Part shown: positions 1 through 64,000 of the stretch, piece by piece
How positions within the stretch are numbered: the stretch's first letter is position 1
Layout of the letters: each line of letters begins with the position of its first letter
Position numbers and translations under genes: made by a program
Assembly (NCBI GenBank): GCA_964036045.1
Contig: OZ038378.1
Span: forward strand, 37,634,001 to 37,698,000
Origin: Eutreptiella sp. 'Long Island Sound 2002'
Lineage: Eukaryota > Protista > Euglenida
Direction: 5' to 3'
Length of the DNA: 64,000 nucleotides
The notes under the pieces: model-generated
Told to the model about the DNA's origin: nothing
What the model saw: the letters and a program-made list of their open reading frames with translations, nothing else
Databases searched by the model: none

Positions 1-3000
1 CGTCACATCAGTGTTGGCCTTCACCGTCGTGTCCGGCTGCATATTGAACATTAGCCCTTGCACACCAAAGACCGCCCCCTGCGTTTTTGTGCTGATAACT
101 GAGCCCGGGCGCGCACGGAACTCCGAGCACGAGCCCTCCAGGACCACGTGCAGGGCCCCGCCTGCTGGGGAGCTCACGCCGTGGCGCAGGATGGTGGCGC
201 CTGCGTCGTACTGCATGAACAGCATCCCCCTGATGAGCTGGTCCAGCAGGATTCGATCCAGGGACCTCGTTAGAAAGCACGACAGCAGCGCCTGCTTGAG
301 GACCCGCGTGTGCGCATTACTGGGGGCGAAGGTATTGGAGGACATGGCACGGGGCAGGATGGGGGATGAGCGGGGGGAGGTGGAGGAGCGGGGGGAGCGG
401 GCTTGCCCCCTGGAGGCAGCCTTCTCCTTCTTCTCCTTCTCTCTGCGGCTCAGCACTCCCTCCCGTTCACTGCTGAGGGCGAACCTGCGCCGCCCCGATG
501 GTTGTCCCAGAAAGGCAAGCAGCGTCGGGCTGAAGCTCTTCGCGTCTCCCGTGGCCCCACTCGACGTTGAGGAGTTTCCGGTGTCCACTGAGCTGCCCAG
601 GCTGCTGTTGCTGCTGAGGGAGTTGGAGCTGGGCGACTGGGTCCGCTTGAGGGTGCGAATGCGACGCACGGGCGACCCCGTGTCGTCCGGGTCCCCGAAC
701 CGGAAGCGATCCATGCAGGTGTTGGCGGGATCTGCGAGCCCCAGGAGGGAAGTGCTGAGGCTGCGCCGGATGTAATACTGGGCCGAAGGGCCCTCGGACG
801 GGACGCGCTCGGGCTCCAGCAGGGTCTCTACGAAGGGCCGCCAGTTCTCGTAGGACACTGCCAGCAGGCACGTGTCCTCCTTCCCCCGCACAGTGGCCAC
901 GGCCGGGCATCCAAAATGGTACTCCAACTCCCCAAGCAGCTCCCCCTCGCCGAACTCGGACCTCTCGCCTGGGCTCTCCCCCTCCACAACCACGGACCCG
1001 TTCCGGATGATGTACACGGCGTTCAGACCCGCCTGCCCCTTCGTCAGCAGCACCTCCCCCTCCAGGAGGGACGTGGCCTTCAAGCAGCGCCCCAGCGCGA
1101 TCACCTCCTTGCGCGACAGGTCCTGCAGCACCGGCACCTCGTCCCGCAGGAAATTCAAAAAGGTGTTGTCGCGGCGCCGGGAGATCGCCGTAAGGCGCTT
1201 GTACACACGGCGCTCCAGGCTATACGCCACGAGCCTCTCTGACGTCACTTGCACCGTGGACTGGAACGGGAGGTTGTTCATGATCTCAAACTCGCCGATT
1301 ACGGGGGTGGGCTCAGCGTCCTCCCCGGCCTCGAGCTCGGAGGTCTGCACCACCTGCTGCCCATCCAGCACAATGTACAGGCGGTCCGTGCCCTTGGGCG
1401 CGGCACCCTTGGCCTGCTGGACGATGACGTCGCCGTAATGGAACGTCTCCTTCCTCATCAGGTTGACATAGAAGCACATTTGCTTGTACTGGTTCATGCT
1501 CAGCCCGAACACGCACTCATCTTGGAAAACGTCAAGGAGCAGCCGGCGGTCCGTCTCCGGTTTGTCTATGATCTGCAGGTGCTGGGCCCACTGCCATTGA
1601 GCCCCGGCCACGGGTTTTCGCTGCCATGTTTGGGCTGCGGGGGCTCTCGAGGTGCCCGCAGATGCAGAGGCTTCGACAGCCATCAGGACTGCTGCGGGAG
1701 GCTCCTTAGGCGTGGAGACTTCTGCTGCTGCAAAGACTGCTGCGGGGGGGGATGTAGACATAGAGGGGGCTGCGAATGCAGGGATGGGGTGCGCAGTGTC
1801 AGGTGTAAAGGCAGCCTCATCTGCTAGGGCATTCTCAGAGGCTTCAGTGGCAGCATTCACTGCCTGGGAGTCAGCAGATGCAGCCCCACACTCAGGTGCG
1901 CGGTCAGTGTTCTTGGGCGTTCCAGCGTGGGCCTCACTGTCAAGGCTGGCAGAGGTTGCAGCACTTGAGAGGTTGTGCTCAGGCGCAGAAGCGACCGGGG
2001 TATTTCTTCGGCTTGAGCCCTTTGCTGACACTGCCGCCATCCTCCCGAGCCGCAGAGCACGTGCAGTCAGCCCTGGCAACGCGCCTCGAGACCCGGTGGC
2101 CAAGGCATGGGACACCTCATTTGCGAGCTCCTGCAATGCGCTTTGGATCTCGCAATCCGACACTCCGCTGGAGAATTCCAGAGCGCAGGACTCCTCAGAG
2201 GCCCAGCTCACATGTGTCAGTGTATCGTCGCATGGACTGGCCTTGGTCGAGTCGTCGGACAGGCGATTGGCTGGGGCTATAGAGCTCATGGAGCCATACT
2301 CCACCACGAGGGAATGGGGGACGGAGACAGACTCTGGGAAACCAGGGATTGGGGACGTGGGGGTTGTTGGGAGGGAGGTGGTGGTGGCGAAGAATGAAAC
2401 GGGGGTCACGGGCTCCGCTTGCAGTTCGAGAGCGGACGCCGCAAGGGCGGCGGTGGCCGCGGCGGCGACGGCCAACGAGGCTGGATGGCGGGCCGCGACT
2501 GAAAGCGGGGACTTGAGAGCAGCATCGTGCTTGGGGCCTCTGTGGCCCAACGAGCTGGCTTTCGGAGGAGGACCAACGTGGGCAGGCCCAACAGCGGCAA
2601 CAGCCAAATGTGAGTTGGAGTTAGAGAGGGTCAAGTCCACACAATCAAGATTCAGGTCCTCAAGCGCCCCGCCCCCACCCCAGGCCTGGGGCACCCTCGA
2701 CGGGAGCGTTTTGGGGGCCTCAGATACACCGAAGGGCACCAGTGCAGTGGCGCCTGCTGCCTTCACTTCCAGCATGCTGAGGCCCAGGTCGTCCAGCTCC
2801 AGCACCGGATTGCGGTTGGTCAATGCCGCGCTGGAAGCGACGTTGCTCAGTTGCTGGCTGGACGAGCTGTTCTCGCGCCAGCTGCTGCTGGAGCTCTGCT
2901 CGCTCTTGCTCGTGGTGGCGTCGCTCATGCCACTGGCGAGGCTTTCAAAGTTCTTGCTGGGGCTGCGTGCCAGTCGGCCGTACTTGTGGATCTGGGAGTT

Positions 3001-5202
3001 AAGGAGAGGCGATGTAGGGCTGCCCTCCTCCTGCACAATGGTAGGGTCCCGACTCGGTTCCCCTGACACACCACCCCCCAGTGTCTCAGTGTCCACCACG
3101 GACTCGGACCCAGGCTCACTGCAGTCCTCCCCCGAGCGCGTGCTGCTCGGGGATGACACGCCGTACTTGTGGGAGTTGGGCGGCCGCTGCTTGTCTGCAG
3201 CCGGCGACCCCAAAGGCCCCCCCAACGCATCCTTCAGGCTTTTGCTCAGCATGCCCGCAATGTTCCGTCTGGGCGTCTGCGGATCGCCTCGAGCAGACTT
3301 CAGAGCACGCGTGCGCTGGCCGTTGACGCGGGGCGAGGCCAGCCTGGGCGAGAGGCTCGCATCACTGATGTGGGGCGAGACCAGCCTCCTTGGCTGGGAC
3401 TTGGGATCGGGTTGGGAGCTCTCACTGCTCAATGAGTTGGCTCTCAGAGATGCCGCAGAATGGCCGGCTTCAGCAGCAGTTGCGGCCGCCGCAGGGACGG
3501 CTGCTTCTGCTGCAGCTGTGGCGGCAGATCGCGTTGCCGCTGCGGCAGGGGCGCCAGTTGCAGCCGGCGGTGCTGCAACAGGGCCAGCTTCCCCACAGAC
3601 GTGATGAGCAGAGGGTGCGTGGGCACTGCTGGGACCAGTGGGTGACGTTGTGACCCGGCTGTCACTGCCCCTGGCTTGGACGTGCCCTTTAATTTCACCT
3701 ATCTCCTTGCTGGCTGCTTCCTTGTCACCCCCGCTGGGCCCCGCTGATGACGGCTGGCTCCCGTAGGTGGCGGCGTCCTTCACAGCACCTCCCTGGCAGG
3801 CATCCACGTCTCCCTTTGAGACCTGGCCTGCGACCTTATCCGCTGCTTGCATGACCGCGTGCAGCGTGCTCCCCTGCGAAGGGTCCCGTGCAAGCTGTGC
3901 CCCAGCCAGAATGGAGACTCTTTTCTGGTCATGCCCCGGTTTGTGCTCTACCCCTGACTTGACTGACCCTTGACTTACTCTCCTCTCTGCAGATCCCCTC
4001 CGCCAGCCAACCTCTTCCAAAGACCTCTGCTTCCGGCCGTCTTTCGGCTTTGGCTTCTTCACGGCGCCCATGGGCACCATGGAGTCAGTCTCCAACATCC
4101 AAAGATCCAAATACGCGTGGTTCTCAGTCGGAATCCCAGGAGCTGCCGCCTGCGACGATGATGCCCCGGAGGCAGGATGCACCATTGACAGCCCCCCTTT
4201 CGAACTTGCATCATCGCTGAACTGTGGGGCCAGGGCTGCTGTCATGGGCTTCCAGGTGTCATTCAGAGTCAGTTGGCTGTGCGAAGTGAGACCATCAAGA
4301 AATGACGCCGGCTTGTTGGAGTCTCCACTGCATGCACCACTGAAGCTGGAGTGGCCACTGCGACTTGACAACTGCTGGGAGGGGCCATGGAAGCTCAGGT
4401 CTCCATGAGCACGTCCACATGTGGACAAATCAAACACCTGCTCAGTGGGTGAGCTCGCCCCTGTGGCTGAATCATAAGTGAACCATGAGAGCACCACTGT
4501 CTGCACATCTGTGCTTGCGACACATTCAGCCTGGCTGGTGGTCAGACCAAAGAAACTATCCTCCTCCAGACATTTACCTTCGGTGATATGGAAGGGGGCA
4601 AGGCCAAACTGCGACCTTTGCACCAGTCCGCAGGTCACAATGTATAGCTTTGGCACCAGATCCCCACAGCGGATGATGGTGTGGCCGGCACTGAAACGCT
4701 CGACACGCAGCCCCTCCTCCAAGATCAACAGTTGACTTTCTGTCAAATCCTGGAAGCAGGACAGCCGACGCAAAATCTCCACGTAGGACGTGTGCTTGCC
4801 ACTTCGTGCGTTCTTCTCGAGCTGTGTGCGAATGCAGTTGTTGATCAAGCGGTGGATGGATGTCCCCGTTAGAGTTAGCACACAAATGCTGCAGTTCTCC
4901 TTGACCAGCTCCAGCAAATCTTTGCCACCAGCCGTAGTGATGGGGTTGTTGCTGAGGTCCACATCCTCCACAGAGGGATGGATCTTTAAGCATTGCACAA
5001 GAGCTTGCACTCCTGCATTCTCAATATTGTTGTCACTCAGAATGAGCCTCTTTAGACGCTTCGACGCACTGATCAATGGCAATAGTGCTCTGACTCCTGC
5101 ACAGCCCATGATTGCCCTGTGCATGTCCATGACTTCCACCGCGTCATTCTCTACCTCATCGGATCCCGATGATCCTTGGCCCAGTGGTTCGCTGCTTTGC
5201 AT
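1..5202 (-). CDS. Large LRR plus four cyclic-nucleotide-binding-like (CNB) domain protein, PKA-regulatory-subunit-like; 3' end runs off the window
   Basis: ATG at 5202, with an in-frame TAG at 5221-5223 just upstream. No stop was found in the segments I checked, and all long plus-strand shadow ORFs share one frame, so it is one ORF of about 1734 codons. LRRs (LKRLILSDNNIENAGVQAL, VEDVDLSNNPITTAGG) at ~5130-4830. CNB domains at ~4790-4470, 1500-1200, 1170-830 and 300-1. A long low-complexity Ser/Ala/Pro linker lies between CNB1 and CNB2. Confidence 0.85.
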   Translation of the reverse strand, partial: MQSSEPLGQGSSGSDEVENDAVEVMDMHRAIMGCAGVRALLPLISASKRLKRLILSDNNIENAGVQALVQCLKIHPSVEDVDLSNNPITTAGGKDLLELVKENCSICVLTLTGTSIHRLINNCIRTQLEKNARSGKHTSYVEILRRLSCFQDLTESQLLILEEGLRVERFSAGHTIIRCGDLVPKLYIVTCGLVQRSQFGLAPFHITEGKCLEEDSFFGLTTSQAECVASTDVQTVVLSWFTYDSATGASSPTEQVFDLSTCGRAHGDLSFHGPSQQLSSRSGHSSFSGACSGDSNKPASFLDGLTSHSQLTLNDTWKPMTAALAPQFSDDASSKGGLSMVHPASGASSSQAAAPGIPTENHAYLDLWMLETDSMVPMGAVKKPKPKDGRKQRSLEEVGWRRGSAERRVSQGSVKSGVEHKPGHDQKRVSILAGAQLARDPSQGSTLHAVMQAADKVAGQVSKGDVDACQGGAVKDAATYGSQPSSAGPSGGDKEAASKEIGEIKGHVQARGSDSRVTTSPTGPSSAHAPSAHHVCGEAGPVAAPPAATGAPAAAATRSAATAAAEAAVPAAAATAAEAGHSAASLRANSLSSESSQPDPKSQPRRLVSPHISDASLSPRLASPRVNGQRTRALKSARGDPQTPRRNIAGMLSKSLKDALGGPLGSPAADKQRPPNSHKYGVSSPSSTRSGEDCSEPGSESVVDTETLGGGVSGEPSRDPTIVQEEGSPTSPLLNSQIHKYGRLARSPSKNFESLASGMSDATTSKSEQSSSSSWRENSSSSQQLSNVASSAALTNRNPVLELDDLGLSMLEVKAAGATALVPFGVSEAPKTLPSRVPQAWGGGGALEDLNLDCVDLTLSNSNSHLAVAAVGPAHVGPPPKASSLGHRGPKHDAALKSPLSVAARHPASLAVAAAATAALAASALELQAEPVTPVSFFATTTSLPTTPTSPIPGFPESVSVPHSLVVEYGSMSSIAPANRLSDDSTKASPCDDTLTHVSWASEESCALEFSSGVSDCEIQSALQELANEVSHALATGSRGALPGLTARALRLGRMAAVSAKGSSRRNTPVASAPEHNLSSAATSASLDSEAHAGTPKNTDRAPECGAASADSQAVNAATEASENALADEAAFTPDTAHPIPAFAAPSMSTSPPAAVFAAAEVSTPKEPPAAVLMAVEASASAGTSRAPAAQTWQRKPVAGAQWQWAQHLQIIDKPETDRRLLLDVFQDECVFGLSMNQYKQMCFYVNLMRKETFHYGDVIVQQAKGAAPKGTDRLYIVLDGQQVVQTSELEAGEDAEPTPVIGEFEIMNNLPFQSTVQVTSERLVAYSLERRVYKRLTAISRRRDNTFLNFLRDEVPVLQDLSRKEVIALGRCLKATSLLEGEVLLTKGQAGLNAVYIIRNGSVVVEGESPGERSEFGEGELLGELEYHFGCPAVATVRGKEDTCLLAVSYENWRPFVETLLEPERVPSEGPSAQYYIRRSLSTSLLGLADPANTCMDRFRFGDPDDTGSPVRRIRTLKRTQSPSSNSLSSNSSLGSSVDTGNSSTSSGATGDAKSFSPTLLAFLGQPSGRRRFALSSEREGVLSRREKEKKEKAASRGQARSPRSSTSPRSSPILPRAMSSNTFAPSNAHTRVLKQALLSCFLTRSLDRILLDQLIRGMLFMQYDAGATILRHGVSSPAGGALHVVLEGSCSEFRARPGSVISTKTQGAVFGVQGLMFNMQPDTTVKANTDVT

Positions 5203-6399
5203 GTGAGTTTGAACCACAGACTAGTGGCAAGCAGCTGGGTCTAGGCAACTATGAGGGAGTGCAGACAATAATACCCACGATGGGCATTAGAGACCTTGAC
5301 GAGCCACCTGCAAGCAAGTTTGTTGCCAATTGCTATTGTGAAGAGACATGTGACCATTCCTGGCACAAAAATAGAAATTTTTGAAGCACCATAGATCTAC
5401 CTCAACCCTTCAGTACCACCGAGCACTAATTTTTCCCTTGAGCACCACCATGATCGTGCACTAAACAACCCCAAATGTACCTAACATGCCGCGTCAATCT
5501 CTGTTCTGGAAAGCACTTCCAAGGTCTCACCAGCATATTTGTTGTGCAAGCCAAAATGTCCAAATGGATCTTTGCATGGGCAAATAGCCGCTCAAGGCGC
5601 CTTATTTATTCATGGGTTATGGTAGTTTTTGTCCAACAATGGGGGCGGGTCAGTTCACGGTCCGTCATGGTAGTGATCATTGACGGATGGCCAACTCTCA
5701 TGCTTGTGATTATATGAATGCACATGGTGCCTTTTCATTTGGACATTCCTATCTTTATTCATCATGCCAACAAAATGTAAGCCAGAACCACATGACGTTG
5801 TGCAATGTTTATGTGTTTCAGGAGTTGGGGAGGAAGGTTGAATGTTATAGTATGTGCACTTGTCCCTTAATAGAAATAAGTATGCTTCAAATCGCGGCAT
5901 ACGTAGAGCCAAATGTCCCTTGCCGTTGTCGACCTCCACTACTTTGCACTGTTGACAATTTCAATCCCAATAATAAGAATATGGGTGGCAGGTATGCTGT
6001 TCCGCTCCGTTCCGGGTGAAATCCGGGATCCTAACCCCCCAGCCCCCGCCCCACCCCACGTGGAATGGTGGACACTGGACAGTTTTGGGCCAAAATAACT
6101 CCCCCCAGCCCCACTGTTCCGGGAACTGGTCGCCAAGGACCCAAGTTGAGGGACATGTTCCCAGACTACAGACGGGGGGTCCAGCCTCCCCCCCCCCTTG
6201 CCCATAGATATGTCCAGCCAATTTTTGTTCCTTCATTGCCAATCAACCTGCCAGAAATGCTACAGAAATAAGACATACATGTGTACAACACAATGCAAAG
6301 CAACAAACAAACAAAGGCTCTACTGTGCCATGCACATAATCTGAAAATGAAGCAGTAGCAAACAAGTTCAATTTTTGCCTTGATTCTAGCATTACATGC

Positions 6400-7900
6400 A
6401 AATGGATCGTGTGGTGACAAGTGCCTGCCCACTACCCACCCAGGGACTGTCCGTGTCGGTACCACAGCTGTGCTTTGTAAAAGGGCAGGTCCAGCTGGAC
6501 GTTGTAGTCACATAGTTTCACCGTGCACCGCATCCACCACCATCGCCACGGGTACCCTTTGTACCCACAGCCTTGCACAAAGGTTACGCTCTCTCGTGAC
6601 TGCACTCGAGCACAACGTGATCAATTTCAGCACGAGGGTAGGAATAAGGGACTGCAGTACAACAGAGCACCCTGGGGACCAGCAATCAGGCCAAGTGGTC
6701 CACATAGGGCAGACCACAGGGCCATAGGTCAGCCAGAAGTGGTACTCCTTTGAGGACAAGACCCCCCATGGGTAGAAAGGCAAGCTTCACACCAAGTGAT
6801 GGCGGATCCGTCAGGTTCCCATTTCATGGGAATGCCGTAGACAGTTGAATGGAACAAGCAGAAAAAGGTGCGCAACGTGTACTCCTCTGCTGGGGGTATG
6901 TTCAATAGGGCGATGTAATTATTGTCCATGTACCATGTGAGTAACAGAGGGGTCAGTGCTCTCCGGGAACTGGACTGCAGTCTCCTGAACCATGCACTCC
7001 GTAGGACGAAAATAGAAAAAAATACTGAAGCAAAAACTTGCGCTGCGTACGCACAGAGTGATCCATGATTTTCCCCACCCGTCCCTCAGGGTGGGAATCC
7101 CAAAGGCTCATTGCAAAAACAGGTATGTGGACATTGTTAAGGCACAGAGTGAAGAGGAGTCGATCCTCAGGGCGGAGCCAGCCCTGCATACCTGCATACC
7201 GCGTGTTTCAAACAGATAGCGATCATGCACAACAAAAGCAACGTGGGGGAAAGTTAGCATGGGACTAGGCTTGATGTGCAAAGCAAGTAAATCCTTTGGC
7301 CACTTGGCAAACACAGGCTCCAGCAGCTTGAGTTTTTCAGGCAACTCAGCAAAACGGTGCTCAGTGGCCAGTGCCCAGATGCACATGAGCTGTGCACTTA
7401 AGAACCCGCCAATGGGCACACCTTTTTCTTGCTGCCTCATGACAATGCCCCACACCTGGAACCAGTTATTTTCATGGATATCCCAGTCAACAAAATCGGT
7501 GATCTCCTTGAGGGTGACTGTCCGAAACGAATTTTCAGAAGCCTTCCCTATCCGGTCTAGGGATTTCAGCCCCCCTTTGGCTACGCTGAAGTAAAACTGC
7601 CCCCCTTTGGCTACGCTGAAGTAAAACTGTCCACAAATGTGCCTAAATTTTTGAACCTCATCTGCCACGTACTTTACAGGCCAGAGGATTTTGGACATAT
7701 CAAGCTCCCAATATGTGTTATCAATATCCCTTTCCCACAGGCCCACACTGACAGGATTGCGGCGCTTGATGTGTGCGTGTGCATCCCTAACTCCCAGCAT
7801 ACTCGCTGTGCCCCATGCTAGCTGGACAGGATTCCACTACCTCCAAACTCTCCATTGTGACATCAGCCATAAACAATGGGACTGCATCAAGGAAAACAAG
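6400..7900 (-). mobile_element. Decayed Penelope-like retroelement (RT remnant)
   Basis: LWERDIDNTYWEL (motif A-like), NNWFQVWGIVMRQQEKGVPIGGFLSAQL (motif B'), TWYMDNNYIAL (motif C, 6915-6938). Frameshifted; boundaries approximate. Confidence 0.7.
7570..7629. repeat. Exact 30 bp tandem duplication inside the PLE RT
   Basis: cccccctttggctacgctgaagtaaaactg x2, giving in-frame QFYFSVAKGG-QFYFSVAKGG. Confidence 0.95.
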
Positions 7901-8119
7901 TAGTGTAGACCCAACAAAATTGGTCATGGAGTGTATCATTCCGTGTAAAATAGCTGAAATTCACCTCTTTCAACGGCTATTGGTATAGTCTAGCAGAAAA
8001 TTCCGCTAGACCGCTACCAGGCACATATTCATTACGAAAAACTGATTGGTCGAAGAGCTAGCCTCAATTCGCCCACAAAAGGCTATACATTGTAAACAGG
8101 CTTCTTTATAATCAAAAAT

Positions 8120-8590
8120 CAATGTTTTGGGCGAAATTTCAGCCAACCTAAGGACTAAAGGTTGTGTAAGCACACCAAGTCACAGTAGCAATATGCAGCA
8201 GACCCCATACCACACATACAATAGTTACTTCAAGACACACATCAATTCCAGTCCTATGTATCAACACCAATGTGCTCAGCCTCATCCAACGGCTATGAGG
8301 ATGCAACACTCTCGGCATCACAATCAATGTCTGGGTCACTATCACAAGAGTCAACATCGATGGGGGCACTGTCAGAAGGGGGGTGCAGCACGGGCAGGGC
8401 GGTTGGCAGCACGAATGGAAGCATGTGCATACTGCAACTCGCCGTTGGACTGCTGTGCGAGCTAGGACATTGGCCCCTAGAAAATCCTCAACACCCTCTG
8501 GCACCCTGGTAGAGGAGATAAGGTTTTTCATCGAGTTCAACAAAACCACTTTCACGCGGTCACTGGTGACTTTTATGTTGGACATAGTAC
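8120..8590 (-). mobile_element. Fragment of the Academ-like element (transposase C-terminus plus one palindrome variant)
   Basis: TMSNIKVTSDRVKVVLLNSMKNLISSTRVPEGVEDFL matches 20957-21430. DNA 8190-8380 aligns with 20770-20940. GGGCGAAATTTCAGCC at 8129-8144. Confidence 0.8.
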
Positions 8591-8591
8591 T

Positions 8592-11090
8592 GAGGAGGAG
8601 GAGGAGGAGATGCAGTCCCCCGGTAGGGTGCACCCGCGGCACATCCCCATGGTGCCCGCCGGCCCTCACCGGTCTGGTCGCGACCGAGAGGGGGGTTACG
8701 TCCCAACCTGTCCGGCTAAGCATCATGGCGGCGGCTCTCCTCTTCGTCTCCTTCCCTTGTCCCCTGGCCCTCACAACGCGCACGCGCCACCGCCTTACAC
8801 GCTGCTGGATCCCCCCAGGGGCACGGATTAGGGGGCGAGGCAGAGCGCCAGCTCCACTTCCGGCACGGTCCGCCACCCCCCCACGGGAAAGGGGACGCAG
8901 TCTCACGGGTGTGGGCCCTTAGCCCGCCAGGTACTACCGACTGGGCGGCGTTTGGCCGGCAGGTCTCGGGGGCTTGGTCCGTAGCCCGATCCCCCCCCCC
9001 TTACCGCACAGCACTCCTGCCGGAGACGTCCGCGCGTGGACCTGGACCCTTGAACCCCCCTTGGCCTCACCCTGGGAGCGCACTTGGGGAGTGGCGTGGC
9101 GTGGGGCTCGGCGTGAGGGCCGTAGGGCTAGTCCCAGTAGTTGGTATGAAACCCGCGGCTGGTAACCGGCCATGCGTAGGGTGGCCAGCAGCATATCACG
9201 CAGCCGGCGCACCTAACGGCGGTCATGGGCCCCTCTCGTTTCGTACAATCCCATGTAGCGGGATGGCGGCCCGTAGGTGATGAGCCAGACCAACCGCGGC
9301 GGAAGGCCACCCGGCCCGTCGATGATGACCACCTCAGCCCCGCGGACCTCTTGGGGCCAACGCCCCACGGCCCTGGGCAACGGTCGGTCCGAGTACCAAA
9401 AGACCCGTTGGGGCCCGCCCCAGTCCGGGGGCCTCTGCTGTCCCGGAGGCAAGACGGCGGATAGCCGCCCGCGCTCGCACACGGGCCACAGTAGGCTCGC
9501 CCCTGGCCAGGATCCGGCCATCGCCGGGCGACTCCCCCACTCATAGGAGGTCGGGTCAAATCCTCAGGGACCCGGACCGCCAGGTTTGATGTGTGCCCGT
9601 CGCCGTCACGATAGTAGACCTCACGGGCCGCCGGGATGATGGGCATCTCCCGCTTACGGTCCAAAGCGTCCCAAACGTTTATGATGGTGGCCAGCAACCG
9701 CTGTGCTGCACCCACCACCAGCCCCCGGTCGTACAGGCACTGCAGATCCTCGGGTTCACAATCCCCGGAAGGATCCAGGTACAAAGTGCGGACCCCCGGC
9801 CCTGGGTGGGGGTCGTCGTCGTCCGGCGAGCCCACACTGAGGGCAAAGGCATCCGGGCCATACAGAACTATGACCCCCCAAGGGGATACCGTGCGCCGCT
9901 TCCAACGTGCACACAACGTGTCCAAGCGCATGTGCAGTTGGGTATGAACGGCCAACCGAAATAAGTGCCACCATGGGCAGGTAGAGACCCAATGGCGTGT
10001 CCCCACCCCCTGGAGGCAAGCGGGGCAGGGGCGGTCGTCCCTGGCATGCCCCAATGCCTCACGGCGTGCCATCGTGCGGAGGTGGGCCCCCCACCGGACC
10101 AAGCCGCGCTCCGTGATGGCGTGATAAACCGCCAGGGACTTGCACACCACGTGTTCCGGGGCCTCCATATGGAGACCCCAAAGGCGGCGCGCCCCGGTCT
10201 CGACTAGGCGGTCCACGTTATGCACCCGGGCGTCGCTGTGGGTGAAACAGACCCGGGGCGTCTGGAGCCCCCGGATCCAGCCCACCTCGGGTCGGGCCCT
10301 AGCGGCCTGCTTCTTTGCTTCCCTGTCGGCTGGAATCCAGAAAGGTGCCGACGCGGTGGGAGTACAGGTGCTGGGGGGCACAAAACCCCTCGGCCAGAAG
10401 CCCCCGGCAAGCCCGTGACAGGTCGTCCGAGAGCGGAGAGGACCCCGGGTTCCGAGACTGGACGGCGTCGATGTACCCCTTGCTATCATGGAAGGACCAC
10501 TGCGGGCCCCGGGTGCCCCAAACCACGCACTGGGCCCCGCGTGCCCGCAGCACCTCCCAGGCCACGTAGAGCTCCGCCTAGTAGGATCCATCCACGTGGA
10601 CCGGGGTGGGCACCCGGTACGTCTAGTGCCACCCGGTCACTGGATCCGCCACCACCAGACCGCCACCGGCTGTGTGGTTGGGGTACCAAGAGGCGTCCTG
10701 CACGAAGACCGCCTCAACCGGTATGTCCTGCAGGGTGATGCCTCAAGGTGCACCTCCCGGGCCCACCGCACGTGTCGGGGCCACGGGGGGAGAGATTCCG
10801 GCCCGCGAAAGCGCGATGGCCACCCCGCTTTGCGGGTGCTGGACCAGTCTCTGTAGCCGGCCGCCAGGGCCACGTGGGCATCACCCGCCTCGCTGGCGGT
10901 GCTCGCCGCACCCAGGGGGTGCTTGCATGGTCACCTCCACGGAGTGGCTCTCCGGGACAGCCCAAACCCGGATTTCCATGAGCCCGTGCGCATTTCATAA
11001 AATCCCAAGACACCCCAAGACAGCCCTTGTCTGCATAACAACCCCCTTGTCTTGGTTCAGCTGTCTTACGACACCCCCCCTGCTCTGACC
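8592..11090 (-). mobile_element. 5'-truncated non-LTR retrotransposon remnant (RNase H plus CCHC knuckle, (TCC)n-like 3' tail)
   Basis: RNase H motifs VFVQDASW, AELYVAWEVL and HDSKGYIDAV across frameshifts (~10730-10450). CPACLQGVGTRHWVSTCP at ~9975-10028. (GGA)n run at 8592-8608 at the junction with the Academ-like fragment. Confidence 0.7.
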
Positions 11091-11173
11091 CCTGTCGCAA
11101 CCCACTATCCTACGATAGCCCCCTATCTCGGCACCTGTCCCACAAAGCAGCATGTTGCATTTCGTTTGTCTCC

Positions 11174-12430
11174 TTAGGCCTTTCGTCGTCCGGTGCGTCG
11201 CTTCTTGTCCTTTGTGCCATGCAACGCATGCCAAATCTGCAAATCCACATCAAGAGCATCAAGGTCCAGTACGTGGGTGAATGCCCGTGCACTAAAATAC
11301 AGGTGCAATATTTTACAACCTAGAAACGCATGGCGAATGTCCATCTTGAACTCCACATTCCGCCTTTCGGTGGGGATGCTAGAAAAAATATAAAAGTTGC
11401 GGTACTTAGCCGCAAACCACCTAGAATGGACACATGTCCAATGCACCCACACTATGGGTTGCCGCTGCAACGCACGCCAATCAATGGCAAAGTTTCCCAT
11501 GGCCCACCTATACGACTCCACCTCCTTATTGGTCAAACCAATCTTGTTTGACCAACACTTTTCCATATACCACAAACTAAGGAGCATGCGGTGGATGACA
11601 GCATGCAGGGGGATGCTTGTGCCGCCTACAGCCACACGCTCTTGAGGCCCCACATGGTTCGAATAAGCTACACGACTTTTTTGTGCTTGGCTTGATCTCG
11701 GGCAAACCACCTTCCCCCCGCTATATCAAAATTACCGGTCCAAAAACTTGGAAATGAAAACTTTGCCTCCATTTTCTGGGGCATGGCTCCTAGGGGGCGC
11801 ACTTAGCGCAGTGCAGCCGCACTGCAACTATTTGGGCATGTGGCCGTACTAGAGACCCATACTTTGTGATACTAGGGAGGCATCATTGTTATTTGAGAGT
11901 AGGTCTTTAGTCCTTAGTGGGCCGCGGTGTGTCCCTGATTTCGCACGGGATGTGGGCAGCTAGTTGCATCACGGATTGCACTATACTCCGTAGCAAAGGT
12001 GGGAGGGCACGGGCGTGTGAAATCCGGCCATCTGAGCATAACATTTCGAAAACTGAATTTACTATTCTACAACAACAATGCACCGTTTTGGAGACATGTG
12101 TTGGGGGTTTGGAACGGAGGAAAACCCCCCATCGGATGGAAATCAAAAAATCACTGGGACGGAGGTTGTCACCTCCAAAAACCTCGAATGCGAGGTCACA
12201 ATGCCAACAACGGCATTCAAGCTTGGTGTGCTCAACACACACAAAGGGTCGGCATCATCCAATCCATCAAACGTAAACCACATGGACCACAAACTGGGCC
12301 TCCCCATGCTGCGTGAACTACCTGCAAAGTCGATGTACACGTCCCCACGTGTGGCTGGCATAGAGTCGGATACTTGGCTAACCGGGTACCCCTGCTCACA
12401 AGATCCGGCTCCGCACACATCAGTTCAATG
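11174..12430 (-). mobile_element. Decayed RAG1/Transib-like DDE transposase (family copy 1)
   Basis: DVYIDF...WSMWFTFDGLDD, CRCWHCD, IRWGVFL, VWVHWTCVH and FSSIPTERRNVEFK all align with the 60937-63435 copy. Confidence 0.7.
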
Positions 12431-12650
12431 AAGGCTGTCACTAACAGCACTGCAGTTCAAACCCGAAATGTATGGTACAACCACTCTATGCCTGCACCTG
12501 ATTGTGCACACTTGTTATCTTTTGGATCGAAGCGCCGCGTGGGACGGTCGGCCAAGCACAGGCTCCTCACGCTCTTCACACACACTCTGGGAGGGGGTGG
12601 GTGGTACTATGGATGTAGTCGGAGCCGGCTCGAAAAAAAAATCCCAGCGC

Positions 12651-12721
12651 CGTGCCTCTGGGTCTCGAACCCACGATCTATGGCGCGGGAGTCACGCGCG
12701 TTTCCGGTATGCTATTGCCCG
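12651..12721 (-). pseudogene. tRNA-like or SINE-head-like sequence (degenerate)
   Basis: A-box-like TAGCATACCGG, 5 bp stem GCGCG/CGCGC, T-arm GGGTTCGAGACCC (12660-12672), and a T9 run just downstream. Acceptor stem pairs only 4/7 and the anticodon loop is non-canonical. Confidence 0.35.
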
Positions 12722-13689
12722 ATGTGGTTGTGTACGTGCACTCTGAAACCACCAGGAGTGCCTGTCAGCATGCGTTTCTTGGCCGCCCCCCCGGTTCTCT
12801 GCGGCCCACGACTCACATCGACCGCGTGATAGGTCGATCGCGGCGCCGTGCCGTCCGCCTCCACCACCAAAAGACCTGTGGCGCTAGTGTCACGGGTGTT
12901 TCTGGTTTGCTCCTCCCCCACACTCTGACTCTCTCTGTGCTGCTCTCCTACACACCAGACTGAGCACACTTGTTATCTTGTGGATTGCGCCCAAGCGAAG
13001 CGCAGTTTGGCAAGGTTGGGCAAGCTCAGTTCCCTCACTCAGCAGTTGTGCAAAAATATATCCTACCAAACGATACCCGAGTATTCAACAATCACAAGAC
13101 CTATACAAGACATGTCGGGCCGCCCCATCTCAGGCCGCCCCGGGTCTCAAACCACCGCCCCCCAGGCCATGGGTGCAGCACACTACGGATAAGCTATGAC
13201 GACTGTGACCGTCTCTGCCCCCCCCCCCCCCCCGCAAAGTGCAATTGTCGCCAGTTCATACAATGGATTCGGGATGGTCGGTGCATCCCACCCACAGTCG
13301 GGTTAGAACCCTCCCCTGGGGGGCGGACGTGCCGTGCACCCCAACTATGCTACGAGGACAATGGGGGATAGGGGTGTGCCGTGTCATGCAGCGCCCTTGC
13401 GCCGCTTGGGACTCAGAACCAAAAACCGCGACAAAAAAGCCTCATACACATCAACTGGGAAGTCTTATCAACTGGGAAGTCGCCCCCCGAGTCGGTCGTG
13501 CAGCTTTCCCCACTCCCCGACACAGCGTGCAGAGAGTGGTCGCTGGCCTCCTCCCCATCTGACACAGTCAAGACTGACAGTTCTCTGGTCAGATCTGCCT
13601 CAACCTCTAAAAAGACCCAGGAATTCTCTGCTGGCACTGGTGTGTGCCCCTTCTCCCCTCTGTGCACCCGCACTCTCTTCACACTAGGC

Positions 13690-14160
13690 CCAAAGTTGTG
13701 GGGTGGCTGCAACCTCCCATTCTCCGCCTCCCGATCGGCTCCATCATTACCCTCCAGCCCAACGTGTGAGGGCACCCAGAAAAAGGTGGCGTTCTACTGA
13801 TGTGATCGGAGGAGGTCCAATACAAGCATCCGCAGATCTACATGTTTGATTTTCCACCCTGCCCTCTCCCACCTCAACAACCGCTCTGTGAGTCCCAAAA
13901 AGACCTACTCACTATCCATGACAATCGCCACACGTCCCCCCTGGGGTAGGGTTTGCAACATATGGAGCACCGCCCTTAACTCACCGCAATTGTTGGACTG
14001 TAATTCACACTGCGGCACTGGCGCCGAATAGTAGCGGAAATACCCCTCCCCATAGAAAACACCGAACCCTGCTTGGTCCCACACCCGGACTCGCTTGGAC
14101 GAGCCATCTTTGAAGGCAATGGCCACTCCGTCCCCTTGCAGCCGCTGGAGCCGCTCCATG
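13690..14160 (-). pseudogene. Type I RNase H domain, likely from a second decayed non-LTR retrotransposon (~13000-15350)
   Basis: FKDGSS, AGFGVFYG, QSNNCGELRAVL, IVMDSE, WERAGWKIKHVDL, WVPSHVGLEGNDGADREA. Internal stops present. Confidence 0.8.
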
Positions 14161-17072
14161 GTTGTCGCTACATGTGCCGCGTACTTCGCTTGTTTTCACT
14201 CGTGACGTGTCTGTGGTGGTAAGGACACTACAGGCCTCGGCCCCTTTGGGTTGTGCCACCAATTACCTAAAATCCTATGCTCCATCCATTTGTTTAAAGA
14301 GTGCAACGGCTTAACATCAAATCGCGGCACCGTGGGACTCGGGTGCGAGAGCCACAACTCCAACTTGGCAATCCAAGCCGCCACCAAATCAAACTGTGTA
14401 ACCGGCTGCTGTTAGAAGGCATACCGACGGCACGGCAACCAAAAGGTCGATAGACCTGAGAGGGATATCAAGCACTAAGTGGTCGTCAATAAAAGGTGTG
14501 GGGACGTACGCCACAGACTCACAACCGGCACCAGTGATCCACTCGCATCTGACCCCTTGCCATATGTACGCTCCACCGCGGAGTGCACAAAGACGCTGTG
14601 TAAGCAGCCCATACAGAAGTGGTCGTGGTCTCTCAAACGGGCAGGCATCCAAGCGGGTAAGGGGCTGCATCCGTGCCGCATTGTAGCTTCTTCCACAGGA
14701 GTCTGTGCACAAACTCTCAATCCCATCTCGGGATACTCAGTTTGCGAAAAGCCCCCCACACTGGTTGTGACTGTACTGTCCGTAACCCTCAATCCCTTGC
14801 AACAGCTCTGAGCATGTGCTGCTTAGCCCAGGCACGGGCCAATGATCCCATGTTGCACGAGGCCCCCGTGGCCCACACCTCTGTCCCCGCATAGAAGCGC
14901 AGCAGTCAGTCAACACCGCCGGCATATGCAGTTCGGAATGTCGGCGTCAGCGGGCTCAAGTCACCCGTTGAAATAATACCATAGCATACCAAACGGCCTC
15001 GGGTGCAGGTGCCGCCCTGCAGGTGCCACGTGCATGCATTGGTGGCCCCGCGGGTATTGTGAAAGAGCACGTTATGCCACACCCCCATCTCCTGAATCCG
15101 GTTCTTGGGGGGGGGGGGGGGCACTTGCCTTCCCCAAAAGGGGTGGCATCCCCACAAATGACAATACGAAACTTTGGAGGTACACGGCCTTGGGGTTGTG
15201 CCTTGTAGTGCAACTTCACACGTTGCCCCAGCGGAGGTTCAAGAGGGCCCCGCAACGAGCCCGACCCCCACTGGGCTTGAACCCCACTGGTTTCGACCGG
15301 TAGGGGTTGAGGGCTTGGCGTACCCGTCGTAGGGTGGACCACCTACATGTCCTCGGGAGTTTGTGCAAATTGCGAACAGAAATTTTCATCCTTCGGAACT
15401 AGCCCACCAACGAAACAGCCTCCTCCTCACTCTCATCGCAGTCCTCAAACTGCCCGTATAGCCGCAGGGTGTGGTGCGCCTTGTTGTGGGTGATGATCCG
15501 GGTGGGTTCCCGCAAAATCGCCGTAGCGGCTTTCTGTTGCATACGCGAGCGCTCATGGCGCCATCGGTTAGACAAAGTCCGACTAGGTGCCAAGTGGAGC
15601 TTGGCGACACTAGAGCGCAGGGTGTCAAGAATCTGGGACACGTTGCTAGAGGCCATTTCCTGTCAACAAACAATGCAACGCAATGCAGCCATCCACCACA
15701 CCCAAAGCCATGCTCACAAACCAGGTTCAAGATAGGGCACGAAGACAAGGTTCGTAACAGGGAGCTATCCCATGACAGGTTAGCAAGACACGTCCAACGA
15801 CACGGGGTCTGTCGCCGGACAACCACCCTACCTCACTACCTGTTTTGGTAACTTGTCTTGAGACAAACCCCCTGTCGTGTACCCTGCCTCGGTATCTTGA
15901 CGTGCCATCTCATTACTTGCCCCCCGTCCTTCGTTATCGGTTGTTGTAGCACAGCCAAACCTTCGCCCCCCCCCCCCCCCCCAACCGCCCTGCATTACTG
16001 TGGCAGACACCCCTCCTCCGTTCCATTGCATGGTGCATCCATTGTGGCATTATAATCCCGTTCCTCATTTGCAGATAGCAACTCACGACAAAGGTACAGT
16101 TCATATTGCTTCTGTGGTCTTTGAAAAAAATGAGCACCATGGCACAACGAATTTTCCCATGAACTGGCCATCAAGCTACGTCCGCGACAAAAGGAAATCA
16201 ATGAATATCAAGCCCACACAATGGTGCCAAGTCATGTTGACCAAGTGATACAAATTAAAAGCGGGTCCACACATTGAAAGTGGCGCACACTTGGTGCGAC
16301 TCATTTATACTTGGACCTGTGCATTGGCAGCCCCCCCCCCCTTCGGTTCAAGGAGAGGGTTGGTGCACTCCCTATATTGTAAAGAGCCTGCTAGGACGCC
16401 CCAAAAGGAGGTGAAGGCAAGGAAATCCTGGGGGAAAGGGGACGGTGCCAATGATAAAAATACCCAAAAGGGACAACCTTGCGTCAGAGTGGATTGGCCT
16501 TATTGGGACTGTGATTGGGACTAGGCCGAACTGCTCTTCGCTGCCGTGGACTAGTAAAGCTCCCGCCACTGTGTTGTTATCTCCTCCTGTGCCTCGAGTT
16601 GCGTTTTCAGGCTGTCACCCTAGCTCTGTCCCTAGGCCAGCCGGCCTTCGAGCTCCACCCGCGGCGCCTTCTCTTGGTTGACTTGCACCTTGAGGTCCGA
16701 AACCTCCACCCCAGCTCTGCTCCAGCGCTTCCTACAAAGGGACAGTGGCCTCTGCTTGGCGCGCTCCCAAAAACTGCCTCCTTCAAGGCACTTCGTACTT
16801 CTTCTTGAGCGCATGGACCTCCGTGGCGCGTGTCTCCTTCAGCGCCTTGATCTCCGTGGACGCAGCCCCCTTCGAGGAGCGTGGTGATTGCTCTGCCCTT
16901 GCGTCGCTCCTCGCCGACGACACCAGCTCCTCCAAGAGGCCTCTGGTGGTTTTCCGAGCTTCCGGGCGGTGTACGTCTCATTCCGAATCACCTGTGTCTT
17001 GGGCCTCGGACTTCCCCGACTTGACTTGCACCGCCTCTCGTTCCCATGCCCAGAAGTCATTATCCAAAGACA

Positions 17073-17097
17073 CTTAGGCGTCACAAGTTGCCCACCC
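17073..17097 (+). repeat. Left TIR of copy 1
   Basis: CTTAGGCGTCACAAGTTGCCCACCC; its reverse complement matches 23574-23598 with one mismatch. Confidence 0.9.
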
Positions 17098-17496
17098 CCC
17101 ACCTGGCGCCATGGCCCACGGAAGTCCATGTTGTAATGAGGGGAAAAGTATGTGGAAAGGGGTGTTTTTTTTTGGGTATCCAAACCCCCCTGGTGGCAAC
17201 ATGCAAAAACAAGGTGTGTATTTCAAATATATGCCATTATTTGCATTTGTGGAAACACACAGATTTTCAAAATAAAGACATTCAATCACCAAAATATAGT
17301 GTTGTTTTACATTTAGACCACTGCATTCCAGTGTGGGGGGGGTGGGGGGGCTGCCTATTTTTCTCTCCCCTTTGTTCGAGCTTGATCACAGAACCCCCCT
17401 ATACACCACAGATGAGGGAACCCCAAACATACCTTTCATTGAAGCACACAGAAAACTATCCCAAAGCATGTACTTGTATTTCCTATTTTAACCAAC

Positions 17497-17820
17497 CTGG
17501 CCGAAATTTCGGCCAGCTCTTCGAAAAATGTCCAAACACATGGTCCTATTTGACAGACAGGCCTAAGCTGGCCGAAATTTCGGCCAAGTCCATCGAAACT
17601 CCGAATATGATCACTGAAATGGGTACCTAAGACAGTAGACATGAGCAAGGAACACAGGAGCAGTGACATTTGAACAGGGTGTGCAACATAATATACTCAA
17701 TTACAAGCAAATACTTGCCACCTGACGAATCAAAGCAGACTTTTGCAGTGCCTAAGGGGAAACACAATAATAAAAGGCTGAAGAGGCTGAGGACTGCATG
17801 CTGGCCGAAATTTCGGCCAG
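17497..17820. repeat. Three GGCCGAAATTTCGGCC palindromes downstream of the cargo gene
   Basis: Cores at 17499, 17570 and 17803. Confidence 0.95.
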
Positions 17821-17859
17821 ACTTCATACTGACAGGCAATATGAGCAGCAGGACTGGCG

Positions 17860-20442
17860 TTAGCGCTTGCGCTGACCAGATGCACGGGGCTTCTTAGCAC
17901 CTGTGTTAGCAGGAGGCTTGGCAGGGGCTGCAGCACCAGGCTTGGCAGTGGCAGAGTTCTGTGACTGTGTGGTTCCACCCTGGGATGGTGAAAAATGATT
18001 CACAAAAGTATTCATACCTTTGCCAGTAGGGGCAATAGTGCCTAGGGAGGAAGCTGGGGTGGCCTGAGCGCACTGCGTGCCACTGGGTGAGGGGACAGGG
18101 GCAGTTTTGGGTTTCCTCTTTGGAGTGTGTGTCTCTGGTTGCGACTCTGCCTCCCCATCTTGCTCCTCAGGATCCTCATCTACATACCTAACCCCAGAAC
18201 AATCCACAGGAAAACCTGCCCCCAAGTCGTGGTACACATCCTCCCATGACTTGGGGGGGCACGTGTCGGCGTTGGTGATAGCTGCTCTGATGGACTGAAC
18301 AAACTCATCAGGCACAACAATCTCCTCACCCAAAAGGGCACACACAACATTACAGTCCTTGGAAAACCTGGTAGACATCATGCTTGCAAAATACACAGAC
18401 AGAGTCCCCAGCAAAAACCAGTTGCCTGCCTGTTCTGGGACCGGAACCAGGCTAAAAAGAAATGAGAATATCTCAACACGCATCACAGACGACATGGGTC
18501 CTTCAGTAAAAGCCACGTAACGGGGCAGCCTGTTATCAAAGGCAGTGGCAGAACAAATGGAAACCACATGGGACGTAGAAGTGTACAGCGGGGTCTTGCT
18601 TGACAAATTGTAAATTGCAACATCACACTGATACATATCCTCAGCCACAGTGGCCTTCAAAGCAGCCACAGTGGCTTTCACATCAGCAGACTCACCCGCA
18701 ATGAACACAGGCACACCGGACAAAAGCAGCTGCGCAACCAAGTTATGCAAACTAGCTGTATAGAGGCGGGGCACCTCAATGACACAAGCAGCAAAGGGCA
18801 GTGAACTAATGATACTGGGAACAGAGACTCCACAACGCATTGCCATCAGTTCCACATGGCGTGACTCTGCAATGAGTTTGCCTGTGCTTGACTCAACCAG
18901 GGACTCCCTAGCACACTGGATACTGACCAGACCAGTATCAGATTTTTTACAAACAGGCTTAGCAACAGGCTTCTGCAACAATCCCCGCAACCCCTCATAT
19001 TTGGGTTCCTTCCAAAGAGGGGGCTTAATTACTGCTGACCACGGGGGCCAGGGGTTTTCTTCAGTCCAGGTCCAACTGCCATAGGCTACCTTCAGGTGTG
19101 ATGCAATAGCGCACTGCCTTTTGGCCATCTCGATAGTACCAAGTGTAGCTGCAGACAGGTGGTGTCACAGGGTGGGCTCCTATTGTGCATTAATTGAACG
19201 ACACACAAGCTGGCCGAAATTTCGGGCAAGTCGGTCGATTTATTCGAATACAAACCCCTGTTTGACCAAAAAATACCTCTGGTGTTGTTCACAAGCCCAT
19301 TCGTAACCGCCTCGGGATGAAGAATGTGCCAGGACCACATCTGGGCCTTTTGAACATCTTTTATAATTTTTTTGAGACCAGGTAGGGTACTTTTTGTCCC
19401 ATCCATGTAACTTACGATGTCGCGAAGTCGGTCAGGCGTGATGCCTTCCACTTCCTTGAACGTACCCAGTGCGGGATGTAGTCCACGCTTTTCCATGGCT
19501 GCCATGGCGTCTACTGAAGCAATACCCACAAATTTCAGCAAACGCCCAACGCCACCCCACCGTTTGGCAACAGCACTCTGCACAGGAGAACATGTGGAAC
19601 ACAGACTCTGGCCGAAATTTCGGCCACGTCGATCGACAAAACCGAATTAATAAACGAAACACACCACAGTGCCTTCCTCGGCAGTAACACCACACTCTTC
19701 AAGCATAACAGTAATGTGATGGTACAGGGTGTACTCATTGGCATCCTCATCCTCAAGCCTATCCAGGAGTAGGGACATTCGCTCCGATGTGGTGGATGCT
19801 GAGCCAGCAGTGGTCTGGATTTGATGTAAGCCTGCAAGCCGGCGCCTAGTCCGCCTAGTCCTGTTTGACTTCATAACCACCAAATACCAGGGTCCAATCC
19901 GGAGTCTCCATATTTTTCATCTCAAATTCGGTCTTGTGTTTATGGTTAGCAGTGTAAACATGCTGACCCCCCAACAGAACCCAGCGCGTGGCTGTGCAAC
20001 AGGAATATTCGTAACAGCAGGGTCGAAAAATCAGACGCGAAAACGATACTATCGAGAACAATACCACAACACACATACGAGTGACTTTATAAAAAAGAAG
20101 ATCCTGGATGTAATCCACAGGCGGGGCTGCCTTCAGATCGTCGTAGCGGCGTTGCACGCGATCATCCGAAATCCTACGGACCTGCCCAAATTTTCGGTCG
20201 TGGTCGATAATAATCTGATCCCACCGAACCTTTATTTTCGTCGTTGACGTAACCCAGTCGGATAACTTGATGGAGGATGATGAATTTTTCTTTGGTGCGG
20301 CCTTAGGCTTCTTTTGAAGTCCCTCTGTGCTCGCCTGGTCCTCTTGAGACTGGGATTGCACTTGAGATTGCCCATTGTCTGCTGCAGGCTCACCATTTGG
20401 CGAAACAGCCATGTCCTGTGATACCCCTCCAGGCTCAGTCAT
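17860..20442 (-). CDS. Four-exon cargo protein (~760 aa): ParB/Srx-like N-terminal domain, helical region, putative degenerate MTase-like fold, basic tail; one frameshift near 19850
   Basis: Exons 20442-20079, 19991-19665, 19577-19277 and 19148-17860. GT-AG introns at 20078-19992, 19664-19578 and 19276-19149, in positions shared with copy 2. GQVRRISDDRV...WVLLGGQHVYTA motif. Ends AKKPRASGQRKR*. Confidence 0.75.
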
Positions 20443-20561
20443 AAAATAAAGGGCTGCAGGGCAACATTTCATGAAGGGGAGAGTTCCCAGATAGCAAATA
20501 ACAAGCACGGATCAACCAAAAAAGGACCAAAACGGACTGCCTGACAGGAAAATCGGATAAC

Positions 20562-20718
20562 CTGGCCGAAATTTCGGCCAGCACTGCTCTGCATGTCAAA
20601 CCACTGTGTACAAATACCATTCTGAGAGGCTGGCCGAAATTTCGGCCAGAACCTTATGTCATTTGTGTTCTGGGGGTAGCCATATGACAAAACAACAAGT
20701 CTCGCCAAAATTTCGGCA
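20562..20718. repeat. Intergenic palindromes between transposase and cargo genes
   Basis: Cores at 20564 and 20632; a variant at 20703. Confidence 0.9.
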
Positions 20719-20812
20719 AGAAAAACATGAAACAGCAAATAGACACACCAAAATCACTGGCAATGCGTGGCAGAACCCATACCACAGTGACAAACACAGC
20801 TGCAAACAGAAA

Positions 20813-23022
20813 TCAGTCCCAGTCCTGGGTATCCACACCGATGTGTTCCGCCTCATCTAGGGCTTCAAAGGAGGCAACGCTGTCTGCATCACAATCAATA
20901 TCCTGGTCACTATCACAAGAGTCGACAGCAATGGAATCATCAGGGGCGGGGGGGGGTTATGGGCGGGGGGGGGTCGGGGGGGGTACTGGGGGGCCTCTGG
21001 CTCGGGGCTTCGGGGGTGGCTTTGGGGGCAAGGCAATTCCACCAGGAGCAGCAGCAGCAGCAGCAGGCGGTGCACGGTTGGCAGCGCAAATAGAAGCATG
21101 TGCAGTACGCAACACCCCTTGCTCGGCAGCAGTGCGGGCAGGTGCATTTGTTCGTAAAAAATCCTCAACACCCTCAGGAACCCTGATACGCGCAACCAGA
21201 TTTTGCGTTGCATGCAACAGAACCACTTTTAAACGGTCTGTGGTGATTCGTGTCCTAGACATGGTACCGGGGAACGTCAAATCTTCAACTGCATCCAGTC
21301 TTCTCACCTCAACTTTATAGTCCGGAACGGGAACACAAATGGGCAGGCTCTGTGTATGGGCTGTAAAGATGAATTGTTTAAGATTGGCAGAGAACATTGC
21401 CACGGATCTCTTAGTCAGCACACCACGCAAAACTTTCTCTCCCGGTTGGACAAGGAAAGTTTCAGAAAGAAATCAGACGACTGTTGGACACTAGTACAGG
21501 CAGTGTTGCGGCGACAGTGGGCTGAGAACCGACTCAGAAGTGCCTCACCCAGCTCCTCAAAGTGGATACACCCTAGGGAGGCGGAATGCCACTGACTCCA
21601 AAACAAAAGAGCAACAGCGGTGGTTTTCACATACTCCGTGGTTAACTGTTCCTCCGGCTTTAGGATGTTCAGCATGAGCAGTAGGGACATCTCAAGTGCC
21701 TGCTTAGCTACAATACCGGAACCTGCCCCCCGTCCCTCCCAGTTGCACTCACGAACCAAAGTCCCAATGCTGAAAGCAGCTGGACAGTATGTGTACAGCA
21801 AAGCCTTAAGGGCTAATAACATACGCAAACCCTTGCGCTGAATGGGTGTCAAGTCCCGCTGGCTATTGAGCAAGGAAGTGACGCGCTCATCTAGTCTGCC
21901 TCTATTGGACGATGTGGCTAGCATGAGTCCAAGCAACGTCTTCTCCATATGGATGACCTTGACCTTGCGAGGGAGGATAGACCCAACCTGAAGGGTGTTC
22001 GCCTGCTCCAAAAACTTAATGAACGGCAGGAACGCCCTGTAGATCAATTCAACGCAATACTTATAGCTATGCCATACTCCGTACACCAAAGGAAAACCCA
22101 ACAGTAATTGTGGTACATTCCAGGGAACATAAGCAGCACCATAACACAGCTTAAGTAGGGCAAAGTGTATTTTCATGTCCACAAGCAGCGGAACACAGTG
22201 TCTGGTGCGGTGTTCCACACATGACAAATCAACCACGAGTAGCAAAAGCTCTTTGTGTGTGCCGGAGCGGAGCTCAGACAGGAAAAAGGGTCTCCAGTTG
22301 AGGGAACGGACATTTTTTCTGGCAATATCCAAAGGAGCACGAGCCCAAACTCTCTGAATACCTTGGTTGGCAGCATCAATACGATCAAACATTGCTCTAT
22401 GTGAGCGAAAGATGTCATCAACAACCTTTGGTACCCTGGCCTCAATTTCAGCCAGCTCTGGCAGACCCCGGTATGCAGGTAGGGCAGAAGTGTGCAAACC
22501 AGCAACAGCTGTACAGTTTAGGGTTAAGTCGGGTGAATGGGGATCAGCTCCCGACCTGTAACGCCTCAGGTTATCAAACCATATACAAACTTGCCTACGG
22601 TGCATGGTGTTCCACAAGTTGTGTGCTGCTGGTCCACCAAGATGGTGAATGGACTCCTGCTTAGTGTTACACTGACCAAGGACTCCTACCTTACGGCGTT
22701 GGCGGCGGGACATAATACCCCAGTTGTAACCAGACCCAGTGTTAGAGTATGGGAGGGCCATACGGCGCAGCAGGCAGTATAGAGCATGGAACTGTGACAA
22801 AAATGTCATGTACCATCGTGGGGGCTTCTTCTCAGTGGCGGCAGCCTTCAACTGTGTCACGCAGTGCCAGCTCCTGCGATTCTTTCGCAACAAGAGGCAG
22901 AATTGCAAAGGCTTTTGCAGAGTCCCACCACGTAATGCATTTCGCAACAGCCTTCTGGCTGTAGTAGCAAAAGCACCAGTAACTGCACCATGTACAACAT
23001 TGACAGTAATAGCAGAAGACAT
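20813..23022 (-). CDS. DDE transposase, Academ/DUF6589-like (~735 aa; frameshifts near 21440 and in the poly-G near 20960)
   Basis: WFDN (D at 22573), LLVDMKIH (D at 22177), VYGVWHSYKY, TEYVKTTAVALLFW, FEELGEALLSR (~21544-21558), then Pro-rich and acidic tails. Copy 4 is open across the 21440 frameshift. Confidence 0.7.
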
Positions 23023-23093
23023 TAATGCTGAGACAAGAAAACAGTTATGTAGGAGTGTATGGTGTAATACTCATGAACAACGACAATTGCAAG

Positions 23094-23394
23094 CTGGCCG
23101 AAATTTCGGCCAGGTGTGTTCAAAGGGGAAATCGTTGCTTAAATGTTCAAAAATAGGAAAAGCTGGCCGAAATTTCGGCCAGACCGCCCAAAAACCAGAT
23201 TTTGAGTGCTTGAATAGTGAACAGACCAAAAAGCTGGCTGAAATTTCGGCCAGCCCTAAGAAAAACGAAAATAACTATGCCTATTCACCAGGAAACCAAA
23301 AAGCTGGCCCAAATTTCGGCCAGAAGGGTCAAAAACTGCATATACACATAGTTGTTTGCAATGTTACCCAAAACCTGGCCGAAATTTCGGCCAG
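23094..23394. repeat. Array of five palindromes at ~70 bp spacing upstream of the transposase
   Basis: Cores at 23096, 23165, 23236, 23306 and 23377 (spacing 69, 71, 70, 71 bp). Confidence 0.95.
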
Positions 23395-23573
23395 CTTCGG
23401 AAAAACGTCAAATACAACACACTAGAAGACGGGGATACACAGACTAACACATCAACACGTATTTGAACGGGTGTCACACAGCTCTGCCAACAACTTTGGT
23501 CACATACGTCAAATAACATACTCAAAGTAGAAATGTAGAATGTTGTCAAATCGCGCGTATACGGGGTCCTAGA

Positions 23574-23598
23574 GGGTGTGCAACTTGTGACGCCTAAG
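23574..23598 (-). repeat. Right TIR of copy 1
   Basis: GGGTGTGCAACTTGTGACGCCTAAG followed by the TSD AGACA. Confidence 0.9.
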
Positions 23599-24379
23599 AG
23601 ACATGCGCACATGGTCCGCGACTTGCTGCCGCCCAATGGCCGTAAGATTTGCTCAGCTGGTGCAACAGTTGTGGTTTCATGTGTAGTTCAAAGGGGCCTA
23701 CACGAGGAATCCCTCCTTGATCTGCGTCTTGCCCCCTCCGGGAGGCTAAGATGTGCATTGCACCACTGCTCCGAGTGTACCGGCTCCGTGCCAAGCAAGG
23801 TTGTTGATCGCAATGGGCATCTTCACGTCGCACGGCTTGAGATGCCCCTCGTTGTCGCACGATTTCATGACTGCTCTCCTGTTGCACACGGTAGCCCGCT
23901 TCGAGTGCCACGCAGCATCCGACGGTGTCTGGACCACTGTACTGGCGCACGGCACCGGGTCCGTGGTCTCCTTGCCTGACACGGGCGGGAAGTGCAGCGA
24001 GGGGGCGGGCCGCGGCGCCCCATCCTTGTGCACCACATCCTTCCGCCCCAGATTCTTCTGCCCTAGATCCGTCTTCCCCACGAACGGACCAAAGTGGCAA
24101 ACTCTAGGGGCCACAGGGGTGGTCACGTCCATGGCCAGAAGAACATCCACCGAGGCCTGAAGTGGGAGAGCACGCAAGGACAGGGGGGCATGACACAAAA
24201 TGAGACAGGCAGGTGTCGTAGGATGGGGGCGTAAGACACGGCACCAAACGGGGGGGTTGTCGTTGGACAAGGCATGAAGACAGGGCGCAAGACAATGTCT
24301 TTCATCGGACCAGGGGGGCGGTCGGCGGGGCTGTCCTGGGGGGCTTCCGTGGGACGGGGGACTGTCTTTAAGCCTATGA

Positions 24380-25440
24380 TAGGCAACTGTCGCAACACAC
24401 GGATCGCAAACGAAATTAGCAAATGTGTGTCGTGCGCAGCACGGGAGTTGTCTGGGTAGTGCACCTGTTGACAGGCACACGACCAGTGCATTGCATTGTC
24501 AGTGTCAGCGTCATCGCTCCTAGATTGGACCCAATTCCCCTTCTTTGATGTTGCCGCCTTGGAAACACTTGAGGATGCTTTCCCGTGAGGTGATCCAGCC
24601 GTAGTACTGCACCACACCATAATCGAACAGGGGCATTTGCGAGGGGACAAGCGTGCACCACAAGATATGACCGTGCATGGCTGAGACCTGCAAATCCGGA
24701 GCACATCGAACAGCAAAGTCCCCAAATTGTACATTGCGAAAAATGATACCCACACCGCGCGGGACGTGAATGGTGGCAAGCACCGTGTCGAAAGCGGTGG
24801 AAACGATGGAGTTGCCATGGCAAAATTGACGCAATGGACAATCCTTAGGGCTGGGTGCAGTGTCCCCCATGCTACGCAATTTTGTGACCGCTCGAGGCAT
24901 GTCCAGCACCGTGCGGTACAAGTGGGTGTTCTCGTCGCACAACATAAAGAAGCTTGCCACACCTGGTAGACTAGGGATGTAAGTAACCGTCTTCGCCTTC
25001 AATTCCAAGCGCCAACTTGGGTTGGCGCGGCACACCGCACAACATATACCTACCTGGGAACAGCTCCGGCACACCAGCTCTTCTTCACACAAGGTACAAG
25101 GGGACCTTTTGCTGGCGCTTTGCTTCTTGCTGCAACCTGTGCATGGTCCCACTTTACCAAGATTGTGAGGTGGAAGGAACATGGTGCAATCAAGGGGCGG
25201 CAAACCCGGACACCCGGCACAATGGGTCGCACGATATGTTCCAAAGCCCATCACAATGAGGACCAACGGCATATACACCACTGCACTTACCACGAAAGCA
25301 GACAATGCAATCGGATGGGCAAACCAACAACTCGTTGGGCTCCGTGGGGAATGGCAACGTGTTCCACTGCGGCGACAAACCTCCGGAACTGAATGGGATG
25401 AAGTACCTGTTGGTCGCATCAACCGCGTGCTACCCAACAA
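24380..25440 (-). pseudogene. Decayed Cys-rich (zinc-finger-like) protein with a possible SET-like C-terminal region
   Basis: CTGCSKK...CTLCEEELVCRSCSQVGICCAVC is clear. GVVQYYGWITSRE and VHYPDNSR...ISFAIRVL only loosely resemble SET motifs. Confidence 0.3.
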
Positions 25441-25779
25441 CTACAGCCTACGAGGTGGGGAAGATCCCATCGTCAGGAACAAGGCGTCTTTGAAGTGCAC
25501 GATGAACAGGCCCCGGTGATTCACACGGAATGCGCACCACATTGGTGAACAAAAGGAGGAGCACCTTTTGGTCACCCGCAAAGGACGTTCGCACCTTGTC
25601 AAGGTGCTTGATGGCAAACCCTCGAAATTGTGGTAAAGGAGCCGTGTAACCATGCGAAAGCGTTGTCACTTCCTCTGCCGAAAGACCGGGCACGTCCTGA
25701 ACACATGTCGCCCAAACGCAAAGCGTAGAATTTTTATTTTGGGACCAAAAATCTTGGCATGACTCCCAGCGTTGCTGAC

Positions 25780-27550
25780 GATCGACCTGTAAATTTTCCA
25801 GCCGACTTGCCAGGCAATCGCTCCTGGAATCCCTAGGGATGAGAAAATATCGGAAGCATTTTGCCGACCAAAACCGCAACCGAAACCCCGACCGAAACCC
25901 CGGCCGAAGCCGGGAGGGAGCCTTCCGAAGCCCCTGGGGATGAAAAAATATCGGAAGCGTTTTCGGGGGCGATTTCCGACCAAAATGCCAAGGATGAACA
26001 AACAATCGACCCCGCCCCCCCAGACACGTATTTGGGCATTTTTGGGCAATTTGACCCATATATAGTGACGACATGTACAATGCTCCGCCACTCCTCAAAC
26101 AGAAGCTGGCCCGGCTACCATGGCGGGGCGTGGCCAATCACAAGCCCCCGATCCTGGGGCTGACCCACGGAGCGCCGGGTTCCCCCCCACCCCCAGCCCC
26201 AGCCCCGACCCCCCGATTAGCCCGGTTAGCCCCCCTTCGCGAACATCACAGTCAACGCTGTTCCTTGCCCTGTTGTTTAAGTGCCGCCTCCGTGTCTGTC
26301 GGAATAAAAACCCCCTCACTCAAGATATAGGGTACTGGGGCAGAACTGGATTCTGCATCAACATCAATGGCGGGGGGAGGTAGTGCCCGAGTTGCGCATT
26401 GGCTTGGGCGCACTCCTGTCCGCCGAAACTTTTTCTTAGCTGGTGGAGGAGCAGGGGCTGCCTCCACATCAAAACTGCTAACGGTGATGGCACTGCTTGT
26501 TGCATCACTGCCACTACTACTGCCACTGCCACTACGACTCCGACGGCTCCTGCCACCGCCACTGCCACTGGCACCGTCACTGCCACTACCACTGCATGAC
26601 CCTGCATGTGACTCGGAATCAGGATCTGCTGAATCCTCAGCATCAACCAAAAACTGCAACCATATTCAACCATCAGAATTGTTCCTCCAAAAAAACAACG
26701 ATTCCATCCCTTATCCCTAACACAACAAAAGAGTAAGGAGACCGTGTGATACCCATGTCTTGTTGTGTTTTTTAATTTTCAAAAAAAAGAGACTGTCGTC
26801 CATGCCCCCGGCAGGCCACCTGAATCCGTGCGTTGCTCATCCCCACTGGCTTCCTAAGGGTTAGTCGCGCCGCCAGGACAACACGGATTCCATTTTTCGA
26901 GGGGGCGGGGGTGCAGCGGTGAGCTGCCAAAACATAAAAAAACTTCCCTACTTTAAGCGCTACCACTTCAGGGGTTGGGGAAGGGGGTGGTCGTCAATTG
27001 TGTGTACATGAACAGTTTTTTGGCCCAGGCACGAGAGGGAAACACTCATGCGTGAACAGTGGTAGCGCAATCAGTTTCGAAACCGGGGCATGCCGGTCGG
27101 CAAAAAAGCAATCATGGTCCATCACAGTCATCGTCTCAAGGCCCTATGTGCCAGCCACATCAGCCCACCAGCCAAACAATCAAACCAGGGTCCTTTGGGG
27201 GGAAATGTTCAATGTGTATAGTTGGCCGGATGGTGACTTTTTTACAAAAACCCTTCGAATTTCCTTGGGATTTAGCAAGCAATTGGGGATGCAAAGCTCC
27301 TGACAATTCCAAGCAATGTGCGAGAGCATTTTGGAAGCAATGCTCCTAGTATGTGCTTGGGTGAACTCCGAGAGATCGTCGGAAGCATTGCTTCCGACGT
27401 CGGAAGCGATCACCCCGACCAATTTTGGCAGCATGGCTTCCGAAATCCCTAGGGACGGAAAAATATCGGAAGCGTTTTTGGGAGGAACATTCCCAGCATC
27501 GCTGACAATTGACCTGTAAAGATCGGAGGGGACGTGCCAGGCAACGCTAA
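25780..27550. repeat. Dispersed ~250 bp repeat pair with internal CCCTAGGGA...ATATCGGAAGC motifs (25780-26000 and 27370-27550)
   Basis: tccctagggatgagaaaatatcggaagc (~25828), cccctggggatgaaaaaatatcggaagc (~25931), tccctagggacggaaaaatatcggaagc (~27446). Both also share cccagc.t.gctgac.at.gacctgtaaa. Confidence 0.7.
26505..26595. repeat. Degenerate (GCCACT)n hexamer tract
   Basis: cactgccactactactgccactgccact...; reads as Ser/Gly repeats on the minus strand. Confidence 0.8.
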
Positions 27551-28728
27551 CAAACATGCCCCGGTTCTCAGCATTCTATGTTGTGCCCGTAGCATACATG
27601 TGAGGTACATATCCTAATGAGCAAGCTTCCCCGCGATAGTCTCCCACTGAAACTTGTTGTGGGACACCCTCACATCTTTTCCTGGCTCATTGATGATGTC
27701 CAGTGATTGTGGCGCCAGAAGGTAGAGCCAGCGTCGATCCAAGTCCTCCCCATGCGCCTCCAGCGGAGTGGTACCGTCCGCCACCTTGATACGGCCGTCA
27801 GATGCCCCAATAAGCAGTGATGGTGGTAGAGAGGGAATGGTAATGGGGTCATTGTTTTGCGTCACCAATAGCCCAGCGGACGTTGTTCCCAGCCCGTAGT
27901 CACTCCATTGGTGAGGGGAGTAACTTGGGAGGGTGTACACGGGACTTGACAAACTTGGATCCTTTTCCATGGACAAGCAAAGGCGGCGCTGTAAAGGTCC
28001 TTGCCATGATGTGTCTTTCCAACATGCTCCTTGGGCCTCTCACATCATTCAACCAATTCAATTCTGTGTATTGCTTAGGCCACGCTAACTGCCCACCCCC
28101 CTACCCACAGGCTGGGCTCCGCGGGGCCATACTGTACCCCCCCCCCCGCCCCCCCAAAACAGGGTATGAATTTTGCACCTAGGGGACCCCTTGCTCCTAG
28201 TAGGAAAAAATGAGTATCTCTATTTACCTAAAATGCCATTCTCATGTAACCACATCCTAGTTGTCAAAACACAATAAGCATGTATGCACACTGGAAAAGC
28301 AGAGGAAGAATGCGGGTTTCTTCAATACCACAAACCTTTTTGTGTTACACACAAATGCATCAACGTGCGAAGCGATGCGCTGCAAGAAGTAGGGTAGCAC
28401 ACACTTGGCAAGGGTTGCTGCACCCTGTGTGTGCCCAAAAATTGTCAATTGACAGTCACTCAAATTCATGCATCATAATCCAGGTCTCTATTTGCCATTA
28501 ATGAGACCTCTAGGCGAAATTTAGTCTAGCTTTGCAAAAATGTAAAAACGAGCCCGTATTCCAAGAAATACCTGAACCTGGAAGAAATTTTTCCAGTTTT
28601 AGTAAAACACAAAAAAAAAACGGTGCGCAAAACGTCAATGGTATTTGCAAAGACAGCGCAGAACGCCATTTTGGCGTGTAACAGGGAAAACATACAACAC
28701 AACAGTGAGAGCACACACCACTGTCACT

Positions 28729-31387
28729 CTATCGCCGCTTCCTCAAGCCAGGTGCCTTTGGTTTGGCACCCTTACCAGTAAACTGCCCACCATTTGCTTG
28801 TGCTGCCTGGTCAGCAGGCCTCTCACTGTTAGCACTACCAGTGGCACCACGTCCATTCTTTGTCTGCTGGGAAGGTGTGAAGTGGGCTGCAAACGTGCCC
28901 AGCACCTTGTTGGTTGGAGGCTTTGCTCCAGGCTTGGGGCTCTGCTGTGAGGGGCTTGCTCCAGCCTTTGATTTTGTGGCCTTGGCGGGGGTGCCGTCCC
29001 CCTGCTTGCCGGTTGCCTTTAGGGGGGGGGGGGGGCGTTTCTGAATTCACCGTCGTCTTCCTCTGGTTGGGTGGCCTCCACTTCTTGCTCTACATACCTC
29101 GTTCCCATACAATCTACCGGAAACCCATCTGCAAGGTCTTCACACACTCGGTCCCACTGGATTGGTGCCACAGTGTCGCAATTCGACACAGCAGCCCTCA
29201 AATCATTAACAAATGACTCAGGAATAGACTTCTCCTCAGACAAGTATGCAACTGCAATGTTCACAGGAAACATGCTCTGAATGGACAAGGCTGCAAAAAA
29301 AAGTGGCTGTTGTGTGCATACCATTACCCATGTACTATTCTGCTGAATCAAATCCAAAGCATACAGCAAATAACAGAACACTTCGACAGGAATGGAAGTC
29401 GTCACGGGGCCCTGAATATAAGAAACATATCGAGGTAGGCGTGCAAAAAACTGGTGCAGACTACGCAGTGCAAAAGCAGTCTGTCCCATGTTGTACAGTG
29501 CTAATGGCTTGGACAAGCTGTACACATGTACATCTGCATAGAAAAATTCCTCAACACAGGCAGCTTTTAGGTTGCTAACACAGGCCCGAACATCAGCAGT
29601 CTCACCAGTGACTGCCACCAAAATACCATTCAATACAAATTGTGCCACAATATTGTGCAGGGCCAACGTCCACATACGTGGGACCTCAATGAGGATGCAC
29701 ACAAATGGCAGTGCACTAATGAAGCTGGGAACAGGGCAGCCTGCCCACAAAGGGAGTAGCTCAATTCTACCCTCCTCCTTCAGAACTTTCCCTGTGTTTG
29801 TCTCAATAATGGTGTCAGCCAACTCAAGACTCAGATGCCCACCATCAAGCTTTTCAATACTTGGTGTCACACGGGGCTGGTGAAGCCTGTCACGTAACCC
29901 TTGGTAAAGGTCGGAGGTCCAACAGACTGCCTTAACAACAGAAGCCCACAGTGGCCAAGGTGACTCAGGACTCCACACCTAGCTGCCATACAGGACCCGG
30001 ATGTGGGCCATAATACGACATTGTTCTTTGCACATGGTCACAGGACTTAGATTTGCTGCAGAGGGTATACACAAGAGACAAATGAGGCAGTTGAAAAGTG
30101 GTATGCTTATGAACGAAAATCGAGGGACCTCGGCGAGTTTTCGCCCAGCTCAGCGTCAGTAACGAAATAAAGACCACGAAATCACTACCACTGAGAGTGC
30201 AAAATAATGCAGAATAAGTCCGCATACCCCTGGACTCGTGCACAAACCCCTCTGTGACTGCATCCGGATGGAGCACATGCCAACTCCACAACTGCTCAAC
30301 TCTGGCCAACTTTATTTCTCGTTTGATACCCAGTACTGAGCTTTTGGTACCCGACATGTAGAGGACAATGCTTGACACTCTATTTGGCATTAATCCTTCG
30401 CACTCTTTGAAAACACCAAGCGCCGGTTCAACATCTGGCTTCTCCATCCCATAGACTGCGTCAACAGCTGGCTGCCCAATGAATTTGACAAGCTTGCCCA
30501 ACCCTGCCCAACGCTTGGCTACAATGCCTTAAGACAGCAAGAGACAGGTAAAAATACAGGCTTACAGTAATGCTTAACGGATGCAGTCGAAAGGTTGAAC
30601 ACACCACGTTGCCTTCATCAGCTATAATACCAATTTTAGCCAACATGTTCTGAGTATGGGTGAGCAGGGTGGCATCTGGAACCTCCGCAATATGCTCCAG
30701 TAGCAGTGTCATCCGCTCATTGGTTGTTGACACACTACTGCTTGTGGTCTGCACTTGATGAAGCCCTGCGAGCTTTCTTCGTATGGGCATGGGAGTGTCT
30801 CTTCTAACCTCAAAGCCTTCAAACTCTCTACTCCATGTAGGCAGGGGGTGATTTTTGGATTCCTTGTCCTTGCCATGTTGCACAACAGCCGTGTAGATGT
30901 GCTGACCCCCTATGGCATACCAAGACCCAGTTGTACATGAGGTAACAAGCAATACAGAGTACAATCAAATGGCACGAAAGATCGAGAACAATCGAAACAC
31001 GACACGGCAGAACATACGCACGCCAGGTACTAGCAGTAAATGGTCAATACAATCAGGTGGTGGTGCCCGTGATAAATCGTCATAGCGGGCTTGAACTCGG
31101 TCGGGGTTCAGCCCACGAACCTGGCCTTCAGAGTGGTCTCTATCAATCAGGAACTGATCCGATCGCACACGAATGTGTTTCGTGGAAGTGAGGTAATGTG
31201 CCAGCTTGATTTCTGCTTTTCCTTTGGGTTTGGGCTTTGGCTTCGGTTTGGCGGCTAGTTTGGGCTGTGGTTCTGGTGCGGGGGCTTCAGCAGCACGAGT
31301 TCCCTCACTTCCACTAAGATGATCTTCATCATTGGCCAGGTTTTCGGGCGGTGTACCAACATTTTGAGAGATTTCCATAGAAGACAT
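28729..31387 (-). pseudogene. ParB-like cargo gene of copy 2 (spliced; one premature stop, poly-C frameshift)
   Basis: GQVRGLNPDRV, WYAIGGQHIYTA, RRKLAGLHQ, WSWHVLHPDAVT, LIEVPRM, GFPVDCMGTRYV; ends AKPKAPGLRKRR*. Colinear with copy 1. Confidence 0.75.
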
Positions 31388-31688
31388 TGCTTGGAAGGTA
31401 ACAAAACAGCAGGTGCAGAGTGCAGACATGGTGATATCCAGGTGCTCAGACAGAGACATTAGCCAAATTAGATCAAATTTGGAGAACCCTGGTTCAAAAA
31501 CACAAAGTGTTGTTCAACAGGGATGACACAGTGCTGAGGGATGCCAAAATCACACTGACTGGAAAGCTGGGCGAAATTTCGCCTAGGTCTGGCAGTTTCA
31601 AATAATACGAGGCTCAAAATCATGAAAGTTGGGCGCCTGGGCGAAATTTCGCCCAGTTGGAAGCACAATAGCATGTAACACAGTCAAA

Positions 31689-33890
31689 TCAGCCCCAACC
31701 ATGTGTACTCCGTTCCAACTCCTCTTCATCATCAAGCACTTCCAGGCTGGAGTCACTGCGCACCTCTTCTGGGCACTTACTGGCACTATCAACACAATTG
31801 AAATCATCCACCACCGGTACAGCACAAGGCATGGGGTGGAGGGCGGGGGGTTTGGGGGGGGTCTGGGGGGAGGGGGGGGGGGGGCTGGGGGGAGAACCAC
31901 CGGCACACCGCGCGCTGGGGGTTTGGCGGCTTGTTTTGGACCGTTACCACCGGCTATGTTGATACTGTAGTAGTGTGCACTTCGTTGCCTCTGATCACCA
32001 TTGGAGCGTTTCTAATTATATGCATTCAGAAAATCCTCAACACCATTGGGTATTTTAGTCTTGGCAATCAGACACCATAGGCTATGCCGAACAAGGCTCA
32101 AAAATTGCTGCTCTGTAACCCTTGTACGCGAGAACACTCCCAGAAATTGCATGCGGGGGGCTTCATCAAGACGTTTCACCACATACTTATCCTCTTCTAG
32201 GACAGCAATGGGGAACCACGCACGTGATGTGTTCTGAATGAACAAATGCACGTGCTTTGTGTACTTGTCCACAGACTTCTACGTCAGGACACCCTGGCAT
32301 TTTTTCTCTCCTGGAAGTGTGGAGGGGAGAGTTAAAGAAATATCGGTCGTCTACTGCACCGACTGGGCATTACCAACCTCCCTTGACCTCATGAGTAGGC
32401 AACTAAGCATTGCTTCGCCATACTCCTCAGAAAGCAGCCAACCAAGTGCCCGGGTGTGCCACTGGGACCACAAAAGCAGTGCTACAGTATTGGTACGCAG
32501 GTGTTCAGTGCTCATCCACTTTTCAGAAGGTATGATATTCATCATCAAAACAGTACTCATTCCAATGCATTCTTTTGCAGCTGCACTGGAATTCAGAGAG
32601 CAACCGTTCCTGCTACATTCACGCACAAGAACCCCTAGTGCCAAGAGTGCTGGGCAGTACGAGTATAACAGGGCCTTCAGGAATAAGAGACATTTCAGAC
32701 CCGGTCTTTGAGCATCACACAACTCAGCAAGATTACTCATAAGGACCTGGGTAGTACCATCAAGCCGTGCTTTGTTAGTAGTTGTAGCCAGGAACAAACC
32801 AACAATGGTTTTTTCCATGTGACGCAGTTTGAAATTCATGAGCACCACAGCTCCTGCCTTCAGGTCCCAACCCTTTAATAATAGGGGCAAATGCCTTATA
32901 GGATATTTCCATAGAATACTTATATGGGTGCCAGACACTGTAAAGCAACGGGTGTCCCAACACGAACTGGTCTACGTGCCAGCGGGCATAGCTTGCTCCG
33001 AACGACATTTTCAGGAGTGCGTAAAAGATCTTCATGTCAACCATAAATGGCACAATCCGTCTCGTCTTCACCTGCAAGCATTCTAGCCCCCTGACAAACT
33101 CCAATAACTCAACATGACTTCCACATTTCAGGTGTGATAACAGAAAGGGCCTCCAATTGAGGGATACCACAGCATTGCGAGCATAGTCCAAAGGTGCACG
33201 AACCCAGGTCCGCAGAATGGGCCCATCAGGGATTGTACTTCTTTGCAACAACAACCCAACACAGCGAACAAGGTAGTCCACAACCCCGGGCATACATTGT
33301 GCAACAGCATCCAGACCGGGCAGAACGTGGTACTGGGGCAGCTCAGTACTGTGCAACACACCGACGGCAGTCACATTCGAAGTCTTATCAGGGCTATGGG
33401 GGTCCACCCCATTGATGTAGCGACGGTAATAGTCGAACCACAGTGTAACTTGATGTCTCTCAAATGAATCCCACAGGTGTGAAGCTTGAACGCAGGCCTC
33501 GGCCGAGATAGTAGGGGGATTGATAGTGCATTCCCCTGCCATTGCCAGCTTACGGCGGATGGACTCGGTCATTGTACCGCGATATGAAGCTCCAGTGGCT
33601 CTCTGAGCACGGGGATATGTCAGCACTCGCACAATGTTATGCAGTGAGGAAACTTGCTTCTGCAGTACCAACAACCATCTTGGCCGACGACTACAACCGA
33701 AGGCCGCCCGCACATGCCCAACATTACGTCTAGTCTTTCTTTTGTGACGCAAATCCAGTGGTAGCTGCAGCAGCGGGAGTGCCCTCCCTTTGTTCAATGC
33801 CACCCGAATGACAGCCTTCGGGGTACAAACGCGAGTACCCCCCACGGCCGTTTGAAGAAAGCGCACATCAATCATGTCTCACACCCACAT
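31689..33890 (-). pseudogene. Academ-like transposase of copy 2 (frameshifted)
   Basis: WFDYYRRY, FMVDMKIF, YSVWHPYKY, EEYGEAMLS; acidic tail ending STHGWG*. Confidence 0.75.
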
Positions 33891-34213
33891 TGGCAGAAGC
33901 ACCCCTAAGAGTCAGTGAACACAACCCAACAAACGTACCACCCTGTAGGTAAAGGGTGTCAAGGCAAGCGAGAAGAAATTTCGCCCAGGTTCAACTTTAT
34001 CGACTGGTGGGCCCAAGTGACAAGCAGGCAAAGGGCAACATATCGTGCACAGGACAAAGAAAGAAACAACAGGGGGGGGGGGGGTTGGAAGAAATTTCGC
34101 CCGGGATCACTGATTGGTGTTTTTGAGCTATGTATTTTGCAGAACATGCGGAGCTGGGCGAAATTTCGCCCAGGGTCATCAAGACATCAAAATGTGTATT
34201 ACTTTTTTGCTAT

Positions 34214-36173
34214 CCGGGAGGAGATGCCACATCGTGGTCGGGCGCACCGGGGGGGCAACGCCCGACATGGCGAAGGAGATCTCCGACCCGCATCGACGTT
34301 GTCCCCCTTGCAGATCTCGATATGGTGCACGCTCCCCACAAAGAAGAGGATGCTCTGCTCGGCGATCTCCATGACGGCGAGATCGGACGTCGGGGCGGAG
34401 CGGGGGAGGAAGGTGCAGTGAAAGGGGCACGTGGGGGGCCGGCCGGGAGGGCAGGCATCCCATGGTGGCGGCTGGTAGCCACCATCAGCAGCATGTCCAC
34501 CCTCTGCTGCTGAATGGTGTCCCATTGCGCCTCCCCCGCATCGCGCAGGGCCGTCCCCGCGTGCACCGCCACCTGGTAGTCCGCTGACAGGCAGAGGAAG
34601 CTACTCAGGTCACACCCCGAGATGTCCCTGCTGTCGGGGGGTAGCACCACAGGGTGGGTGGCGACATCGGTGTGGGGGAGCTGGGCCCCATTCCCCACAC
34701 TTGCCACGATGCCGGCTGGCGTCGCTGGGTGGAGATTCCCAACCTGAGGGACACTTTCCATGACGGGGGGGTGGAACTTCTTGAAAAGAGGCCCCCCGCC
34801 CCCCGACCCCAGGGAGCTTTTGCTTTGCCAACGCCGCACGAGATCCGAATCCCGCGCGTGATCTGCACTCCGCCCGGCGTTGAAAAGCAGCTCAAAATTT
34901 TTTGCGACAACTTTTTCGTCGCCGCTGCCCCACGCCTTCATCACCTTGTTCCACCCCATCTCACAATCCCGTGCTTCCACAAGCCCCCGAAGCACAATGT
35001 AGCCGTTCCCATCAACAAAGTTGAGGGGCGGCTGGGAGGGACAAACCCTGTCCGGGGCGGGGTCCGGTTGCCCATCACCCGATGAGGGGGTTCAAGAGGG
35101 GGTTCGGTGCGGAGGGGGGGTTCGCTGAAACTGAAGGGGGGGGCGCATGAGGCATCACGGTACCATTGCAAAGAACCTGTGCTGTAGAAGGTGGGGTGGG
35201 TGATGTCGGCGATGTGCACCTATGGGGGGATGGTGGGATGGAAACGGGCGATGCCCAAATCCTCCCACCACCGGGGCCAGGCAAGGTGCCAGGACAAGGG
35301 GGAAATAGAGTGGTCGGATGCTGCCCCTACAACAAGATCGTGCAAGCACACCATCGCGCAATGGGGGGGGGGGGTATACGCAAGGTTAGTGGTGGGGTAC
35401 ACCCGGACGTGGGCGTCCTTGGGCTTCCCCACCGGGTTAGCATGGAATTGAGCAGTTGGTCAATGGTGGCGGGTTGAGGGGTCAGATGCAAAAAGTTAAG
35501 AGAGGCGAGTTGGGAGCGGAGTTCCTTCCAGAAATATGTGGACCAGGCCTTCCCCCCAAGATAAGAGTTGCGGGAGGGGCTCGGCACGTCAATGTGAATC
35601 ACCTCGCGGGAGGGGTCGAGGGATGTTGCCGAGCCCACAACATCGTCCACCCCCAGTAACCCCGACTAGTAGGTCGCCTCCTCCAATTGGTGGTGGGCGA
35701 CGGGGAGGGCTTGGTACTTCGCCAAGGTGTCGGCAGCATGATCGGGGGGGGGCTGCAAGGAGGCGAGCTGTGACAATGCTTGCTGGGACATGGTCAAAAG
35801 AAGATGCAAAGAAAGGCTTTGAGAGCTGTGAGAAAGCGAAACAGTGGAAATTCAGGCAAATTCGTACGAAATTCGTACGAATTTCGTACGAATTTTGTGC
35901 GAATTTCACAATCTTGTGAATCTGTGAACCTAGCGTGAATTTTTGGGTGAATTTGGGTGCGTGAATTTCGGATTGGACCGAATCTCACCAAATGTGTTGA
36001 ACCATGTGGCTACTTAAAACCTCTAATTTGCACACATTTGTTGGTTCTCCCTTTGGGCGAAGATAGCACGAAAAACGCACCCGATGGCACCAATTTACGC
36101 GCAAAACACAGCAAAAAGTTGTGACATTCACGGTACCGTGAATCTCCCATTCAAACAGCCGGTTCACGAAGGA
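34214..36173 (-). mobile_element. TA-flanked TIR element (copy A, left-truncated) carrying a 2OG-Fe(II) dioxygenase-containing gene
   Basis: Ends GTTCACGAAGGA|TA at 36173. ATTCACGGTACCGTGAAT palindrome at 36126. TTCGTACGAA array at 35861-35891. 35220-36173 aligns with 58030-59006. Confidence 0.8.
34400..34995 (-). pseudogene. 2OG-Fe(II) dioxygenase domain (PhyH-like double-stranded beta-helix)
   Basis: GAQLPHTD (HxD at 34674-34666), LSSFLCLS, DMLLMVATSRHHGMP (distal His ~34465), and a downstream Arg before a hydrophobic strand. Confidence 0.7.
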
Positions 36174-36504
36174 TACATATGTTGAGACTTGTATACACTA
36201 CTTGTCTTGTATTAGCACCTGTGTTGGTTCCTCTCTTCCATTGCAATGTCAAAAGTGGACAACCATGCAAAGGGGTGGATTACAGTGTGGGGTCTAAGAT
36301 GGGGGTAATGAGGGCTCATGCCACCAAAATGCCGACACAATACATCCTTGCGAGGGAGTGTATGCAAGTGCAATGGGATGGTACCATAGCGGATGTCAAA
36401 ACGCTGCCCTCCTTCACCTCCAACCAATCCGTAGCGTGCTTTAATGATGTGCTTCAGGATGTTTTGGAGGGGAACGTCAATTTGCAGGTGGTAGTGGTAC
36501 GGCC

Positions 36505-38161
36505 CAATGAGGAGGACCTTGAGCACCTGTTTGTTCGCACACCCTTGCGCCGAATGGTAGTTAAATCGCGATGGTTAGCAAACAAAGAGGACACACCTTC
36601 ATGCATCTTGGCTCTATTGAACGGTGTGGAAAGCAACAGACCAAATGTCTTTTCTATGTGGATACCCTCTGCCTTGCGAGGTAGGATAGAACCAAAACTG
36701 TAGGCTTGTCGCCTGTTCCAAAAAATTAATGCAGGGTAGGAAGGCCTGATAAATAAGCTCAACACCATACTTGTACCTGTGCCAAATGCCATATATCAGG
36801 GGAAACCCCAAGAGTAATTCGGTACGGTCTAGGGGACATAGGTTGCACTGCAACACAGCTTCAACAGTGCATTGTGTATTTTCATGTCTACAAGTAGCGG
36901 TATGTAGTAGCTAGTGCGGTCTTCAACACATGTCAGGTCAACTGCGAATTGCAAGTGCTCCTTGTGTGAGCCACATCGCAGGTCCAGAAAGAAAAAGGGT
37001 CTCCGGTTTAGGGAATGTACATTATAGCGTGCAATATCCAATAGGGCACAAACTCAGACTCTTTGAACACCTCCTTTCGCAACATCCATAAGATGAAAAA
37101 GTACAAAAATAGATTGAAAGACGTCAATTGCGACCTTTGGTACCCCGCCCTCAAGTTGTGCCATCTCCCGAAGACGCAAGTAGCCGGGTAAAGCAGCATT
37201 GTGCAACACTACAGCTGCAGTGCCATTCAAGGCTAAGTCGGGTGTATGTGGATCAACACACAACCTACAATGCCTGGAATTGTCAAACTTAGTTGCAATG
37301 CCAGCACGCAGGCGAATACAACCATGCTTGGAGTTGCACTAGCCTAGGGCTCCTACTTTGCGTCGCAGCAGGCAGGACTTAATTCCCCAATTGTACCCTC
37401 AGCGGCAGCTAGACAAAGGGACGGCCATACGGCGAAGATCACAATAAAGCATTGGAACCGCTCCAAAAAAAATTGGGTACCATCGTGAAGGGTTCTTTTT
37501 GACGGCTACTGCCTTTAGTTCGGCAATTGACTGACACTATTTCTGTTTACGTCGTAGCATGCAGAATTGCAAAAGCTTCGGCATATTTCCACCACGCAGA
37601 GCAGTTCGAGCGACCCCTTTGGCTATGGAGAGAAAAGCACCATCGGCTGCACAATGGAAGACATTATGGTAAGAGGTGAAGACATTAAGAACTACACAGA
37701 AAAAGAAAGGAGCTTTGTGGAATAAGACAGATAATGATCGAGATCCTTCAAACCAACTAACGCACCAAACCTCGGGAAAATTTCGGCTGAATGTGTTCGC
37801 CGGGCGACGAAAGAGCTATAAATAAGGAAGCCTATTTGATGTGAAACCAACAAAAGCGGACAGAAATTTCGGCCACACGCAAAAAAATTGAACATAGGTA
37901 TGCCTATTTTCATGGGAGCTCAAAAGGTGGAAATTTTTCGGCCAGCTGCGAAATAACTTTCAATCATGGTACACCAAATGACATCGATAGCCAATGTGAC
38001 CTGATTACACATTGTTTCAATGTGTGTCAAATAAGATTGGTAACAATCTTGCTAAGATATGTTAAATGGCATACACAAAACAGACAAATGACATAGTCTC
38101 AAGGTGTGGTTATAACGGGTTCCTAGAACGTGGTGTCAGTGGGCCCTTTGTGACGCCGAAG
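36505..38161 (-). mobile_element. Academ-like element copy 3 (right end plus 5' half of the transposase)
   Basis: LLVDMKIHNALLK, IYGIWHRYKY, IHIEKTFG. Degenerate palindromes at ~37773, 37859 and 37930. Right TIR-like GTGGGCCCTTTGTGACGCCGAAG ends at 38161. Confidence 0.8.
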
Positions 38162-38309
38162 GGATACGGAGGGGATGGTGGCTTTATTTTCAAAAAATCT
38201 GAAAAAAACTAAATACAAGTGCTTGCGAAAAGGAACGGGCCTTTTTGAACACTCTGGCGGGCCACAAGAGCCCACCAATTGCCCAATGTACTCACCTATG
38301 CATGCAGAA

Positions 38310-39275
38310 ACTTTGCGCATGCGCATAGTCGCCATATGCGCGCGCACATTCACCTCGCGTCACCTCACCATACCACACCACACGCAACCACACCACACCA
38401 CACCACAACAAAACACTGCGACATGGAATGTGACAAGAGATATGCCACATCTTCGCACTAAAATCGCGAAAATCGCGCAAAAAGTGCGGTCATGTGCGCA
38501 CAGGCAAGTAATGCATTTTTCAGAAAATTCTCATGTAATTTTCGCACCAGTTTTGCAACTTTCGCGCGAACATCTCCGGCAGCTCTTACCACATTCCTTG
38601 TGCTAGTGTTTTGTTGTGGTGCTGCACTTTTCTCGAATCGTTATGTCCCAAATAAACTTTCCCGTGTCACCCCCTCCAAAGCCCTCCGCCGCCCCAGCCC
38701 GACAAATTTATTGAATGGGGGGGGGGGGGACACACCCAAAACCACCCCACCCGCCTCAAACACACTCACACATAGGCATACAAAAATGTGCATACACACC
38801 CAGAGCCGCATACACACGCATTAGCGCACAGATAAAAAATGCAAAAGCATACCTAAAAGATGGATAATGTATGCGGATGCTGCTCCATCCAACACACATG
38901 GAAAAAGAAAAGGAGGGAAAGGGCAAGACAAAGGGAATGGACGGGCAAAAAGAAGGAAGTGGTGGGCCTGTCGGCTGGTGGGTGTGGCGTGGTGTAGTGT
39001 GTGGTGGGTTGGGGTCCCATGGTATGGTGAGAAGTGACATGGGGTGGGGTGGTGGGGTGAGGTGTAGTGTGGTGTGGTGTGGTGACGAGTAGTTGGGTGT
39101 GATGTGGTGTGGTGCAGCGTGGGGTGGAGTGGGGTGGGGTCCAGTTATGGGGTGTGGGGTGGCGTGGGGTGGTGTTTGGTGGTGTGAGTTGGGTGGTGTG
39201 GTATGCAGGGTGTGGTGTGGTGAGGTGAAGTGTATTGTGCAAAAAAAAAGCGACTATTGCACGCATATTCGCGCC
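38310..39275. repeat. Imperfect foldback: (CACAC)n tract at 38350-38410 inverted against (GTGTG)n tract at 38990-39230
   Basis: The reverse complement of 38310-38420 shares gtgtggt.tggtgaggtga and gcgactat with 39200-39270. Confidence 0.55.
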
Positions 39276-39779
39276 ATTACGAATGTGATTGCGAATGCGA
39301 ACAACAGTGCACACAACATTGCAAATATGAGTGCCAATTTAGCATTTGTTTCCACTTGAAAGCCGTGCTTTCAAATGATTTGAGTTACCTTTTATGGATG
39401 GAGAATTTTCCTTAATTTTTGGCAAAGAAAGCACATAAAACGGGGACAAGTATGCAGAACCATGCGGCAAATAGGCAAAGACTCAACGAAGTGAGCGAGT
39501 CCATTCAAAAGTGTTGTGCACAAAGGGTATAAATTAATATAACTTAACATACATATTATCCCAAAATGTTCACAACCCTCTGCACGTTCATAATTTTGGT
39601 CTCTAGATTACAATCCTTTAGTGCACAAATTTTGTAACTACAGACACCATCCAGGACGGTAACATACATTGGGCGTTTGGAGCTTTTGCCCCCAGCATTT
39701 TCTTCCATTCGGGTGACGACCAACCACGCATAGGCTATTCAGCATACCAAGGCAAGGGTGGTGGATTTGGTATGGGGAA

Positions 39780-40570
39780 CTCAGTTCACGTTCCAAGGAA
39801 AGTGAGTTGTTGTCCTAGATATTCTATAGTGATCGCCGTGCCTCTTGCAAAACTCTCCCGCTCTCCACTTGTCCATTGAAAAACCAGCCGTGCCCGGATC
39901 GTGCACAATGCGAAAGATGTCTGTATAGTGCAACCACAACAGGTTCGTAAATTCTTTAAGTAAGATCCCACGCAGCTCCCGGTTGATCACATCGCCTGGC
40001 GCCAACATTGATCCCTTGATGAGGGTTCCCGTGTTCTGTGACATTACGGAAGAGAGGGAAACAAACAAATTGGTGTTATGCAGCTCAAATAGCAAGCAAT
40101 GTACAACATCATGAAAAGTAGAGTTGTAGAAGAAATATCGTGAACGGTGGGGGGTATGAGCTGGCCGTTGCTTACCGTTTTTTGCGATGTAAAACTCCAC
40201 CAGATGTTGAGCCTTTTTTGTGCGTCTCAGCTAGTCCTAGACCCTGGACAACACCCATATGCTAAGGGAACGTTTCCTTCATGTCGATTTTTTTCCCAAA
40301 CGGTGGTCTTGGTCCATATTTGCGGACTCATTAAATGTCGAGAGGCTCCCCCTCATTGTGTGTAACATTTGGGGCATGGCAATGAGTTCTCGTGATTTGA
40401 GAACATCCACGGCAATTTTCCACGGACGCAACATGGCCATGAGGTTACAGATGCGTTGAAACGGGTGCCAAACACACGTGAGAACCTCTCTCATTTCAAT
40501 GACTAGAGGCAAGGCCTTTTCTTTCCTTTTGTACTTTAACACTAACAAACAATTAGGGGCCAGCAACATT
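39780..40570 (-). pseudogene. Possible hAT-like transposase fragment
   Basis: VWHPFQRICNLMAMLRPWKIAVDVLKSRELIAMPQML resembles the hAT W..l..l..lL.Pf..at..l motif. No catalytic residues were confidently identified. Confidence 0.3.
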
Positions 40571-40999
40571 CGAAGTCATGCTGCACGCCCATGAGGGTGC
40601 AGCGTCCGCTCGGAGAACTAGGGCATTATAAAACCCGAGGGGGCCCTTAAGATCACGGGCCGGGAAACCAACACGCCCTCTTGTTGTGGCAGCTACACGC
40701 CGCGGCTGGCAAGCAGTGCAAGTGGTCAATAAGGGTGTAGAGAGAGGAGCAATGAGGGCGAGGCTCTCATTAGGAGGGCGGGGCGGGCACTTCCGTTTTA
40801 CTCCTCTATTGTAGCATCGGTTTGATTTGTGGGTCGGCAGTTTATGGAGAGGGGTTGTGGACGTAGCATATCTATTGAGCTTTCGGTCACATGCATCTAT
40901 GGCTTGTCGCCAGGTATCTCCTATGACATGGTGTACTTTGTCAGTATACCATCCCGGGCACTGTTAACACGTTCGTGTAGGCCTGTACCCGAGTTTGGG

Positions 41000-42800
41000 T
41001 GCAGCTATGCATCATACGAAGGGTATCGTTCCTCAGAAAGAAAAGATTTGGCTCCCAATACAACATACGGGAACACTTGTTTGGAGGTTGTGTCACGTGA
41101 GTGCGTGCCCAGCAAATGTGAACAAGGATTCCCTTGCTGGAAAAAAGTTTTTGGAAGCATGAGTACCAAACGTTTTTGCACCTTGCCCAAAGAGGCGAAT
41201 CGCTCGTGTCAAAGCATCTTGTGGCCTAAGAGCTAGGGACTTGCGTGAGTTGTCCCTACACGTCAATAAGATGGTGGGCCCGTGGTGTGGTCGTGAGCAC
41301 GTTCATGCAAAAAAAACCCTACATTACCGCCATCACGGAAAGTCAAAGATTATGCTTGTCCCCGGGGATTGCGATATCCCACAAAGCAGGGCGTACGTTG
41401 GATTGCACACCATCGCATATGCGGTGGCATTGGGATACCGAGGCATTTTTCGACTTCCAGGCCGGCGCATCAAGGTTGTTGCCTGCAGAGCATACCCGAT
41501 CCCGTCCAAAGTATGTGGCCACGCGGTGGCCGTCGCATCGGCGCAACCGATATTTTCCCCCCAAGTGTGTGTACTCAAAGGGTGCAAGGACGTCACATAT
41601 ATTATGTACATCATTTTTGGGGGTAGGCCATTGGAAGAACGTCACATATCTCCCAACGTGGGACTTTTTGATGGAACTAACCTAATGCGTCTCGGGAAAT
41701 ACACTTTGAGGGCAATGGGGATTTTTCGATCAGTGTAAAAGCGCGTAAACACATCAAACATGATACGAAGGTTGCGATTGGACGTAAGTTCTTGGTGAAA
41801 ATGCCCATGATGGATTCAATCCTCAAACGAACCTTCGGCGGAATTATCTCTGCTCAAATTGACGGTCAAGCACTTGAGTGGCCACAGCAGGGTAACAGAA
41901 CTTTTTGCAGCCATACACCAAGCCTAGTTTTTATACCACACAGAGGGACGGCTCCGCATGCAGCTCAGAAAATATTTCGCACTGGTAATGACATCGTCCT
42001 TTGCTGAGGTGCATCCATAACGGATCTTTCAATGGTATTTGCCAGCCATGGTTGGACTTGTTCGAGCGTGGTGTGTACCTCTTTTGCAAAACATGTTGGG
42101 GAATCCATCAATACAGCGGTGCAGCAGCACGCTTGCGGTGGTGCAACAGGGCCCAGTCACCAGCCTGGATAATGTGTTCCCTCCCTTTATCACAAAAACT
42201 CCTACATGTTTAGTGCGCCCCTATCAGGCCAATGAATACTTTGTCGTTTCATGGGATCCAAAATGCATACATCCACGACCCCAAAAGCATCCCAAGAACC
42301 CTTCCTCCGCAGATAGAGGCCTCGCTTTGTCTATGCCCTTTGCCGCATATCTAGCCTCTTGGACGCGGTGGAGGGGGTGTTGTTGCCGGTACGAAAAAGA
42401 AATTGGCGCATAGGGACTCCGTGCCAAATGGAATTTTAAAACTCGTTGCACGAACAATGGTTTTGACTGAACAGCCATTCCGTGATCGTGGGACACGGTA
42501 AACGAGTCCATCCAATGGTGCAGTTCCAAACTTGGGGGGTTAATACACATGCGGCGTATGACATTGTTGCCAAAACATGACTCCGGTGTTTCTAATATGT
42601 TAGGGTGCCGCACCAATGAGAGGATGTGGGAATATATAGTGCACATGCAAATTGCACATCTAGAGCGGCGATTATTTTTGCTGCACAAGAAGCGAGAGAA
42701 GCACCCCTCTGGAATTGCAAGGGGGTACTTTTCCGTGTATGGAAACCGCCGCAGGAGCAAGTCAACGTACCTTTGTTGTGCGACGCCGTTCATCTACAAC
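41000..42800 (-). pseudogene. Possible KDZ (Kyakuja-Dileera-Zisupton)-like transposase remnant
   Basis: Cys cluster CFSRFLCSKNNRRSRCAICMC; LHRCIDG; KYFLSCMRSRPSVWY; LTRAIRLFGQGAKTF...HN. Many stops. Confidence 0.35.
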
Positions 42801-44253
42801 GGCGTGTCACATCATGTCTTTATCTCCGCTCTGTCTATATTGGGAGCTATCCTTCCAGGAACTTCACGTCGCCACGCATTCTTGTGACCACGCCGCGATA
42901 TGCAGCGTGAGAACGACCTCTGGTGTTGAGCGCGTGTGTGCGTTGAATGGATGTGAAGGGTGTGTTTTACAAGGTGGATGATCTGCGGTAAAAAGGGGGT
43001 TAGAGTGCCGCAAAAAACGTGTTAGCGCAGTGCAAAAGATTTCTTACCGTGCGTTAAGAATACTGCTCCCATGTGGTAAAAATTTAGTTACCGTACGGTA
43101 GAAGTAAAGATTCCTGTGCAGTAATTGATATTTTACCGCGGTAAATAGGCAAAGGGCAAGGAAATTAGGGAGAAAAAGCATCATGAACAGGTGAAAGGGC
43201 AAAATGATCCGTGTGCACTACTGTCAAGAGGTAGCCCTTGAAGTTTGTAGTCTAAGGCACACAAGAGGTTGCATCAAAGCCCCGTGGACGAACTTTGGGA
43301 GCATATGCCAAGTAGTCAACAAAATAAGATGTGTCGACAAGGATGAGTCAGATGTAAGTGGGGCTCCGGCTTACTTGGGGCTCATCAGGTTCTTACCGGT
43401 TCGAACATACCAGCGTAGATGCTTTTCCATCCTTTACTGACGTATAACAACCGTTGCAACCAGTGGAGTATGCACGGCACGTGTCTGTAGGAACATGGGC
43501 ACCGCTAATGGACGTATCACCTGGTCCATCACCCTTGGGGCATCAAAGGTTCTAATACCTCATAAGGCTAGTTATGCACGTTGTCAAAAAATGGAAATCC
43601 TCCCCCCCCGAAACCCAAGAAAATGATTGTGGTTCTCAACCCCCGTAGCTCGTAAAATTTTCTAGTGGGGCGTTGGACCAATGGCTTCGTCACTTTTCAA
43701 ATATTTGCTTGGTGCAGACCGGTGAGCAAAGCACAAGACAAAAGAGAAAGCAAGGCATCGTGCTTTACGCGCGTACTAAGTGTGACTTTGTATGAGTTAC
43801 CCCTTCCAAACGATGTCAAATGAGAGCGTACGAAGCATTCGTGCAGTAAATGGTGCTCACAAGCACATCCAAATTCAAACGAACCGGTTCCACACACATG
43901 CCCTTGATACTTGTATGAAAAATCTTGTTCATAATTTATTTTTCATAAATGAACGATTCATATATGAACCATGAATTATGAATAGCTTTTATGAACGCTT
44001 CTTTGTCCACAATTTTTGTTATGTCTGACGCTTACTCTTTCTTCACGGAGCTAAACATTATGGTTGTTTGGCTCAGGGATGCCACCAGCCTTCAGGACAA
44101 CAAGTGTTCCGACCTGTTGGCCCAATGGATGTCATCGCCCCCCCTCATCCGGGCCCGTTTCTCGGAGGCAATGGACCACGCTCCCCTCCCGGCGGTCCAC
44201 AAAACCAAGGTGCAGGCCATCCGTACGTATGCGGAGGCCCTCTTTCCCGCACC

Positions 44254-46650
44254 CTATCTGATAGGGGATGCATTCGTTTGTAAAAAATCCTCAACACCCT
44301 CAGGAACCCTGGTACGTGCAACGAGATTTTGCATTGCATGCAACAGAACTACTTTCAACGGGTCTGTGGTGATTCGTGTCCTAGACATGGTACCGGGGAA
44401 ACACAGACCATCAACTGCATACAGTCTTCTCACCTCAACTTTATAGTCGTCAACGTGAACGCATATGGGCATGCTCTTTGTATGGGCTGTCAAGATGAAT
44501 CGTTTCACATTGGCACAGAACATTGCCACAAATCTCTTAGTCAGCACACCACGCAAAACCTTCTCCCCTGGTTGGAGTGGGGGAAGTATCAGAAACAATT
44601 CGGACGACTGCTGGACCCTGGTACAGGCAGTGTAGCGGCGACAGTGAGCTGAGAACCGACTGAGAAGTGCCTCGCCCAGTTCCTCAGAGTGGGTACACCC
44701 TAGGGAGGAGGAATGCCATTGACTCCAAAACAGAAGAGCAACGGCAGTGATGTTCACATACTCCGTGGCTAACTGCTCCTTAGGCTTTAGCATGTTCAGC
44801 ATGAGCAGTAGGGACATCTCAAGTGCCTGCTTAGCAACAATCCCGGCACCTGCCCCCCGGCCCTCCCAGTTGCACTCACGCACCAAAGTCCCAATGCTGA
44901 GAGCAGCTGGATAGTATGTGTACAGCGAAGCCTTAGGTGCTAATAACATACGGAGACCCTTGCGCTAAATGGGTGTCAAATTCCGCTGCCTAGTCAGCAG
45001 GGCAGTTACACGCTCATCTAGTGTGCCTCTATTGGACGATGTGGCTAGCATGAGTCCAAGCAAGGTGTTCTCCATATGGATGACCTTGACCTCGCGAGGG
45101 AGGATAGACCCGGCTTCAAGGCTATTACCCTGCTCCAAAAACTTAATGAACGGCATGAAGGCCCTATAGATCAAGTCAACGCAGTACTTATAGCTATGCC
45201 ACACACCGAATACCAAAGAAAGACCCAACAGTAGTTGCGGTACATTCCACAGAACATAAGTGGCGCCATAACACGGTTTAAGTAGTGCAAAGTGTATTTT
45301 CATGTCCACAAGCGGCGGAACCCCGTGCCTGGTGCGATGTTCCACACATCGGAGATCAACCACAAGTTGCAAAAGCTCTTTGTGTGTGCCGGAGCGGAGC
45401 TCACACGGGAAAAAGGGTCTCCAACTGAGAGAATGAACATTTTTTCTGGCAATATCTAAAGGAGGACGAACCCAAACTCTCTGAATACCTTGGTTGGCAA
45501 TATCAATACGATCAAACAATGCTACATGTGAGCGACAGATGTCATATGCAACCTTTGGTACCCTGGCTTCAATTTCGACCAGCTCCGGTAGACCCCGGTA
45601 TGCAGGCAGGGCAGTAGTGTGCAAAACAGCCACAGCTGTACAGCTGAGGGTTAAGACAGGTGAATGGGGATCGGCTCCCGACCTATAACGCCTCAGATTA
45701 TGAGCCATATATAAATTTGCCTACGGTGCATCGTGTTCCACAAGTTGTGTGCTGCTAGTCCACCAAGATGGTGAATGGACTCCTGCTTAGTGTTACAATG
45801 ACCAAGGAGTCCTACCGTGCGGCGTTGGCGGCAGGACATAATAGCCAAATTGTAACCAGACCCACGGTTAGAGTATGGGAGGGGCATACAACGCAAAAGG
45901 TAGTACAGGGCATGGAACTGTGACAAAAATGTCAAGTACCATCATGGGGGCTTGTGCTAGGTGGCGGCAGCCTTCAACTTTGCCATGGAATGCCAGCTCC
46001 TGCGATTCTTCCGCTACATGAGGCAGAATTGCAAAAGCTTTTGCCCATTCCTACCACGTAATGCATTTCGCAACAGCCCTTTGGTTGTAGTAGCAAAAGC
46101 ACCAGTAGTTGCAGCATGTATGACATGTATAGTAATAGCAGAAGACATTAATGCAGTGAAAGCAGCTATGTAGGAGTGTAAGATGTAATACTCATCAACA
46201 ATGACGATTGCAAGGTGTGTTCGAAGGGGAAACAATTGCTTATATGTGCAAAAATAGGAAAAGCTGGCCGAAATTTCGGCCTTACGGACAAAAAACCTGA
46301 ATATGAGTGCTTGAATGATGAATAGACCTGAAACCTGGTCGAAATTTCGGCCAGCCCGAAGAAAAATGCAAAGAACTATGCATCTTCACTGAGAAACCAA
46401 AAATATGGCCGACATTTCGGCCAGAAGGGTCAAAAAATGCATATACACATAGTTGCTTGCAGTGTTACCCAAAAGCCGGCCTCAATTTCGGCCTGCTTCA
46501 TAAAAACGTCAAATACAACACACTAGAAGAAGTGGATACATAAGGCTAACGCATCAACACCTATTTCAATGGGTTTCACACAGCGCTGGTAACAACATAT
46601 TGGTCACATATGTCAAATAGCATACTCAAAATAGACATGTACAATATTGT
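44254..46650 (-). mobile_element. Academ-like element copy 4 (transposase plus upstream palindrome array; both ends truncated)
   Basis: Nucleotide-level match to 21130-23550. Palindromes at 46266, 46337, 46407 and 46478 (spacing 71, 70, 71 bp). Confidence 0.9.
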
Positions 46651-47046
46651 AACATCGAGCATATTCCTTTGGCTACCATCTGTACGTTTTTGGCCGGAGG
46701 CGCGCTTTTGTAGCCAACGGTGTTGCACGTAAGGTTTTGAAAACGCGTAGAGCGCGCACAACGCTTACAATAGGCACAGACCAAGTAACACGCACAGAAC
46801 GCCGAGCACGCCGAGCACGTGCCTCCAGAGGCACGTGAAGAATTGAAATACCGGAACGAGCAGAACCCGCACAACGCGCAGCACGTCGTTTTGCACGCGG
46901 GCGCACATCGGGGAGGGGCCGCGTCCTCACAGTTGGGTATCAAGCCTACGCAGTTGTCCCCCAGGGTTCGCACTGGTCCCATGGGTAGGGATGGCAGAGC
47001 CCTCCGCCCCCATGACCGTCTCGTTCAAGCCCCCCACTCCACCACA

Positions 47047-48607
47047 CTACTCCGCATCCTCCCTATCGTCCTCATCCTCCACATCCGCCTCGTCCTCCTC
47101 GTCCTCCTCATCCTCCTCATCCTCCTCGCCCTCCTCACCATCCTCGTCCTCCTTGTCCTCCTCATCCTCTTCATCCTCCGCGTCCTCTTCATCCTCCTCA
47201 TGGTCATCCTCCTCAACCTCCTCGTCCACCTCCATGTCCCGTGTGCCTTCCACAACTCCATAGCCATGTCCCGGCGGAGAGCACAACACGTGCAACGCCT
47301 TTCCACAACCGGTACATTCATAACCGGTCCTTCCATTCATGCAAAAGTGGCACACACGCCGGCGTTCTGTCGCCACCGGGACGTGCACCTATTGTCGCAC
47401 GGGGTGGGCAAAGTACCGCTGCCGCAACACTTGCCATTGCCACTTCCACATACTAGTGGTCTCCTTGCAAAGTCCCAATTGCCAACAAGTTGCGAACGCA
47501 TTCACAACCGCGTACAGGAGCAGGAACGCACACACCGCGTGAGCCCATGTCATTTGGCGGCCAGGTTGGCTTGTCTGCAGGGCCCTCTGGTTCACACCAT
47601 TGACACCGCGCGACAGTGTGCGGTACGCCGCCACCACGGGGTGCACTTCGCGACCGCTTCGCCGGTGACGTGGTACCTTTTCGACAAACCACACAATCAT
47701 CAGCATGGGAACAACACGGGGGCGCTTGTGCCCTACGTTCGGATTCTTGTACACGCACAAACTGTACCTGAAATGGGCAACACTGCACACCGCCGTCTGC
47801 CCGTCCTTCACGTGCTCCCCGGGCCATGTCACGCCGCACGTAGACCGCTTCGTCATCACAAGGAATGCGCGCTTGCTTGCGGCCCATTCCTTTGCAAGTC
47901 CGTGGGACCCGAAAAAGGAGTCAGCACATAGCACCGTCTCCTCGGGTAGCAATGATGCCCACAACTTCATGATGTTCTTGGCATCAAAGTTTCCCGCCGC
48001 GGTGCCGTAGCGGCGTCGCGTGCCCCGTGCACCGGTGTACAAGTACATGTCCACCACATACCCCCATGTTGTGTCCGCTAGGCACTACAACTTTAACCGG
48101 GTTGGGTGCGGTTTCGGGGAAATAAACATTTTCAAGGGGCCTGCTAGCAGCCCCTTGTGGGGTACCACGGACTCATCGCCGCAGGCCCCGCCCCCCATGC
48201 ACCACGCCCCCGCCCATTGGCCATTGCAGTCTTCTAGTAGCGAGACCACATTGGTACGTAGCAACCGCTGCAACAAGTAATATTGGCGGCGCGTTAGCAT
48301 GTAGGGATTGTATAATAGCCCCTTGCGGTCCCAAACCCCGTCCACCTGCATGGGCCGCACCATCCACAAGAGAATTCGAAATGCATTGTACCTAGGTACT
48401 AGGGGTACCAGGCGTGGCCTTCCGTGGTCCCGTAGGGCTTGGCATTGTAGATTCTCTATAGGGGCCATGATATAGTCCCACACCACGTCCTCACTATATC
48501 CCATGAGCCACGACTCCCCTGGTCGGATACCGTACTAGATATCCGCCGCACAGTCCTCCCGTGGGAGCCTATGGTCGTATAGCGGTGGTTGAAATTTTGA
48601 TGGCATC
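47047..48607 (-). mobile_element. piggyBac-like transposase pseudogene A with Cys-rich domain and acidic tail
   Basis: GDESVVPHKG, KMFISPKPHP, LCADSFFGS, YRTLSRGVNGVNQ; CRD CHFC...CTGCGKALHVLC. Stops and frameshifts present; TTAA ends not identified. Confidence 0.85.
47055..47230. repeat. (TCC/TCA/TCG)n trinucleotide tract encoding poly-Glu/Asp on the minus strand
   Basis: tcctcatcctcc... run of about 175 bp. Confidence 0.9.
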
Positions 48608-50039
48608 ACAAAATGAGATTGTTGAGAAATGAGACTGTGTAGAACACGCAAGACACCAGTAGCAATTCCACAGGCAACGGCAAAGGCGTTGAGCGGAACG
48701 CGCAGAACGCGCAACACACGCAGAACGCGTAACACGGCCTCCAAAGGCAGCAGCAGAAATTGCACACGCAAGGCGGGTACAACGCGAAACGCACACACGA
48801 CACGTTTTGCGGGTGGGGGCGGGGGGAACAGAAGGTGGGATGGGCAAAGCGCTATGCAAAGGGCCATCGGGATAGGTCAATGTGGGCGGCAGCACGAACA
48901 ATTCCATAATTTTTTCTGGTGTCGGTGCACCTTGCACCATGGTCCACGCAACGCAGCGGTCGCAGCCACCACCATTCATCCGAACGTCGAAAAAGTATTC
49001 ACAACGCAATAAATAAAGGCGTCGAAAAAAACCGTGCTCGAGGATCCGGTTGTGCCTCTGGATGTAGCCCCGGGGGGGCCCGTGTTCTACGTGTTCCGCA
49101 CGTGTTCCATTTGCTGCCTCCCCGCTTGCCGCTGGAGATGGGTTGCATGTCTCACGCGTTTTCCGTGTTCTGCACCACCACATCAAAACGGAGCCGGAGG
49201 AGGAGTCAAAGGTGCCCCCGCCAAAGGAGCAACCGTAGGAGCCAAAGGTAGACGAGAAACCGGTAGAGGAGCCGCAGGAGAAGGAAGCTAGGCAGCTGCC
49301 GGACACAGAGAGCGATGAGGTGGCCACCAGCGAGCCGGAGATGGGACAGCATCCCCCGGAGGAAGCCGCAACGGCAGGAGAGGAGATGGAGAAAGACGAG
49401 ATAGTGCAGATTTAGGAAATCGGTCCGACCTAAGTTGGAGCAGCCCAGGCAGCTTATTTTCAAACACACAGTGTTCGGATGGGTATGGGGTTGGGGATGC
49501 GCATGGGGATCAGTGGCCCGACCCCGATGAGGTACGTGGCCAACAAACCTCACAACCCCTCTTCTTTTCAAGGCCCGTGTCACTGGCCCAGCAAGCACAC
49601 TCACAGCCGACCCCACAGTGGTGGCATCGGCAGGCGGCGCTTGCATTGGGACAGCACTATGCAACGCGCACTTGTGCACCTTCCGTGTGCGTAGGTCCCA
49701 TCTCCGGCTTGCCATGCGGCCGCACGGGCTTTGCCGGTGGCGGCGGGTGCCGCTCAAGTCCCGGCGGCGGCGGCGGTGGCGGCGGCGGCATCTGGTGCCG
49801 CGGTGGAGGATACGTGGGCGGCGGCGGGTACGCGGGGGGCAGGTTTATTGGACACACACACACACCTTCTAGCGCTCGTTTTGCATGTTTACCCAAGCCA
49901 CACCACCTTGTGTGGTTCAAAAGTGGTTTGGGGCCAATCACCACATGTTTACGCCCCTTTTGGTGGCTGATTTTCATTTTGTCGGAAGCGGTCCTTTTTT
50001 CCGAATTTCCTACACCCCCGCCTTTTGCTGGAAAGGGGG

Positions 50040-50180
50040 TTCTAGCACCCTTTCTGCACCCTTTTTGCACCCTTTGGGCGCCCTTTGTGCAACCCCCTTT
50101 CTGCGCTAGAACACCCTTTTTGCACCTTTTCTGCACACCCTTTGTGCGCTGGAACCCCCTTTCTCCACCCTTTCTGCGGG
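50040..50180. repeat. Degenerate GCACCCTTT motif array
   Basis: About ten cacc(c)ttt units directly downstream of the RAG-like transposase remnant. Confidence 0.75.
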
Positions 50181-50199
50181 GGGGTTTCTGCGCCAAGGA

Positions 50200-50830
50200 T
50201 TTTTGCAAGAAGGGCACCAAATGCATCCACCGGGTTCAAATTTGGCTTCTCAAGCGCACATGTAGTGCGTTTTTCTTCACTCCCTTGTGGCCTCTCCAAG
50301 GGCAAGCCTTTGCTTCGGTGTCGTAACCCCACGTCAAGGGTCTCCATGTTCAATACATGGGTGAGACCACGTCGTGAAACACGTGGGCCCAGCAGGCACC
50401 ACCCACGCATGCTGTTATTGACAGCAAGCTTGAAAGGCTTATGCTTGTGTTCCGCAGGTATAACGCTCAACACATAAAGGTTACGAGATTTTTGGAGGAC
50501 CGCTGCACAATGGACCACTGTCCAATGGACCCATGGGGTTGACTTCCAACCCAATCGGAGCCATGCCTCACCGAATTTACAGCAGGGAGTCTTGGCCTCT
50601 TGCACCTGACCATTGGTCAATGGTGTCTTTTGCCTCCAAAAGGCATATAGGCCACGCATATTGCGTAGCAACACTTCAATTAGTGTCCACAAGAGGACAC
50701 CACCAAACATGGTGTTAGGAAAATGGTTCCATCTTGACAGTGGGTGTTGTTGGAGTGCGGCGAATCGCGAGTGAGTTGGCTGATATGTTCCTTTGTCTAC
50801 GGAGACATCATTTGTGACGAGAGACACATG
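50200..50830 (-). mobile_element. RAG1/Transib-like transposase C-terminal remnant (family copy 2)
   Basis: STPWVHWTVVHC, LSVIPAEHKHKPFK, LTHVLNMETLDVGL. Confidence 0.7.
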
Positions 50831-50999
50831 AAATGTTCCAGGCGTTCTGGACGAATTTAAAAAAAGGTTCTACGACGCGCACAACGTCCGGAACGCGCAG
50901 AAGGAATTGGTTTGGCTACGGGGACACATGGAGAGCCACGCGTGGAATACGCGCCCAACGCGTACGACGCACAGGACGTGTTGGGGAGTACTACTGTTG

Positions 51000-51930
51000 A
51001 GGGGGGAGGGGGGGGGCGCGTCCTCACAGTTGGGTATCCAGCCTACGTGGTTGTTCCACCAGGGTTCGCACTGGTCCCATGGGTACGGATGGCAGAGGCT
51101 CCGCCTCCATGACCGTCTCGATCTGCCCCACCACGCCCATGACAGACTACACGTCGTGGGCGTCCCTGAAGCACTTGATGTGCATGTGCTTCCCGCACGC
51201 TCCACACGCCCAACGCGTACTCCCGTTGCGGCGATGCGTGCACAAGAGGCGGCTCGCAAAGCGTAGGGACCGCAGCGGTTGGCGTTGTGCTGTTGAACTC
51301 CGCGCCGCTAAAGTACCGTTGCTTGAGCATGTCCCATTGGAATTCCCACATGGTGGTCTTGTCGTCCACCAATCCCGAGGCCTTGGCGGTGGCAAAGGCA
51401 TTGCCGGCCGCGTACCGCACCATGAACACACGCACCGCGTGGCTCCAGGTCATTTGCCTCCCCAGTTGGCGCATTTGCAGCGCCATTTGTTTGGCCCCAT
51501 CTACAGCACGGGAGAACTCCCGGTGGCACGCTACGACCGGAGGGAGAGGGTTCCCTCTCCGGTCTTTGGGCACCTCCTCCCCATACCAACAATTGGTAAG
51601 GAAGGGGACCAAGCGTGGGGGTTTGTGCCCCACCTTCGGGTTCTTGTACACGGCAAGTTCATAGTTCTTGTTGGCCACAATTGCCCGTGCCATGTCGCCC
51701 TCCTGGGTAAGGGCGGCTGCCCTTGTAAGGCCGGCATCTTGCTTATCACGCTTTGAAAGCATGAGAAACGGCCGACGTTGGGCCGCGAATTCCTTGGCAA
51801 GCCCATGACTCCCGAAGAAGCTGTCCGCACAAAGGACGGTGGACTGAGGGATCATCCTCGCCCATAGACGCATGATACCCTTAGCGTCGTTAGGGAGAGT
51901 ACGCCCGGGAAGCTCTGAACGCGCACAATG
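51000..51930 (-). mobile_element. piggyBac-like transposase remnant B (5'-truncated)
   Basis: LCADSFFGSHGLAKE, YKNPKVGHKPPRLVP, FSRAVDGAKQ; CRD ending CGACGKHMHIKC. 3' DNA at 51010-51075 matches 46915-46985. Confidence 0.85.
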
Positions 51931-52047
51931 ACGGTACCTGATGCCAGGGACACGAGGAGAGACGGCATGCGCAACACGTAGAGCACGAAGAACGCAGGGT
52001 CAGAACTTTTTTTCAGAGCAACAGTCCATGACAGTCATTGTTGACGA

Positions 52048-52057
52048 ATATATATAT

Positions 52058-52100
<43 letters not shown>
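52048..52100. repeat. (TA)n microsatellite
   Basis: About 50 bp of alternating TA with two interruptions. Confidence 0.95.
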
Positions 52101-52101
<1 letters not shown>

Positions 52102-53829
52102 TGTCCGACGGTCAGAACCTGGGTACCCCTCCACAGCCGCGAAGGCCAGAGGGACTCTCGGGATCCTTCCGTCCACCACCCGAAAGCCCAAAGCCAAAGC
52201 CACAGTAATGTACAAACACGGACGGGTGGTCAAACCTCACCACCATCGTTCGTCCCCACGGCGGATCCACCTGTCCCTGCGCTGAGGGGGTGGCAAAAAG
52301 CACTGTACAATAACGAACAAAATATCAGGCAGCGTCAGCGCCGCCACCACTGTGGCGTCTGCTGCTGGTGCGGTGTGGGTGTGCGGTAGCGGTATGTGAA
52401 AAAAAAAGAGGCTGGGAAATCTGCCGTCCACGAGCCTCATCGGGGTCTGGCCACCCCGACCCATCCCCCTACCCCTCCCCTCCCCCCCAGCCCTCCCCCC
52501 CTTCCCCTTCCCACTCTGCCTCCGAGAACGGGGTGAACATGTCCACGTCGCTGGCAACCCACGCGTCAGGGTCGTCCTCAGCAGCTGTGGAGAACACGAA
52601 GGACATGCAGGCGGTCACCAGGGACATGCGGGGTGACAGCGCGTAGAGCGTGCAAAACGTCTGGAACACGAAGCGATGGCGCCAGGGACACGACGAGAGA
52701 CAACGTGCGGAACGAATACGACGCGCGGCACGCACCTGTGACCTGGTTCGCCACCGGGGGGGGGAGGGGCCAACATACATACCTCAAAATGATCCCCGTG
52801 ACACGCTGTTCATTTTGAATATAGACAACTGAAGAAAGTTTTTTTCAAAAAAAATTTGCCCATCAACTCAGGCTCCCATCTGCGAAGGTCCGACCTGGAG
52901 GTCGGGTCAGGGTCAATATCCTTTTTTGTGTCTTTCATCCCTTCTTGAATTCTCCACAAATTCTGAGTATTTTGAGCATAGACACATAGGGTCAAATAAA
53001 AAAATTTCCCCGTGGCGTCTCCCTAAAAAAAAAATTCTCTGGCGCCTCTGGCGCCCACAAAACCAATTGTTCCTCTCAACTAACTGACTACGAGACAATG
53101 CCACTAGAATGTCTCCTCTTGAACATTCTACTTTGGGACCTACCTAGAAAATGTGGAAAAAAATGCAGAAAATCCGGAAAAATCCGGACCGCATTCCCCC
53201 CCCCCCCCCCGGAGGAAGCCTGTGCTATTGCACGTGCGCACAAGAGGCGATCAGCACAAAAAGCGCAGGAACAAAATGGCTCGTCAGTGGCTCAGAAGAC
53301 GATAGGTACCTTTCGGTCACAAAGAGTGGAACGTGAAGAAAACCTGTGGGTGGGACACCGACAAGTAAGCAGGAACCATGCAGCGGTATGCACCTGATGC
53401 TCTCGCTAAGCAGCGGCCCCTGGATCTTCCATGTATCATCAAGAGTTCATGTATGGACCGACGGTATCGGAAATGCAGAGTCCCCCTCCCCCCGGGCCGG
53501 TGGCCCCACTGGAATGGGTTGTGAAGGATCTCTGCGGGGCGTATGTGCCAATAGTATAGGAAAATCATAGCACCAATCGGCGCATGTCTCGCTGCAGGGT
53601 CCTGTGTGTGGTACGTGCCAAGATGCATAGGCAGAATTAGACCATAGACTGTGACCTTGTAGCCGCTGACGTAGCCGATAAAAAATAGTATCACATGTGG
53701 ACGGAAGAGAGTATAAAATATGTACAGTCTAGGCCTGCGTGGCTTCAACGTCCCATGGTGTACGGCTGACAATGCGGGGCACGGCGGAATGCAGCGCGCG
53801 CAGAACGGCCGACCGTGAGTAGCGATATC

Positions 53830-56800
53830 TGGCACCACGCTGTGATGCTGATCAGAACTCCCAACCAGGAGTGCAAAAAGGGGTGGACGTTGAGCACAGC
53901 GCTGACGATGATGCTGGCAACATGTTTATAGTCCCGGGCCCATGGGCTTTGCATTGTGACCGAGTACTTGAGGCACCAGGTGTTCGTGAGACCGGATGGA
54001 AGGTGTTTATGAGTGGCGGGTACGCTTGGTGTAAGTGGACAGTGATGCCCATGGCTGTGACGCTGGTGGTTATGCATTCTGTGGTGCAGGTGTGTACAGT
54101 GTCCGTGATGCATGGGCATAGGACTGGTAGGTCCCAGATTTTCTGTAAGTGTGTCCGTAACGCTTTTCATGGTGGATTTGGCTGTGGGTCCACATGCAAC
54201 TACCATGACGTTGTCCCGGAGCTGTGATAGTGATAGTGTATTATCTGTGGGAGTGAGCCATAACGGGTGTCCTCATTCCGTAAATTGGAGTCTTCCTAAG
54301 CGGCGCATGAGGTCGCCTAGCTGCTTGACACCCCATACCGAGCGGAGGTCTGCGGCCTGCACGCTGAAAGGGGCGCCCATGGGTATCGCTCCCTGCCTGT
54401 CCCACACTCCACGAGACGCTTGTGTGAACATGTTAGTCATGAGAGAGAAGTAGACCAGGTTTTCGAGGTCTCTGTGTGCCATGTGGAGAAATCGGTCGGA
54501 CGTACCTTTGCTTGCCCAGTCCAAATTTTTGTTATCGCCGTGGATGCTCCATACCGTGTCCGCTGCGGACCAGCGGCGTCGTTTTTGAAGCCAAGTGACT
54601 GCCTCAGAGAGGGATGTCATGACGTCCTGCGGGTTTATATTGTTAAACTGGCCGGAGCAGTCTGCTTCAGCGATGAACTAGCAGTTCTAGTCGGAGAGGC
54701 CATTAAACCAGTCTTTCATATCACTCATACGGAGGACCAGGAAGCAGCCTGGTATTTCAGAAATAAGAGTTTTTAGTAGTAGGGTGAACGCGTGTGCTGC
54801 CATGCGTAAGTAAAAGTGCTGAATTTGTGGTTCAACAACGGCAGCTATGGGACGCCATAATATACTGCATTTTACGAGCGACTTCACCTTGCCTATGAGG
54901 TACAAAAGAGGCAGGACCGAGGATGGATTTGCAGGCCAACTGTTTTTTCGTACAATGTGCTTCAGGGCCTTGTGGATGCATTGCACGTGTGTCAGTGGTT
55001 GGTGTGTGTATCCCTCACTGGATAAAAATTCTATCCTGGAATCCCAGACCCATCGGTGACAGAAGCCAAACAGCATCGCAGAGCTTTTGTCTGCGATGCG
55101 GACATAGGCCACTGAGCTTAAGGACTGTGCAGCATCACATAGCCGCTGTGGGAGAAGCCCGTCCTCGTCCCATCCGTTGTGCGGCAGGAGGGCTCCTATG
55201 GACTCTTGTGTGTAGGCTTGGCTCGCATGCACTGTTTGTGCAAGCTGCGCAAGTGCCTGTAAAGCAACGTGGCGAGAGCGTGTCCCGGCACAGGGGAGGG
55301 GGTCGGATGCACGGAGGGGGGCTGACTTGTGTTGGACATTGATGGGCAGCAATGCATAGTGCCTGTTAACGACACATACGTTTCCCCCTTGTTGCCATGT
55401 GTCTAAGTGTGTGGGGTTGCAGAAGCATGGGGGGCGGTCGGTCATCTGGCCTGCCTTGTTGACGTGTCGCTCGAACGCTCGGCATTGAGGAGGCTGGAGG
55501 AGACGACTCGTATCTGGGTGCGCACTGTTTTCGTTTCGAGGGCCGAGAAGGTCGTGGAGCGCAAAATTTTGTTGATGACGTGTGCTATGAGCGCGCGATG
55601 TGATGGTGTGAGGTACGGGACGGTAATGTTCACCGGTTTGCCAAGTGGTATGTTCATGCGTGCTGCGATGCGCTGGATGTCCCGATTCAGGACTGCGGAG
55701 CGTGCAAAATCGTTGTTAATGCGCGCGATGTGTGCCTGGCGCAACGTGGTTTGTAGTTGCGTGGCGTGCTGTGTGCCAGGGGTGGCGTTGCCTGCTGTTG
55801 GCAAGGCTGGTGCTGTGTCATTAACGGTCCAGGCGTGCAATGTGTGCCACCATTCTCTCTCCCGGTAGCATCCTAGTGTAGTGTTGTCAACGAGTTCAAC
55901 AGGGACCAGGGTCGACTCAGCTTCACTGGTTTGTTTTAGCAGATCATGAAAAGAGGAGTCCTTTGTCCCTGCTAGACTGGTGGTGACGTGTTTTCGTAGT
56001 CATTGCGTCGGTGCCAGTGTAGTTTTGCCGACGTAGCAACTGAGTAGGTACGTGTGAATAGCAACGTAAATCAGCATTGTGTCAGGGGAGACTGATGTGT
56101 GCCATGCGTGTGTACGGGAAAGTGCGCGTATCAGGCGGATAAGGGGATGTGTGTCATACAGAAGGTATGCCACACGTTTCTGAAGGAGGGATGCCCATCG
56201 GCCCAGGTCCTTGGCGCCAAATGCTGGGCGGATTCCTCGTGTGTATGCTTTATGAATGGCACAGCGTGATGGCTGGGGCTGCCATATATCGGAGTGGCTG
56301 TGGTGATGGGTTTTAATGAATGTGTGGGGACACAGACGATGGGTGTCGTCCAGTGTGTTTATGGTAGCTCCTGATGAGTACAGAAACCAGCGTGTGTTTT
56401 GGAATTTTGGTGCGGCAACAGGTGCAGCCAACGGTGGGCTTCGCGGTGCCGTGGTGAAGCTCCATCTGTTCGTGACGTGTTCGGGCAAGTGGTCGTGAAG
56501 CGTGTCCTGTTCGGAGTGTATGACGTGTGTGTGTGTGCCTGTAACTGCGTGTTCCACTGGGACCAGGGGTGCCGTGGTGTGTAGTAGCGTTCGGAAGCAA
56601 GGGCGCTCACATGCGTCCAGACGGAGACGCCATTGAGCATAGCAGCAAAGAAACACAGGACGTGTGTAGGGGGGGACAGGGATGCCGCTAACGGGCGTTC
56701 CATGGCGTGTACCATTGTGTACAGCGGTGTGAGTGACGTGTGGTGTGTGTGCACAACGCGCTACAAGGCGGCAGGGTGGTGCAGGAGGGGGAGGACCGGT

Positions 56801-57930
56801 TCACTGAAATGTGCAACGATGGCAAAAAACTTCAGCTGCTGTGGTTGCAATTGAAATTTATTTTCGATAACAGATTTCGGGGCTGTTGGAAGATCAAGCG
56901 GGCTGTAGGTGTACTCGGATGAAAAGGGTGTGTGTGCTCTGGTATTGAGAATGTGCTCAGCGAGTGCTAAGCGTTGGTGGACACGAGACATATCACGGAG
57001 GATGTCCTCAAGGCTTACGGTGTTGACGTCCTCTACAGGTTTGAACGTGACGGTGGGCCGGAGGTGCGGGCTGGGGGTTGTGCCGAGAAAACCAATGGCG
57101 GTACTGCTGCGCCTCGCAGAACGGTTTTAAAGCTTTAGTGAAGGGACAGCGTGGTGGTATTGGATGTTGACAGGCTGTCGTCCGTGGCACGCATTACATC
57201 GGTACCGTGTATGGATGTCCACTGCTGTAGGCACATCATGTTCGCGTTGGTCCATTCAGAGAGTGGGGCGTCCAGGATATTGCAGTGCCATGCTGACACT
57301 TTCTTTTTTTTCGGTAACGGGTCCGGGTCCAGCCACCATTTGCGTGTTGCACTGCCACTCGAGACTCGCTTTTTGGCGGCTGTGCTTGGAGGTTCTGCTT
57401 GGCCTGCGCCTGAGCGTTTGCTCCGTGAAGCGCGTGCCGCATCCATCAGTAGGTCGTCGTCGTCGCGGTCTCTCTGGATGTCTGGACTGGTGTGACTTTC
57501 AACGACATACTCTGTTTTGCTGTCTCGAAGGAGGTCCTGGAAGCGGCTTTTCAGGGGTGTCCACTCTTTAGTGATGAAGGATTCGTATGATGCCCGGTGT
57601 TCTCAACAGTCTTTGTCCAGGAAACGTTGGAAGTCATGCTCCAGCTTTGTAATTTTCTCCGCGTGTGGCTCTGCATCATTTTTCCATGCCATCAGTGTGT
57701 CCACTTTTGAGTGTAGTGTGGTGAGGTCGGCTGGGCATTCGTTGATGATGTTCTGAGATGCCTGAAGTGCTCGTACATCCTTCTGCAGTTGCTGAATTGC
57801 TGTATTTTGAGATTCCTGCTCTGAGCTCAGCGTTTGTATCTTTGTGTCGTGCTCGCCTTAGATGATGGGAACTCGACGTAAGCATTGCGACATCTCGTGG
57901 CCGTGGAGGCCGCAATAAAGGCATCCCCTC
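53830..57930 (-). mobile_element. Penelope-like element with GIY-YIG endonuclease upstream of the RT (Naiad/Chlamys-type domain order), decayed
   Basis: GIY-YIG: LIYVAIHTYLLSCYVGKTT..Q*LRKH...YREREWWHTLHAWTVND (~56090-55820). RT: LPLLYLIGKVK...WRPIAA (~54915-54845), RQGAIPMGAPFS (~54400-54365), SQLRDNVMV (54227-54201). Confidence 0.85.
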
Positions 57931-57949
57931 TTTGTAGAGTCGTCCTCAG

Positions 57950-59006
57950 GTGGAAAATGCACTTGGGGGTCATTGGTATGGCACCTGGCTGTAGCATGGG
58001 TTGAAACTCCACATCTGAGACACCATAGATGGTTGGTCCGCCCCCCCCCCCCCTCTGTGGTGGGATGGAAAGGGGCAATGCCCGAATCCTCCCACTACCG
58101 GGGGCCAGCAAGGTGCCAGGAGAAGGGGAAAAAGGAGTGGTCAGCCGGTGCACCTGTAGCAAGATCATGCATGCACACCATGTCGGAGTTGGGGGGGGGG
58201 GGGGTATACACAAGGTTAGTGGTGGGGTACACCTGGACGTGGGCGTGCTTGGGCTTCCCCACCGGGTTAGTGCGCATGGAATTGAGGAGTTGGTCAAGGG
58301 TGGCGGGTTGAGGGGTCAAATGAAGAAATTTAAGGGAGGGGAGTTGGCGGCGGAGTTCCCTCCACAAATTTGTGGCCCAGGCCTTCCCCCCAAGATAGGA
58401 GTTGCGGGTCGGGCTGCGCAGGTCGATGTGAATCACACTGGGGGAGGGGTCCAGGGATGCTGCCCAGCCCACAACATCATCCACTCCCAGTGCCCCCGCC
58501 TGGTAGGTTGCCTCCTCCAATGGGTGGCGGGCGACGGGGAGGGCTTGGTAGTGGGCGAGGGTGTCGGTAGCGGGATCGGGGCGGGACTGCAGGCTGGCGA
58601 GCTGGGACAATGTTTGTTGGGACATGGTCAAAAGAAGATGCAAAGAAAGGCTTTGAGAGCTGTGAGAAAGCAAAACAGTGCAAATTGGGGCAAATTCGCA
58701 CGAGATTCGTACGAAATTCATACGAATTTCGTGCGAATTTCACATTCTCGTGAATGTGTGAACCTAGCGTGAATTTTTGTTTGAATTTGGGTGCGTGAAT
58801 TTCGGATTCGACCGAATCTCACCAAATGTGTTGAACCATGTGGCTACTTAAAACCTCTATTTGCACACATTTGTTGGATCTCACTTTGGGCGAAGATAGC
58901 GCGAGAAAAGCACACGATGGCACCAAGTTAGGAGCAAAACGCAGCAAAAAGTTGTCAAATTCACGGTACCGTGAATCTCGGATTCAAACGGCTCGTTCAC
59001 GGAGGG
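57950..59006 (-). mobile_element. TA-flanked TIR element copy B (left-truncated) with the ORF 58721-58095 N-terminal domain
   Basis: Ends GTTCACGGAGGG|TA at 59006. Palindrome at 58959-58976, TTCGTACGAA motifs near 58706. Colinear with copy A. Confidence 0.8.
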
Positions 59007-59479
59007 TACATAGAGGAGCGCCAACGTGTGCGAGCTGGGTGGCCGCATGTAAAGGAACGGAACGGGGAACACTTTCTCCTCTTGCCCCTTCCTGTGTTTC
59101 ACCCAAAACGGGCAAACCAACGTCAGCGCATCGCCTCCCGCCTCCCGTCCAATAGCGGTCTTGGCACCCAAGGGCCGCACCGAAATGCCCCCGAAGATCT
59201 TCCCGTGGAGGATCCCAGTACGATCCTCCATGCAAAAAAACCATTCCCGCCTCCACATTGGCAACCTTCCCGTACCCATGCACGAACCAGAGGTCGAAAT
59301 CACCGACTTCCGGAAGCGTCACCAAATCGGCGCCTTCACCAGCTGCGGAACTGTCTCCGCGTTGGGCTCCAACAGCAGCTGGGCGCGGAAACCAGCACTG
59401 CTGTTGGCGGGGCCGTGATCCACCAATGCGAAGAGCAAGAAGGTCACGACAATCTAAAAGGCATGGAGGAAATGCATGA

Positions 59480-59705
59480 ATTTAATTGGATTTTGCGTGC
59501 GCAAATGACACGTTTTGCGTCCCGGGTTGAAATCAGGCAACGAAGTAAATACCCTACTAGGCATTCGTAAATGACCCATTTTGCGTCACAGGTTGAAATT
59601 AAGCAACAACGTAAATACCCCATTTTGCGTGCGTAAATAACCCCTTTTGCGTCCTCGTCATGCGTATAGCCGATGCTCAAACGATGCATTTTACGCGCGC
59701 AAAAA
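59480..59705. repeat. Degenerate tandem repeat with TTTTGCGT motifs
   Basis: ttttgcgtc..ggttgaaat.a.gcaac.a.gtaaatacc occurs twice about 70 bp apart, with extra ttttgcgt units. Confidence 0.7.
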
Positions 59706-60700
59706 CGGGGTGATTACACACCTTCTCGTTACATCGGCACTTGCATTCCTTCGTCCTTGCTGTCCCACTTTACTTTGCTGTCAGACTCGGCTTGCATGCT
59801 GGGCATTGAGGCGGTATAGTGCATCGCCGTTGAAGCCCACTGCATCTCACGGGCGCTGGGTGCGCGGGTGAGGACGAGGCTGCTAGGACAGAACCAAACG
59901 TAGACGCAGCCGGGGGCGACGGGGACCCAAACCATGTCGTCCGCCATGGGAGGGAGGATCCACCAGCGATGGTACCAGGGCATCGAGCACTACTCGGCAT
60001 GCTCGTCCTATGGCCCCAGTCCCTCCGTCGTGAATGGGCACACGCTAATGGCAACGGTCCCAACCACGTCCCATTGACCCACACGTCACCCATGTAGGGG
60101 ATTTTCTTCTCCATCCCCGAGGGCGTTTTCAGGGGCGCCGACCAACTCAACCTTGGGGCAGGTAGTGCAGGGGGCTGCAAATCACTGCCCAATGAGGTTG
60201 CCGGGGGGTCCTCCTCCGCCTCTGCCACCTCCGGTTCCTCCGGCTCAACAAACATCACGTCCGGGACATTCTCCGGTTCCACCACATTTGGGGGTGTGCG
60301 GAATCTTTCCGGCACGAAGGGGACAAAAATCGTCCTCCCCGGCCCGCCAGCTCGACGATGGATGAACGTTCCATCCATCAGCAAAACACTGCCCCGCTTT
60401 TGCTGGACCACATGCAGCGTGTTGGACGTGTGGTAGCCATGGCTCGTCCCCAGTGCAATTTGCAGGGATTTTTCTGGGGGATCATCCTGCAAAGATATGA
60501 AAACCACCCTCGTGTCCGCCGCACCCCGCAACGTAAGCATGAAATCGCGGTGCGGCCACTGGTAGCCCGCCAGAAGGGGCGTCCATTCGTTCCACCAACT
60601 GGGGCTCCCAGTCCTCCAGGTCATCCAGCACCTGGGATGGACGTTCTAGGGCGTGGTGCGGAACCCCTTGGTAGAGCACAATTTCCGGAACACCCAACTA
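59700..60700 (-). pseudogene. Second 2OG-Fe(II) dioxygenase gene with acidic linker and Cys-containing tail
   Basis: GYQWPHRDF (HxD at 60552-60544), VVFISLQDD, RGSVLLMDGTFIH (His at 60358), then R-TIFVPF. Confidence 0.7.
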
Positions 60701-60824
60701 GCCTCAATTTCGGGGCAATCCACCTAAAAAAACGGATTCCGCACCCTCAAAAACTCCCCATCCCCTTTCTTTCCCCACAGAAACCTCATCGTAGGGGTGG
60801 TTTTTTTTGGGGGGGGGTCAAAGA

Positions 60825-60945
60825 GTTAGAGCAGAGTTAGAACGCAGTTAGAACGCAGTTAGAGCACAGTGCTCTAACTGATTGGAGCACTAATTATCGC
60901 GCGAAAACTGAGTTATCGCGCAGTTATCGCGGGTAGTTATCGCGC
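60825..60945. repeat. GTTAGA(A/G)C and AGTTATCGCG motif array downstream of the RAG-like transposase
   Basis: gttagaacgca repeats followed by four ttatcgcg units. Confidence 0.85.
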
Positions 60946-63435
60946 ACCCGTCCTCCATCTGTCACTAGGACAAACAACACAAAACACTTGGCACAAAGAA
61001 TTTATGGTCTTTCTTCGTACAAAGTGGTCAACGTCCGAGGCCTTGGCTGCCTCCAGTTCCAAAAGCCCTTGCTCCAGGGCGTTCATGGACATGCAATGGT
61101 GCATGTGGCGGAGGGACATACTTGGCCTCACCAAGGACCAACCCTTGAAACTATTTTTGAGCCTCCTCTTGTAAGGCCCATGCCGATACTCCGTTGGGAT
61201 GGAGGAAAACTGAAAAGTGTTCCTCCATTTCTCGGCAAAATAAAGTGCAATGTGCCGAGCAGCAATGGATTCACCTGGTGGGGGACCAACCTGAGTCTCC
61301 CCAAGCTTTTGAAAAGTATGTGGTCAACGCAACGTGGCGTTCCACTTGGGTTAGAGTGTACATCTCCCTCACCCTCCAATGCTCATACAAACTCTCAATG
61401 CATTTTACCATGACATCCACAACAACCCATAACGGAGGTCCACCAGGGGTCCTCATTGTGGGGACATGATCTTTGAGGCAATCCACAAATTGCCTTTGGA
61501 AGGGGGGGGAGGTTAGGAAAGCTTTGGTGCTTGTAAGATCAAAATCTTTTTCCTTGGCCCTTGAGGCCGAGGGGAGACGTTCCCTCAGAGGAATGCCTGA
61601 GGTCTCATCCTTCAGGGCTTGTTTGAAGGCATGCAAAGCTGCACGAGCTTGGGCCTTACCAAAGTGAACCACGGGGGAGGGCCTGAAGGGTGGTCTCAAT
61701 GCGCTTTGCAATGCAATTTAGAATGCGGCGTGCTGCATGTTGGTAGTCCCCCGGCCGTCTATCAGGGGTCACACATCTCAAAAAATGCCCCCCATCTTGA
61801 GGTGGACTCCACCCCCATTTGCTCAACAATACCATTGGGGTCTTTGCACAACCAACACTTAGACCCAGCACCCCCCATTGCTTGCATCCCCTTCCCATCC
61901 CCCGTCAAAATAACAATGCAAGTCAAAAATTGGTTTTGAAAGAGGACAACTTCCTCCTCCACATCCCTCACCTCTTGGTTGAGGTTGGCGGAGATGTCCA
62001 AGCTTCTCAAAAAAACTTGTTCATCCCCGCCATCCATGCAAAACCATGAGGCCCATAGCTGCACCTTTGTAGCCTTCGTGAACCGGCCGTTTGAATCCGA
62101 GATTCACGGTAGCGTGAATTTCACCAATTTTTGCTTTGTTTTGCTCGTAACTTGGCGCCATCGTTAGCGTTTCTTGGGCCATCTTCGCCAAAACGTTGTC
62201 GTTAGAAACGTCTTGAAATTTGATGTTTAACCTTGTTGGCAGCTTGCGCATGATGGGCTCAATCACCGTGAACGCAACACGAATTTACCAAATTCACGCA
62301 TGTGTGAATTTGCGTGAATTTCAGGTGAATTTGGGTGATTTTTTCGTGAGATTTGGAACTTTTGGAGATTCGTACGAAATTCGTACGAACTTCGTACCAC
62401 ATTCGTACGAAAATTCGCGCGAATTTCGTACGAATCTGGAGATTCTGGTGAAATTCGCAAATATCGCGCGCGACATTCGCACGACTTTCGTGCGAATGTG
62501 CTGAATTCGCACGAATTTCGTACGAATTTCTTACGAATTCGTACGAAATTCGTACGAATTTCTCACATTCAGGCCCAAAGGTACCAGGACATAATTCGAG
62601 GATTTTTTTTTGGCGCCATTTGGGCCTGACGGGTCCGTTTGGGTTGGGACTTTCCCTGAATCATGGGGACTGAAAGTGGAACTTGAGGTTTGCCCCCTCT
62701 AATACGTCATACTGAAGCTAAAATGTAGTGTTTTCTCAAGAAAAAAAAACACCAAAACTGGGTCAAATTCGCGTGAAATAGACACGATTATTCAAGTGGC
62801 CACTTGAACCTCGTTCACGAAGGGTACCTTCGAAGCATACTTTGCCCCCATTGACCCCCATTGACCCATACATCCGCACGGGTTGAGGATGCCTTCCGGA
62901 AAGAAGTCGCATCAACTGAAATGACAACAATGGCAACGCCACTAGGGGGGGTTTTCCGAATGACCCGGGCCATAGACATCGCATTTTGTACAATTGACTG
63001 CAAAGGCACATGGGCAGCTGCCCTACTGCGGCTTGTGGTAGACTTTACAATGGTTGCTTGGGGAAAGTAGGGCATGACCTGTTGCCGAACGGTCCTTAGG
63101 TCCCGTTGGGTACAACGGCGGTGCATTCGCAAATGGGCCCGCTGGGAAAGATGCATGGCGCATGCCATGCGTAGCATGCTTAGGGCCTCATGCTCCGGAG
63201 CTGTGAATGCAAGATGGCCACCAAGTGGGCCACAGAGGGCAGTGCACGCCCCACCACTTAAACAAACTTCTCCTTTGGTGTTGGTGCCACACACAATGTT
63301 GGGATCCCCCAATGGAACTCGCACTAGCCGCTGAACAGCCTTCAACCGCCGCCGCCGACCTTGGGGCATTGCAAATCGGTGTACCGCCGCAGGTGAATTC
63401 AGAGCCCTCAGGGCCTCATTAACAGCATTGTCCAT
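60937..63435 (-). mobile_element. Near-complete RAG1/Transib-like DDE transposase (~575 aa reconstructed), interrupted by a MITE
   Basis: ISVDAT (D at 62911), ILTGDGK (D at 61897) followed by CWLC, PTR*IHCCSAH (H-x4-H), FSSIPTEYRH (E at 61189). The frame across the MITE is restored by removing it and a 10 bp duplication near 62850; other lesions remain. Confidence 0.75.
62072..62824. mobile_element. 753 bp MITE with TA target duplication
   Basis: TA|GCCTTCGTGAAC ... GTTCACGAAGGG|TA. Dense TTCGTACGAA palindrome array at 62368-62560. Same family as 34214-36173 and 57950-59006. Confidence 0.9.
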
Positions 63436-63497
63436 GAAGAATAAGAGGGCCTAGGCAAGAAATGAGGGAGGGTTTTGAAGCAAGGGCCGAAAAAAAA

Positions 63498-63615
63498 CGC
63501 GCGATAACCCCCCGCGATAACTAGTTAGAGTGCGATAACCCAGCGCGATAACTAGTTAGAGCACCTAGTTAGAGCGCGATAACTACCGCGATAACTAGTT
63601 AGAGCAGAGGTTAGT
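63498..63615. repeat. CGCGATAACT and GTTAGAG motif array upstream of the RAG-like transposase
   Basis: About six cgataac units, inverted relative to the 60890-60945 array, interleaved with tagttagag. Confidence 0.85.
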
Positions 63616-64000
63616 GCGCACCAACAGGAGGGCTTAGAGCAAGCATTGGGCACCCCAAACCCAGGTCCACAAGCTGCTGCCAGCACGTAGGCGTGCAGTG
63701 CAGCACCCCCCCCCCACTGTGACAAATCACGCTCTGACGTTCGCCCTCCCATGGCAATGGAGCGTGCTATGCCCAGGTGTTGAACAACACCGGGGCTTGG
63801 GGTGTGGCCTTGCATGCCCAACCCTCCACCGCCGTACCCTTGCACACATGGTTGTGCCGCTTTTTGTCCCTCAGGGAGGGATTCAGCAGGCCACCACCCT
63901 CCACCCAGAAATCTCCCCCCGTGAAAGACCCCACACACACAATCGGCGCCATGGGCGCCCCATCACGCAAATGGGCGTGAGGGCCCATGGTGTCCGTCCC

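Follow-up and report, generated by a model that had tools for sequence, protein, structure and literature searches.

Which protein, if any, would read a set of palindromes scattered through the non-coding DNA of a transposon, including the introns of one of its own genes, is the question raised by a locus of the euglenid Eutreptiella sp. 'Long Island Sound 2002', analysed here within a stretch of 64,000 nucleotides (the window). A sequence-only reading had proposed a bounded element of 6526 bp with 25 bp terminal inverted repeats (TIRs) and a 5 bp target-site duplication (TSD), and this is borne out by two other full-length copies, about 97% identical (L001:3522-10058 and L007:5424-11958), which have identical termini and their own TSDs, 5 bp long in 3/3 copies and different each time (AGACA in the window, tccct and atatg in L001 and L007). 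The TIR extends over 25 bp with one mismatch, and the window contains exactly two occurrences of CTTAGGCGTCACAAGTTGC, one at 17073-17091 (+) and the other at 23580-23598 (-). With TIRs and a TSD of constant length, the element belongs to the class II TIR (cut-and-paste) transposons. The window copy is defective, having a frameshift in each of its two genes; intact forms of the transposase gene and of the cargo gene are present in hundreds of copies each, and clusters at 90% comprise 134, 175, 267 and 248 members, i.e., hundreds of near-identical copies in one assembly. A Pfam search with the open reading frames of the window outside the element gave no matches.

Features of the element and their positions in the window.
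Feature	Position	Strand	Remarks
TSD, left	17068-17072		AGACA; the same 5 bases recur at 23599-23603
Transposon element	17073-23598		6526 bp; both genes on the minus strand
TIR, left	17073-17097	+	Element 3' end in gene orientation; 19/19 exact, 25 bp with 1 mismatch
Three 20-bp palindromes downstream of cargo stop codon	17497-17516, 17568-17587, 17801-17820		Span 17497-17820
Cargo exon 4	17860-19148	-	Predicted methyltransferase-fold domain, then disordered basic tail
Intron 3	19149-19276	-	128 nt, GT-AG; one palindrome inside
Palindrome in intron 3	19210-19229
Cargo exon 3	19277-19577	-	Helical, possible HTH region
Intron 2	19578-19667	-	90 nt, GT-AG; one palindrome inside
Palindrome in intron 2	19608-19627
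Cargo exon 2	19668-19991	-	GGQH motif; 5-nt deletion at ~19856 breaks window copy; intact in L001
Intron 1	19992-20078	-	87 nt
Cargo exon 1	20079-20442	-	Disordered basic N-terminus and first half of putative ParB-like region
Intergenic array, three palindromes upstream of cargo ATG	20562-20581, 20630-20649, 20701-20720 (last degenerate)		68-71 bp apart; span 20562-20720
Putative transposase gene	20813-23022	-	Single exon; ~720-750 aa when intact
5' subterminal array, five palindromes upstream of transposase ATG	23094-23394		69-71 bp apart
TIR, right	23574-23598	-	Pairs with left TIR
TSD, right	23599-23603		AGACA

The putative transposase is frameshifted in the window by a 1-nt deletion at 21457 and is also disturbed in a G/C homopolymer tract (20940-20990). 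Its designation as a DDE transposase in the sequence-only reading is plausible from the candidate residues D150, D282 and E489 (codons 22573-22575, 22177-22179 and 21556-21558), which remain conserved between families with as little as 29% identity, but the protein agrees with no known family, and searches of Pfam, NCBIfam and PDB sequences gave no hit. Two superfamilies were considered. Transib elements have 5-bp TSDs, a RAG1-like transposase and CAC-type termini; only the TSD fits, there being no RAG1 or other Pfam match and the termini starting with CTTAGGCG. Sola1, which reportedly has a 4-bp TSD and a DDD transposase, does not fit a TSD of 5 bp.

The second gene, termed cargo or accessory gene, had been read as consisting of four exons, a structure that the GT-AG boundaries of its introns (87, 90 and 128 nt) and an intact spliced open reading frame of 760 aa in copy L001 corroborate. 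Between the family of this element (family A) and the related family C, the cargo exons are conserved and the introns diverged. Exon 3 is conserved in family C, L005, L003 and L002, its best Pfam match being weak (HTH_47, E 0.061), and exon 4 has 186 homologs at E<=0.001. Pfam, NCBIfam, PHROGs and PADLOC, searched with each exon and with distant homologs, yielded no usable match, nor did PDB searches by sequence and by profile with four targets.

The family A palindrome (CTGGCCGAAATTTCGGCCAG) occupies 13 sites, all of them non-coding and at the same positions in the three copies, in agreement with the earlier count of 13 non-coding motif copies, intronic ones included. Allowing at most one mismatch, GGCCGAAATTTCGGCC occurs 12 times inside the element, as against 0.01 expected across the whole window; the thirteenth palindrome (20703) has three mismatches in the window copy and is perfect in L001. 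At its full length of 20 bp the palindrome is exact at 11/13 sites of L007, and the 45-nt flanks of these sites are near random (0.54 vs 0.51 +/- 0.012), which indicates that the sites are under constraint. The innermost 3' palindrome lies 39 nt past the cargo stop codon in family A and 27 nt past it in the L005 family. Plain tandem repeats were rejected as a description of the ~70-bp arrays of family A, in which TRF finds none because the spacers have diverged. An extra, degenerate copy of the palindrome is found inside the transposase coding sequence (22433-22478).

The sequence-only reading had found the motif within this family only; the exact motif is indeed confined to it within the ~116 kb of host DNA examined, but related families carry variants. 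Four of them have their own, different palindromes in arrays: C (in the window), L005, L128/129/130 and L131. Cargo identity to the related families carrying palindrome variants is 26-48%, and the sites have a CGAAWWTTCG core in common. The family C palindrome, CTGGGCGAAATTTCGCCCAG, shows a symmetric change with respect to that of family A. L128/129/130 (cargo 26% identical) has TAGTGGCGAAATTTCGCCACTA seven times upstream and four times downstream with a 69-bp spacing, and in L005, whose cargo is 31% identical in exon 4 and 46% identical in exon 3, ATGCGAATATTCGCAT occupies introns 2 and 3, as the palindrome of family A does, and a position just past the stop codon. L131, a short contig covering a transposase relative (29% identical) and its upstream flank, has a palindrome array of quite different sequence upstream of the gene. 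Spacing of ~70 bp as in family A recurs in two related families, and in the three where the cargo gene is present in the sequence (C, L005 and L128/129/130) the arrays adjoin this gene or sit inside it. The DNA examined for L002 and L003 shows no palindromes; L004 and L006 are short contigs of distant homologs lacking flanking DNA. A metagenome scan for three CGAAWWTTCG cores at gaps of 32-62 nt returned 120 loci, none with a cargo or transposase homolog, the pattern being too loose, and tblastn of cargo pieces against phage genomes gave chance matches only. That related families have their own palindrome variants flanking or inside the cargo gene argues for a site reader that would be encoded by the element and co-evolve with its sites, and such a protein would be the most economical explanation.

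Exon 4 was modelled with AF2 (pLDDT 77.7, residues 1-333 folded). In a Foldseek search against the PDB, the best 50 matches were all METTL14, M.PvuII, M1.HpyAVI or CcrM (E 7e-6 to 1e-4, probability 1.0), with METTL14 closest, at modest TM-scores of 0.25-0.31 on the query and up to 0.57 on the target; against BFVD the best matches, where named, were mostly N4/N6 methylases of phages and giant viruses, one being a ParB/Srx fusion. The largest cargo domain is therefore predicted, with modest TM-scores, to have a fold like that of beta-class N6/N4 DNA methyltransferases (PF01555) and MT-A70 proteins (PF05063). This fold had been overlooked in the sequence-only reading. At the sequence level, identity to METTL14 is 12-15%, no Pfam match was obtained with any of 55 homologs, and hhalign of the exon 4 profile against 10 genuine PF01555 methylases (phage or E. 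coli) was null (Prob 0.09%). In the 55 homologs the position of motif IV, canonically (D/N/S)-P-P-(Y/F/W), reads in an inferred register [DNSE]-P-[WF]-P-P-[WLIV], its first residue being variable, without a conserved polar catalytic residue, and the strand expected to carry the SAM motif I (FxGxG), its register likewise inferred, has no glycine loop. METTL14, a member of the MT-A70 family, is the non-catalytic partner of METTL3 and works in a heterodimer as a subunit for RNA methylation; its motif IV is degenerate (EPPL). By analogy with this best structural match, the degenerate motif IV of the cargo protein would point to a scaffold that binds nucleic acids and not to an enzyme.

The N-terminal half may be weakly ParB-like. 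Aligned by hhalign with eight phage ParB-like proteins, it gave a weak colinear match of 70 columns to the phage ParB N-domain (P 0.0075, probability 5%), in which LLGGQHVYTA of the cargo is paired with ILDGQHRYLGA of ParB; a reversed control gave P 0.09 over 19 columns. The label ParB-like, taken from the sequence-only reading, rests on this weak match and on the GGQH motif; no ParB match was obtained at E<=10 (Pfam, NCBIfam, PADLOC, PDB sequence), and the arginine of ParB box II/P-motif (GxxR, DGQHR, GGCHR) is absent, V, I or G standing after GGQH in the cargo families. The AF2 model of this half, from a shallow alignment of 17 sequences with intron 1 retained in frame, has a pLDDT of 43, and its Foldseek matches are meaningless.

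The explanation that we favour, to which we would give about an even chance as a whole, is that the window holds one copy, a little decayed, of a cut-and-paste family that is high in copy number and was active recently, and whose accessory protein would be a family-specific reader of its own palindromes. Against it stands the view, in our judgement unlikely, that the palindromes are subterminal repeats bound by the transposase, as in Ac/Ds, P and En/Spm, that duplicated subterminal units, from which its non-coding DNA was built, left the internal and intronic copies behind as by-products, and that the accessory protein does something else. Arrays near both ends (five sites 205-505 bp from one, three sites 425-750 bp from the other) and the array upstream of the distant transposase in L131 agree with transposase binding, and introns 2 and 3 and a 3' unit are 65-78% identical over 49 nt (repeat family D10), which suggests common descent. 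However, L005 retains the same two intron positions with a different palindrome, and this points to maintenance of intronic placement and not to accident; arrays flank either side of the cargo gene in L128-130, and the transposase has no recognised DNA-binding domain.

A quite unlikely alternative makes the accessory protein an active DNA methyltransferase, which would place a family-specific epigenetic mark on the adenines of the AAATTT centre or the cytosines of the flanking CG/GGCC. The predicted fold matches both N6-adenine and N4-cytosine DNA methyltransferases, the sites resemble type II recognition sequences in being palindromic around a common core, and phages often carry ParB-methylase fusions (PMC12704722), which have also been described from algal transposons, where such marking was proposed (PMC12477816); the lack of a catalytic residue at motif IV and of a glycine loop, the absence of profile similarity to real enzymes, and a non-catalytic protein as the closest solved structure all speak against it. 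Very unlikely, finally, is a role of the palindromes as RNA, i.e., hairpins in the 5' leader, introns and 3' UTR serving small-RNA pathways, splicing or 3' end formation, or as host transcription factor sites driving both promoters. Each 20-mer can fold into an 8-bp stem and could also pair with its neighbours, the symmetric changes between families keep self-complementarity, Rfam yields miRNA-precursor-like matches below threshold, and two arrays precede the two ATGs, by 75-370 bp and 120-280 bp. Yet no Rfam family reaches threshold, so that a known RNA family is rejected, a host factor leaves the different palindrome of each related family unexplained, and the occurrence of ~70-bp spacing in two distant families is easier to reconcile with the phasing of a protein on DNA than with isolated RNA hairpins.

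If the accessory protein is the reader, it would enter the nucleus, as its basic N- and C-terminal stretches lead us to infer, and bind the palindromes of its family as a dimer, via the ParB-like/helical N-terminal half and/or the methyltransferase-fold domain. It would thereby recognise the members of its family over their entire length, including its own promoter, its own introns and the transposase promoter; the transposase would act at the TIRs. At the sites it might modify the DNA (at N6-adenine or N4-cytosine, provided that the domain is active) or, more probably because the motifs are degenerate, read them non-catalytically like METTL14, and in this role could protect the CpG-containing sites, control both genes or counteract silencing by the host. 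A bolder version, which we regard as somewhat unlikely, is that a catalytically dead methyltransferase fold and a ParB-like part form a reader that co-evolves with its palindrome as a private recognition code for each transposon family, the code being kept at ~70-bp phasing in promoter-proximal arrays and in the reader's own introns, so that the element would coat or insulate itself against host silencing.

Working analogies to such a reader come from plants. VANC, which is encoded by the Arabidopsis VANDAL elements, binds family-specific motifs in the non-coding DNA of its element and acts against silencing, and TnpA of En/Spm (CACTA) attaches to subterminal repeats and favours demethylation; in VANDAL (Mutator) and En/Spm, however, the motifs are short, non-palindromic and not intronic by design, and the superfamilies differ from the element described here. 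To our knowledge, self-recognising or self-modifying transposon accessory proteins are known in detail only for these two plant systems. The sequence-only reading knew of no eukaryotic transposon of such a layout, a view that two reports of 2025 contradict or make outdated (PMC12477816; bioRxiv 10.1101/2025.02.11.637652). In the brown alga Ectocarpus, Sola1-1_Ec32 encodes an accessory protein that combines a ParB-like part with a DNA methyltransferase and was suggested to bind and modify its own element (PMC12477816). The present element likewise is a TIR DNA transposon with an accessory gene next to that of the transposase, and the predicted architecture of its cargo protein, a weakly ParB-like N-terminal region plus an N4/N6 methyltransferase-type domain, is compatible with that of the Ectocarpus protein. 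The Ectocarpus element measures 21.5 kb; the one described here measures 6.5 kb, has a 5-bp TSD and encodes a transposase that fits no recognised superfamily. Unlike in Ectocarpus, the cargo gene is co-directional with the transposase gene, the methyltransferase domain is undetectable by Pfam with degenerate catalytic and SAM motifs, and the palindromes are explicit, numerous and partly intronic.

In red algal Plavaka elements (EnSpm/CACTA), PAG2 joins an N6-adenine methylase to SET and PAG3 a ParB-like part to a 2OG oxygenase, and inverted-repeat arrays adjoin the ParB-like accessory gene, for which self-binding and self-modification were proposed (bioRxiv 10.1101/2025.02.11.637652). Tandem arrays of inverted repeats beside an accessory gene whose product is, or in the present case may be, ParB-like are shared with the present element, as is a DNA-methylase-type domain, here a predicted one, but Plavaka has two separate proteins in elements of 17-19 kb from a known superfamily, whereas here a single fused protein without 2OG oxygenase or SET domain is encoded by a compact element with sites spread over its whole length. 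Fusions of ParB with N6_N4 methyltransferases in phages and plasmids, and with MT-A70 in archaea (PMC12704722; PMC4738411), have the module order that is predicted here, a ParB-type N-domain and then a beta-class methyltransferase fold, and the same association with mobile elements; they are detectable by Pfam and retain intact DPPY and FxGxG motifs, unlike the cargo protein, which has neither a phage tblastn nor a methylase profile match.

ParB-like and methylase accessory proteins with adjoining repeat arrays are a known kind, and what is new here is a compact variant. We know of no defined binding sites in the algal class, whose elements are giant and mostly decayed. The family described here is a small, high-copy, recently active system with an explicit 20-bp site, of which sister families supply natural variants, and both of its genes exist in intact form. 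In it, binding specificity, protein-site co-evolution, DNA modification and anti-silencing are directly testable. It also points to an unclassified transposase group with 5-bp duplications, and hints at the possible use of a pseudo-methyltransferase as a DNA reader. If the bolder version holds true, this would be a eukaryotic, transposon-borne counterpart of parS/ParB or VANC, made from a pseudo-enzyme.

The family A element, its ends and the length of its TSD are real, since two further full-length copies (L001 and L007, both taken from the same assembly, ENA ERZ25074135, with Mb-sized contigs) align with the window element from end to end at ~97% identity and carry distinct 5-bp duplications (tccct and atatg, respectively), the window copy having AGACA at either side. 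The 19-mer CTTAGGCGTCACAAGTTGC of the terminal inverted repeats (TIRs) occurs in the whole window only at 17073 (+) and 23598 (-), and the repeat reaches 25 bp with one mismatch. Hundreds of sequences contain intact parts of the two genes; this is a young family, with probable recent activity, and the window copy is a casualty in which both genes are frameshifted. The surrounding genome region is littered with the remains of this transposon group. An older family A copy (44269-46664; 86.5% identical, truncated at both ends) retains nothing but the greater part of the transposase and a 5' array with partly decayed palindromes, and transposase-related fragments at 36535-37945 (71% nucleotide identity over ~1.1 kb) and 8129-8596 (71-75% over ~0.4 kb) lie near degenerate palindromes at 37859 and 8129, respectively.

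Coordinates of family A and related elements (window positions unless a locus is named)
Feature	Position	Strand	Remark
Family A element	17073-23598		bounded by inverted repeats
Family A full-length copies	L001:3522-10058; L007:5424-11958
Family A transposase ORF	from 23022 downward	-	upstream gene; 535 aa in window copy
Family A cargo exons 1-4	20442-20079; 19991-19668; 19577-19277; 19148-17860	-	downstream gene
Family C	28074 to ~34175	-	sister element
Family C left end CTTAGGCCACGCTAACTGCCCACC	28074	-
Family C cargo gene	28735-31258	-	decayed, contains stop codons
Family C transposase	31853-33872	-
Family C palindrome CTGGGCGAAATTTCGCCCAG	31569, 31639, 34087, 34156
L131 palindromes GTGTTCGCGGCCGCGAACAC	L131:30-145		spacing ~45 bp

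Both genes of family A lie on the minus strand. In the window copy, the transposase ORF has lost 1 nt at 21457, and its G/C homopolymer tract near 20960 is disturbed; relatives with an intact gene, P0041 (267 members in its 90% cluster) and P0042, reach 722-747 aa. This tract (20940-20990), which codes for a proline-rich stretch near the C-terminus, differs in length among the window, L001 and L007 copies, so that the acidic tail falls in different frames, and may be a hotspot of assembly or polymerase slippage. No match to the transposase was found in Pfam, NCBIfam, PHROGs or PDB sequences. D150, D282 and E489 are kept in relatives down to 29% identity, together with the blocks WFDN, LxDxK, GVWHxYKY, VRECNWxGR and SEExGEA, which is how a DDE enzyme would look. 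A 5-bp TSD is typical of Transib, but neither the termini nor the absence of a RAG1-type match agrees with that superfamily. Elsewhere in the window, an ORF at 51043-51873 (-) weakly matches the piggyBac-type DDE_Tnp_1_7 (E 0.0034, under the Pfam cut-off). The proposed four-exon structure of the cargo gene is supported by exons that are conserved and introns that have diverged relative to family C in the same window, and by relatives whose exons 3 and 4 adjoin directly. The introns are GT-AG (87, 90 and 128 nt), and the spliced L001 gene yields an intact 760-aa protein; the window gene bears a frame-shifting 5-nt deletion at 19856.

The full palindrome of family A is 20 bp long, CTGGCCGAAATTTCGGCCAG. 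The element contains 12 matches to GGCCGAAATTTCGGCC at ≤1 mismatch, where chance would give 0.01 in the entire window; a 13th site (20703) is degenerate here and perfect in L001, which bears out the 13 copies first counted. All 13 positions, some within the cargo's own introns, are identical across the three copies, and in L007 the 20-mer is exact at 11 of them. The arrays conserve the 20-mer and the 68-71-bp distance between copies but not the sequence in between: similarity of the 45-nt flanks (0.54) is barely above that of random element pieces (0.51 ± 0.012), and TRF detected no tandem repeats in the arrays. Neighbouring palindromes at 20562-20649 and 23096-23395 are able to pair as a long hairpin, and give Rfam miRNA-precursor matches of 22-24 bits, below the cut-offs of 60-100.

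The strongest new evidence comes from the palindromes of related families. Family C, whose 5' end seems to be cut off near 34175 at a jump in GC content, is 40-44% identical to family A in the transposase and 40-57% in the cargo, depending on the exon, and carries a symmetrically changed site (Table) that remains palindromic. L005, which comes from a different sample and shares 46% identity in exon 3 and 31% in exon 4, carries ATGCGAATATTCGCAT in intron 2 (one copy), in intron 3 (two copies) and 27 nt past the stop (one copy), locations that match those of family A. The loci L128, L129 and L130 (cargo 26% identical) carry TAGTGGCGAAATTTCGCCACTA at 69-bp spacing, seven copies upstream and four downstream of the cargo gene. 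L131, from another sample and with 29% identity in the transposase, carries a clearly different palindrome upstream of its transposase, in the order TTCG...CGAA, the reverse of the CGAA...TTCG of the other families. No palindromes were found in the DNA examined of the related loci L002 and L003. A JGI metagenome contig, L097, contains AAATGCGAATATTCGCATAA twice, its 16-mer being identical to that of the L005 family; no coding homolog was found in the 2.1 kb examined, and the contig may be a non-coding portion of that family. Carrying palindrome arrays seems to be a general trait of this genome's transposons, since a different repeat family (35231-36182, 58058-59012 and 62063-62580; three copies, 78-96% identity) bears runs of an 11-bp unit, ATTCGTACGAA, itself palindromic (TTCGTACGAA). 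A further repeat (47032-47238), with 18 in-register CTC/ATC-rich copies, one per 9 bp, lies within a 370-aa ORF (46819-47931), and its opposite strand would code for an acidic Asp/Glu-rich run.

Cargo exon 4 encodes a domain with a predicted methyltransferase fold, and this domain is probably non-catalytic. None of the 186 homologs of the exon at E ≤ 0.001 contains a Pfam domain. Its AlphaFold2 model, built from 55 homologs, folds residues 1-333 with confidence (mean pLDDT 77.7), and the best 50 Foldseek matches in the PDB are all beta-class amino-methyltransferases (E 7e-6 to 7e-5; METTL14, M.PvuII, M1.HpyAVI and CcrM). Among viral models, most of the best matches with a name are 'DNA methylase N-4/N-6' proteins of phages and giant viruses, and one match is a ParB/Srx fusion. 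A conserved string near the domain start reads G-x-W-x-W-[TS]-x3-P-[WF]-P-P-[WLIV], the preceding residue being variable, and, on the motif register that we infer, the strand expected to bear the FxGxG SAM loop lacks the glycines. When the exon 4 profile was compared with that of ten true PF01555 enzymes, the result was null. For the N-terminal half, HMM libraries and PDB sequences returned nothing, and structure prediction was unusable, intron 1 having been carried in frame with a shallow alignment. In a targeted comparison, eight DGQHR-type phage ParB-like proteins were combined into a profile and aligned with the N-terminal regions, after splicing, from three families of cargo, giving a 70-column colinear local alignment that spans the whole ParB N-domain at an HH probability of just 5%, and places cargo LLGGQHVYTA against ParB ILDGQHRYLGA. 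This alignment has a pairwise P of 0.0075, against 0.09 over 19 columns for the reversed-sequence control, and the box-II arginine is missing from every cargo family. The 'ParB-like' label of the sequence-only reading thus appears reasonable but unproven.

The view that no eukaryotic transposon with such a layout had been described does not hold, because Plavaka elements of the Bostrychia genome carry PAG2 (N6-adenine methylase and SET) and PAG3 (ParB-like and 2OG oxygenase), with tandem inverted-repeat arrays adjoining PAG3 (10.1101/2025.02.11.637652), and ParB-methylase fusions are documented: ParB-N6_N4 methylase in phages and ParB-MT-A70 in archaea (PMC12704722), and ParB-type HTH fused to Dam-like enzymes in chlorophytes (PMC4738411). 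Family A resembles Plavaka in having inverted-repeat arrays next to an accessory gene, which here may be ParB-like. In contrast with the documented systems, it has a compact two-gene form, an unclassified transposase with a 5-bp TSD, a cargo whose catalytic motifs appear degenerate, and an explicit 20-bp site at 13 positions that include the cargo's own introns, with site variation visible among sister families.

Since the palindromes change symmetrically and keep their spacing and intronic positions across deep divergence, these family-specific sites point to a sequence-specific, probably dimeric reader encoded by the element and co-evolving with them, which may be either the cargo protein or the transposase. 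Binding by the transposase, and not by the accessory protein, is the main rival explanation. The initial observation of TIRs, TSD and 13 sites was confirmed, and its interpretation as a self-targeting system is partly supported. The most likely mechanism, to which we would give about an even chance, is that the accessory protein recognises its own element through the palindromes, and that this self-recognition would serve to regulate or protect the element.
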